Shown piece by piece: positions 1 through 64,000 of a stretch of 64,000 nt of DNA. The stretch lies in the NCBI GenBank assembly GCA_021613535.1, contig CP075492.1, positions 18,972,001-19,036,000 of the forward strand. Reading direction: 5' to 3'. Under the pieces are notes generated by a model. It was given only the letters and a program-made list of their open reading frames with translations, was not told the DNA's origin and made no database searches. This DNA is from Adineta vaga. Its lineage: Eukaryota; Animalia; Rotifera. The first letter of the stretch is position 1. Every line of letters begins with the position of its first letter. The position numbers and the translations under genes are program-made.

Positions 1-2331
1 AAATTAACAATAAGAGTAAGAATGATCTTTTTCATAAAACTTACAAACTCATAACGATTCTCAAAGATTCGAACGTAAAAGTAGCGAAGACAAAAACTCT
101 AGAAGAACAAGAATTAATTATACGACTTTTACAATTTTTACATATTCTAATGTGTTTACATAAGCATGTCATCTGTCTTCAAGAGATGTTTTTCGACAAG
201 AGAAAGAGCGTATCGATAAAGAAACCATAAGATCAATGATGGTAAGCTCCAATATATACCATATAATAATGCTGATACAATACCATTCGTTCTAGTAACT
301 CTACATAAAAAAGAATTGATTATAGCGAAAGTTATTCGAAAAAAGAAAGGATTGCTAGACGAACTTAAATGATTGATGAAGAAGTTTAGAATATTGTTGC
401 AAAACTTGTTTTTCAATTGATAGTTGTTTTATTATACGAATATTTTGAACAACTTCAACAACGAGCTACAGAAGAAAGAAAAGATTGAATTATAAAAGAT
501 AATAGATAAAATTACCGAATTTGCTTTATCAATAATAAACTTTGAATGTTTATTATATCTTGCTTCCCATAGTACTTGTATACAACCAAGAAGAAAACAG
601 AATATTATAAAAAATGTAATAATGATTGTTAATTGCCAAGAGAAAAAAATTCCTAATATAAATGCGAATCCGAATGTTCCGAAAGCTTCACAAATGATGC
701 CTAGACGTGCACCACTTATTTGTTGAAGACTTGCAGCTTCAGATGAAAGTCGATTTGCAATAGCTCCTGAAGTATTTTCAGGAAGATCAAAATAAGCAAC
801 TTCTTGAAGAAGAAGTTGTGAAAGTGCTTTTATACGAATACGTTGCGTTAATTTTGAGCCTGCTGAAGCAAAGGTCGTAAACTATTGAAAGAGAAAAATA
901 GAAAATATTTTATTCAGAATGTTCGTACTTGAATTAAACGAGTGATCAATATGGATATACCCAATAATAAACAAAAGAAACTAAAAGTCAACACTTGCGT
1001 ATTCTGTTTCACAGATATAGATTTTTCAAATGCTTAAAAAATAAAAGAAATCATCAGATTTCTTAAATTTGTATGATTTTAACAAACGATTTACATGAAG
1101 TATTTTCGATAGTAAAATGGCAAATATTGTTGTACTTGCTCCACATGCAAGAGATGCAATACAACCGAACAGAATAATTATCCATTCTGGTCTGTTCATA
1201 TTCAATAAACGTATAAAAGCAGACTGACGACTTGAAGACAATAAACTAATCTAGATATGTTTTCAATGTAAATTTGCAAAAGAAAATAAATGAAAATAAC
1301 TATTGTTGAACTACTTACTTTATTCGTATTCAAATCTTGATTATAATCAAGAAGATTAGGAAATTCATCTAGATGATAAGAACGAATCTTTCATATGCTT
1401 ATTCTGACATGTTCATATACATACATTTATCTTTGGTATATTTTTCTTCCGATTCTGATATATTACTTGTTTGATGATTTTCATTATCTTCGTTATTTAC
1501 TTGCTGTGCATCGACCATTGCACGATAAATACCTTCTTCTTTTGACATCAATGTTTCGTGTGTACCTTCTTCGATGACACTACCATTAGCCAAAACATAT
1601 ATACGATGTGCCTTTTCAATTGTTTTCAATCGATGAGCAATCACAATAGTCGTGCGACCTATATATTACAACAGCAAATAGGATAAAAGGTGATCTTCAG
1701 GATGTGGTGTGGGTGCGATAGGATTCATGTGTAAATATAATACCTACACCCGATCTTTTCGGTAACTAACCTTGACATGCTCGATAAATAGAATCTTGAA
1801 CAATTTTTTCGTTATAAGTGTCAAGCGCACTTGTTGCCTCATCCAGTAATAACAATGGTGACTGTCGAAGATATGCACGAGCTAAGACTATACGTTGTTT
1901 TTCACCGCCACTTAATTGAGAACCATGTTCTCCAACTAAAGTTTCATATTTCTAAATAAAAAAACCAAAATCATACATGTGATTAAAATAGTAGTAAAAT
2001 ATTTCACAACACATACATCGGGTAATTGCATTATAAAATCATGCGCATTAACATAACGCGCTGCTTCTTCAATTTCAAAGCGTGTGGCTTTCTCATTTCC
2101 ATAGAGGATATTTTCAAAAATCGTCGTGGCAAAAAGAATCTAACACAAAACAAACACAAATATTTGATTTAAAACAATGAATATATGAAGATACAGGTTC
2201 TTGATGAACAACACTAATCTTTTGTCGAAACTGTTTGACATCGTAATCGCTGATTGATCGTCCATTGATAGTGATTCGACCCGACAGAGGTTCATAAAAA
2301 CGAAGTAAAAGAGATAAGCAAGTGCTTTTGC
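1..2331 (-). pseudogene. ABCB1/MDR (P-glycoprotein-like) transporter fragment: NBD1, linker and TMD2; 5' half missing, 3' end runs off the window
   Basis: Spliced minus-strand exons read GKSTCLSLLLRFYEP (Walker A), [31 protein letters not shown] (signature), [12 protein letters not shown] (Walker B), IAHRL (H-loop), then LLNMNRPEW and TMD2 helices. No ABC-like sequence is seen upstream of 2331. Confidence 0.88.
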
Positions 2332-2350
2332 CTGTTCATTCAAGTGATAG

Positions 2351-3814
2351 ATATTTACAATTCTTGTGCCTAATATGTGGCATATGGTCAATGATATATG
2401 GCTTATTCGAAATAAAAAAACGTCCAAGATGGCCCAAAGTATGGAACATTCATTTCGTATAGTACCTGTTGTAGAAGCAATTAGTAAGCATAGTGGATTA
2501 CCAGTGGAATCGATGCTTTTGCGCGCAAAACATAAATCAAATTATGTAGCGTTTGCTGGTGAAGATGCTCCGGATCATTTTGCTTGGATGAACAAATTTG
2601 GAACAGTACCGTTTGATGAAATTTCTTCCGATGGTTTTGGTGATGAATTAACACAAGTACTCGATTTTCCTAAAGATGATATGATTGCACCGATGGTTAT
2701 GGAAAATTTGAAAGAAATATTAGCTAAACTAACAGATCATATGGATGTCAATGAAATTAGTCGAAAAAATTTTCAATTAAAAAAGATTCATGTGATTCCT
2801 CATTCTTATGATAGTAAATCTGTTCGTGTTTCTGCTGTTGAATGGCTTGATACAACATCATTGAAACGTCATCGTATGACAGTTAATCATTTATTTATTT
2901 CTTTAGGCCCTAGTGGTGGTGTAAATGTTATACCGCCACAACTCACATGGTGGCAACATGCACGTGATTGTTTGAAAAAAGGAAATAATCTGGATTATCA
3001 TCCAACAAAAATGTATGGTGGTTATACACCTACGTTTCCTTCTCTCTGGCGTCATTCATTGAATACAATTAAGGAAACATTTTTCCGAGGCACTCAATGT
3101 CTCAAAGATTTTGGCATGGCTGCTGGAAGTACATCAGTATTGATGTTAGGTGTCGATTTAGAACAAACTAGTAAAGCTCAATTAGACGTATTCAGCCGTT
3201 TTCTTGAAGGTCTCAATCAACATTGGACATTAATAGCTCAACGTGATGTGACATTATTCGAGTCTAAAAATGAAATTGCACCTATCAGACATTATCGTTT
3301 CTTTGCTATACAAATGACAGGTGGTGGTAATTTTCCATCTCGTTTTTCTAAACCTGATTATCTTGTCAATTTACTTTCATCAACCGAGAAAATATATGGT
3401 CTTAATAAACTACAACATCATGGTATTTATGATATTGTTCAATCACGCGGTTGTGGTCGTGCAGTATCTGCTCAGAACACCGTTGCTTTCCAACATCTCG
3501 CTAATAATGCTGTGATTAGTTATGCACTCGGTGGAATCGGTATGACAAAAATGTTTTCTAATGGAGAGAAAATGGTACAAATGGTAGAACAACAAGATAA
3601 CTTGTTGAAAGAAAAGGCTGATATAGCTCATGGTTTAATACCGAATAAAAATGTTCTTGATGGTATTAACTATTCATATATGGTCGGTGATCCATACAAA
3701 GTTGCTCGAACATTAGGCATGGTCAATAGTATGACTAGAGACGAGAAAATAGGCGTCACTATTTCTCTTACTACTTTTATAATTTTTTTCATTTTTTTAT
3801 TTACTCAAAATTAA
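2351..3814 (+). CDS. Probable FAD-dependent oxidoreductase (DAO/glycine-oxidase-like), N-terminally truncated, with C-terminal hydrophobic tail
   Basis: 482-aa intronless ORF with NHLFISLGPSG, GCGRAVSAQN and YALGGIGMT, which resemble DAO-family middle and C-terminal motifs. The N-terminal GxGxxG is absent and there is an in-frame stop at 2348. Confidence 0.5.
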   Translation: MFTILVPNMWHMVNDIWLIRNKKTSKMAQSMEHSFRIVPVVEAISKHSGLPVESMLLRAKHKSNYVAFAGEDAPDHFAWMNKFGTVPFDEISSDGFGDELTQVLDFPKDDMIAPMVMENLKEILAKLTDHMDVNEISRKNFQLKKIHVIPHSYDSKSVRVSAVEWLDTTSLKRHRMTVNHLFISLGPSGGVNVIPPQLTWWQHARDCLKKGNNLDYHPTKMYGGYTPTFPSLWRHSLNTIKETFFRGTQCLKDFGMAAGSTSVLMLGVDLEQTSKAQLDVFSRFLEGLNQHWTLIAQRDVTLFESKNEIAPIRHYRFFAIQMTGGGNFPSRFSKPDYLVNLLSSTEKIYGLNKLQHHGIYDIVQSRGCGRAVSAQNTVAFQHLANNAVISYALGGIGMTKMFSNGEKMVQMVEQQDNLLKEKADIAHGLIPNKNVLDGINYSYMVGDPYKVARTLGMVNSMTRDEKIGVTISLTTFIIFFIFLFTQN

Positions 3815-3865
3815 TACAACTCATATTATAATTTTCTAATAGTTTAGTTTATTTTTCTATTTTAT

Positions 3866-5190
3866 ATGTCAATGCCAAATTCTTCAAGAAAAGACTTTGG
3901 GTAAATGTTTTTATTTTCATTCAGTTTCAAATATTTATTTCTCAGATTATTGTCTCGTATAGTTAATGGTGGTTTGGCAGGAGCTATCGATGTCACTTGT
4001 GTATTTCCAATTGATTTTATTAAAACACGCATGCAGAATCAAAAGCACATAGTTGGACAACAACCTTTATACAAAAATATGTATACACAAGAAGTTTTGT
4101 TTACTATATTGTCAATATTTTTCATCTAGGTTTGATTGTGCCATGAAGTCGTTACAACGTTCAACTGGTAGTGGCTTTTGCCAATTATACAGTGGTTAGT
4201 AAGAGTATATGGTTTTGTTTTGACTGTTCACTCTTTTATTAATAGGTTTAGCGGTAAATGTACTTTTTATTACACCGGAAAAATCAATAAAACTTGTTGC
4301 AAACGATTGGTTTTGTCATCTTTTGAAAAATAAGTTAATCGATGATAATATTTCATATGCTTTAAATTCCTTAAAATCTATCATAGAAATGATTCGTTAC
4401 GTATACATCAGCAAATTTTAGCAGGTGCTGGTGCAGGAACATGTCAGATTATTGTGACAACCCCTATGGAATTGCTCAAAATTCGTGTGCAAATGATTCG
4501 AAAAGATACAACAAATTGCTCAAAAAACGCTCGTCATATAGCCTTAGAAATACTACGTGAGAAAGGTATTTTCGGTCTTTACAAAGGTGTTAGTGCTACT
4601 TATACACGTGATGTGTTCTTTTCAATGATCTTTTTTCCATTGTTTACTTATTTCAATAATATGGTACATCTTAGAATGTTTACACTATTCAGTATTGTCG
4701 AAATTTTCTAGGGAAAATCAAAAAATCCTTCAAATGATGAATCACTTGTATCCTTCTATCATTCACCTATATCAGGAAGTGCTGCTGGGGGAATTGGAGC
4801 ATTTTGTGCCTCACCAATCGATGGTTAGTTTGATTATTCATTTTTTTGAAATATAAATCACATAAATATCACTGATGTTTTCATCATATTCATAGTGATC
4901 AAAACTCGATTACAAACATTCGAATACAAGAATCGCTATTCTGGAATGGTCGATTGTGCAAGGGATGTATAGATATGTTTTGTAAGCACATAGTATATAT
5001 CTGTATAATGTATTTTCATTTTAGAACGATCTTACGCGAAGAAGGAATTAGTGCTTTTCTGCATGGATCACCACAATGCGTTATGTATGTGTCTCTTCTT
5101 TTCGGTATTTCTCAAATGATATATCAAATGGAAATATCACAAGTACTCATGAAAAAATGCAATATTCTCAAAGAAATTGTCTTTAATTGA
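3866..5190 (+). CDS. Mitochondrial carrier, SLC25A22/A18 (glutamate carrier)-like, multi-exon; possibly degenerate
   Basis: Three PxD/ExxKxR carrier motifs ([35 protein letters not shown]) and [18 protein letters not shown]. The last donor site appears mutated (ggatgt at ~4963). Confidence 0.85.
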
Positions 5191-5799
5191 ACACATTCTT
5201 AATTTGAAAAAATTGTCAAGAAAGATCATTCAATCAATGTAGTAATGTAACTTACATCTTTCGTTAAACTATCTGATATTTATTTCTCATGCGCTTGTTC
5301 TAAAATAGATTCTTCTATGTTGTTTCATATTGTATATATGGAAGACATCATCGAAAATAATTTGTTGTAGAGTTTTAGTTCAATGGCTATAGTATAAATC
5401 TCAAAAGAAATATCTGAGATAATTATGATGACGAAATACAGATGTTCGAGACAAAGATCATCAAAATATATCATTTCATGAAATTTTCTTAGTTTTGTTC
5501 TCATGGTATCTATTTCGATGATATATATGTTAGCGATGAAGTAATAGATATCATCTTGAGGGTGTGGATGTGGGTGTACGTGCCAGTAATAAATAGAACC
5601 ACAGCACTCATGCTCACTCCACTCATCACTGACTTGTAAATACTTACTGCTGAATTTTGCGATAATTTCTTTCGCATATTTTAATTTCATTTTTTTTAGA
5701 AAGATGAATCGAGGTTGTGAGTGTGACTACTACATCTATCTAACGTCGACACCTAAACTCACCCACACCCACCCCTCAATATTTCGTCTAATATACAGA

Positions 5800-6611
5800 T
5801 CGTGATGCATCGGGAATGCATCACTCAAAATCAAATGATACTCAAAACTTATCACCAGAAAAGCAGTTCGTTCTTTTTATGGTACGATTGTATCGAGTGA
5901 CAGGTGAACAAGAACTGCTGAGTTTAAAAAATATTTTCATTCTCAATTTTATTAATTATTTTATTTTAGGCGATGCACTTCAATCTTTCACAAGCAATTG
6001 TTAGTCGCATCATCATTTCCTGAACTTCATTTGTCTATTTAGTAGTGCCTTCGAACAATATTTGACCAACAACATATCAGACAGAAAAATCGCTCCCATT
6101 CGAAATGAAAAAGAATTATCCTGATGTTCGTGTTATAGTCAATTGCACAGTTAGAAATCGAGCAGCCGAATAATCCACAAGCTCAACAAGACCCGTGATC
6201 TACATATAAGAACACTAATAGTGCAAAAGGTAACGAGAACTAAGTGTTTAGGTTTAAATATGTCTGGTTTTTTTAGGACTTGTCGGAATCACACATAATG
6301 GAATAGTTTCTTTTATCCCAACACTCTATGGAGGAACTACTTCTGATCGTGGATTTTCTTTCGATGCGAAACATACTCATCTCACTCTCGTACATCCACC
6401 GTTTTTGGACCGCTAGAAACAACTTTTATCTCAGTAAGGTTTACAAACACGTATCATCGCTCGACATAGAATCCATGTTGAACGTTGTATGGGTCGTATT
6501 AAGAACTTCAAACTATCGAATGGTATTATTCTATTAAAATCTATGTATTGATTGAACTATTGGTTCTATATCTGCGCTTTTCTAACAATTTTTGATGAAC
6601 CTCCCGTCTAG
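5800..6611 (+). mobile_element. Decayed Harbinger/ISL2EU-like (DDE_Tnp_4) transposase remnant
   Basis: Frameshifted fragments PDVRVIVNCT, EQPNNPQAQQ..STYKNTNSAK, GGTTSDR and IARHRIHVERCMGRIKNFK match DDE_Tnp_4 motifs. Multiple stops are present. Confidence 0.7.
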
Positions 6612-7767
6612 ATATTATAAAATGTTTCATGTAATCACATAAACTCTTTGTTAACTTATTTATTTATTCAATAAAAAATTCTATCTTTAAACACCAATAA
6701 TCTCCGATATGATGCAAGTAGTGAAATGAATCTCAAATAAAATGTTACATTTGGAACTATTGATGTAGTCGTTATTGCTGAATAGTGACCACGGCGCATT
6801 GATTTATCATTTCGAAAGAATCGAGTTCACGATCATTAACAGAATAGAGAAGATGAAAGAAAATAGTGAGTACCGCAGTGATTCTTGAAAATTTATTAAT
6901 GAGAATGAAAATGTGACATAAATGAATGTTTTTTGGCCATAATTTAGTTGAAACATTTTCTCAATTAAAATCATTAACACAATAAAAAATCTGGGAAACC
7001 ATTTCATCTCAGACACTACAAGGATAGTTTTGGTTTTGTATAAAAAGTAAGATGAAAATGTTCCATTCAAATTTGCATAACTTTATACCAGATATATGTA
7101 CTATGACCTGTCTTTTTTCGGATGATAGCTCTTCTCTTGCTCTACAAAATGACATAATTTGCTCCTAAGCATCTTAAGAGTTTAGTCTAGATATTCTTGA
7201 TTTACTAATGAGTGGTCGAAACTTATGAAACATTCTTTAGCATATTTTGACTCTTTCTTTTATTTGCTGCTCATATTAACTCGGTAGTCAGTTCCCTTCT
7301 CTTGAGAATTTTTTTTTTAAGTGATCAGAGATTCTCTTTCGAAAACGTAAGTAAAGTTAACACCATATTCGAGTATATCTTGTCCGAATTTGCTCTGGAA
7401 CTTGTGTTGAATGTAAAACTGATTGTGTTAAATTCAGAATTTTATTTTCGAGGGTGGTCATTGGAAGAAAAATATCGGCACACACCCACACCCTAATTGA
7501 ATTTACTTCAAAAATTTTTTCCTTCTCTGTGCTTAATTACAATAAGCCTTTTGAATATTTGTCTTTTTGCGATAGTCTAATATTTCACAGAAGAGAAACA
7601 CGCTCGATCGCAATATAGTTTTACAAGTAATTTGAACTTATTTCAACAATGAGCACGTATACTGTATGAGTGAAACACGTTCTACACAGCTCCAGATGTG
7701 AAAGTATGCCAAAAAAGTTTCCATAAGCATAAATGCAACGTGTCGCGGCGTTAGAAATACAAAAAAA

Positions 7768-10700
7768 ATGGTTCAACAAGATCAAGCAATACAAACTGAT
7801 GGACAACGTCAATCTCGCGAATTCTTTGGTTTAACAATGAAAGATATTTTAACATTTATTACTTCGTTGATTCTTCCACTTCTACTTGGTGTTTTCACTA
7901 TAATAACTACGAATAATTACCAGAAAGAAGCTATCCGACAAAGTAAGCGAGATTCATCACTTCGAGAACAAGAATGGCAAATTGAAAGTAATCGAAATGA
8001 ACGTCAATGGGACATTGCCAACAAACAAAATCAATTTCAACAATACATTGCACATGAAAAATATCGAGATGAAATACTTATCTCTTATATAAAAGAAACA
8101 GGTGATCTATTAAAAGAAAATAATGGTTCACTTACATCAAGTTCAATGATATCTAGCATTGCTCGTTCGAAAACATTGAATACTATTCGACAACTTGATC
8201 CATTACGTATTTCATATGTTATTCGTTTTCTTATTGAATCTGGTCAATTAACAATTACAAATGAAACCAAAGCCTTAGATATTTCATCAGTAGAATTGTT
8301 TAATATTAGCAAGAGTATTTTTCAAACTCTACCCACAATTGGTCAATTATCTTTGATAGGAATCTATTTACATAATTGTACTCTAAACGATACTCTTTTA
8401 CATAATATCGATTTCTCTTTTGTACAATTCGAACATGTCAACTTTTCTACTACTGAATTTCATTCTATTACAATTTCATCTGCTAAATTGAAGAATATCG
8501 ATTTTAGTTTTGGAAAATTCAAACATATCGATTTTTCATTTAGTCAATTAGAAGAAGTGAACTTTTTATCGAGTCAATTCGAACATATCCATCAATCATG
8601 TAGTCAACTTGATAACATTAAAAATTTGTTCACACGATCGATCAATATCAATTTTGCTAATACTACATTGAAATATGTCGAATTTTCCTTCTCAAAATTA
8701 GAATATGTTAACTTTCAATCAGCTAATATTAATAACGTCCGTTTTACATTTGCTCGACTCGACAATACCATTTTCCATTCTAGTACATTTTATAATGTTG
8801 ATTTTTCATTTACGACTATCAACTATATCGATTTTTCACACACATATCTTGAAAACGTGAACTTTTCATTTGCTAAACTCAATAATGTGGATTTTGAATC
8901 TGCTCAGCTGATGAATGTGGATTTTTCTTCAGCTATCCTTCGTAACGTCAATTTTTCAGATGCTGTTCTATTTGGTGTTCAATTTTCATTCGCGATATTA
9001 GGTAATTCAAATTGAACACGTTAATCTTTTTCACACATTTGATTTTGATTTTGATTATTTAGTTAGGGTCAATTTTGAAGAAACTATCATGCCTAATAGT
9101 ACCTTTCTACAAACACGTCGTATGGACCTTAATTTTGATAAAGCTGACTTAATAAAATCAGTATTTTGGCATGCTAATGTCAAAGATGCTCGGTTTCATT
9201 CATGTGACTTGACAGCTGTGAATTTTACTTATGCTAATTTACAAAAGACAAAGTTTGTCAATACAACTATTACAGAGAATCAATTGAAAAGTGCTCTTTC
9301 AATTCAAAATGCTCAATTGCCCAACGGAACGTTTGGACGTGATTTAAATCTGATCAATGATGGTAATGCAGATTGTAATAACTCTTTTTTGAAGAATTGG
9401 CAAATGAAAGTTGGTAATATCACAGTGATTAAGTTAAACAAGGTGAAAAATAACTGTTATTTTGTATTACAATCCTATTCTATTGGAGCTATGATGGTAC
9501 AAAATATCAATTTAACGAGTGTCTGGAATTCTCATATGTGGCCTTATTCTCAAGCTGTATTAAATATACAAATGGGCAAAGATGTATCGATTCAGTTGAA
9601 CGGAATTGACAGTTATGGAAAACTCATCGATCAGCGCAACGCAAGTAAGTTTAAATATATCAGTGACCATTCTATGTACAATTTTTTTTGTTTGTAAATA
9701 GACTCATCTAATAGCAATGTCACCATAAGATTGCAAGAAGCAATGCAAACGCTTGAAATTTTGGTTAAATTTCATATAGTTTCCAACAGAACGCATCTCA
9801 ACAACAGTTGGTGTGATAATATCGAGCTGTATATTGACTATGATACACAATCATGGTCTACACAGAGTATGTTTCGACATTCGGTCGCATTCTTAACAAT
9901 CGAAGAGAAAAGGTAGTTGAAGTGTACGACAGAATTTTCAGTGCATTGATTGTTAAAATCCTCGAGAAAAGATTCAGATGCGCTTGATTGAACCTTTAGC
10001 TATTTGATAATCACAAGATTATTTTAGCACCACCATTACGCGCAAGTTCAACTGAAATTCCTCCGAATGCAAAATGGAAACAGGATGGTCTTACTGTCGC
10101 TGGAGGATATGGACCAGGTAACGAAACCAATCAACTTTTCAATCCAAATGGTTTATATGTTGACGATGATGATACAATTTATGTCGCTGATGAGAAAAAT
10201 CATCGTATTATGAAATGGAAATGTAATGAGACAAATGGTCGAGTTGTAGCTGGTGGAAATGGACCAGGAAATGGAATTAATCATTTGAATAGTCCTTACG
10301 ATGTCATTGTCGACAAACAGAGTAACAGTCTTATTATTTGCGATGGAAAGAATAGAAGAGTAGTCAAATGGTCTCTTCGAGATGATAGTAACACCAGTGC
10401 GGAAACAATCATTTCAAATATTAGTTGTTGGGGTTTAACAATGGATCATGATCGATATCTTTATGTCGTTGAAAATGAAAAACATAAAGTAATACAATAT
10501 AGAATTGAGAATAGCAATGAAGGAAAAGTGGTTGCAGGTGAACATGAAGAAGAAAATGATTATAATACACTTTCTTTTCCTCTCTTTGTATTTGTCGATG
10601 ACAATCGATCTGTATACGTATCTGATGAGGATAATCATCGTATAATAAAGTGGGACGAAGGTGCAAAAGAAGGAATTATTGTTGCTGGTGGAAATGGAAA

Positions 10701-10965
10701 TGGAAATAGTGTCACACAATTGTCTTATCCTCAGGGAGTGGTGGTTGATCACTTTGGTAATGTTTATGTAGCCGATGATATGAATCATCGAATAATGCAA
10801 TGGAAAAACGGTAGTAGCGAAGGAATTATTATTGCAGGTGGACATGGCCGTGGTAAACAATCAAATCAATTAAATTATCCTAATGGTTTATCATTCGATC
10901 GACATGGTAATCTCTATGTTTCTGATTTATATAATCATCGAATACAAAAATTTTTAATTGAATAA
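7768..10965 (+). CDS. Membrane-anchored pentapeptide-repeat protein fused to an NHL-repeat beta-propeller (4 exons)
   Basis: N-terminal TM helix and long xFSxA/LxNVDF pentapeptide repeats. Intron 9002-9062 joins AIL-VRVNFEETIMP in frame; further introns lie at ~9644-9701 and ~9867-10028. C-terminal NHL repeats (VAGGNGNG..QLSYPQGVVVD..GNVYVAD..NHRI). Confidence 0.85.
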
Positions 10966-11169
10966 ATTATATTCATTGCTAAATATGAAATACTTTCAAC
11001 TATTATATGTTTTCATCGGATTCAAAATAACAATAATGACTAATTTTTATTTAACTATTAAAAAAAGAAAATCATCTTGAGGGTGGGTGTAGATGTTGTT
11101 AAGTCTCTTAATTCGCCGTCACCTACACCCTAGTCATAAAATCGTACGAAAAAGTTGTAATTTATTAAA

Positions 11170-12420
11170 TCAATGTAATAGAATATTTTCTGTGTTTTTT
11201 CTATTGATCTCTTCAATACATCGTTGACATAAACAATCGAAGAACCATTGTTTTAAAAATATTTGTCTTGTTTGTAAATCATCATTAATATAAATACCAT
11301 AATTTATACATAATTCTTCATTTTTTTTAATATTTCTTAAAAGTTTAAAAATAATATTTTTCTTTGTTTTAATTTTAATTAAATTTGGATAACATGAATG
11401 ATTAAAAAATGAAGCTGATGGATATAATGAATATCCAAAGAATTCTTCATTTCCATTAGGTTCATCAATTGACCAAATTCCATAGGCATTAGTTAAAGTT
11501 TTACCAATTATTGAACGAATTATAGATGGAGTAATGTATACTTGAAGATTTTCACATGTAGAAAACTTCAAAAATCTATAAATTTTATTTGTATAAGAAT
11601 AAAGTAAATAAGGATATTTAGAAATTTTTTCAATATCATTTGCTTGAAGATATGGAAACGTTTGAAATTCTAAATTTGATAACGTTTTATTATCATATTT
11701 ATACATTTGAAATAAAATTCCGATAATATATTTGATTTCTAAATATTCATTTTCATTTATTTTAGGAATTAAATTATTATTTAAATTTTTTCTTTGTTTT
11801 GTATTTAATTTAGATAATTCTAATTGACAATTCATTTCAGCTTCTTCCCATTTCTCAGAAATGAATGATTCAATATCTTTAGTTTGTTTTAATTCATTTT
11901 CTAATTTTAATATAGCTTCTGTTTCGGTTTTTTCTTGTCGTTTTTCATTTTCAAGATCAACTTGACATTGATTCAATAATTTAAGAAAGAGTCTTTCCAC
12001 ATTCAATAAACTTTCTAAATATAAATCATCTATATCTAAAGCAATAAACTTATCCATACAAGATTGAGAACAAAAATAAAGTCCTAATGAAGAAACAGTT
12101 GTAGAATTATTTTCTTTGTTCTTTCTTGATATCAATTTAAATTTTAAAGTTTTCCCATCGGAAAATTTGAAACACAATCCACATACTTCTTTTTTAAATG
12201 ATCGAGTAATAGTTGAGCTAAGTGGTAGAGAACATTCATGAACTATTGTATCTTGAGCAAGATCAGTATTGGCAAAACAACCACGACCACCATAAGTTGT
12301 TGATTTTACGGAGAAACAAGATGAGATGCTATTCAGAAAAGTGACATCTTCATTCATTTCCACTTCAATTTCAGTCGTTGATGATGCAACAGATGAATTT
12401 TGAAGATCTAAATGAGTCAT
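11170..12420 (-). CDS. SET-domain lysine methyltransferase, SMYD / yeast Set6-like, intronless
   Basis: YGGRGCFA, FKKEVCGLCF, YFCSQSC, GYSLYPSASFFNHSCYPN, ELCINYG and post-SET WFFDCLCQRC. Confidence 0.9.
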   Translation of the reverse strand: MTHLDLQNSSVASSTTEIEVEMNEDVTFLNSISSCFSVKSTTYGGRGCFANTDLAQDTIVHECSLPLSSTITRSFKKEVCGLCFKFSDGKTLKFKLISRKNKENNSTTVSSLGLYFCSQSCMDKFIALDIDDLYLESLLNVERLFLKLLNQCQVDLENEKRQEKTETEAILKLENELKQTKDIESFISEKWEEAEMNCQLELSKLNTKQRKNLNNNLIPKINENEYLEIKYIIGILFQMYKYDNKTLSNLEFQTFPYLQANDIEKISKYPYLLYSYTNKIYRFLKFSTCENLQVYITPSIIRSIIGKTLTNAYGIWSIDEPNGNEEFFGYSLYPSASFFNHSCYPNLIKIKTKKNIIFKLLRNIKKNEELCINYGIYINDDLQTRQIFLKQWFFDCLCQRCIEEINRKNTENILLH

Positions 12421-12635
12421 ATCGTCCACTAAAATAGACAAACCATTAGAGGCATATCATCGTTTATCTATGGTAGATGATCAATAAGTGATCCTTATTG
12501 AAATATACTGTTGGTTATATTTTTTTGGTTATTGAAACAGACCAAATTAAGACTTATTATTTCTTTAGATTTCTCCTCCCCAAAAATCGATTTCAACCCA
12601 GAACATATTCAAATGGTATGATATTTTCGGACTGC

Positions 12636-12925
12636 TATTATTTTATCTCATTCGACTCGTCATGTACTATCTACTACAAACTTACGTACCAATTCTTTTT
12701 TCTTTTCTTTTCTGTGCCAAGAAAAATTGTTTTTCACTGCAATCATAATCATTTGTTTAGTCACGAAAATTTCTATTTGAAATATAAAACCTTCGAATAT
12801 GCCGTCTAAAATGGCTATGGCTCTAGTAAATAAGATTTGTCCTTCACACAGGACAGAAAAGAAAAAAAGATAGTGTGTAACTTTGTAACAGATGGTATGA
12901 TGAGCCGACTAAGATAAAATACTTG
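12636..12925. mobile_element. Decayed MITE-like inverted repeat
   Basis: ~12638-12716 is an imperfect reverse complement of ~12847-12922 (tattttatctc..ttttctgtg / cacag..gataaaata). Confidence 0.5.
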
Positions 12926-13420
12926 CCTTCATCACTGACATAGAAAAAAATCGATAGGTTTACGAAATTCGAAGCACCATCACCTATAGAGTTTTGCATC
13001 TTACTCTATTCAGTTTTATATGCTAAATATTAGAAACATAGCTGGAGATGACATAGTGGCTCTATGCGTTTCTTTTCACCACTCGGTTTCATTAGTAAAA
13101 TTATGTATGATAATAGAAGAATAGAAAACACAAGCAAGGGATGTCAATGTGTTTCGTTTCTCTGTATTTCTGCAGTAAGCGTCCGCAAAATATGAGTAGA
13201 TGTCTAATTCGAGTTCGAATATAAATGGAGATTTCAAAAACAAATTTTAACATAACACTAATTCTTGAGGAAGACATGGTTTTAGTTGTACGAGCCTCTA
13301 ATTCATATTCGGACATGGATATATCTGTATATGTGAGTTAGAATTAAAAAATACTAAAATAAATGTATTCCTATGTACTCTTAACAATTTTCTATTTTCA
13401 CAGAAAGACATAGAAATGCG

Positions 13421-13885
13421 CTATAAACATATAATTGGGAATATGATTTTGTAGCAAAATCGCGATGTACCAACTATTGACTGCGGTTTCATATATAGCG
13501 GTATAGAAGTCAGATTTGTGAAGACATTATAATTAAAGAAATGTTGTGTGAAACATTTAGTTGCTTTATCATCATGAAATGTTTCATTTAATGTAATTAT
13601 AGCTGGAGATGAATCTTCAATTAATTTATAAATTTCGATAAGATAGCGGTTTAAACTAGATACATTGAGTAGTAGAAATGTAAGGTCTTCTTTGTTTTTC
13701 ATCAAAGATAATGTTTTTTCACGATAAAGAGACCAATTTTTGAGAAGTATATTGAATGTACTCGTGCTTGTCCATTCTTGAAAAATTTCTCTGAAAAGAT
13801 TTTCTTCATATTTAGTTAGATTTGTTACATCGATATGAGTTGTTGTCTTGTGAATAGGTTTAAATTTTGGAGCATATGGATTCAT
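13421..13885 (-). mobile_element. Non-LTR retrotransposon remnant (N-terminus of an APE-type endonuclease)
   Basis: FLLLNVSSL...PAIITLNETFH resembles EEP motifs I-II. The ORF is truncated and no RT is seen. Confidence 0.55.
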
Positions 13886-14698
13886 TCGAGGTGGATCTGT
13901 GTAACGGTGGATTCTCCTTTCGGTTAATATCCTTTGATTTGCTTGCCTCGGTGCATTGCTGTTGAAAGTTCGACATTAATAATTGAAGTTTTTCATTTTG
14001 TTGTACTCGAATTAGTATTTGTCTGCGTCGATTTTTCGATTCGTCGTACAGAGTTTTAACAGCAAATGAATATCAACTCATCGCATAGTCCTCTTTCCTG
14101 CGAAACGCTGATTATTAAGAGACTAAATAGACAAAAACAATGAAATGGTAGAATCAAGAAAATCTTTGAGCAAAAAGAGTGTTCGATGGATTTAAATGAG
14201 ATATGTTCAAGTATCGTATTGAGTTATATTCATATGACATTTCCATAGTTCTATGCAAGGTTAAGTTAGAAGAGTGCGTTGATTAAATCTCGATTGTTGA
14301 AGTGCAATAGATGACCAGGTGCTACGTTTTGTAATCTTAACTGGTAATATATTGCATGCAAGTTGTAACAATTATAGATCAATTCCATTTTGTCGAAAAT
14401 CTAACATTGTAATTGTCTATAATAATGAAAATAAGATATACGTGCAATGAGCTATTATCGTATTCACTGTATTATTCAATAGTGTATTGATTTAATATTG
14501 TGCACCTTCAATACCAATTTTATTATTTGATAGAAACAATTTTTAAAGTGTCTATTTTAAATAAATAGAAGGAAAAAGTCATGCATAAATAGATTGAACG
14601 TATCATTTACTTTAGTAATCTGCAATGTATCAGCTAAATATTGTGCACATACAGCATCAATGTTGTTATGCTATCGACTTAACGTTGTTTAGGTCTAC

Positions 14699-14784
14699 AA
14701 GGGTGGGTGTGGGTGTGGGTGAATACAAAAGACCCTCATCCACACTCACACCCACACCCACACCCACACCCACACCCACACCCA
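14699..14784. repeat. Telomere-like (TGTGGG)/(CCCACA) inverted hairpin, the longest copy of a dispersed family
   Basis: GGGTGGGTGTGGGTGTGGGT, a spacer, then ~6 tandem CCCACA units. Confidence 0.85.
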
Positions 14785-15102
14785 TCATCTAATTCATTAC
14801 TATGAAAATGTGACAACTACCTCTAAATTGAATCAATTCAAACTATCAACACATAATTTTATAATTTCTAATATTATAGTTGTCATTCATTGACGCACCC
14901 TCTTCATCCTCACTATTCATGTTGACAAGTAAACAGTAAGTGAAATAAAAGACACGTGTAGAGGAATATAATATTGTTGGAAAAAAAAATAGTCACAAAA
15001 AAAGCTTCTTAAGAAGAATTTTTAGCGATTCTTTCTTTTTCTTTTCATCAAATGTGTAACTGACTGAAAATATTATTAACTCAGAATTTTTTAAAATTAC
15101 AA

Positions 15103-17995
15103 ATGTCTTTTACAGTAGACCAAAATTCAGTACGTTTCAAAGCTCTTGATGATGTAATTGTTATTTGGATTGACGATTATATGATTTCTAATGATATATA
15201 TCAAGAATTGCGAAAATCAGATTTTTCTGTATTATACACAATTCATTCGAATGATTTCGATATTTATCTTAATTATATCACTGAAAATTTAGTAGCTGGT
15301 GCCGTTGTTTCACTTATTGTTCATAGTCGATTTATTGATCAATTACTTTCTATTTCTTTACCGAATATTATTAATATTTATGCATTGGGTAATAAATATT
15401 ACTTTCGATGGAAAAATACTAAAGTTCGTGACGTCTTTAATCAACATGATCCGAAATATATTTCGAAAGTATTACGTGAAGATTTTGAAATTTATTTCAA
15501 TCGACAATGGTCTACTGGTATAAGTTTCTTTCAAAGAAATACTGAAATACAAAGAAATTTCGGTGAATTAAGTCATCAAAATGCTCAATTTATGTGGTAT
15601 CAATTACTTATTAAGATTCTTACACAAATGCCCCCAAGCGTAATGAGTAAAGACGATCTATTACAACAGAGTTTTCTGAATTACAAAGAAGATATTAATG
15701 TTAGAGATTTTAAGACTTATGAAAGTCATATGTATGAATTTAAACGAAAGTATATTCCTGAAAAAGCTCTTGAATATTTTACACGTGATAGTTTTTTTTA
15801 TCGTTTAATGAATCAAGCATGTCGAACATCAAATATTGATCTTATGTTTTCATATCGTTGTCTTATTCGTGATATATTTATTCAACTTGAAAAACTTTAT
15901 ATTGATCAAAAACAAAATTGTCAAAAACCATTTACGGTTTATCGAGGAACAACAATAACAAAAGAAGAATTAGAATTGTTACAAAGAAATATTGGAAATT
16001 TAATTTCACGTCATCAATTTCTTTCAACAAGTAAAGACAATAATGTTGCATCAATGTATGCAGGTGATATGTCAACAACATCAGATGAAGAATTACATAT
16101 TCTTGAAGAAATTTTTATTAATCCAATGAATTGTAAAACAGTATTCTATGCTGATGTATCGGAATACAGCTATTTCAAAGATGAAGGTGAAATTCTATTA
16201 TCTATTGGTAGTGTATTTCGTGTAAAATCAATATCTGAAATACGGGTAAGTATAATGATATTATATTTATTGAAAGAAAATGTAATTGATCATTTTATAT
16301 ATAGAAGGGAATTTTATATAAAGTTCAATTGGAATTAGTTGACAATGATGAGAAAATGATTGAAGAACTTCATCAATATTTAGAATTGAATATTGAAAAT
16401 GAATCTACTCTATTAACTTTGTCTTCTTTTTTACTCTGGATGGGCAAATATGATAAAGCTCGATATTATTGGTATGTTATATATTTATTTTTGTCGTATA
16501 GACGAAAGAAGAATTTCTTCTGAGATCTTTTATATTTAGTGATATCTTACTGACTAAATTAGCTGAAGATGATCCTGATCGTTCAGTAATTTGTACTCAA
16601 ATTGGTTATATTTGTCAAAAAATGGGAAAATTTGATGAAGCTCTCGAATATTTACATCAATCAATTGAAAAATTATCGAATAAACAGAAAATTCTAGAGC
16701 TTTCATGTGCATATAATGATCGAGGATTGATATATAAATGTTCTGGAGATTTTGTTAAGGCTCAGAATGATATAAACAAAGCTTTAGAATTACGATCCAA
16801 TGAAGAGAATTTTACAGAAATAGAACGTAAATCATTGCCTGTATTTCTTTCACATACACATGAAAATCTTGGAATATTATACAAAGATGATAGTAAGTAT
16901 GATCTTGCTCTACATCATTTACACAAAGCACTTGATTTACGACAAAAATCCTTGCCTAAAAATCATTATTGGATTGCACAAACATACAATAATTTATCTC
17001 TCGTATATACAACTATTGGTAATCATAAAATGACAATAGAATGTATAGAGAAAGCAATTGAAATTCAACGACAATCATTACCAGAAAATCATCCACATTT
17101 AGCTACAATGTATCAAACACAAGGAAATGCGTATTATCGACAAGGTGAATATAATGAAGCATTGGTCAATTTCCAACATGCTTATGATATATATCAATCA
17201 ATGCCATATTGTGATCCACTCATGATAGCTGCTGCAGCTTCTAATATAGGTTCAACACTTAATGTTACCGGTAATTATACAGCAGCATATCCAAAATTTG
17301 AAGAAGCACTCAATACTCAACGACGTTTTGCACCTAAACATCCAAATATAATATTTGCACTGAACAATATGGCAATGGTGTGTAGTAACATGAAAGATAT
17401 GAATGCTTTTATGAATTATTCTCAGGAAGCTCTTCGTATGTGTCGTGAAATTATTGGTGAATATCATGAAAATACAGCTATTACATATCTTATTGTTGCT
17501 CAAAGATTAAACGTTGAACAATATGATCAGGCTATGAATTATTTTAATCATGTACTCGATATTTATATCCAACATCTTCGTTTACCATATCATAATAATG
17601 TCATTGGTTGCTACATTCAAATGGGTATAATGGAACGAAAACGAGGTCATTTTGAAGAAGCACATCAAAATTTTAATTTAGCAAATGAAGCTTATCATTG
17701 TTCGTCATTACCTCAGCAACATTCTCTTCTAACAAAATTATACACACAAATAGCGCTGACACATATCGAACAAGATCAAGTTGAAGCAGCATTGCATGCA
17801 TATGAACAAGCAATCAAATATACTCCTGAAAATTCTCATGAATTACCGAAAATTCTTGAAGATATTGAAGTATTACATGAAAGATACAATATTAGAAATT
17901 CACGTTTTCAAAACAGTAACATTTTTTACATAGGAATTGTGACAACAATTGGTGTGATGAGCGTAATATTGTTTAAAATTTTTCGTAAAACTTAA
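15103..17995 (+). CDS. ADP-ribosyltransferase (R-S-E type) + TPR repeat protein with C-terminal TM, 3 exons
   Basis: FTRDSFFYRLMNQACR, VYRG, FLSTS, DEGEILL. Introns at ~16246-16304 and ~16472-16538. About 10 TPR repeats and a C-terminal hydrophobic helix. Confidence 0.9.
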
Positions 17996-18593
17996 TTATA
18001 ATTATGAGGGTGTGGGTCTCCCTAGTATATATTCACAGTACATCCTTCTATTTTTTTAAAATCTCTTTTAACGCAGTTATATAAAGATTAATTCAATCAG
18101 AAATGATAACTCAAATGATGCTTTATATAAGTGAAAAATAATTTTATCATAAAATTATCTTTTCTTCTTTTTCTATGCTGACATCAATGCTTAGTTTGAT
18201 TCATTTATTATAATTGATATAAAATTAATTTCTCGCTTTCTTTTTGTCTCTTTCGGAGCGGAAGATTGATGAAAAAAAAATCAGAAAATGTTGTGTTTTT
18301 ATTTATAGCTTTACTGATTGATGTGACATTTTCAAGTGCAAAAATAAAATGAATGTTATTTAGTTGAATAATTTATTAATATGAATGAACAATATTCAAG
18401 TTTTATGATTAAAAATTAAACTATGTATCGTGTCAACTTATATTGTAGTATCGAATATATTTTAGATTTATATAATTTGATAGGTGGAAATTGTGATTTT
18501 TATAATTAAATATTTATTTTATTATTATTTCATTTTTGATAAGAATCATGTTTATTAAATGAGCAAAAAATATACATGATTTTCTAATTTATC

Positions 18594-19376
18594 TTAACTA
18601 TCCGGCATAAGATCATTACTATCAATATATAAGTCCAAATGTCGAAATCCGGGAAGATCTCGAACGGGCAAATTAGGTTGTAAATATTCTTTGACATGTA
18701 ATTGTCCATTTGAATCTTTTGTAAATCCACTACCATCAAATAAAACCGTAAGAGCTAATCGATTATAGAGAAAACCACGAGACTCTCCTAATGTTCCTTC
18801 ACATGCCATAAATCTTTCTTCTGTCATAAAACGAGGATCAGTTGGAACACCTCTAATAGACATTTCATTGACATCAAAATAAGATTTTCCGTTAAGATAC
18901 GATGCTTGAGCTTCAATTTCATTAAAAGTCATTGATTTGAATGCATCTGCATGTTGACATATCTTAGTTGAAATGGACTTTGGATAATACCTATCTATGA
19001 GTGATAATATTCCATCCCATGTCGCTGGAACACACTGATCTGATCTATAAAATATACCTAAACGAAAATGTCTACCAGCTTCTAGTCTTTTACGAATCCA
19101 TCGATCTTCACAACCAATTGAACGTAGTGCTTGAGCATTAGAATGTTTCAGAAATAAATTTAATCCATCTCCACCCATTACCCAAGCAAATTTTTTATTT
19201 CTCTGTAAATACTCAAAATCTGCTTCGTTTTCACCTTGTGATGCACGACCAGCGATCATATCTAAATCTTTTTCACTCATTGTATTCTCACCATCGTTTG
19301 ATTTGTTTTTCGATTGAAAAATTTTCGTAAATCTTTCAATAATATTCTCATCGTTTGATGTAATTTGTTCTTCCAT
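18594..19376 (-). CDS. Hypothetical 260-aa protein, intronless
   Basis: Clean ATG-initiated ORF with globular-looking composition; no domain recognised. Confidence 0.7.
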   Translation of the reverse strand: MEEQITSNDENIIERFTKIFQSKNKSNDGENTMSEKDLDMIAGRASQGENEADFEYLQRNKKFAWVMGGDGLNLFLKHSNAQALRSIGCEDRWIRKRLEAGRHFRLGIFYRSDQCVPATWDGILSLIDRYYPKSISTKICQHADAFKSMTFNEIEAQASYLNGKSYFDVNEMSIRGVPTDPRFMTEERFMACEGTLGESRGFLYNRLALTVLFDGSGFTKDSNGQLHVKEYLQPNLPVRDLPGFRHLDLYIDSNDLMPDS

Positions 19377-20721
19377 TGATTATTTCACAATTTTTAAATA
19401 ACATTCACGCTCCCCAATTTATTAAAACTTTTCTTTTTATAATAAAAACGAAAAACAACATGACGAGGAAGAAAGAGAATAGAAAGGTAAATAGGTGATC
19501 GACACGTGTAGAACAGAAGTTTTTTCTAAGCTGAATCTTACTGAAAATATGTAAATGAGATCAATCATTTTGAGAATGAATAATTAGCAGCAATGACACT
19601 AGTATAATATGCGCATGTCTTTTGTTTGCTTCTCAAAAAATTTCATTTTCTTCACTATAAACGATCAAGAACGTTCCATCAGGCTCCTTCATAGATGTTC
19701 TCATAATACGTCACACTGTAGCAGTCGACGGTTCTTGGCAATCAAACAAACCTTCTTCTTTATTCCTTTTTCTATGAAAGAACGGATTATAATAATATAT
19801 ATGTGAATAATTGCATCAATCGCAGAGAAAAAATTACGAAATTTACCTGTTCGAAAGTATCCCGCGTTCTCTTCCGCGTAAGAAAAAATTCAAATTATAA
19901 ATTCACTGACAACTACACCCTATCACCATCAAGATTTAACTGGTTGACTTGGTCATCATGTTGTAATCGAACGGGATATTCAATTATTTAGAGAAACATT
20001 TCTCGTACATAATAACACAAATACTACGTACTTCTGAATAAAATTAATTATATTTGCATAAACGATACGAGATAAAGAATTGAAAGTATTCCATCATCCT
20101 TTGTTACAATTGATTTATCGGGAACAAAACAAAGAAAAAACTAATATACTATTACCGTGAAAATCAACTAACAATCATTATTTTATATTTGTCTTTAGAA
20201 AGTACATTTTTATTTGATTTTTGTCGATAGATAAATAAAAAATTTTTTATGATCGCAGTAAATTTCAATTATATTCATTTCTTTAACGTAAAAATAATGG
20301 GTGAGTGTCTTCTATTTTGGCTCTAGTACTATATTGCCATCTGTATTACTTGTACATTGCAACAACAGATGGGTCGTGAATATAATCAAATGAATTATCT
20401 TACAAATAGTTCTCCAATTGATCAATCAAATCTTGATTCTAAATTACTTTGTATTGCACAATGTACACAACAGATTTCAACATGTAATATCGTTGTATTT
20501 GATCGCCAAGCATCACCTCCGTGCAGAGATGCGCAAATACAAATACAACTTGTATTCTACCTTTTCTATATATATATTATTTTCAAGTATATATTCTTTT
20601 CAAACCATATATATTTACCTCAAAAGATGCTTCCTTATAACTGCGTCCTCACAGGTTTACCCATTTTTCGTTCAGTATACTACAACTATTATTCATGTAC
20701 TGGCCCTACCTTATGCTGTGA

Positions 20722-21086
20722 AGCTAGAATCGGTTGTCATGTATTGTCATGTATCGACCCTACTTTCCCCTTTTCAGCTAGAATCGGTTGTCTTGTATTG
20801 TCATGTATTGACCCTACTTTCCCCTTTTCAGCTAGAATCGGTTACCTTGTATTCTCATGTATTGTCATGTATTGACCTTACTTTCCCCTTTTCAGCTAGA
20901 ATCGGTTGTCATGTATTGACCCTACTTTCCCCTTTTCAGCTAGAATCGGTTACCTTGTATTCTCATGTATTGTCATGTATTGACCTTACTTTCCCCTTTT
21001 CAGCTAGAATCGGTTGTCATGTATTGACCCTACTTTCCCCTTTTCAGCTAGAATCGGTTGTCATGTATTGTCATGTATTGTCATGC
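20722..21086 (+). repeat. Left subterminal tandem array of the KDZ element
   Basis: Repeated core GACCCTACTTTCCCCTTTTCAGCTAGAATCGGTTG with variable TCATGTATTG spacers (~6-7 copies). Confidence 0.95.
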
Positions 21087-21360
21087 ACTCACTTTATACA
21101 GACCTAATATCTAGTATCGGCTAATTTGCTGTGATATGTCTCTTTATCAACCAAGCAGCAATGACAAAAATTCATGAGGTGCACTTTTTAGTTCTTGTTA
21201 AGTATCTAGTTCTACCTTTTCTCATTATTCCACTTTTCCCTCACAGGATGAATAGCGAAATTGAGGATCAGTATTTTCAGTCGAATGCTTCAGTAAGTTT
21301 TTTAAAATACCTACAAATCGTTCTATTGAAAATCATTGATTACTCACTTGTTTTTCCCAT

Positions 21361-23283
21361 CTTGCTCGATCTAGATCAGGATACAATTCGTATGATGATC
21401 CTATTATTTTTATTTTTTCTCGTCTTGCTCGATCTAGATCAGAATACACTTCGTATGATGATCCTATTATTTTTATTTTTTACCCTCTTGCTCGATCTAG
21501 ATCAGGATACAATTCGTATGATGATCATATTATTTTTATTTTTTACCCTCTTGCTCGATCTAGATCAGGATACAATTCGTATGATGATCATATTATTTTT
21601 ATTTTTTACCCTCTTGCTCGATCTAGATCAGGATACAATTCGTATGATGATCCTATTATTTTTATTTTTTACCCTCTTGCTCGATCTAGATCAGGATACA
21701 ATTCGTATGATGATCCTATTATTTTTATTTTTTACCCTCTTGCTCGATCTAGATCAGGATACAATTCGTATGATGATCCTATTATTTTTATTTTTTACCC
21801 TCTTGCTCGATCTAGATCAGGATACAATTCGTATGATGATCATATTATTTTTATTTTTTACCCTCTTGCTCGATCTAGATCAGGATACAATTCGTATGAT
21901 GATCCTATTATTTTTATTTTTTACCCTCTTGCTCGATCTAGATCAGGATACAATTCGTATGATGATCCTATTATTTTTATTTTTTACCCTCTTGCTCGAT
22001 CTAGATCAGGATACAATTCGTATGATGATCCTATTATTTTTATTTTTTACCCTCTTGCTCGATCTAGATCAGGATACAATTCGTATGATGATCATATTAT
22101 TTTTATTTTTTACCCTCTTGCTCGATCTAGATCAGGATACAATTCGTATGATGATCCTATTATTTTTATTTTTTACCCTCTTGCTCGATCTAGATCAGGA
22201 TACAATTCGTATGATGATCCTATTATTTTTATTTTTTACCCTCTTGCTCGATCTAGATCAGGATACAATTCGTATGATGATCCTATTATTTTTATTTTTT
22301 ACCCTCTTGCTCGATCTAGATCAGGATACAATTCGTATGATGATCCTATTATTTTTATTTTTTACCCTCTTGCTCGATCTAGATCAGGATATAATTCGTA
22401 TGATGATCCTATTATTTTTATTTTTTACCCTCTTGCTCGATCTAGATCAGGATACAATTCGTATGATGATCATATTATTTTTATTTTTTCTCCTCTTGCT
22501 CGATCTAGATCAGAATACAATTCGTATGATGATCCTATTATTTTTATTTTTTACCCTCTTGCTCGATCTAGATCAGGATACAATTCGTATGATGATCATA
22601 TTATTTTTATTTTTTACCCTCTTGCTCGATCTAGATCAGGATACAATTCGTATGATGATCCTATTATTTTTATTTTTTACCCTCTTGCTCGATCTAGATC
22701 AGGATACAATTCGTATGATGATCATATTATTTTTATTTTTTACCCTCTTGCTCGATCTAGATCAGGATACAATTCGTATGATGATCATATTATTTTTATT
22801 TTTTACCCTCTTGCTCGATCTAGATCAGGATACAATTCGTATGATGATCATATTATTTTTATTTTTTACCCTCTTGCTCGATCTAGATCAGAATACAATT
22901 CGTATGATGATCCTATTATTTTTATTTTTTACCCTCTTGCTCGATCTAGATCAGGATACAATTCGTATGATGATCCTATTATTTTTATTTTTTACCCTCT
23001 TGCTCGATCTAGATCAGGATATAATTCGTATGATGATCCTATTATTTTTATTTTTTTCCTCTTGCTCGATCTAGATCAGGATACAATTCGGATGATCTTA
23101 TTATTTTTATTTTTTACCCTCTTGCTCGATCTAGATCAGGATATAATTCGTATAATGATCATATCATTTTTATTTTTTACCCTCTTGCTCGATCTAGATC
23201 AGGATATAATTCGTATGATGATCATATTATTTTTATTTTTTTCCATCTTCCTCGATCTAGATCAGGATACAATTCGTATGATC
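21361..23283 (+). repeat. 63-bp tandem array, ~30 near-identical copies
   Basis: Unit CTCTTGCTCGATCTAGATCAGGATACAATTCGTATGATGATCCTATTATTTTTATTTTTTACC, containing the palindrome GATCTAGATC. Confidence 0.97.
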
Positions 23284-23731
23284 TTTCCGACAGTGGAATG
23301 TTATATAAAACGGACAAATGATGGAAAGTTGCATAGTATTTTGATTCTTTTAATCGGTTTTTTTTGTAGCTTGCTAATTCGGAAGCAGTTGAACAAGCCA
23401 TAGACGCAATGTGGAAAATACTGACTAAATAGGTGTGATTTTTTTAAAATTTAATCGGTAAATGAACTTTATGTTGATGAGAAAAGTGAAGCAGTGTTCA
23501 AAGTTGGGTGGTCTGTTAGCGACCCCTATGGTTTAAATGGTTGATTAGCGGTTATTGGATAGACGAGGGATGATTGGAAATGACGGATTCTTCTGTGTTA
23601 ATCGTTTATTTTTGGTTACGAATATGTGGTCAAGTTATACTGTACCTCAAGGTACCCATTATATTCATTACATTTTACCAAGTGCTAAGTTATACTATAA
23701 ACTTCGTACGTTATTGGACGATGTAATAGTA

Positions 23732-25090
23732 ATGAAAGAAAATGGACAAAAGTCGATCATTATTGGTGTTGAACATGAAAATCGGAAACGCTTATTTTTA
23801 AACGTAACATTCGATGAATTATCGAAGGTATTACAAAGCTTAGATGTATCGAAACGAACACTATACGAAGTTTTGTGTGAAAAAAAAAATTGTAAATTAT
23901 ACTTTGATGTTGATATTCATATAACAAATTCGTTGACAATGAACGTTGAAGAATCATTGTTAATTCTACAAAATCTTTTCCATTGTTTTATTTTGGATTG
24001 GACTAATAAATACACGAAAAAATCAACCGGAATTGGGGATCATTTTCTTGTTTTATGTGCAACAACAGAAGCAAAATACAGCTATCATTTAATATACACA
24101 AACACAGAAATTAGATTTCATTCACAACAAATTGTATTTAAATTTATTAAAATGTTATTACAGCATTGTTCATATTTTATATTATCGCATCCATGTCATG
24201 AACATCTCGTACAACCAAATAGTATGAATGCAGCAAATGATCTCGATGGCTGTATTAAATGCTTACAAATGATTTTAATGCATATAGATTTTTGTAGTTG
24301 TATAATACCTGAAACAAAAGTAACCTGTAAAAACTTTCAAAAACTTCTTTTCAAAAGTAATCTTATTTTTTTTGTACTTCACATATATAGTTTTATTTTA
24401 TTCTTGCTAGATTCAGATGGTTTATATCAATGGATTTTTGATCTTAATGTTTATAGTAATAATCAACAATTTAGATTATATCAATCGACGAAATTTGGAA
24501 AACACAATCCTTTGTTACCAACATCAGATTTTCCTTTTAATCCATGCAATAAACAATACGATATATCTATGAACAATGATGGCATTGATCATTCGATGCT
24601 TAAACATTCATTAATAGCTTATATATCAGATGATTCAAATATTGTAGTATTATCTTATAATGATAATAAATGGGTAGCGATGAATGAACATGATAATTCT
24701 ATAACTGAATTAACTCCTAGTTACAATTTCGCGGATTCAAGCACAATAGCTAAATTTACAATTCAAAATAACTTAATTCAAGCAACAGCGACAAAATGCA
24801 AACAAGATTTATCTAACAATGAAGAATATTATAAAACTTTTATTTTCAAATTAATGAAAGAAACATATCATACGAACGGTCACATACAATCGTGTCAAAA
24901 GGGTAGCAAAAATCGATCTATATTATTTTTTAATATTGGCGGTGATTTTCGATTTTGTGAACGATTACAACGTCATCACAAGTCAAATCAAACTTGCATC
25001 ATCATCGATACATTTACAAATAATTACCAGATTAAATGTAAAGATCCAGACTGTAAAAACTTCAAACTGCCATGGAAAAAGATATTTTAA
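23732..25090 (+). CDS. PrimPol-like archaeo-eukaryotic primase-polymerase with C-terminal UL52-type zinc finger (~434 aa; in-frame intron 24357-24410)
   Basis: LYEVL..KNCKLYFDVD (motif I, DxD), KYSYHLI (motif II, SxH), IFDLNVYSNNQQFRLYQSTKFGK (motif III), RFCERLQRHHKSN...YQIKCKDPDC (C-H-C-C zinc finger). All parallel eukaryotic PrimPol motifs. Confidence 0.9.
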   Translation: MKENGQKSIIIGVEHENRKRLFLNVTFDELSKVLQSLDVSKRTLYEVLCEKKNCKLYFDVDIHITNSLTMNVEESLLILQNLFHCFILDWTNKYTKKSTGIGDHFLVLCATTEAKYSYHLIYTNTEIRFHSQQIVFKFIKMLLQHCSYFILSHPCHEHLVQPNSMNAANDLDGCIKCLQMILMHIDFCSCIIPETKVTCKNFQKLLFKSNLIFFVLHIYSFILFLLDSDGLYQWIFDLNVYSNNQQFRLYQSTKFGKHNPLLPTSDFPFNPCNKQYDISMNNDGIDHSMLKHSLIAYISDDSNIVVLSYNDNKWVAMNEHDNSITELTPSYNFADSSTIAKFTIQNNLIQATATKCKQDLSNNEEYYKTFIFKLMKETYHTNGHIQSCQKGSKNRSILFFNIGGDFRFCERLQRHHKSNQTCIIIDTFTNNYQIKCKDPDCKNFKLPWKKIF

Positions 25091-25815
25091 CTTCTCTTAA
25101 ATAAATATTGAACTATTGCTCATAATGATACAGAAGAATTTTTGAATATTTCAAACTTTGCTTTGAAAATAACTTCGAACTTTTAAACGTTATCTATTTC
25201 ATCTCGTGATCATTGAACCATGTATCATAAAAAAACACATGAGATACTGAATGCATTGAAGAAAATTCATAACAATCTGGGAGATTAGAAATCATATTAG
25301 ACTAATTAAATCATTTCGAAAAATAAAAAAATTTAATCAACTTTCATCCAAAGAAAATAATATAAAAATAGAATATTTGTCAGAAAAAAATTGCTCCTAG
25401 TCCAATAAATTTGACACTATACTATGAATCCGTATCATGTAAATCAGAATTTTAGATATAATTTTCTACCGTGGTAATATGATAGATGTATCTTGAGTTT
25501 CAAATCACATCTATCTATTTAATTTTAGCGTATTTCGGTTAGTGGCTCCATCTTGTGATCATGTTATTTTTTTCTAATATTGATCTGTCTACTATTAAAT
25601 TTAAAAAATTATTTAGTGAAGAATGATAATAGATATATAAGTTACATCTTAATTGTATGTAAGCTGTAATCATATTGTCTATGTAACTTCATACGTTTGC
25701 ACTCACCGTTCGTTAATCGAGTCGACAAAAAGAAGAAAGAATTTTTAAACGAACATTTTATATATTTTTTTCAATTTGATGTTTCAAACCTGTATCATAA
25801 TTTAATATTTTTTAG

Positions 25816-28800
25816 GAAAAGAAATCGATCTGGACCGTTCACAACCATCACTTACTCACATCTTTGCTGTTCGTGGCATGTTAGGAAAGAAAATGCAAAC
25901 ATTTGATGCCGATGCATCTGAATACATTCAACCTTATTTAAATGCTTTGAACTCAAATAAACCACATGTTGGCATTAGTTCCCGTGCAATTACATCTTAC
26001 GAACAAGCTGTTGAACGTCGTGGTGCCGAAATGATTGTGCGTATTGCATCAAACATACAATATATGAAAAATATTCTTGAAATTATTCATGAAGTTAATA
26101 ATATCGATTTTCATGAATGTAATCAAAATTTTATTGACCAGGTCGAAGCTATAATTCAATTAAAATATGGATTATCAACAAACAATTTACCAAAAAATAC
26201 TGCACTGGCAACGAATACACAATCGAAAATGATCATTACCAAACAAACATGTGAAGAATCAGTATCCATATTTCTTAGTTTATTGATGCCGCAACATTTT
26301 ACACTGATGAATTCTCGTATTAACAATGATGTAAAAGAAACACAATCTGAATTAACCTTACAAACAAAAATTGTAAAACTTACATATCGTGTCTTCCATA
26401 AAACAACATTACATGGTAACGACGGTATATTGAAAAATATTGACAAAGATTTAATCAGTTATTTATTGGAACGTATGGTTCGTCGTGGTATTTTAAAGAA
26501 AGGATATTATTTAAAATCCGAACATTCTGTTAAATATGAATCATATTTGAAACATTTACCATCAAATGAATTGGAACAACAAGAATTAGTATTTGAATTA
26601 AATAAGCATCACGTATCATGGGAAGAATATCAAGAGATTTACGAAAATAGCTATATTTTACCAGCTAATACATCTTTGACGGCCGATGGTTTTCGAGAAT
26701 TGCAAAATCAATATCCTTATGGTGTTATTACAAACGATACTCAAATTCGTCAATCACCACTTATTTCAAATCCTTCAAATTCTTTACAAGAATCGACAAC
26801 AGGTAATTAAGTAAAGCATATTAGTGTTCTTCAGAAAGGTTTGATATTATTTTGTTATAAAGAAATGCTTGAAAATTTTTGCCTTCACTTTTTACAGAAT
26901 TTCTTTTTTTTTAGCAATCCATCATCTTCATACGTTGAATCCGTCATCGAGTGATGCACCAGATAACCAACAAACAACTAATACTGCAATACAAGATGAT
27001 CCATCTTTAAATTTAAGTAAGATGTTTCAAATTTTCGCTCTTGTAGCTTACCGCCTATTTCATTTCACAGGCAACATCACAACTGGTGATATTTCAGTTT
27101 TACAAAATTATCCAGAGTTGTCCGAAATTTTACAACTGAATACTGGTAGGAACTTTAAATACACCCTCTAGTTTAATAATTATTGTAAAAACTGTATTTC
27201 ATTTCAGGAGATCGAGAAATCAATTGTCAACGATCACTAACAAGTACTGTAAATCGATCCAATAACCAATCAAAACAAACAAAAAGTAAGGACTTTTTAT
27301 TGTATAAAAATAATGTAATCGAAAATATTCATTTTCTACTTATTTACTATAATTTCATCATAGTTGGACATCATGCTATTTTGGAACCAAAAAACGATGA
27401 TTCTTCGATCAGTGAAATGGAAGTACAACAACAAGGTGATATTTTTAAACAAGGTAAATACTACATTATTACTTTTTTATTTTCATAATTTTTTCGCTCT
27501 TTTCTCTTTTTGCGTCTTATAGAATCAGCATCATTGGATAATTTACAAAATATTATTGATACATCAGTCAATCATGAAAATTCAACACCTGCATACAAAG
27601 AAACTGGTAGGCTGAAAAGAAAGAAATCGTCATCAATTGCAATATATTATTTATATGTCCTTTTTTGTCTTATTTTGTGTATGTATTCTAGAAAAAAATC
27701 GATCAACTAGTCAAGATTCGTCGATTTTACAAGATGAAACAGATGTTCAACAAAATCATGCATCAAAAACCTTATCATTAGCTGTGCAGCATCAATCTGA
27801 AATGATCAATCAAGATAATCTTCCTTTACATGGTATTCCGCTTATCTATTTTTCTTTAAAATATGTCGCTCTTATTTTTGTATTAACCAACAAAATTCTT
27901 TTTTTTCTTGTTTAGAAATCGAAACTTATAAGCAATTCAAAACTCATGTTCATATTACATCAACACCTGATGAATTCTTTTCTAATAGTATAGTTATATA
28001 TTGTATTTCAATACACTTTTTTCATCTCTCATTAAGGTAATCAACCAAATCATATTACAATACCGGCTAGCGGACAGTGCAATGAAAAATCGGATCATGT
28101 ACACAAGGACTGTTCAGCATCAACAAATGGAAGTCAAATAAGTGAAATATCATCAAAGGAAAACTTAAGCCGTGAAGGTATTTTCAGATATACTTATAAT
28201 ATGTATTACTTAGCAAATATTTTTGATTTTAGACAGCAACAAATCCAAAAATCTTGAAGGTTCATCATCGTCTTCCAAAAATGCATTGGATGCATTTGAT
28301 CCAGTACGAGCATTAGAAGATCCAAAAACTATACCACGACGAATTATGTTAAAATGCAAACAAATGCTTTTATTCGGCTCACCAATCATAACAAAAACGA
28401 GTTGGAATCGTCGATTTGGCGGCGATTCCGATTTATGTCAATCAGCCGTTCAACTACTATTCCATGCCAAACTGTTGTTGGAAGGGCAATTTACAACTAC
28501 TGCGACCAAGTCTTATCTCAGCTGGATTAAAATATTACCAAATGATTCCACCAATATAGCAATTACATTGAATTTTCAACAAAAAAAATTAGATATATTT
28601 GGTATAACATGGGAACAGTATGCGTCATCGTTCAAAAAAATCGAATTTGGTCATAACAACGCTACAACATTAATATCAAAAGAAGGTGCTGAAATTCTCC
28701 GATCCAAACCATACCAGGATGTGGGTTTCATCATGGACGAATCTATCGTATTAACAAAGAAGAGCAAAAGTAATGCGTCGAATATTTTTGAAAAAATGTA

Positions 28801-29702
28801 AATCTTTTGTCTTTATAGATTCAGAAACATTGAACATACCGGAACCAGTACGCAATCCGACCATTAATGAATCAGAATCATCAGTTTCGATGATGTCAGT
28901 TGGTAAGTTTTCTGTATAAGCATTTTCATTTGTATGACTGTTTTTTGTAATATTTAGAATATGCTGAACCTGATCTAACATTAGATAATGTCGCCAATAT
29001 TACATTAGTTCAAGATGATTCAGGTAATACTTAGATTTATCGACTAATTTCATTTCAATACACTGTATGATGGATAGTTTATCGGAATTTTATTATTTTA
29101 TAAGCAAAGTTGCTTCAGTGAGAAAATTATCTTATAAAAAGCATCTAAAAAGAAACAATATACTTCCTTTTGGAGCTGATTTGTATAAGAATTTTAAAAT
29201 TATAGATTCAAATTCAAGTGCTGCAAATTTGGCTAGTACTGCTGTGATTCCATCTCAAGCTGCTGCAACTAGTCCATCCTCTGATGAAATTCAAACTATT
29301 CATTTGAACTCAGTCACCACAGGTAACAAGCTTTAACATTTCTTTATTTTTTATATGTTTAGAAAAACGACGAAGTTTTCAAAATAGGGTAGTTTGAATT
29401 CACATGAATTGTACAATCTATCGTTGAATTATCTGAGTACTTGATATCTAATCATTCACATGTTTGACATTATTCGAGATACTTAAATACAGAGTTCAGT
29501 ATATAAATATTATTAATTTCAACTTGCCGTTTGAAATATTTGATTATAGCAGTCAACAACGTATTATTAAAATGATTGTTTTTATATTATAGATATCTCA
29601 TCGAATGCCTCAGCATCAACGAATTCATCAACACCAAAACGAACAAGACGTCTTATAAGTCCAATCAGAACAAGGTCAAAAAGTCGACGTATTGAAAATT
29701 AA
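25816..29702 (+). CDS. Multi-exon transposon gene: possible DUF3987/AAA+-like helicase C-terminal region, two copies of a winged-helix-like domain, S/T/Q-rich micro-exon linkers; 5' part not found
   Basis: Large exon 25816-26802, many short GT-AG exons, a second globular exon ~28233-28770, and a basic C-terminal tail PKRTRRLISPIRTRSKSRR ending in TAA at 29700-29702. The domain call is tentative. Confidence 0.6.
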
Positions 29703-30391
29703 AATTATCTTTGTTTGATGTATTAATTTCTGCTTTGTTTGTTTTGTCTGTGTGTTAGCCATTTATTTCTGCTTCATCTTGTGTTTTATTGTGAACTATT
29801 CTTGTTTTTTTTTGTTTACTTTTTGTTATACTTGATACTCTTGTGTTCTTATAACTGTTTTTCTTGTTTTCCTATTTACGTGTAGGTCTAGTAATTGAAA
29901 ATTATTTAATCAAGTTAAGAGATTTAATGCTAGTCTTTATTGTTTATCTTGTTCTTATATTGCATATCATATGCAATTCATATCATCTTAATGAACATTC
30001 GTATGATCTTCTAGAAAATAACTCTTTTTTTTCGTTTTCTGTTTTGTTAAATAACTGACATGCTTAGTAATTATTTGTTCGAACAGATACATTTTCTCGT
30101 TTGCTTCATTTTTTGTTTGTTATACATATACTGCTTGCATCATATTGAATAAATATGAAATTGAACTGTGATAATGAAATTGTAATTGTCATCAATAAGG
30201 AGAAAGTGAAATTTTATTATACATTGAGTAAAACGATTAGCTCTTTATAATTTCAACATTTGACTACAAAATGAGTGACGAATTACATAATATTTTTTAG
30301 CTATATGTGATAAAAATCTGGAAATTTGTGATTTATTTCTTTATAGATATATTTATACTGCATAATTTTATTTTATTTTATCGACATTATC

Positions 30392-32705
30392 ATGTCATCT
30401 AACTATTTACTGACAGATAATGAAGAAATTTACATCATTACATTACATAGACACTTCAAAATCAATGTTCTGCAATTGATAAATGATCTGAATAATCGTA
30501 TGGATCATGATATACCAACTCGAGTGACCGATATTAAAATTATGGTTAATACAATGTTTAATACTGATTTATCCGTTACAACAGTAAATGAAATAATTAA
30601 TCGATTAAATAATGGAGAGTTGAAACAGCTCTTTCACTCCTATGATGTTGATCAGTTGCTAACTAATTATATTGCAAGTTCAATATCTGATACCAACGCA
30701 ACATTAATTTGTCTTAAACCATTTACAAATACATGTCTAACCTGTAAACAGGAACTTCAAATTTCATTTAATCAATATGTCACAATTTATAATATGGGAT
30801 CGATCATTAAAGGTGGTGTTTATTATTCTTCTTGCAACAATTGTAGAATGAAATATTATCCAAATTATTATGAACATATCACTATTGGTGCAAAATTTGT
30901 CACACCAGCATCAATCTATAACCAAAAATATATTTACTTTGGTGGAAAGAAAGTTTACTCTACAGAATTGTTGATACATTTTACATCGGCGTTTCTCAGA
31001 CAATATTCTGGTTTTGAAAACTTTCAGAATTCATACAATTTAACCATCAAAAAATATATTACTTTATCTGCAAATACCCATACAGTAAGCATTTATGACA
31101 TCAGAAACAAAAAATATTTAGAAATTTCTCACAGTTTTGAAATAACAGAAAAACAATGAAACGGATGTCATATATATTTCATCTATTTTAATGTTGTTGT
31201 ATATTTTAGTCGAATGAAATAATGTCGGAAATTAGTCGTGAATATTTTTCAAATATCTGGTTCATTTATCAATTATGTTTATTTACCTTCTTTATGAATG
31301 ATACTTTGCAACTTGAAATACCAAAGTTACTCGATGATTTATCAATTTATAAATTTTTTGATGTTAACTATGATCAATGGTACAGTGATTTTGTAAACCA
31401 TTGGGCAATACACCATCGAACCCATCCATGTGATTCTACAAAACAATTCCAAGGTGCTGATTGCATGACGGCATTTGTTGTAGACGGAATGCAAAAAGTG
31501 GCAAGAGTAATCTGTAATAACAAAAACAAAATGCTTGTAACCAGTGAGTTTCCTGATGGCATCTACGTCGGATGTGGCAATACGCCCAAATCAAAATCTG
31601 GTTTATGTGAACGCTGTAAAGAAGAAGAAATAATACACGATAATGAAACATACTTGAAAACCAATGATGACAAAGGTATCTATGATGATCCAACAACTGG
31701 CTGCAATGTATCAAGAGAAGATCGGTACGTAAAAAATGTTAATCACTGAATCTGTTTCATTATCATTCAGTTTAAGTTGCATACAATTGATTCAGAAAAC
31801 ATCAAGAGGAAATTTACAGATCTACTAACATTTATCAATATGATTTTTTTATTATTATTATTTAAGTACAGAGAATTAGAAATATGATAATTATACTCAT
31901 ATTATTTCTGAAATAAAAACTAGATTATTCTTGGTAAATTGATTTTATTCCATCATTTAAGAAATTCTGTACTGATGAGCTTGACAATGATGATTACAAA
32001 GATATAGATGTGATATTATTCTTTGAATTGAAATATAAAATAATACAGTTTGATCATTCGTACGGATTTAATTCTAATAATTATTTTACTTTTAGTTTCG
32101 TCGATATGGAGAAGAAAATTTCACAAGGTATTATATATACATTATCTCCATGTGGAATAATCATTGGCTTTGATGAAGTATATCATTCAGAATCCTGTTA
32201 TATAGCTTTGTGGCATTTATTCAGAATGATTAGTCTAGTTGACAATCAACATCATCAATTTTTACCAAATATACTGATTTATAATAATGCTTGCAGTTTA
32301 TATACTTATTTTTGGAATCGTTATGACAAGATTGAGATTAATCGACGTATTTTACAAACACCATCATCAAATTTAATTTCCCGATGTTTATTTTTTATTG
32401 ATCGTTTTCATCAACAAAATCACAAACGACCAATGTGTCAAAAAGAAAGAAACATCGACTATGCATATAAAGGAGCAATCAAAATCAATACTGAAGCTGC
32501 TGAACAACGAAACAGTATATTGAAGCAATATCAAAATGCCTTATCCTCATATTCTTCCAAAAAGATTCGTATTACTTACTTAATATTATTTCATTTAATG
32601 AATGCCGAGCGTAACATGTGTGATGGTCAATTCGAATACAATCGAAATTATGCTCAAGGCAACTTTTCCGCCAATGACAATTCATTCAATACAATTTCCG
32701 ATTAA
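30392..32705 (+). CDS. KDZ-type transposase with CxC5/CxC6-like cysteine clusters (3 exons, ~605 aa)
   Basis: Exons 30392-31084, 31210-31724 and 32096-32705 splice in frame. Motifs: CLTC...CNNCRMKYYPNYY; H..H.C...C..AFVVDGMQKVARVIC...GCGNTP....LCERC; SPCGIIIGFDEVYHSES; LIYNNAC; IDRFHQQNH...C; INTEAAEQRN. Confidence 0.85.
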
Positions 32706-33329
32706 CACAACTACATCGTTTTATTTTCTCGTCATCTACACAATAAAATTCATTATCTCAACAAAATTCTTGTAGTTTGTTCTACATCATCAGACTTTTA
32801 CTTTTTTGTCTTTCTTTTTCTTGTGATTTATTATTCATATCGTCACAATAAAACAATTCTAAAAATCTTTACACAAAATCAATATATCCGAAAACACGCA
32901 ACTACAAAAATTAACACTTATTTTAAAGTAAATCGAGTTTTTTCTAAAGAAAAATGCATATGAGCAATTTTCTAACCTATCTAAACTACAACAACACTCC
33001 GAGTCACAAAAGATTCACTCGTACCATTATATCTTCTTTAACATTCATAATTTTGGTCATGTTGGTTTCAAACATATTCTTTCATAGTAGTACCAATTAC
33101 TAAGACGACACTCATCATAATATTCAAAAACAAACTTCCATCATGAGAAGCATAAATTCCGCTTAATACCAAAACTAGAACCGCCACAGGCGCGTATATA
33201 AAAGTATACCTTAACTACTTCAAACTTTTACCTCCAAAATCGTGTCAATACACTACACAATAGCACATGATGGTTAAAGTTCACCAGTTCTAAACTACAC
33301 ACCCACAAGTATAGACAGTGTATGCAAAC

Positions 33330-33665
33330 ACATGAGAATACATGACAACCGATTCTAGCTGAAAAGGGGAAAGTAGGGTCAATACATGAGAATACATGAC
33401 AACCGATTCTAGCTGAAAAGGGGAAAGTAGGGTCAATACATGGCAATACAAGGCAATACATGAGAATACAAGACAACCGATTCTAGCTGAAAAGGGGAAA
33501 GTAGGGTCAATACATGGCAATACAAGGCAATACATGAGAATACAAGACAACCGATTCTAGCTGAAAAGGGGAAAGTAGGGTCAATACATGGCAATACAAG
33601 GCAATACATGAGAATACAAGACAACCGATTCTAGCTGAAAAGGGGAAAGTAGGGTCAATACATGA
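33330..33665 (-). repeat. Right subterminal tandem array of the KDZ element (inverted relative to the left array)
   Basis: Five copies of CAACCGATTCTAGCTGAAAAGGGGAAAGTAGGGTCAATAC, the reverse complement of the left core. Confidence 0.95.
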
Positions 33666-35316
33666 TAGTGTATAAAAGCTATAAAAAGTAAAGTACAAGT
33701 TGTATTTGTATTTGCGCAGCCCTCCCTCCGTGTAAGATGTTTAATGAAATATTCATAATGGGAAACCTTGTCGTATCGGTTAGTGGTATTGTTGTGGACT
33801 TTAGTCAGTCCAATATCAATGAAGGTATATTTACAAAAATACAATTGATTTCAGTTCGAAAAGTTTACTATCATACACTGAAATACTAGAAGATTTTTAA
33901 CAGATAGAATATCTTATTATATAATAATTATGAAGAATAATTTCTATGTTTTATTATTTAAAATATAGATTGTGGAAATGGTAGTACATTTATAACATTT
34001 GATGATTTAACAGCTGGAACAGCTGTACCGAATGGTTATAGTAATATTGATTGGAATAATGCAGTTGTTTATAACAGTTTTCATGCAGTAAATGGATATA
34101 CAACAGGTACTGTCAGTAAAAATTGTACATCGATGAACAGTGGTGGCAATCCAATGACAATGACACGTACCGGCAGTACTCTTTTTACTTTACATTCTGC
34201 TGCAATTGCTGCAGCATGGTACGATAATTTACAATTAAACGTAGTTGGCTATCGTTCAAATTCAACTATTGCAAATTATACTTATACACTTCAAGTGTTC
34301 TCAGTGTCCAATATCAAATTCATTGGATATTCTAATTTAGATGAAGTTATATTTTCAACATCAAATGGAACGCAAAATCCATCTGTATCAGGTATTGGTA
34401 CACACTATGCAATGGATAATCTTTGCATTAGTGTTATATGAATATTAAGATTATCAAAAGAACCATTCAATAATTTTCTCATTGTTTGTGAACATATTCT
34501 TTTTATTTGAACTACAATAAAGTATTTATAAATCAAACTTCAATCGAAATAATGGCTAGATTTAATCCAATGAATGGTTAAAGGAACAATCAAAATGAAT
34601 TCTATCATTTTTATATAAATTATGTTATTTTGTCCTGAATGACATCAGAAAAACTAAAAAAAAATAGTTTTATGCAACACTTGGTAATGCATTTTACACA
34701 TCATTTTTCTTTCTATTTTCATCTCACTGTTGATAATGTGTTTTCACGCCATCCATACCGTGGTTTCTAATGATATCTAAATCGCCAACAATTATCTTTT
34801 CAAATAGTATTATTTCTATTATTGAACTATAAATAAATGAGAACAAACATAGAGACGATGTTAATTATTTTTTCCCGTCGATCGAGGTCATAATTGTTCA
34901 GAAATTTTTTAAAATATGACATTGCTCAAAACAAAATATCCACATATGGAGAACATTACATTCAGCACACTTATAACTTATTTTAATTTCTCAAAAGATT
35001 ATACAGAGAGAATTAGCGACTAACAAAAAATAATGATTTGTAAACATGCGGTCGCTTGTGTCAGAAAAAATAACATTAAATTCGTATTCTTTGATCCCAA
35101 TTACGTCTCAGTAGAGTTTTATGGAAAATTTTAACTTTTAGTTCAAATAATTTTTGACCAATTAAAAAAGTGCAGAGAGATGAGCAAGGTAGTAGACAAT
35201 TTGTGTTTGCACGACTCTTCTCTACGTCGAGAGAATTATTTCATTTTGTGGCATATATAAAAACAAGATTAGTTGCTCACTTATTTATAGTTTTGTAATA
35301 GACAATAAAAATTCTA

Positions 35317-36273
35317 ATGAATCAATCTGCCAATAATTCCATTTACGAAGACGTACGTTCGTCACCTGTTCTTTGGTTATGGCTTCTTGCTGTTTTTATC
35401 ATACCTTCGGTTCTTTGTTCTTTCTTTCTACTCTTTCATTTTCTTGGCAAACGATCTCTTCGTCAAGCAATCAATAATCATATTATTATCGTCGTCCTTA
35501 TTCTTGGCCTCATTTACACATTGATTGATATAGGAAGTTCAATCACATATTATCGTTTAAATCGTATGGTTTGGCCAAAATTACCTGCTTTTTGTTTCAT
35601 CTGGCTACTCGTCGATTTTGGAACATATAATACAATTACAGTTCTATTAGCATGGGCTTCATTTGAAAGACATATTCTTGTCTTTCATCACCAATTAATG
35701 AATACTCATTCGAAGAAGATTATTTTTCATTATATGCCCTTGTTTTTTCTTCTCATCTACATGAGTCTATTTTATGTCATAGTCGTATTTTTCTATCCAT
35801 GTGAGAATTATTGGGATTATACTTGGGCTATCTGTGGAGTTGATGGATGTTATCATAGTAATTTGTTCTTATCGTATTGGGAACTTTATTTACATGGTAT
35901 TATACCTATGATGTTAATCGCAGTGTTCAATATCACATTATTGATTCGTGTGTTGTGTCATAAACGAGCAGTTCATCAGACGATTGTGTGGAAAAAGCAT
36001 CGTAAAATGGCCATTCAATTACTGAGTATTTCAGCACTGTATCTGTCCGTCAATTTTCCCCTATTTTTTATTACAATGTTGAATCTATTGGGATTAATGT
36101 TGAGTCATCCAGCATTCGGTACACTATCGTATTTTACTAATCATGTGATTATGTTTTTACCATTTGTAACTCTCGGATGCTTACCGGAAGTTTGGAAAAA
36201 AATGAAAAGTATTTTACCTATAAACACAGTACAAATAACACCATTTCCAATTCAACCAAACAACAATTTCTAA
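35317..36273 (+). CDS. Rhodopsin-like orphan 7TM GPCR, intronless
   Basis: Seven hydrophobic segments and WASFERHILVFH (DRY-equivalent). Confidence 0.85.
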   Translation: MNQSANNSIYEDVRSSPVLWLWLLAVFIIPSVLCSFFLLFHFLGKRSLRQAINNHIIIVVLILGLIYTLIDIGSSITYYRLNRMVWPKLPAFCFIWLLVDFGTYNTITVLLAWASFERHILVFHHQLMNTHSKKIIFHYMPLFFLLIYMSLFYVIVVFFYPCENYWDYTWAICGVDGCYHSNLFLSYWELYLHGIIPMMLIAVFNITLLIRVLCHKRAVHQTIVWKKHRKMAIQLLSISALYLSVNFPLFFITMLNLLGLMLSHPAFGTLSYFTNHVIMFLPFVTLGCLPEVWKKMKSILPINTVQITPFPIQPNNNF

Positions 36274-38437
36274 ACGACCAAAACAAATGGAATGCGTTTA
36301 TCAACCATAAGAAAATCGAAGAATGAAATAATCCCTCCATTCCTCCCCCCCCCCCTCAAAACTCTACTTATAGCTTATTTATATAACTTACTTTCATTTT
36401 AACGAATGCTTTTATTGTAAAATTAGTATAGCCACTCTAACAATAATGTATACCACATTCTTACTTATCCTTTTATGTATAAATATAGAATATCATTAGA
36501 CATAGTCAACTTGAGAGTGTGAGTAGATGAAGAAAATAACGGCATATCCTCATTATCTGAAATTCTTTTATCCATCTCGGCTTCTTTCATGAAAAGAACG
36601 TTGTTGGTTTAGTCACACTAGTTATTGATTAGATTGTTTTCAACATTTTCTGCAATTTGGTAAAACATTCATTATTATCTATGAATAATATGATTTATAA
36701 CCTCGTATAACCAGTTACTTTGTCAAATAATTTCAATGATATTTTCTATTCATTTTTTCTATGTAGAAATCTACAGATTTTTGTTGCAATTTTTAAAGCA
36801 TGTTTAATATACAAAATTTCTCGTACTTATCAAACATCAATATGATGTCTGACAAAGAATTGAAGAAAAATATTAATTTGACAGATGAGTTCTATTTCTT
36901 TTTTATGTATTTAGCTGTGATGAAAAACGACAGTAATGATGTAGATGAAGATGGAGACGAGAGAAAGTTGGAAAGAATCAAAAGAAAATCAACTCGTTTG
37001 TTCGTTCTGTTACTTGTTCTTTACAATATTATTTTAAAAAGTAACTAGGTGAAGTTTCTTCCTACGCGATAGCAAAACAACAGAAATAACATTCGAAAAA
37101 TAGAGAAAAAAAGAATAAGAGTGATCTTTCTTTTCATTCTAACAATATCAAAATGGACGAATTGAACTCGATACCATCATCCAATATTCGTCAATCACGA
37201 CAACGCATCGCTCAAAATTATCTTCTTCTCTGGATAGATGCTAGCATCGATGAAGAAAGCAAAGACTACCAAGAAGTATTGGTTCAACTAAAGAATGTGA
37301 TTAACAATGTCAGCTTATGTACTCAACCGAATCAATGTATTGATTTGCCAGTCAAGTAGACAATGAACGTGTCTTCGTCATCATATCAGAATATTTGGGT
37401 CAATATTTAATTCCTGAAATTCATGATATATCACAACTAGATACAATTTACATCTTCTGTGACAATAAATCCAAACATCAAGAATGGATAAAAAACTGGA
37501 CAAAAATAAAAGGTATTCATACAAATATAAACGAGATTTGTCAAGGTTTACAAATGGCTGTTAAGCAATGTGATCAAGATCTTATAGCCATAAGTTTTGT
37601 TACAACAAATGAAATGGCTTCAACTGATAATTTAAATCAACTCGAACCAACATTTATGTATACACAAATATTTAAAGATATTCTTCTTGATATCGATTAT
37701 GGTGATAATGCAATCAAAGATTTAGCAGCTTGTTGTCGAGAAGTTTTTTCTGATAATTCAATTGAATTACAAGTAATTAATGAATTTGAACATGATTATA
37801 TTCCAGAAAAAGCCATATGGTGGTATACACGTGAATGTTTCACCTATAAAATGCTCAATCAAGCACTTCGAACTTTGAATGCCGATATAATCATAAACAT
37901 GGGCTTCTTTCTACGTGATGTACATCAACAGATTCAAGAGCTGTACGAAAAACAAGTTAGTACTTATGATGGCAAATCGTTTATAGTTTATCAAGGACAA
38001 GGTTTTACGAAACCAGACTTTAAAAAACTTGAACAAACAAAAGGTGGATTAATTTCCTTTAACAATTTCTTGTCTACAAGTACACATGAAAAAGTATCTC
38101 TCAGTTTCGCTCAAGATGCTTCAATAAAACCCGATATGGTGGGTATTCTCTTCATAATGTCTATTGATCCTTGTTCAACATCAACACCATTTGCTTCGAT
38201 TAGAGAGGAAAGTTATTTTAAGGGAGAAGATGAAATTCTCTTTTCAATGCATACTGTCTTTCGAGTGAATACAATTAAACAAATAAACAATAAGAATCAA
38301 CTTTATCAAGTTGAATTACAATTAACCTTAGATGATGATCTAGAATTACGACTACTTACCGATAGAATACGAGAAGAAGTTGATGGTACTGGATGGGAAG
38401 CATTAGCTGATTTATTACTTAAAATTGGTCAATTTAA

Positions 38438-41400
38438 GGGGGGGTCGCGACCCCCCAAGTACTCCTTTTTATGTATTCATTAGATAGACTATATTTTTTT
38501 ACGTATACTGTAAAATTTTTACGTCCGTCGGTTTAAATTTGACGGAGTTTTGTAATATGAGAAAACTTAGATTTTGGTCAAAAATTGATCTTCAGATTGG
38601 GTCCATGTTTTGCAAAATGTCAGTATAGAACAAAAGATAAATATAACTTCTCTTATATCAAAAGATAGAGAAAAAAATTCTCTATCGATTGCATATAGGC
38701 TTAAAATTATAACGAAAATTTTTTATAACAGATATGGTTAAAATACTGTATAAATTTATCATATTTTTCATGCTCCAAGCACTTTCAGTCGTGTTTTTAT
38801 GATTTTCTTTCGTTGAAATTTTTTTTAATTATTAACTGTTCGATAGAGAATTTCAAGCGCTACAATTTTTCTATTGACCATTTTCTTTGATTATTTTTCT
38901 TTAAAATAATAGAAATCAATTTTCGACTATCGATCAAGACATATATCTTGAAAAATCAAAAAAATTGAATAATTTAAATAAAAATAGGAAACATCCATAG
39001 AATTTCACTTTATTTTATTGCAATAGTAATCATTTATGTTATACACTAATACTTCGATCGAACAGCAAAGAAAAGTGTCTTTTATGAACTACTTTATCTT
39101 CCTCTAGTTTATAACAAACAATAGTATTAATTTTAAAATTATGAAAAAATGAGTCAGCATTGAGAAATTTCATTTATTCTTTTATTTTTTATATACAAAG
39201 TTCAACGTTTGTTTGACAATATAAAAAGAAATCAATTCTTTAGAACATACCGGCTCCATAATCCATTTCTTCATCTTCAGCCAACTGTGACTGAAGTCGT
39301 TGCTGTTGTTTTTGTTTTGTAATAGTGCCCTTTTGTTGTATATTGCTTTCCGCTTTTTCAACACGTTTATTATCCTTTCCCAAAAGAGTCGTAAATAATT
39401 CTTCTGTAACAGATATGCCAACTTGATTAAAAAACTTGAGCAATCCGGAACGACCATGATTGAAAAAAATAGATGCAATTGCTGCAGTTCCTCGTACAGA
39501 TCGATATCCATGATATTTTGCTTTAGGTAAAATTGACCATAAAACAGAATTAATAGATTCATTAGCATTTTGAGTAGAACCACGTAGACATCGTCGTAAT
39601 AATAATGGATCAGTCAATTTGTTAATCATAGGAGTTAATATATCCAAAAATACCTATGAAACATGATGAAGATTTCAAAATATATAAAAACGAAATCACT
39701 TAGTCTAACTGTATCGAGTCGTTTTGGATCTTTGATTGGATCAGTTCTTTTTGCTAAAGGAAGATATTTATCTCTCTGATAAGTACACCAGGAGTCTGGC
39801 CCAGGAGGACAGAAATAATGTTGAAGTTCTCGATCAGGTTGTTTTATATTATGGATAAATGATGCACGACAATTTCTTTCCATAAGGTTTACTGCATCAT
39901 TTTCATTCATATCTAGAAGATAATCTGAACTGAGAACTATACAAAAATAATGTTTATACCTTTAATTAATTGACTAGTTTGTCGAATTGCCAGACCATAA
40001 TAATCCGACAGTTTCTGTTCCATATTATTGGTCATTCGACCAACGCTTCCACCATATGGTTTTCCATCAGCTAGACGTCTTCGAGTACGTCTTTTATTAT
40101 TAGTTGATAATGAAGGATGTTTTTGTTGATTTGATGCAGTTGATTGTTGCTCTTGTATTTCTTCATAGCCGGTATGTCGATTTTTCAGTGTCTTAAGATA
40201 ACTAGAAACTCGTTTTTTCACGTGGTTTATACAATCTTCTTTGGTGACGATAAGACTCTTGTATTCATCTGATGAGAAAAATGAAAAAGAAATATTATTG
40301 TTATAATGTTTATTTTCATTTAAAAAAACTATAGTTATACCATTTTGAGGAGATACTGAACGTGAAGGATCATTGAGTAGTATATTAGCATAGATATGCT
40401 TAACAGATTCATAAGCATTTGAATCTCCATCACTAATCATGTTCATGTATCGTACACCTAAATATCAATAATATAATGAACGTAAAATAGCCAATATTTT
40501 ACCTCTTTCAAGTGATCTTTCAAAAATGTTTTTTGCACCTTCTTTTTCCATACCACCTGCACTACCATCCCACGTTTTGGAACATCTTGATTGGTGATTT
40601 TTGTACTAGAAAAAGTGGATTGATATTGACGTTCGACAAATATTGTTGGTCTTACCCATTTTTTAAATTCAGAAGGTGGTGCTGTACGTTGTTTAGCTTC
40701 ACAAGCTTCACATCGTGTACTTAGAGTTTCGAAATCCAAACAAAACCCGGAATCTGCATCGATTAAAAAAACAACACCATACATTGAATTGTGACCACGT
40801 TTTTTCCATGTACCATCAAGAGAAATCGTAAGATTCAAAATATTTTTCGAATCACATTTAACGTCATTACGAATCTCATCGATCAGTGTCAGGAAATCTT
40901 CATGAGCAAAAGCATATAATTGATCATATCTAAATTAAACTGTATAATACAGAGTAAAAACAATAGACTACTTACAAATTATGGACTTGTTTATAGAAAT
41001 TTGAACGATGTGGTACATTAACACCTAACATTGATAGTACAAATTGAGTAGCATCATAACCGATTCCACTTATTGCACTTGCTGCATATAACCGTTGATT
41101 AGGTTCTTGTATTTGATGCAGAGATTGAGGTGGAAAATTAGTAAAGTCGGTTATTTTGTTACAAATGGAACATTTCAATCCATTTTGGTGAAATAATCCA
41201 AAGTTCTTTCCATCATCAATAATTAGCTCAAGTCGAGCACCAGGACAGATATGAGCTGTATCAATGCATTGTTTCATATGATTGATATCGAAAATTTGAC
41301 TGGATCGTTCGACAGTTTCATGATCCTTAGCACTATAAAAGATCGACATGTGAATATTATTTTTACTAGAAAAAGAATATCTTACCTTTCAATAGATGGT

Positions 41401-42480
41401 CGTATCTTGGCCAAGCTACGTGAAGTAAAATTTCCATTAGAAGTTATTTTCATATTGACGTTGATTGATGCGTCTGCCTCATCAGTGAAGGTCATTGACA
41501 TTCTTTCATTAAAATTTGTTGAGATAGATGATGATCGAAGAACTCGATCAGACATTCGAATAGGTGAAGCTTTATCAAGATATTCATCATCAAAACTTTC
41601 ATCCGAAGACATTGTTTTTTTCAAGAGCAATTATCAAAGTAAAATAACAATTATTTATAACGGTCCACCTAATTATATTTTCGTCTTTGTATTAAATTCG
41701 ATTTATTATTCTATTAACAATAATTATCGTTTGATTTCTTTTATCAAATTGAAATATAAGTTTATTTCAATTTTATTATATTTATATGAGAATTAGGAAT
41801 TTCAACGGTAGGACATGACAGATGTCAGCAGTTATTATTCTTTTTTTTCTTTCTCTTTCTGTGTACGATTAGTTCAATACGTATTCAAGATAATTGCAAT
41901 AAAATAAAGTGAAATTCTATGGATGTTTCCTATTTTTATTTAAATTATTCAATTTTTTTGATTTTTCAAGATATATGTCTTGATCGATAGTCGAAAATTG
42001 ATTTCTATTATTTTAAAGAAAAATAATCAAAGAAAATGGTCAATAGAAAAATTGTAGCGCTTGAAATTCTCTATCGAACAGTTAATAATTAAAAAAAATT
42101 TCAACGAAAGAAAATCATAAAAACACGACTGAAAGTGCTTGGAGCATGAAAAATATGATAAATTTATACAGTATTTTAACCATATCTGTTATAAAAAATT
42201 TTCGTTATAATTTTAAGCCTATATGCAATCGATAGAGAATTTTTTTCTCTATCTTTTGATATAAGAGAAGTTATATTTATCTTTTGTTCTATACTGACAT
42301 TTTGCAAAACATGGACCCAATCTGAAGATCAATTTTTGACCAAAATCTAAGTTTTCTCATATTACAAAACTCCGTCAAATTTAAACCGACGGACGTAAAA
42401 ATTTTACAGTATACGTAAAAAAATATAGTCTATCTAATGAATACATAAAAAGGAGCACTTGGGGGGTCGCGACCCCCCCC
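38438..42480 (-). mobile_element. Kolobok-like DNA transposon, 4,043 bp, TTAA TSD, ~588-bp TIRs
   Basis: TTAA at 38434-38437 and 42481-42484. GG...CC termini. 38438-39024 is a near-perfect reverse complement of 41893-42480. Confidence 0.92.
39240..41612 (-). CDS. Kolobok-type DDE transposase, ~8 exons
   Basis: ISLDGTWKKRGHNSMYGV, CEAC, MISDGDS, KEDCINHVKKRV, YYGLAIRQ, HYFCPPGPDSWC, RCLRGSTQNANESINSVLWSILPK. Confidence 0.88.
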
Positions 42481-43541
42481 TTAATAAGGCTGATGAACTT
42501 TATAATGTATTAATTGAACAAGCATCTAATGTATATGAGAAAGTACTTTATTCTAATCAACTTGGATTAGTACATTTAGATCAAGGTGATTATGAAAAAG
42601 CTCTTTTTTATTTCGAACAAGGACTTAAAATTCGACAAGAAAATCTTCCTTCAAATCATCTTCATTTAGCTATTTCATACAATAATGTTGGTTTAGTCTA
42701 TGATAAGATGGAAGAGTATGAGAAAGCACTTTCCTATTATGAAAAAGATCTTGAAATCTCTGAGAAAAGTCTTCCTTCAAATCATCCTAATTTGGCTACT
42801 TCATACAATAATATTGGTTTAGTGTACGACAATATGGAAGAATATGAGAAAGCACTTTCTTTTTACGAAAAATCACTTCGAATTCGTGAAGAAATTCTTC
42901 CTTCAAATCATCCTGATTTGGGTAATTCATATAACAACATTGGTTTGGTATATAAAAAGATGGGAGAATACTCTAAAGCACTTTCATATTATGAAAAAGA
43001 TCTTGAAATCGCTCAGAAAAGTCTTTCTTCAAATCATCCTTCATTGGCTATTTCATACAATAACATGGGTTGGGTTTATAGAGATATGAAAGATTATTCG
43101 AATGCACTTCCATGTTTTGAACACGCTCTGAATATATGGCAACGTTTATTACCTCCAACTCATCGTAGCATTAAAAAAGTGAAAGAGAGTATTGAATTTT
43201 TAAAGCAGCAATTATAAAGAATATTTAATAAATAAATAAAAAGATATTTTGTTCATACTCTCAAGATGTTCTTTTTCTCGTTCACTTTGCAACTTGAAAG
43301 TTAATGACAAATCTATCAAGATTCATTTATTTATTTTTTGAGAATAAAGAAATCCAAGATTCAGATAACTTTCAATCATTAATTTGATTTTGAATGTGAC
43401 AAATATTCAAAGTTACGATAAATATCTCAAATTTATATTTTATCAATTTCCTTTCTATATCCAATCAATATATGATCGCAATCATATTTTATCTAAGAAG
43501 GGTCTGATGGGCCTATCGAGATCTGGAGACATTCGTCAAAA

Positions 43542-43603
43542 TTGAGGGTGTGAGTGTGGGATGTGGTTGAATAATAATACCCTCATCCACACCCACCCTC
43601 AAG
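43542..43603. repeat. TGTGGG hairpin element
   Basis: TTGAGGGTGTGAGTGTGGGATG-spacer-CATCCACACCCACCCTCAA. Confidence 0.8.
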
Positions 43604-44536
43604 AACCGAATCGAACTTCATCTAATATCTGAAAAGATGAATCGAGCCAAGTAAAAGGTAGAATTAAAAATGATCGATAGGACTATGATCGATTTTGTAA
43701 AAATGTGATGCTATCAGGAAGAGATAAGAAGATTAGTCATCGAATGATGCAGCTGTTTTTTTCTCTCTTCGTGATAAGGATGCTGAATTTATTTTTGATA
43801 ATCGATCGCGTAAAAGTAATAAATATTTTGTCTTTTTTTCTAATTATCAACACTGTCCTATACTGCAACGAATATATGTCCGAAAGAAATGTGTTGAGAT
43901 ATTATCTACTAGTCTAATTAATGACAGTATATAACTGTACAAGCATTGTATCCGTTGTCGTTTGCTCTTCACTTCTATTTTGTACGTATCCGATCTTAAT
44001 GTTCTTAACAGGTAACTGATTCCACTAATTTTTCAATTTTTCATTAGTTAATCCAGTTCTGTTTATCACCGATTATCAGTGTTTCTTCTGATTTCAATTA
44101 CATTTCGAATCGTTGGCATTCGGTTCGTTTGTAGTCTCTGAACCGTATTTTGAGTCAGTGTGAAGCAACGTTACATTCCTATTTTACCTTATCTTTCTGA
44201 TTTCGACGTTTTCCGGGTTTGAACGTTGATTTGCGCACTCAGTTGATCGATGATGTACATGTACCTACACGCCCACACCCTAGATAGTAATGTTCGTGAT
44301 CAACAGCTCACACTCCATCAGATGATGTAAAAAAACGACAAAAAATTTCATTTGAAATTCGTTTGGTCCGACCTTACCGTGGGCTCAGTTTACTTTAACA
44401 GCTGTTCTATGCCATCTGAGTTGCTAAATACCTTAAGATCTGTTGTTCAGTATCAGTAGTATGTATCGACCAATAGAATAAAAAATATGTCGCTTATGTT
44501 CCAGACACAACTTTAGACCATTCTTTGTTCTAAACA

Positions 44537-46946
44537 ATGGCGATCACAAGTTGTCGGAATCTTCGCCCCAATGAGGCCGAAGAGAACAAAGAAGATTTTA
44601 CTCTCGTTTGGCTCGATGAAAATATCGATGACTCATCAGATTCTCTACAGACAGATGCGAATGCGAAATGTGAACAATTACTGCCAATTCTATACGAACT
44701 CAGAACTCTGTCTCAAGTTTATGCGTACAGTTCAAAATGAGAAGATATTCCTCGTTGTTTCTGAGATCCTGGCACGTAGTGCATTACCCCAAATCCAATC
44801 ATTACGATCGATCGCTTCGGTCTTCATCTTCTGCACCAACTGTCATGACTATCTCTCTCTACTTAATCAATATCCCAAATTCGTCCAGATCTTCACAGAC
44901 GAAAATTCGCTCATCAAATCAATTCGAAAAAGGATATATTTCGCCTCGAAACAAACACTCTCGTTCAGTCTCTTTGATCAGAAACAAAGATCTACCAAAG
45001 ATTTATCGAAAGATTCAGCATCCTTTCTCTGGAATCAGCTATTAATCAATGTTCTAAGGCACATGCCTCAGAATGATCACGCTAAGCAGCAAATGCTGGA
45101 TACATGTTCAAATTACTATGGAGCAAATGAACGAGTATTGGAAAAAATTCAAGAATTTCGATCGACATACATGCCGGCCGATGCGATTTCCTGGTATACG
45201 GCTGATAGCTTTGTGTACAGATTATTGAACAAGGCCTTCCGGACAGAGGATATGGAACTGGTGCACATATTCCGCTTTTTTATTGTTGATATCTGTATGC
45301 AACTCGAGCGGGGTCATCAGGCGCTGAGAGACAGTGGGGAACGACATTTGACATTGTTTCGAGGACAGCAGGTTTCCGACGAAGAATTTGACAAACTCAA
45401 GCAGAGTGTCGGCATTCTCATTTCGACCAACGGATTCTGGTCCACAACACGCGATTTGAACGTAGCACTGAGTTTTGTCTCACAAGGCTTACAGACGGAT
45501 GGAATGAAGCAAATTTTATTTGAAATCTTGGCTGATCCAAATCTGGAGACTATTGTATTCGCTGATGTTCATCAGGAGAGTCGGATGAGAGGTGAACAGG
45601 AAGTTCTTTTCAGTCTAAGTACGGTTTTCAAAATCGAATGTGTCGAATATGACTCATATCTTACACTATGGAAAATAAAAATGGCGGCCACCGACGACGG
45701 ATCAAGAGATGTTAAAGAGTATCTGCAATCGACAAACAAGGAAATGGAAGACAGTAGTCCAACATTTCTCTTTGGTCGTCTACTCTTAATCGAGATGGGT
45801 CAGGTGGATAAGGCAGAAAAATATTTTCGAATGTTGCTTAAGACGCTACCCGATGATCACGAAGACACAGCAAGTGTTTACAATAGTATTGGGTGGGTTT
45901 TCGACAGAAAAACAGAGTTTAACTTGGCTCTAGAGTATTATAACAAAGGATACGAAATGCGCCTTCGTTTACTAGGGCAAGATCACCCATATATATCGGG
46001 TTCGTTGAGCAATATCGGAAATATTTATAGACACAAAGGTAACTATGACCGTGCAATGGAATATTATCACCAATCTCTGACTATTCATGAGAAAAATTAT
46101 CCAAGTGATCATATAAATAATGCAAGAATATTACGAAACATTGGTTTAGCACATAAAGAAAAGAAAGAATTTCAGAAAGCGCTCGAATATTTTCGAAGAG
46201 CTCTTCAAATGTTTCAGCGGATGCTGCCGAATGAGCATCCTGAGATTGCTCTTTCCCTAGGCTTTATCGGTTTAATCTTCAAGGAGCAACTTAACTACGA
46301 TCAAGCTCTGGAATATTTCCTTCAAGAGTTAGAAATGGATGAGAAAGTTCTAAGCAGCGATCATCAATATCTGAGCGATCATATCGAGTGGGTCGCTGAT
46401 ATATATAAAAGAAAAGGTGAAATCGAGAGGGCACTAGAGTTTTGTCAAGAAAAACTTACAGATCGAGAAAAGAAACTTGGCAAAAACCATCGAGCAGTCG
46501 CTCAGACTCTACATATTATGGGAGTTCTACTTGAGAACAATGATGATGACAGGGCTCTTGAGTATTACACCCAAGCGTTGAGTATTCTTGAAACGGGTGC
46601 CTCTCCAGATCATTTGGTAGCTGCAAAGTGTCTTAGTAAGATCAGTCTTATTTATTGGCGTCATAGTAGGTTTGACGAAGCTCTCAGCTTTCGAATAAGA
46701 GTTCTCAGAATTGAACAGAGAATTCACTCTCCCAGTCATATTAATATCGCTATTTCTTTGAGATGGATTGGACTGATCTACTCTGAAATGGCGAATTACC
46801 CAAAGGCTCTTGAATATCTCAATAATGGATTAAAGATCTACGTTGCCAACTACAACTTTCAACATGAAGACATAAAAGAAACTCAAAATGATATTGCGGA
46901 AGTAAAGAAGAAAATGGAGTCCGTGGTGAATAATCTATGTCAGTAA
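44537..46946 (+). pseudogene. ART + TPR gene, intronless, with an apparent frameshift near 44650
   Basis: The N-terminus EDFTLVWLDENID is in one frame; the rest (WYTADSFVYRLLNKAFR, LFRG, FWSTT, GEQEVLF, ~9 TPRs) is in another. A sequencing error is also possible. Confidence 0.8.
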
Positions 46947-47250
46947 TGATGTTGAAAACAAGTGGAAGAGTGTTTTCGATCTGTCGCTAACCTGATTTGG
47001 CATGCGCAGTTGTATAGAAGATTGCTCATTCCCCAAATACCATGACTATAAAAATGAAGTGTCTTTCTTAATGATCTTGTCTGTTCACTTTTATTATCTC
47101 CATTTCTATTCTTGCATAACATCAGTTTTAATAAACTCTTTAAAGTTCTAATTCCTCTTGTTTACTAGATAATATGACGGCATGGGAGTTAGTTGAACGT
47201 GATAACCACATCCACGCTCACACCAAGGACCACAAGGTTAATCACTCATC

Positions 47251-47315
47251 ATCTTGAGGGTGCGGGCGTGGGGTGGATATTCAATTGTTTTCGCACCCAC
47301 ACCCACCCCACCCAT
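47251..47315. repeat. TGTGGG hairpin element
   Basis: ATCTTGAGGGTGCGGGCGTGGGGTG-spacer-CACCCACACCCACCCCACCC. Confidence 0.8.
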
Positions 47316-47709
47316 TGACATATGCAAACTAGAAATTCTTTTTTTTTAAAGAAGGAAATGTATTGGAAAACTGAGAATTCTTTTCTATTCTTACTAGTTG
47401 AAATGAAAAACTATTGCTACTACTATTCATACTAAATAATAATGTTAATGTTTGTTATATACAAGGCTATTTAAACTTATTCTCATTGTCTGACAATGTT
47501 TAATTTTAAGAACACAACAAAAGCAAATATTGAAAACTCACCCTTTTATTGATTGACTAGAGAAAAAAGTATAATTTTTTGACTTGTCTCTCTAATTCTA
47601 GCCGCAGCACAAACAACTTATTTACGTATATTATAAGGTGAAAAAGCAAAATAATTCACAAGATCGTAGAAATAAAACGCAAAGCAGAGATGATCGTCGC
47701 GATGAGAAA

Positions 47710-47985
47710 ATGGGAAAATTTGAAGATTTAGCAAACGAATTGTTACTTGGATTATTATTTCAATTCTCAGATACTGATAATCTTATTCAAGTATTCTATG
47801 AACTTAATTCTCTTTTTGATCAACTCATTTATGATCATATTCGAGATCATCAGCTTAATTTTCAATCTGTAACCAAAATAGAATTCGATGTTATTTGTCA
47901 GCGATATCTTCCATTTATTTATATATTTAATTCCTATTCTTTGTTATTAAAATTACATTTGAATATAAAACAATTATTTCAATAA
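47710..47985 (+). pseudogene. F-box-like protein 5' fragment
   Basis: MGKFEDLANELLLGLLFQF...FYELNSLFDQLI...LNFQSVTKIEFDVICQRYLP, then homology stops. Confidence 0.6.
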
Positions 47986-48685
47986 AAAAGTTATATATAA
48001 GTGTGCCGATAAGCCGAGGGGGAAACGGCAGATCCCAGTCCCTTGAAGTCGCATGGAATCTTATAAAATTCCTGCCTATCTTCAAGAAACTATTACAGAA
48101 ATTTGGTATCTCTACTTTTTAATTTGTTTCTATCACTTATACTCTCGGATGAAGTATTTATTAGTACTGATTCGGAGACAAGCATCCATCATCTTTCTTT
48201 AATTCGTATTCAGCACATTCATGTATTCCAAAACTTTAAAGTCAGCAAAATGTTGTTTATTTTATAAAAGAATAATCAATTTTTTGAGTGTGGCTGGGAC
48301 TGTTGGCATGAATGTTTTGATAATAATAAAACAATGCGAATAGAGACAGTTCTTTTCTTTGCAAGTTAAGCTTAGGAAAAGATAACGATATTCATCGCTC
48401 TGCGAATAACTAGAGGTGAGAAGTTATTGTTATTGATCTGTTATTAATAATAATAACAAAAAATTCATACCCCTGCCAATGACCTTGTAGTTCTACTTGT
48501 GCATGTGTGTGCACTATCTTTCTCGTCGTTGATATTTCTTTCCTTTTCTGTTAACTATGTATTTTATTATTATTATCATTTCTCTCAGTCTACCATTTTA
48601 CCCTCTCGATTTTTTTAAATACACTTCACTTTCATATACGCTATTCATCTAGTAAGTTTTGAACAGACGACGACAATATTCCTCC

Positions 48686-49775
48686 ATGTTATCTCGACGC
48701 ATTTTACTGCTGGTGTTTGCCATCTTGATTCTCTATTCTGTATCGGAGGGTGGACCTATCAATGATAAGCTCACTGTTCGACTGATGAATGCCGCTCGTG
48801 GGGAAGTTCTTATGCCTGTCGTAGGACTTGGTACAGGAGGATATGGGCAGCCCAATGGTACGGGCGGTGAGTTTTGAGGACCTGAGCAAGGCCATAGTGC
48901 TACAGCTGCATGATTAAAATTGGGCGGTCGACGCGTTGACACTGCCGACAATTATGAGTCACAGGACGGAATAGGTACAGGATGGGTGGCTAGCGGCATA
49001 CCTCGTTCCGAAATATTCATTACGTCCAAAGTGGATACAAATACGTACGCCGTCACCTTGGAAGCGTTTGCTGCTATTCTGAAATCCCTAAAGACTGACT
49101 GCCGTCTTCAAACATGGCGAGCTTTAGAAAAATTATTTAATGAGCAACGTGTAAGAATTTGAACTTGAGCTTAGTAGCAAAAAATCGACTTTTATTTTCA
49201 ATAGTATCAGAAATAATTGTTAGATTATTAGAACAGGACACTTTTTAAAGTTTTTCTTTGTTTTCTTAGTTGTGTTTTGAAGTAAATCATTTATTAGAAA
49301 TCTTTAATTTAAACTCTTCTATTCCCAGTGTCGATCAAATATGTTCACTTTATCAAATATTCTTCTCATTAAAATTTTCTCTGAACAGATTGAATTTCAT
49401 CCTTACTGGCATGAAGACGAACTTCTTGATTTTTGCAAGAAACACAATATTACCGTTAATAGCTTTTCTCCAGGCGGTGCACCTGATCGTGCAGTGTGGC
49501 TTGGTCCCTCTTGGAATCCTATTCCAGATCTGCGTAAACATCTCAATGTTACTCAGATCGCACAGAAACACGATAAAACACCTTCACAAATTATATATCG
49601 ATGGCATTGGCAGCAAGGCATCGTTATCAATCATCGCACTCGCAACTCCACACACATGATGGAGAATCTATCGATATTCGATTTTGAGCTTGATATTCAA
49701 GATATGATGACTTTGTCCTATTTGAACCATCCAATAATGAGTTACGTGTGTGGTGATCCAAGACTCATTTTGTGA
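48686..49775 (+). pseudogene. Aldo-keto reductase pseudogene with signal peptide
   Basis: MPVVGLGTG, GGRRVDTADNY, RSEIFITSKV, QIEFHPYW, KTPSQIIYRW, ENLSIFDFEL. In-frame TGA at 48875 and 48911 plus internal deletions. Confidence 0.88.
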
Positions 49776-50330
49776 AGAAGAAGAAGAAGAAGAAGAAGAG
49801 AGCGAAGAAACATTGTATAGTTTTTGAAGCAATATATCCAATTCGAAAATAAATTCGCTGACTGATTGATCGGAGCACACTTTTTTTCTAATCAAATAAT
49901 CGAGTTTCGATCATACGTTTCAAATTTGTCAACTCAATACTATGTCGTCGAGATGCCTTTCTTAGATCATTGAAAATAAAGAGATGACACCCACACCCAC
50001 ACCTAAGATATATCCACTGCTGACATCACTTAAACTTTTATTCAAACATATTCTTAATACTTTCATAGTATTAAATAGTATAATATAATATAAGTACTAT
50101 ACACACAATAAAATCACTAAGACAACATTTTGAGGCAAAGTTCAAGAATATGTTATTGTCCGGTTTCGTAAAACTGCGTTATCCATTGGTCAGATCACCG
50201 ATTTGATTTCTCTGTCGCCAAAATAATATTCGCACTCGAATTGCTCGACGAAATTTTGGTGATGAAATGAAAAAGACATAACAAGTTCCCTACAATAGAA
50301 ATTCTTTATCAAGGTTTTACAAAATCAATA

Positions 50331-51140
50331 TCATACCGAATAGTAACCATAATCCCACAAGGTAAGTAATGTAACGGCGAAACTCTCACGTATTAGTCGA
50401 GTTGAATCTTTCGTTTGATTTTGTGTAACATAAATATATGAAACAATAATTCCATATGGAATTAAACAAACATTCACCAGAACAACTTGAAATAATGTCA
50501 TTCTTGCTACCTGCCGGTCAGCATGTTCACTGGCAAGAGCTTGGATCGAATGAATATTCCGATAAGTCAAATATCCAAATAAAAGCGTTATTGTAATTGG
50601 AATAACGGTCAATAAACCAAGAAGAAATACCAATTTGTACTTCACAAAGTTGCTATTTGTGATTTCACACTTTTCTGTCGTAGGCAAAATGTCATAAGAT
50701 AAGGCTGCAGGAATTCCTTGAAGATTCGATATAATTATTACAATGATAACGAGACGGTGTGCCCATCGAATATTGCTTAAACTCCGTAGTTTTGCTTGAC
50801 GTGATGTGACTAAAAATTGATCGATCATCGCCATACATGGACATGCTAATACAATCATAGCGAGAGTATAGAGCAAATAGTTTCGTGCCTTACACCAATT
50901 TGTCGATATTTGTATTACATCAATGTTAAAACCTAAAGCAATACGAATAGAAAGATTAATCATAAGGAAAACTATGTTGAAAATAGAAGCAATAAGAAAA
51001 TAAAATGTCGCAGGATTTTTACGATAAGAACGAACAATTGAAAATATGTAAACATTTATAGCATTTCCTAAGACACCAGTGATGAGAAGACAGAAACCAC
51101 CGTAAATTGTAATTTGTTGAGCAATGTAAATCAATGACAT
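50331..51140 (-). CDS. Rhodopsin-like orphan 7TM GPCR
   Basis: GVLGNAINVYIF, WCKARNY, MAMIDQFLVTS and multiple TM helices. The 3' end may be truncated or spliced. Confidence 0.8.
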   Translation of the reverse strand: MSLIYIAQQITIYGGFCLLITGVLGNAINVYIFSIVRSYRKNPATFYFLIASIFNIVFLMINLSIRIALGFNIDVIQISTNWCKARNYLLYTLAMIVLACPCMAMIDQFLVTSRQAKLRSLSNIRWAHRLVIIVIIISNLQGIPAALSYDILPTTEKCEITNSNFVKYKLVFLLGLLTVIPITITLLFGYLTYRNIHSIQALASEHADRQVARMTLFQVVLVNVCLIPYGIIVSYIYVTQNQTKDSTRLIRESFAVTLLTLWDYGYYSV

Positions 51141-51572
51141 ATCTTTAATTTCAGATAAATCTACAAAATGAGAATTGAGGAAAATTCTCAATGAATGTTC
51201 TTTGTCAATTTAAAACTTTAATTACATATTAAAAAGAAAGAAGAAAACTTGGAAAATGTCTAGGTAAAGATTATCATCAAATATTTTACGGCAATTTAAG
51301 AATATGTCATGCATTCGCTGTCAGCAATTACTTCATTGTCAGTTCAGTCACGAATGACATATTTATATGTTTATATTCAGGCATTATCTTTATTAATTCT
51401 TTCAGTACCTAAAGTGAAGAACTATGTTGATCTATTTCAAAAATCACATGACTTCGTTCTTCAACATATTTATGTGAACTCTTCGAATTATTTTTATCGA
51501 ATGAATCACTGCTATTTTTGTACAGAAAAAAACGATATTTTATCAAACTTTTCCTAACTGTGCATACATCGT

Positions 51573-51630
51573 GAGGGTGTGGGTGTGGGTCAATTTATCT
51601 CTTCTTCACCCACTCACAACCACACCTAAA
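51573..51630. repeat. TGTGGG hairpin element
   Basis: GAGGGTGTGGGTGTGGGT-spacer-ACCCACTCACAACCACACCT. Confidence 0.8.
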
Positions 51631-51801
51631 ACTCTTGTAAAATAAAATTAGATATAATTATTCTTCAACTAATCAAATTATATAAAAATATATATTTATC
51701 ATTTTATTAGAAATAATTTTAGGATTAAATATTCATTCATTCAAAAGCAATTAATGAAAAAGCGCAATAATTAAATATTTTATAGAAGTTAAAGTAAAGA
51801 A

Positions 51802-53370
51802 TCAATATAGTTCAACACTACATAATATATCATCAATTGATGTTCCACCAATGACTAATACAGTATCATTTGGTAAAATAATTGCATCATGATCTACTCT
51901 TTCACAATTCATATCGGCAATCATAGACCATGTTTCAGTTAATGGATCATATATCTCAACACTTTTTAAAAATCCTGCAAAGTTTGTTTTTCCACCAGTT
52001 ACTAAAACTTTTCCATTACTCAACAAGGATGCAGTATGATATGATCTATCATTCGTTAAACTACCTACAATTGTCCAGTTGCCAGTATTAGGATCATATA
52101 ATTCAGCAAATTCACCATTTCGCGATTCTCTGCCTGCAACTAACACTTTTCCATTTAATAGAACTGTTGCTGTATGAAAAGCACTTGCATAATGCATACT
52201 ACCAGTTTTTGTCCATAATTCTGTTGTTGGATCATAGATTTCAGCTGTTCTTCCCTCCTCACCATAGTCCTGACCACCAGTCTTTAGTAGTCTACCATCG
52301 GACAATACAGATACTTGATGACCTCTTTGAACATATGTTACATTGGCACCAAATGTCCATTGTCCAGTAGATGGATCATATATTTCAGTTCTATAATAAA
52401 TAGATTTACAAAAGATCAATCTGTTGAAACTTTATCAGCGCTATGAATTTTCTTATGTGTCATCATGAAAACCAAGTCAAGACAGCTGAATTAATGAGAT
52501 TCTAGGATATAGGATTTGAGAGTTCATAGCTTCGACATTTTTTCGTTGCGACATTCAGTTCAGTTACTTGATTAATTTGTGTTTACTTACCTTATTGCCC
52601 AGGATCCTACAACAAGTACCTTTCCATCTGTCAATACAGTTGCAGTTGTTCTACACCTTCCGATATTCATATCACCTGTCATTGTCCATGTTTCATTCTC
52701 TGGATCATATATTTCCGAACTACTCAAACAGGTCGTCCAATTAAATGATCCACCGAAAACTAATACTCTTCCATCTTGTAATACAATTGCTGTGTGATAA
52801 CATCGTTTCTCGTTCATTGAATAAGTAAATGTCCAATTGTTCGTTAATAAATCATACAACTCTACACTATCATATGAATTCTCAGTCCTTGGTTGACAAC
52901 CACCAGCAACTAATACTTTTCCATTCTTCAAAAGAGATGATGTATGACTCTCTCGTGCAACAAGCATAGGACTTCGACGTTTCCATTCTAAAGAAAAAAT
53001 GAAATTTGTATTTTTCATTTGTCCATAATAAACTAATCTCTTTTTACTTACTTTTCATAAATGATTCACTCGTTATTGGCATAGTTGTTGGAGAACTGGT
53101 CATTGTTATTATTGTTGTTGTTTCAACTGTTGTCACAAATGTCATTAATGTTGTACTTTTTTCCTTTTTCGCTAGAACAATAGTCGTAGAAATAGCAACT
53201 ATTGCAATGATTACAAGAACACCAACACCAATCCATACTAGTCGTTGTTTTCCTAAGATGTCTCTTATTAAACAACAACTATTTATTATTTTATTTTCTA
53301 AAATATAAAAATATGAACACGAATATATAATTGATGAATTTCTACCTGACTCATTGTTAGTTGTATTCAT
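51802..53370 (-). CDS. Single-pass membrane protein with Kelch/galactose-oxidase-type repeats, 3 exons
   Basis: TM helix plus Thr-rich stalk, then repeated HTAxLLxNGKVLVAGG...ELYDP..GxWT. Confidence 0.85.
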
Positions 53371-54147
53371 GATGAAAATTGTTAGAAATGAATGAAATTA
53401 GCATTTGTTATATGTATACATATGTAATAATGTAAAAGGAAGTAGAATATCCATAATTTATATTTGCATTAATCCCTTCAGTAGTGTCAAACGTGAAACT
53501 TGAATTCAATTAAAATTAATTTTCAAGTTTCAAATGAATTATCTTAGTTTAAATCCATGTGTATCATCCTCATCTCACACCCACACCCTAGATCAAGTCT
53601 ATAGGAGAAAATCTACAAATCAATTTTCATTTATCGGATCTTGAATGATTGCCATAATTTTTATCTTAAAATAAATTTGCGATTCAAATCCAAAGCTTGC
53701 TTCCTCTCCCTATGTTAGTTAGAAGAATAAATGAATAGCAGGTGCGCAAAATGTTACACTAAAAAAGATAATTTCAATCAACATAAAAAGGTTTTTTTTT
53801 AAGGAAATAAAGTTTCCTGAGAGAGAAATATTTTGTTTTGAACTGAACGTACATGCCCTTAGATATAGATCTAAAGTTAAAAGACGTCATTAATCAGAAA
53901 TATATTCTAACGTTTAATCATTGTTTTCACTTTTTATTTCATCAATATATGATTATTATAATATTTTAATCAGAAGATATTTGTCATGTAGGTTCTTTCA
54001 TTCGAGTAACAGTCCGTATGATATGATGAATGTATCATTAATTTATAGTTATTGTTTTTAGAAGTGTTTTCTTCTTAGAATAAACTACTCAAATTGTCTC
54101 TCAAGGTATACAATAATGCTGGTGTGATCGATTTCAATTCGTAAAGA

Positions 54148-57100
54148 ATGATACGTCTTAAAGCTTTATATCATTGGCTATATGAACACATATATAATTA
54201 TAATCTTTTTATGCCGGAAGAAAATGATTATGATAATGATGAACAAAAAGACTCAATAATTGTTCTCAAAGAACAAAAATACACAACCTGGATCTACATT
54301 CTTCTTCTTACCGGTAAGAAAAATATTAATTATTTCTGCTTCGAATCTATATCTATGAGACAAAAGTGAGGGTGTATCTCCGATCTGCTGGATATGTGAC
54401 ACTACTCTTTCATTCGTCTCTTAACGACAAATAATAAATTTAATTCAATGATTTTCTTTTCTTTTTCTAGTATCTCTCTATATTTCTTTTTACACAGTCT
54501 TAATGAATCCCGAACCCAGAATGATTACTGTTCCCAATGTTACTCCTATTGTCTTTAATCAACTTGATCGTGAACATATGGAAGGTCTTTCATGTCCGTG
54601 TTCAGCACTCAATGTGCCTCTTAAAGATTTCGTTGTCCATAATATTACATTTCATCCTGTTTGTTCAAGCAAGTTTGTGGAGAAAGAATAGATCGAAGCA
54701 CTATATTTGAAAGATGGAAGTAGATACGGAACAGCAGATTTTCGAACAACAGCTAGTTTTCAGGTAAGCAAAGTAAGTGATTGTTTGGTTGGGTATTATA
54801 TATAAGTATATATAAATCATTCACATTTACCTTATTATAAGATTCATTGGTTAATGTACTAACATTTAACACATATTTACTAATTTTCTACATGAAATTA
54901 AGTGCATATTCGGAATCAGCGTAAAAAACTACATTGAGTATCTAAAGTGTTTTCGAGATTTTGATCCCATTGATGAATAAAGAAAATCCTTTTTATTTTC
55001 AATTATGATTTTAACGACTGCGACGCATTTTCATCGCAATAGAAAACATGGGGATAGTGGCAAAAATACCAGATAGCGCATCAAAAAGAAACTTCAAGGA
55101 ACGTATTTTTACGAAGAAAAGTTTTCTCTATAAGATGATGGCTTTAAATTCATACGACGCGTTTAAGTCGATCTAAAGAACTGCGTGATTGATTGTCATG
55201 AATAAAACATATTCAAGTATTTTGAGTGTGTTTTTTTTTATCAATTTAGTTTCGACTATTGGCTGATTTTTGTTCATTTTCTGAAGATGTAGTCCTTCAG
55301 TATCAAATCGATGTTGGTAATAATGAGTTGATAAATAATTATCTTCTTTCTGAAGTTCAAGTTGAAAAACGAGTGAATGTTACTATTGATTTCTACAAAA
55401 AGAATGCATCTAATCGAATTATTTCATTTCTGAACTATCTCAGAACTACTATTCGGGCAAATCATTTTGTTTCGGCTCTCAATACAAACTATTTGACTAC
55501 AATAATTCATTTTCAATTCACACACACACTTGTTAGTGTAGAAACATCATATACTGAATTCTCAATTGTTTCTTCGAAAAAAGAAACGATGAGTTGTACC
55601 AATACAAATCCAACGACGATGGTTGGTTTTTCTAAACTTTCAAATATTGAATCACATGGCGAACGTTTGGAATGGTCGAAACCTAGGCCAAATGCAATTT
55701 TAGTCAATGGATTCTTTACTGGTTGTACTCCTCTTGAAGCTATTCTCCGAAGTACACTCGATTGTTTATATAGTATTGAATGTCTTCAAATTCCTATCAA
55801 CAAATTTCCAGGAATCAAACAAGTATGAACGATAGTATTCATTCATTCATTCTTCTATATTTACGATTGTTTAGACACAAATGAATTGGACAGATTATGT
55901 TCTGTCTTCAACACCACAAAACATTTCTGTATATGAATATTTACTCGATCTTTTCATTGCAGATTGGTCATCAAGAATGAACTATTTAGAATATTTTCAT
56001 AAATGTTCTCCTATATTTTGCACGTATATTACAAGAGATCAAGTTAATTTCTCTTACGCATTCGCTCTGTTCATTAGTCTTTATGGTGGTCTTACTATGA
56101 TACTTCGTATGATTGCACCATTTTTAGTTAAAAATTTATTAGCAGCTAGATGTCATTCAAAAAATAGCAATAGAGTTTACGGTAACTTGTCATAACTTAT
56201 AGATATAATTTCACCGTATGTGTTACTTCTTCTATGAATTCTAGGTCCTCGTCCGATACGTAAATTTAGTCTATTTTTAAAGCAATTGAATTTATTTAAG
56301 AAGATTGATGAACGAACTGAAATCCAAATTAAACACCAGAAAATCATTACACGTGTTTATATGGTTTTATTAATTGGTATATTGAGTTTATCTTTAAATA
56401 TCGTTGTTGTAATTACATAGCTATACAATAACAATATAGCTGATTAGATTGCTACAACTCATTTCATGAGATCAAACATATGTTAAATTCTAATCTACAA
56501 TAAGTAGACAAAAAGAAATAAATATGCATAATAATTTGAGAATAATACACAGGGAATAGAAGATAAGAGAAAGTATGAGATTAATGTAGGTATAGGTTTA
56601 GATCAAAAAAGGGATATTCGCTAATCTACATAATTACTTTATTTTCAATAGGTTTATTTCTGATTCTTCTTCTTTTAATTTCGTTAAATACTGAAATCAT
56701 TACAAAAACAATCAAACGTCCAACATTGATTGTTTATAAAGATTTACACGATCAATATTCCAATACACTCATATATCCTTGTTCATACATGATGATTCCT
56801 TACAATAAATTCGTATCATTATCTCCGATTTTACATCAAGTGTGTTCAAGTGATTTAATTACAGATAAATGGATTTCATTATTGAATGATGTTAGAACTG
56901 AATATAATTCACCAGATTGGCGAAATAAAGCTCCTTTAAAATTCCAATTATTATCTGATCTTTGCAATTTAGCTAAGAAAACAATTGATGATGCTATTCA
57001 TCGTTTTCTATCACAATCATTTATTACTTTGAATGCATTATCTCAAATTGATTTTGATACACAATTAAATGCAACTCTCAAACAATTCATTCGATCGACA

Positions 57101-60100
57101 ACGGATTATTTTGATCTTCTTATTCAAACATCACAAATTCTTGTTCAAGTCGATCAACCTTATTTTGTAACAGTTGGAGCTAAGTTTGCCCGAAATAGAG
57201 AAAAAAACCTAAGAGGAAAATTCGTATATAATGGAATGGGTCAACGAAAATATCAAGTATTATAGAAATCTCTATTTTTCTTTTTACCACTTAAACACGA
57301 TATAATTTAATCTTGAGTAGATTATATATATATATATATATACATGTATATATGTCAAATTAGAAAGGTAAATTCAATTATTCTTGTCGGTTGAAGAAAG
57401 GGTGGTGGAGTTGTCTGAACGGGAGATGATCTTGAAGGTTATTAGAGTAGAATAGTTAAATTTAACTTTCGAATTTGACATTCCTAATACGATATAATAA
57501 TGTTACAGTAACAGTGAGATTTTTGGGAGATTGACTGAGGATAAAAATAGAAATATCTACTTTGTTTTTAGGTTGCATTTCAACTATTAGAACCAATCGA
57601 TATAGCTTCGTCAAGATTCAACTGTATTTGTGCTACTGATAGTCAGTGTCAAACTCCAATGACCATTCATAGGACTGATACCGGCTTACTATTGTCTTGA
57701 CAATATACTAAATATTATAGTGTACCAGGTTGGATTATAGGTTGTTCAGCTACAGATTCACTTATGCGTTCGACACTCGAATGTTATTACTCAAGTTCAG
57801 ATTGTTTATCAATTTTAATGAATTACAGTAAACAAACATATGATATTAATGTTCCTATTCAAAATTCAGTATGGTTTCAGTTAATCGTCTCGTCTATAAT
57901 TCAACATTAAGTCGTTTTCCTCCAAAAACTTTAATTTCAAACATAATTCAAAATATCATGATAGAACAATGGAATTCATCTGTTTCATATAATCGCTTTT
58001 ATGAATCATGTGCACCAAGTTATTATTCTTATTCTTTGAGAATGCCTGCAAAAAGTACTGTTGAAATAATAACAACATTATTATCTTCAATCGGTGGTCT
58101 TATTCTCTTATTACGCCTAGTTATACCTCAATTAGTTAAGTTTATCTTGTACTTCTTCACTAAGACTGATAAGAAACAACAACAACAACAACAGGATAAA
58201 TTTTTTATCAAACATTTATTTTCTTTTTCATAGAAAAGAGTCTAATAAGAACAAATTGTTCGTTTGTATGTTCATATTTAAAATGCAAGGAATTATTTTT
58301 CATAAAACTTGTAAATTCTTGTTGAATTTTAGTGCGTCACAAGGGATTCAGTCGAATAAAAGTGATCGTACAGAATTTGATCAAAATTATATACAGTAGT
58401 GTTATAAATCTAAATATTTTTTTATTACGAGATTTTGGTAGTAATACAGATCGAACGTTAGCTAAACGTTTGGGTCAATGGGCGACACGTCTATATATGA
58501 TTTTGTTCAGTATTGGCATTGTTACTCTAACCTTACGTGCCATTGTTCAACCTCAAACGATGAAAAAAACTTTCGATAAACCATCTCTTGTTTTGTACAA
58601 TCAACTTTATCAACATTATTAATCGCATCATCATCAGACCGGCCAGTAACGCATCATCATATATTCAGTGATGTAGTATTGAAGCAATATCATTAATTTC
58701 AAGTAACAGTATATTAATTCTTTTAGTAGATTAGAAAAGTATTATTTCTTCTTGTGATTATTTACGCAGGTTTGTTCATGTCCATTTGCATCGGAAGAAG
58801 GACGAGCTTATCTTACAGCTGATTATATTTCTGAACTTTCTGAATATGATGTGAATGATTATCGTCGTTTTTTTCCTGCTCATTTACAATTTCTTCAAGG
58901 ATTATGTCAACTTATGCAACTAATTTTGAATATATTGTTCCTTGGGAACAAATACAAGAAACATATGTACCTATTCAAGCTAAAATCTATAATAATACAT
59001 GTTCATGTGGATTACATTCTAGCTGTACAAGTGATGCGAAGTTTATTAAATCAGATTCTTTAGAAGAAATATTTATCAAAGGTTTAAAAATGGGTTGTAT
59101 ACCAAGTGAATCATTTCGTGCTTCAACTTTAGAATGTTTCTATGATCCATCATGTATTGATCTTATTCAAGAATATACAATTATCGGAAATTGGAGTAAT
59201 GTTACAGATTCTTTGTCAATAAATAATAGTCGATTTTCAATGAATACAACCATTGATGAACTTATTAATAATCTATTTATTGAAGAATGGAAAAAATTGG
59301 TTAATTATTCATCTTATTTTCAACAATGTTCTCCTTTTTCATGTTCATATACTTATATTCAACAATTCAATGTACTTCGTACATTAACTATTTTACTTGG
59401 TCTTCAAGGTGGTCTTACTATTTTACTTGAATGGATTTGTCCAAAAATAATTCAAATTATATTTAAATTAAATCAATATCGAAAGAAACGAATAAATACG
59501 ATTCAACCGATTTCTCACATTGAAACAAAATCTATACAAAATATCAACACAAACATTCACAATATTAGAACAAATATATCTTCAAGAATGAAATTTTCTT
59601 TGAAATTCGTCTTGATATGTATATTGTTACTATTTATATTAGCAGCTTTGATTCTGTTTTCTTTGAACATTATTCGTGAAGAGAAGAGATTAAACGTTCA
59701 TTCAACAGGTATGTTAATAAGAAGAAAATATTTTCAACAATTAAATTTTTTCTAATAGCTTCCTTGACAAGTAGTAGTACTACTAATATGGATTCAATAT
59801 TCAATACATTAACTAATACTATTACGGACATGACAACCAAATATAAACATTGTCGTAAGTAAATTAATATTGTCTCGAAATGTCTTCGATTATTTTGTTT
59901 TTGATTAGCTTGTCCGTTAAATTTCGAACGAATATCAAAGAACAGAAATCCTTTTGAATTTGAATTCTCCATACATGTTGTTGCTGATTTCAATGGTGAC
60001 AATTGGTTTGATATTGCTTCTATCAGTACTTATAGAAGTTGTTTGAAAGTATCACTTAGTAATGGTGATGGTACTTTTAAACCAGAGATTACGTCTTTGG

Positions 60101-60984
60101 AAGATTTTCATTTTAATGTGATCAAAATGGTTGTTGCTGATTTCGATAGAGACACAATACCCGATATTGTTGGTATTCGTACAAATCCTGGTTTTGTAGC
60201 AATTGCGTTCGGCATTGGTGATGGAACTTTCAAATGAAAAGAGAAACTTATTAGAGAATATCCTTACAATCCAACTGATATCGCTTTAGCTGACTTTGAT
60301 CGTGATGGATACTTCGATATGGCTGTTGCACAAGGTTACGATAGAAGTATTGCTGTGTTCCTTGCCGATGGTGACGAATTTTTCTCAAAAGGCGTGACAT
60401 TCTATGCCGGCGTTCATAGTTCTTCATCTAGTATTGTCATTGCCGATTTCAACGTTGACAATTATCAAGATATTATTGTCGTGAATCAGAATGATGGAAA
60501 CATTGGTATATTGTTGGGATATGGTAATGGATTTTTTGAAGCACCTAAGATTCTCATTATTATTGATCACGATATACCAATATATTTTGCTATCAATGAT
60601 TTCAATAAGGATATTCTATTAGATATAGTGTTCTGCTATGAGGGTGATAACTCAATTAATATGGTGTTCGGATATGGTAATGGAACTGTTGGCAATATCG
60701 AAACGTTTAATATAGGAGATAGTCACATTGTTAATCAGTTCGTTATTGGAGATTTTAATGACGATTCCCATTTAGACATCGGTTTTAGTAAAATTGATGA
60801 GAAAATGAATTTGTTAGTTCGATATGGAAACGGAAGTTTTGAAATACAAACAGCATTTACGACAAGATTTGATAATCAGTCGAGTTGGATCAATATCGGT
60901 GATTTTAATGGAGATGGTTATGAAGATATAATTGAAATAGACGGTACTTCATCAGAGGATGTTTATTTGAACACATGTCAATAA
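54148..60984 (+). pseudogene. Multi-pass Cys-rich repeat membrane protein with C-terminal FG-GAP/VCBS repeats; disrupted
   Basis: Three repeats of the module CPCS..HxVCSS..GC.P.E..STLxCxY..YFxxCxPxxCxY + GGL TM. DFNGD repeats at 59987-60984. Premature stops at 54689, 58620 and 60235, a frameshift near 57870, and a deletion near 58915. Confidence 0.78.
57353..57480. mobile_element. 128-bp intronic MITE-like element next to a (TA)n tract
   Basis: Imperfect 32-bp TIRs TGTCAAATTAGAAAGGTAAATTCAATTATTCT / AGAATAGTTAAATTTAACTTTCGAATTTGACA. Confidence 0.55.
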
Positions 60985-61843
60985 TGCACAATTAAATATC
61001 TTTCTATCCTATCAATGAGCTTTTTGTTTGTAAATATTCATTGTGCTTTTCGTATATTCTACAAATAATCGAAGAGAAATAATAACATAATCAAACTATA
61101 TCTAATTATATATTATACTTATCTTTTATTTTATCTTGTCAATATAGTTTTATATCTCGATAAGTATTGATGATGAAAATGAGTTTCGATTCGGTTAACG
61201 AATGGAAATGGACAGACTTTTTGAAATTAAATTAGCAAAATTAAACGCATTTGTTTCATTGGTCTATTTTAATAACAAGATAAATTTGTTTTTGAGATTT
61301 ATATATTTGATTTTAATTGAAACTGATTTAAAATCCAAAATTGAATATTTCTCTACTATAAGTTAATTCATTTTTCATCAATTATTGATTATTAATGTTT
61401 TATTTATCTTATGAGAATTTAAGAAAATGACTATTTACTTTTGTATCACATTTTCTAAATAAAATCTTATCTTTTAATTTCGAATTCGACTAAAATTAAT
61501 CGTTGATCGATTGATTTGTAGTTTGTCTTTTTTTAAAAACTTACTGCCAAAATTTAGCCACTCCCTCCGCACTTTTAAAAGTAATCGAGAACCGTGCTTA
61601 TTCACTCCTTCAAAGTTATAATAGTGTATGAAAAACTATACAACTGAATTTGTTATGATAAATGTTACTACATTATTTTATTCTTTCTTTTTAATTAGCG
61701 ATATTGTCAAACTTGATAGAGGGTGTGAGTTACTAGACAACACCTACTCTCTTTTGCAAATTTATATAAAAGAATAATATAAGAACATCGATTATTTTTT
61801 TTTATATAGTAATATTCTTTTATAGATTAATAAATGACTTAAA

Positions 61844-64000
61844 CTACTGATCTTCTGATTCAAGACAATTTTGATCAATATTCTAGATAGAATAGAAATG
61901 AAATAAATGATTGATATGAGAATATCTTATACAAATGCTTACCGATAAGTGATATCGATGTTGATTATTATGAATAATTTGTAATTGTTGTGTTACATGA
62001 TGAAGTCTGAAAGATTAGAATTTTAAATTTGAATAAATTTTTAAAAAATCTTCATACTTTTGTTCAATATGATGTAAAGTTATTTCCATTTGATTTTTTT
62101 CTCCGTTCTTTAATGTATATCTCCAATAGTCATCAGCTATTGCACTTTCACGTTGCATTGCATCAGTAACTATTTATTTTACGAAGAAATAAATTAGGTT
62201 TTTTTGTTTTTGTGTAATAAAAGTTTTACTTTTGAATTCTTCTTTATCGATACTATTAGAATTGATATCAATTCGATCAATTGGTAAAATATCACAAGTA
62301 ACTAACCAAACATCAAGAAATAAATCGTGATTATTTATGAATATTTTACCTGATACATTATTTCGACGTTGTTGACAAATAGTTTTTAGTTTTTCGAAGA
62401 TATATCGAATGAAAATAAAGAGATAATATAAAATATTAAATGGCGGTGGTAATAAAGGTTTATCTCGATATTCAAAAACAAGCAAAAATCGTTGATAACG
62501 CCATAGTATATGAGATTGACTTTCGACATTTTGAATTGTAAGACTAAAAACGAAGAATGAATAGATTTATACTTCTCACGTATGATTTTGTTTATACTTA
62601 AATAAAGCGACAAGTACATTAAGAAGAAGTACATTGGCAATGGCAACAAACAATATTGCCAAGAGAAAAGCCACATCCGAAAGTGAATCATCACCATCTA
62701 AACGAAAAAGAAAATAATAGACGAAATTGTATTGAAATTCTTTATACCAATTGGATCTACTTGTCCAAAGATTTTCCAAACACCATAATTTGTAACATCA
62801 CGTATTGTTTCCCATGTCCATAAATCATTTCCACCATTTGCTGTACTAACATTATATAATGATCCATCGCTATTATAATTCCAAGATACTTGATTCGTTG
62901 TATTAATTAATGACCATGATGCAACTGAAAATCCATACAAAAAAATCATAATAAAACAAATAAAAAATAGAAGATCTCTCATCTAGAAATTCAAAAGAAA
63001 ATGAAATGAAAGAAAATTTTGATTATTTACGGTATTAAAAATCATAAATAATTTTGGTCCAAATTTTTCATATGCCGCAAATAAATGTAATGTTCGAACA
63101 TACCAAATTATCAAATCAAGACATAAAAATATTCTTAGAAAATTATTTCACAAATAAATATAAATTCATTTTCTTTTCAAAATTTGTTTTACTTTGATAC
63201 AATAAAAAGTGATTCATTGACAAAAAATCTTGTAATAAAACCAATAAGATATAAGATGATTGCTAAAACATCCATCATATTCCATATTTCTGATAAATAT
63301 TCTCTTTTTGATTCAGCAGTAATAAACTGAAAAGAAAATATTATAAATATCGATAAATCTAAACTATAGAAATTTATTATTACTTGACGTGCTTCTTCTA
63401 TAACTAAACACCATAAACAAATATGAAGAATGATTTCTGGAATTGGTATATGTAAATCTTGAATTCCTGATCGTTGTTCATGATAATCATTCCATGGAAA
63501 ATAATCAACAAGAAGAACAAAACTGAACAATCCAAGAAATAGAACAAAGAATATCTAAAAATCAAATTTTGAGAATATATTAAAACTATATAATGAATTT
63601 TTTTCTTACCATATAATAATAAAATCGTACAATAGGTGCACGATAAAAATATGCAATTTTATCAATTTTTCGTAGATGATTTTTTCCTTGATTTAAATTA
63701 GGTCTTCAAAAAACAAACAAACAAGAATTCTATTAATTTTCATATATTAATCATTATTATCTTACCTAATAACATTATGAATCATCATTGGTTGACTAAC
63801 TTTTGATGCATCTCGAGCACTTCGAACCAACTAGTTTAACAAGTCTCGTTTTTTTTCTCGTCATTTTTGTTTTGTTCACTTACTCTTTTACGTTTTTGTA
63901 CATATGGTAGAAAAAAACAAAATATTGGTAATAGAGGAAGAAATAACGAACAGAGAAAGACCTGAAAATAAAAAAAAAACATGTTTAAAATCTATTATAT
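61844..64000 (-). CDS. TRPM-like cation channel, 3' portion
   Basis: YLSEIWNMMDVLAI, LGPKLFMIFNT-MRDLLFF, pore WKIFGQV, ANVLLLNVLVALF, TRP box region WRYQR and PLLPPPFNI. Confidence 0.9.

What the first reader, a model, noticed from the sequence alone, without database searches (positions are those of the whole stretch)
20524..33724. KDZ transposon carrying its own PrimPol primase-polymerase (and possibly a helicase): candidate self-replicating eukaryotic DNA transposon
Seen: one element bounded by TIRs and an exact 8-bp TSD (CCTCCGTG), inserted mid-exon in a host gene. On the same strand it carries a 63-bp array, an intact PrimPol-type AEP gene with zinc finger, a large multi-exon gene and a CxC5/CxC6 KDZ transposase. 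Known: Zisupton-group elements make 8-bp TSDs, and KDZ elements are described with cargo such as TET/JBP, SWIM or SUMO-protease domains. Self-synthesising transposons such as Polintons and casposons use PolB instead. I do not know of a described KDZ + AEP primase element. Inference: PrimPol is a constitutive replication or gap-filling module of a new transposon family, not a chance capture.
Basis: partly seen in the sequence, partly recalled or inferred. Interest (0 to 1): 0.95.

Follow-up and report, generated by a model that had tools for sequence, protein, structure and literature searches.

The report
Rotifer KDZ transposon carrying PrimPol
A 13.2-kb cut-and-paste DNA transposon of the bdelloid rotifer Adineta vaga carries an intact primase-polymerase gene next to the remnant of a helicase-family gene. 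This cargo has not been described for this transposon superfamily, but I could not show that the primase is a regular part of the family.

Summary
Window 20524-33724 is one 13,201-bp element with an exact 8-bp target-site duplication, 31-bp terminal inverted repeats, inverted subterminal motif arrays and a 31-copy 63-bp internal array. The host is Adineta vaga, a bdelloid rotifer. Three genes lie on the + strand.

1. An intact PrimPol-type primase-polymerase. Every conserved catalytic and zinc-finger position is kept. It belongs to a rotifer-specific clade.
2. A multi-exon gene whose full-length Rotaria relatives carry Pfam DUF3987, a predicted replicative-helicase family often paired with such primases. 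This copy lacks the ATPase part.
3. A CxC5 plus KDZ-like transposase.

A second, near-identical transposase model lies on the same chromosome, which suggests recent duplication or movement.

Gene 2 and the transposase have many bdelloid relatives. The primase was not found beside either of them elsewhere, but that test had little power. In Rotaria-like genomes the primase's upstream neighbour is an RPA-like OB fold, which points towards capture.

I rate it a new variant of a known kind, of moderate to high interest.

The parts
20516..20523 (.). Left copy of the 8-bp target-site duplication (CCTCCGTG)
   Evidence: Read directly. It is identical to 33725-33732.
20524..20554 (+). Left terminal inverted repeat (31 bp; inner 24 bp perfect)
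20694..21085 (+). Left subterminal repeat array (units of 44-64 bp; 6 perfect copies of a 22-bp core motif)
21351..23282 (+). Internal tandem array, 63-bp unit, about 31 copies; the unit holds a 10-bp palindrome; function unknown
23624..25090 (+). PrimPol-type primase-polymerase gene, intact. It reads through as 488 codons. A GT-AG stretch of 54 nt (24357-24410) is spliced out in Rotaria models.
24956..25054 (+). UL52-like Cys-His-Cys-Cys zinc finger of PrimPol
   Evidence: Pfam PF03121, 16.5 bits, below the cut-off of 21. All four ligand columns are conserved.
25806..29702 (+). Companion gene related to Rotaria DUF3987 proteins, given as one part. It has a helical and winged-helix-like region, a low-complexity linker, a conserved C-terminal domain and a basic tail. 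Compared with full-length relatives it is truncated once: the ATPase part has no counterpart in the window.
30392..32705 (+). KDZ-type transposase gene in three exons (about 30392-31156, 31222-31724 and 32096-32705). There are no stops within the exons. One conserved acidic column differs from all relatives.
30710..31045 (+). CxC5 cysteine cluster (Pfam PF18718)
   Evidence: 31.9 bits, E = 1.6e-7, above the cut-off of 26.9.
32262..32540 (+). Match to the Pfam KDZ transposase domain (PF18758), below the cut-off
   Evidence: 16.4-19.7 bits against a cut-off of 26.6.
33307..33695 (-). Right subterminal repeat array (units of 54-74 bp; 5 perfect copies of the same 22-bp core, inverted)
33694..33724 (-). 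Right terminal inverted repeat
33725..33732 (.). Right copy of the 8-bp target-site duplication
20357..20523 (+). Left part of the interrupted flanking open reading frame. Its right part is 33733-33889, in the same phase.
   Evidence: There is no family assignment, so its status as a host exon is unverified.

Best explanation
**What it is (shown).** This is a recently inserted KDZ (Zisupton-like) DNA transposon of Adineta vaga.

**How it moves (inferred).** It moves by cut-and-paste. The CxC5-KDZ transposase binds the 31-bp terminal repeats and the 5-6 subterminal motif copies at each end. It cuts the target with an 8-bp stagger.

**The regular companion gene.** In bdelloids the family's regular companion gene is a DUF3987-type gene, that is, of a predicted helicase family.

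**The primase.** PrimPol is an added cargo gene. It was most likely taken from the rotifer-specific OB-fold/PrimPol gene family in the Adineta lineage or in one sub-family of the element. It has been kept intact because DNA synthesis helps the element. The inferred uses are filling the 8-bp gaps, repriming, or repair synthesis at donor and target sites.

**Limits.** In this copy only PrimPol is fully intact. The element is therefore a transposon with a DNA-synthesis accessory, not a self-sufficient replicon.
For: **Boundaries.** The target-site duplication, terminal repeats and subterminal motifs are confirmed. An 8-bp duplication is the Zisupton/Dileera value (PMC12730594).

**Transposase.** CxC5 is above the cut-off and a KDZ-domain match lies downstream in the same gene. 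There are 20 relatives at 53-76% identity in rotifer-type contigs.

**Recent activity.** Two A. vaga models, I4U23_016868 (identical to the window) and I4U23_016625, differ by 1 of 267 residues and lie on one chromosome.

**Companion gene.**
- It has 26 relatives in Adineta steineri, Rotaria species and metagenomes.
- A companion-gene model and a KDZ model share a contig length of 9,865 bp.
- Full-length Rotaria forms carry DUF3987 at 34.6-36.7 bits, above the cut-off of 27.

**PrimPol.**
- It is intact.
- It falls in rotifer clade A, sister to clade B and apart from canonical PrimPols.
- In Rotaria sp. Silwood2 and in locus L001, OB-fold sequence lies directly upstream of clade A PrimPol. Clade B has the same arrangement.
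- No such OB fold is present in the window.
Against: - The order 'primase immediately upstream of a DUF3987 gene, same strand' is the classic primase-helicase arrangement (PMC4889955). That is an unlikely coincidence for a random capture.
- No A. vaga PrimPol protein of 281-894 aa was returned from the protein collection, so a donor host gene is not in evidence.
- Clade A PrimPol in Rotaria sits on contigs of about 15-25 kb in several assemblies. It has truncated variants in R. magnacalcarata, which is repeat-like behaviour.
- Any role for PrimPol in transposition is pure inference.
Confidence: 0.45

Rival explanations
1. **Constitutive replication module.** The ancestral bdelloid element carried primase-polymerase plus a DUF3987 helicase, and perhaps an OB-fold DNA-binding protein, as a fixed set that copies or repairs element DNA during transposition. 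On this reading the window holds a decayed copy that lost the ATPase part.
For: - The primase-then-DUF3987 gene order on one strand matches the known pairing.
- PrimPol and the companion gene diverge from their Rotaria and A. steineri relatives to a similar degree: 52-56% and 50-54% identity.
- No A. vaga PrimPol protein was returned from the protein collection.
- Contig sizes for Rotaria clade A PrimPol are close to element size.
Against: - No PrimPol model shares a contig length with, or has an accession adjacent to, the Rotaria companion-gene models on contigs of 17-38 kb, or the KDZ models. This test has low power.
- 16 PrimPol loci from metagenomes show no KDZ or companion gene, but 15 of them are clade B and the only clade A locus is 1.4 kb long.
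- The primase is of the eukaryotic PrimPol type, not the prokaryotic type that usually partners DUF3987.
- The companion gene's truncation lies on the side facing PrimPol, as expected if PrimPol arrived by rearrangement.
Confidence: 0.2
2. **One-off passenger.** A piece of a host OB-fold/PrimPol gene was picked up together with a satellite array in a rearrangement that also removed the 5' part of the companion gene. It has no role for the element and is intact only because the event is recent.
For: - The truncated companion gene abuts the PrimPol side.
- OB-fold sequence lies upstream of clade A PrimPol elsewhere but not here.
- The transposase differs at a conserved acidic column, so this copy may already be decaying.
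- Only two near-identical copies are known.
Against: - All 25 conserved PrimPol positions and the small intron are kept, at 52-59% identity to the nearest relatives. No close donor was seen, so the capture is not demonstrably recent.
- The functional match between a primase and a helicase-family neighbour would be a coincidence.
Confidence: 0.3
3. **Not a single element.** It could be a nested or composite structure, or an assembly artefact, that places unrelated genes between two ends.
For: The 1.9-kb satellite array and the truncated gene show that the interior has been rearranged.
Against: - The ends match each other, with mirrored subterminal arrays and a perfect duplication that leaves the flanking frame in phase.
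- No second pair of repeats or duplications brackets the PrimPol segment.
- All genes share one strand.
Confidence: 0.05

Closest known systems
Zisupton/Dileera lineages of the KDZ transposon superfamily (Böhne 2012; Iyer 2014; PMC12730594)
   Same: 8-bp target-site duplication, terminal inverted repeats, a CxC-type cysteine cluster ahead of a KDZ-like catalytic region, and extra cargo genes.
   Different: - The host is a bdelloid rotifer.
- The KDZ domain scores below Pfam's cut-off.
- The cargo is a primase-polymerase plus a DUF3987-family gene, not TET/JBP or the like.
Eukaryotic PrimPol (human PrimPol, PDB 5l2x/7jk1)
   Same: Archaeo-eukaryotic primase motifs I-III and the UL52-like zinc finger; direct sequence match at E = 2.9e-8.
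   Different: - It belongs to a rotifer-only clade, far from canonical PrimPols, including that of an acanthocephalan.
- It lies inside a transposon.
- Motif I reads Asp-x-Asp.
Primase plus DUF3987 helicase pairs of phages and prokaryotic mobile elements (PMC4889955, PMC5862659)
   Same: The primase gene lies immediately upstream of a DUF3987-family gene. A winged-helix-like region follows the DUF3987 part.
   Different: - The setting is a eukaryotic host and a eukaryotic-type PrimPol.
- The window copy has no ATPase core.
- There was no match to PHROGs, NCBIfam or phage genomes.
Self-synthesising transposons (Polintons, casposons) and Polinton-like viruses with primase-helicase genes (PMC3671162, PMC4642659, PMC11296320)
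   Same: Integrating elements with terminal inverted repeats that carry their own DNA-synthesis genes. Some Polinton-like viruses carry an archaeo-eukaryotic primase fused to a helicase.
   Different: No protein-primed family B polymerase, capsid gene, packaging ATPase, rve integrase, tyrosine recombinase or Cas1 was found here. Integration is by a KDZ-type transposase.

Membership tests
KDZ transposon superfamily | KDZ transposase catalytic domain (Pfam PF18758) | tested here: inconclusive
   16.4-19.7 bits against a cut-off of 26.6, with E = 8e-4 to 8e-3. This holds for the window exon, for A. vaga models and for a Rotaria model.
KDZ transposon superfamily | CxC cysteine cluster N-terminal to the catalytic region | tested here: met
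   CxC5 (PF18718) scores 31.9 bits against a cut-off of 26.9, E = 1.6e-7.
KDZ transposon superfamily (Zisupton/Dileera type) | 8-bp target-site duplication and terminal inverted repeats | tested here: met
   The reference values come from PMC12730594.
KDZ transposon superfamily | All conserved acidic residues of the catalytic region present | tested here: not met
   Of 9 acidic columns that are near-invariant in 21 relatives, this copy differs at 1. This speaks to the activity of this copy, not to ancestry.
KDZ transposon superfamily | Placement within Kyakuja, Dileera or Zisupton in a transposase tree | not tested
Eukaryotic PrimPol (archaeo-eukaryotic primase superfamily) | Catalytic motifs I, II and III | tested here: met
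   Asp-x-Asp (motif I), Ser-x-His (S153, H155) and D273 are all present, with R284 and K290.
Eukaryotic PrimPol (archaeo-eukaryotic primase superfamily) | C-terminal UL52-like zinc finger | tested here: met
   C445, H452, C472 and C477 are conserved. The Pfam PF03121 match scores 16.5 bits, below its cut-off of 21.
Eukaryotic PrimPol (archaeo-eukaryotic primase superfamily) | Sequence similarity to a solved PrimPol | tested here: met
   5l2x and 7jk1, E = 2.9e-8, in two stretches.
DUF3987 predicted helicases | Match to Pfam PF13148 above the cut-off | tested here: not met
   The window exons give no hit. Full-length Rotaria relatives do: 34.6-36.7 bits against a cut-off of 27.
DUF3987 predicted helicases | P-loop ATPase core | tested here: not met
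   No counterpart of the N-terminal part of P0228/P0206 was found anywhere in the window. The strict GxxxxGK[ST] motif is also absent from the Rotaria proteins, which have a variant loop.
Self-synthesising transposons (Polinton/casposon) | Protein-primed family B DNA polymerase with an rve or Cas1 integrase | tested here: not met
   Pfam found none of these in any long open segment of the element.

The most novel reading that the evidence does not exclude
Bdelloid rotifers may harbour a KDZ transposon lineage that regularly carries its own DNA-synthesis set: a primase-polymerase, a DUF3987-type helicase and perhaps an RPA-like OB-fold protein. That would be the first transposase-driven eukaryotic DNA transposon with an archaeo-eukaryotic-primase-based replication or gap-repair module. 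The window copy would be a partly decayed member.
Probability: 0.2. Interest if true: 0.85.

Novelty: new variant of a known kind. Interest (0 to 1): 0.6.

Why it matters
- **A middle ground between transposon classes.** Cut-and-paste transposons are thought to rely on host enzymes for gap filling and break repair. The elements known to bring their own polymerase use a different enzyme (protein-primed family B polymerase) and different integrases. A KDZ element with a primase-polymerase next to a helicase-family gene would sit between 'simple' transposons and self-synthesising elements or viruses.
- **A new place for DUF3987.** Until now this family has been treated as a phage and bacterial family. 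Finding it in an animal transposon fits the unusual gene-acquisition history of bdelloids.
- **PrimPol diversification.** Even if PrimPol is a capture, the rotifer-specific PrimPol clades, one of them joined to RPA-like OB folds, are worth noting.

Tried and rejected
**Routes to other copies that failed**
The Rotaria contigs and the second A. vaga copy could therefore not be read.
It gave 16 loci, none with a KDZ or companion gene. Only a 1.4-kb locus belongs to the window's clade.
- Five viral-contig scans and two scans of bacterial/archaeal genome contigs found nothing.

**Adjacency by accession number and contig length**
- No PrimPol model lies next to a KDZ or companion-gene model.
- The same test also fails to link the companion gene with KDZ in Rotaria, so I treat it as low-powered rather than as evidence of absence. 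Exon-length queries cannot see models longer than 1.75 times the query.

**'The middle gene is a helicase in this copy': rejected**
- It has no Pfam hit, no P-loop and no trace of the ATPase part.
- The structure model of its first exon (pLDDT 76.7) gave no significant fold match. The top-ranked names were winged-helix regulators, Orc1/Cdc6 and phage helicases or primases.
- The structure model of the Rotaria DUF3987 half failed, with pLDDT 44.
- PHROGs, NCBIfam and phage genomes gave nothing.

**Other ideas set aside**
- A nested-insertion signature around PrimPol was not found.
- The open frame through the 63-bp array is probably chance, because the unit is 21 codons long.

- The exons of the spliced genes were searched one by one and were not joined. 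Natural database models (P0172, P0225, P0228) served instead.
Full report
- The octamer CCTCCGTG lies at 20516-20523 and at 33725-33732, directly outside a 13,201-bp segment, 20524-33724.
- The segment ends in 31-bp inverted repeats. The inner 24 bp are perfect and occur only at these two places in the 64-kb window, where no chance match is expected. Of the outer 7 bp, 4 match.
- Inside each end lies an array of 44-74-bp units, and the two arrays are inverted copies of each other. Their 22-bp core occurs six times on the left (+ strand), five times on the right (- strand) and nowhere else.
- The flanking reading frame ends '...ASPP' on the left and resumes 'PPCKMF...' on the right in the same phase. 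The element plus one duplication is 13,209 bp, a multiple of three. The insertion therefore interrupts an open frame. I could not show that this frame is a real host exon.
- The 63-bp array (21351-23282, 30.7 copies, 97% identity) is real and confined to the element.

**2. Whose genome is it?**
- The annotated protein 'hypothetical protein I4U23_016868 [Adineta vaga]' is identical to the last transposase exon of the window. It lies on a record of 20,354,754 bp. The host is therefore a bdelloid rotifer.
- A second model, I4U23_016625, on the same record differs by one residue in 267. At least two near-identical copies exist, which fits recent movement or duplication.
- The neighbouring genes are ADP-ribosyltransferase/TPR, pentapeptide-repeat and SET-domain genes.

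**3. The primase-polymerase**
- The ORF 23624-25090 is collinear from its first to its last residue with a 488-aa protein from a Logan assembly (59% identity). It is also collinear with Rotaria proteins named 'DNA-directed primase/polymerase' (52%).
- It matches the solved human PrimPol at E = 2.9e-8.
- It keeps all 25 columns that are at least 85% conserved across 32 PrimPols. These include motif II (S153, H155), motif III (D273) and the Cys-His-Cys-Cys zinc finger. Motif I reads Asp-x-Asp.
- A 54-nt GT-AG stretch (24357-24410) is in frame here and is spliced out in the Rotaria models.
- A search of 1.84 billion representative proteins gave three tiers:
  - clade A, at 50% identity or more, from Rotaria, Adineta steineri and unnamed assemblies;
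  - clade B, at about 30% identity, from Rotaria and metagenomes;
  - canonical PrimPols from a mealybug, a yew, a spider and the acanthocephalan Pomphorhynchus, at E = 1e-19 or weaker.
- In a neighbour-joining tree without support values, clades A and B are sisters and stand apart from the canonical group. The window pairs with the Logan protein inside clade A.

**4. The middle gene**
- Its first long exon has 26 relatives at 48-68% identity in A. steineri, Rotaria species, Logan, ENA and JGI data. None of the window's exons hits Pfam.
- Two full-length Rotaria magnacalcarata models, reached through cluster membership, show the whole architecture: P0228 (1,107 aa) and P0232. In order, it consists of:
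  - an N-terminal DUF3987 domain (34.6-36.7 bits, cut-off 27);
  - a long low-complexity linker;
  - a conserved C-terminal domain (window 28253-28798);
  - a basic tail (window 29634-29696).
- DUF3987 is a predicted replicative helicase family, distantly related to MCM and carrying a C-terminal winged helix. [quoted passage not shown]
- The window reproduces that order: PrimPol, about 0.7 kb of spacer, then this gene on the same strand.
- The window copy begins only in the last quarter of the DUF3987 profile. A canonical splice acceptor precedes that exon. No counterpart of the ATPase part exists anywhere in the 64 kb, even at permissive thresholds. I count one truncation.
- Whether the linker region is otherwise whole could not be decided.
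- A structure model of the first exon (pLDDT 76.7) is helical with a winged-helix-like end and has no significant fold match. The non-significant top names are winged-helix regulators, Orc1/Cdc6, and phage helicases and primases.

**5. The transposase**
- Exon a carries CxC5 above Pfam's cut-off. Exon c gives a KDZ-domain match below the cut-off, as do the A. vaga and Rotaria database models.
- Exon boundaries follow GT-AG sites and the database models.
- Exon c has 20 relatives at 53-76% identity.
- Across 80 columns that are near-invariant in 21 relatives, this copy differs at three. One of these is a conserved acidic column, so this copy's own enzyme may be impaired.
- An 8-bp duplication is the Zisupton and Dileera value; Kyakuja makes 7 bp (PMC12730594).

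**6.
- The single metagenome scan returned 16 PrimPol loci without a KDZ or companion gene. Fifteen are clade B and the one clade A locus is 1.4 kb long.
- The scans of viral and prokaryotic collections were empty.
- As a substitute I compared accession numbers and contig lengths. One companion-gene model and one KDZ model share a contig length of 9,865 bp. No PrimPol model shares a contig length with, or has an accession adjacent to, either gene, including the Rotaria contigs of 17-38 kb that hold long companion-gene models.
- That test is weak, because it also fails to link the companion gene with KDZ in Rotaria.
- Two observations lean towards capture:
  - In Rotaria sp. Silwood2 (P0004) and in metagenome locus L001, the sequence directly upstream of clade A PrimPol is the end of an RPA-like OB fold. 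Clade B has the same arrangement. The window has none.
  - The companion gene is truncated on the side that faces PrimPol.
- Three observations lean towards a module:
  - The primase-helicase-family pairing itself.
  - No A. vaga PrimPol protein was returned from the protein collection.
  - The repeat-like contig sizes and truncated variants of clade A PrimPol in Rotaria.

**7. Mechanism**
- Shown: a bounded KDZ-type element, an 8-bp duplication, an intact PrimPol and a truncated DUF3987-family gene.
- Inferred: cut-and-paste movement by the transposase acting on the terminal and subterminal repeats, with PrimPol serving DNA synthesis tied to transposition (gap filling, repriming or repair).
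- I rate PrimPol as functional cargo of an Adineta-side lineage at 0.45. A constitutive replication module gets 0.2, a passive one-off capture 0.3 and a composite or artefact 0.05.

**8. Novelty**
- No paper in the library links Zisupton or KDZ elements with a primase, or rotifers with PrimPol.
- Archaeo-eukaryotic primase-helicase genes are known in some Polinton-like viruses (PMC4642659, PMC11296320). Those elements have capsid genes and other integrases.
- I file this as a new variant of a known kind.

**9. Housekeeping**
- The exons of the spliced genes were searched one by one. The joined step was left out.
- One search printed a plain table of open segments with coordinates before any gene had been judged broken. 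It was not used to list breaks, and no break positions or undoing changes are given here.
- The decisive functional experiment lies outside what this report may propose.

Noticed in passing
L003:6443-10942; also L004:292-4792 and L006:206-4613: Rotifer PrimPol clade B is encoded downstream of RPA-like OB-fold exons (Pfam PF16900/PF01336) in the same order and on the same strand. This holds in Rotaria gene models (P0008) and in metagenome contigs, so it looks like a conserved OB-fold/PrimPol gene.
   Followed up: partly
L001:3-86 and L001:400-1464: The end of an OB-fold domain, carrying one in-frame stop, lies about 0.3 kb upstream of a clade A PrimPol. This matches the fused Rotaria sp. Silwood2 model P0004.
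   Followed up: partly
window 15103-17995, 37395-38483 and 44571-46946: Three genes or gene pairs with NAD:arginine ADP-ribosyltransferase and TPR domains surround the element. The last sits in a stretch of higher G+C (0.34-0.40 at 44-50 kb, against about 0.30 elsewhere).
   Followed up: no
window 7768-9015 and 11170-12441 (- strand): A pentapeptide-repeat ORF and a SET-domain ORF.
   Followed up: no
window 21351-23282: Each 63-bp unit holds a perfect 10-bp palindrome (GATCTAGATC). One of the six frames stays open through most of the array (21131-23074), probably by chance because the unit is 21 codons long.
   Followed up: partly
window 21249-21298: A short ATG-started open stretch ends at a GTAAGT donor-like site just before the 63-bp array. 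It may be a 5' exon of an element transcript.
   Followed up: no
L012:2032-10209: Clade B PrimPol pieces are separated by about 6 kb that holds no long ORF. This could be a large intron or an insertion.
   Followed up: no
proteins P0005 and P0216-P0222 (Rotaria magnacalcarata): The clade A PrimPol models of this species are mostly short (251-386 aa, against 452-488 aa elsewhere), and P0005 has an altered motif I. This suggests decaying copies.
   Followed up: no
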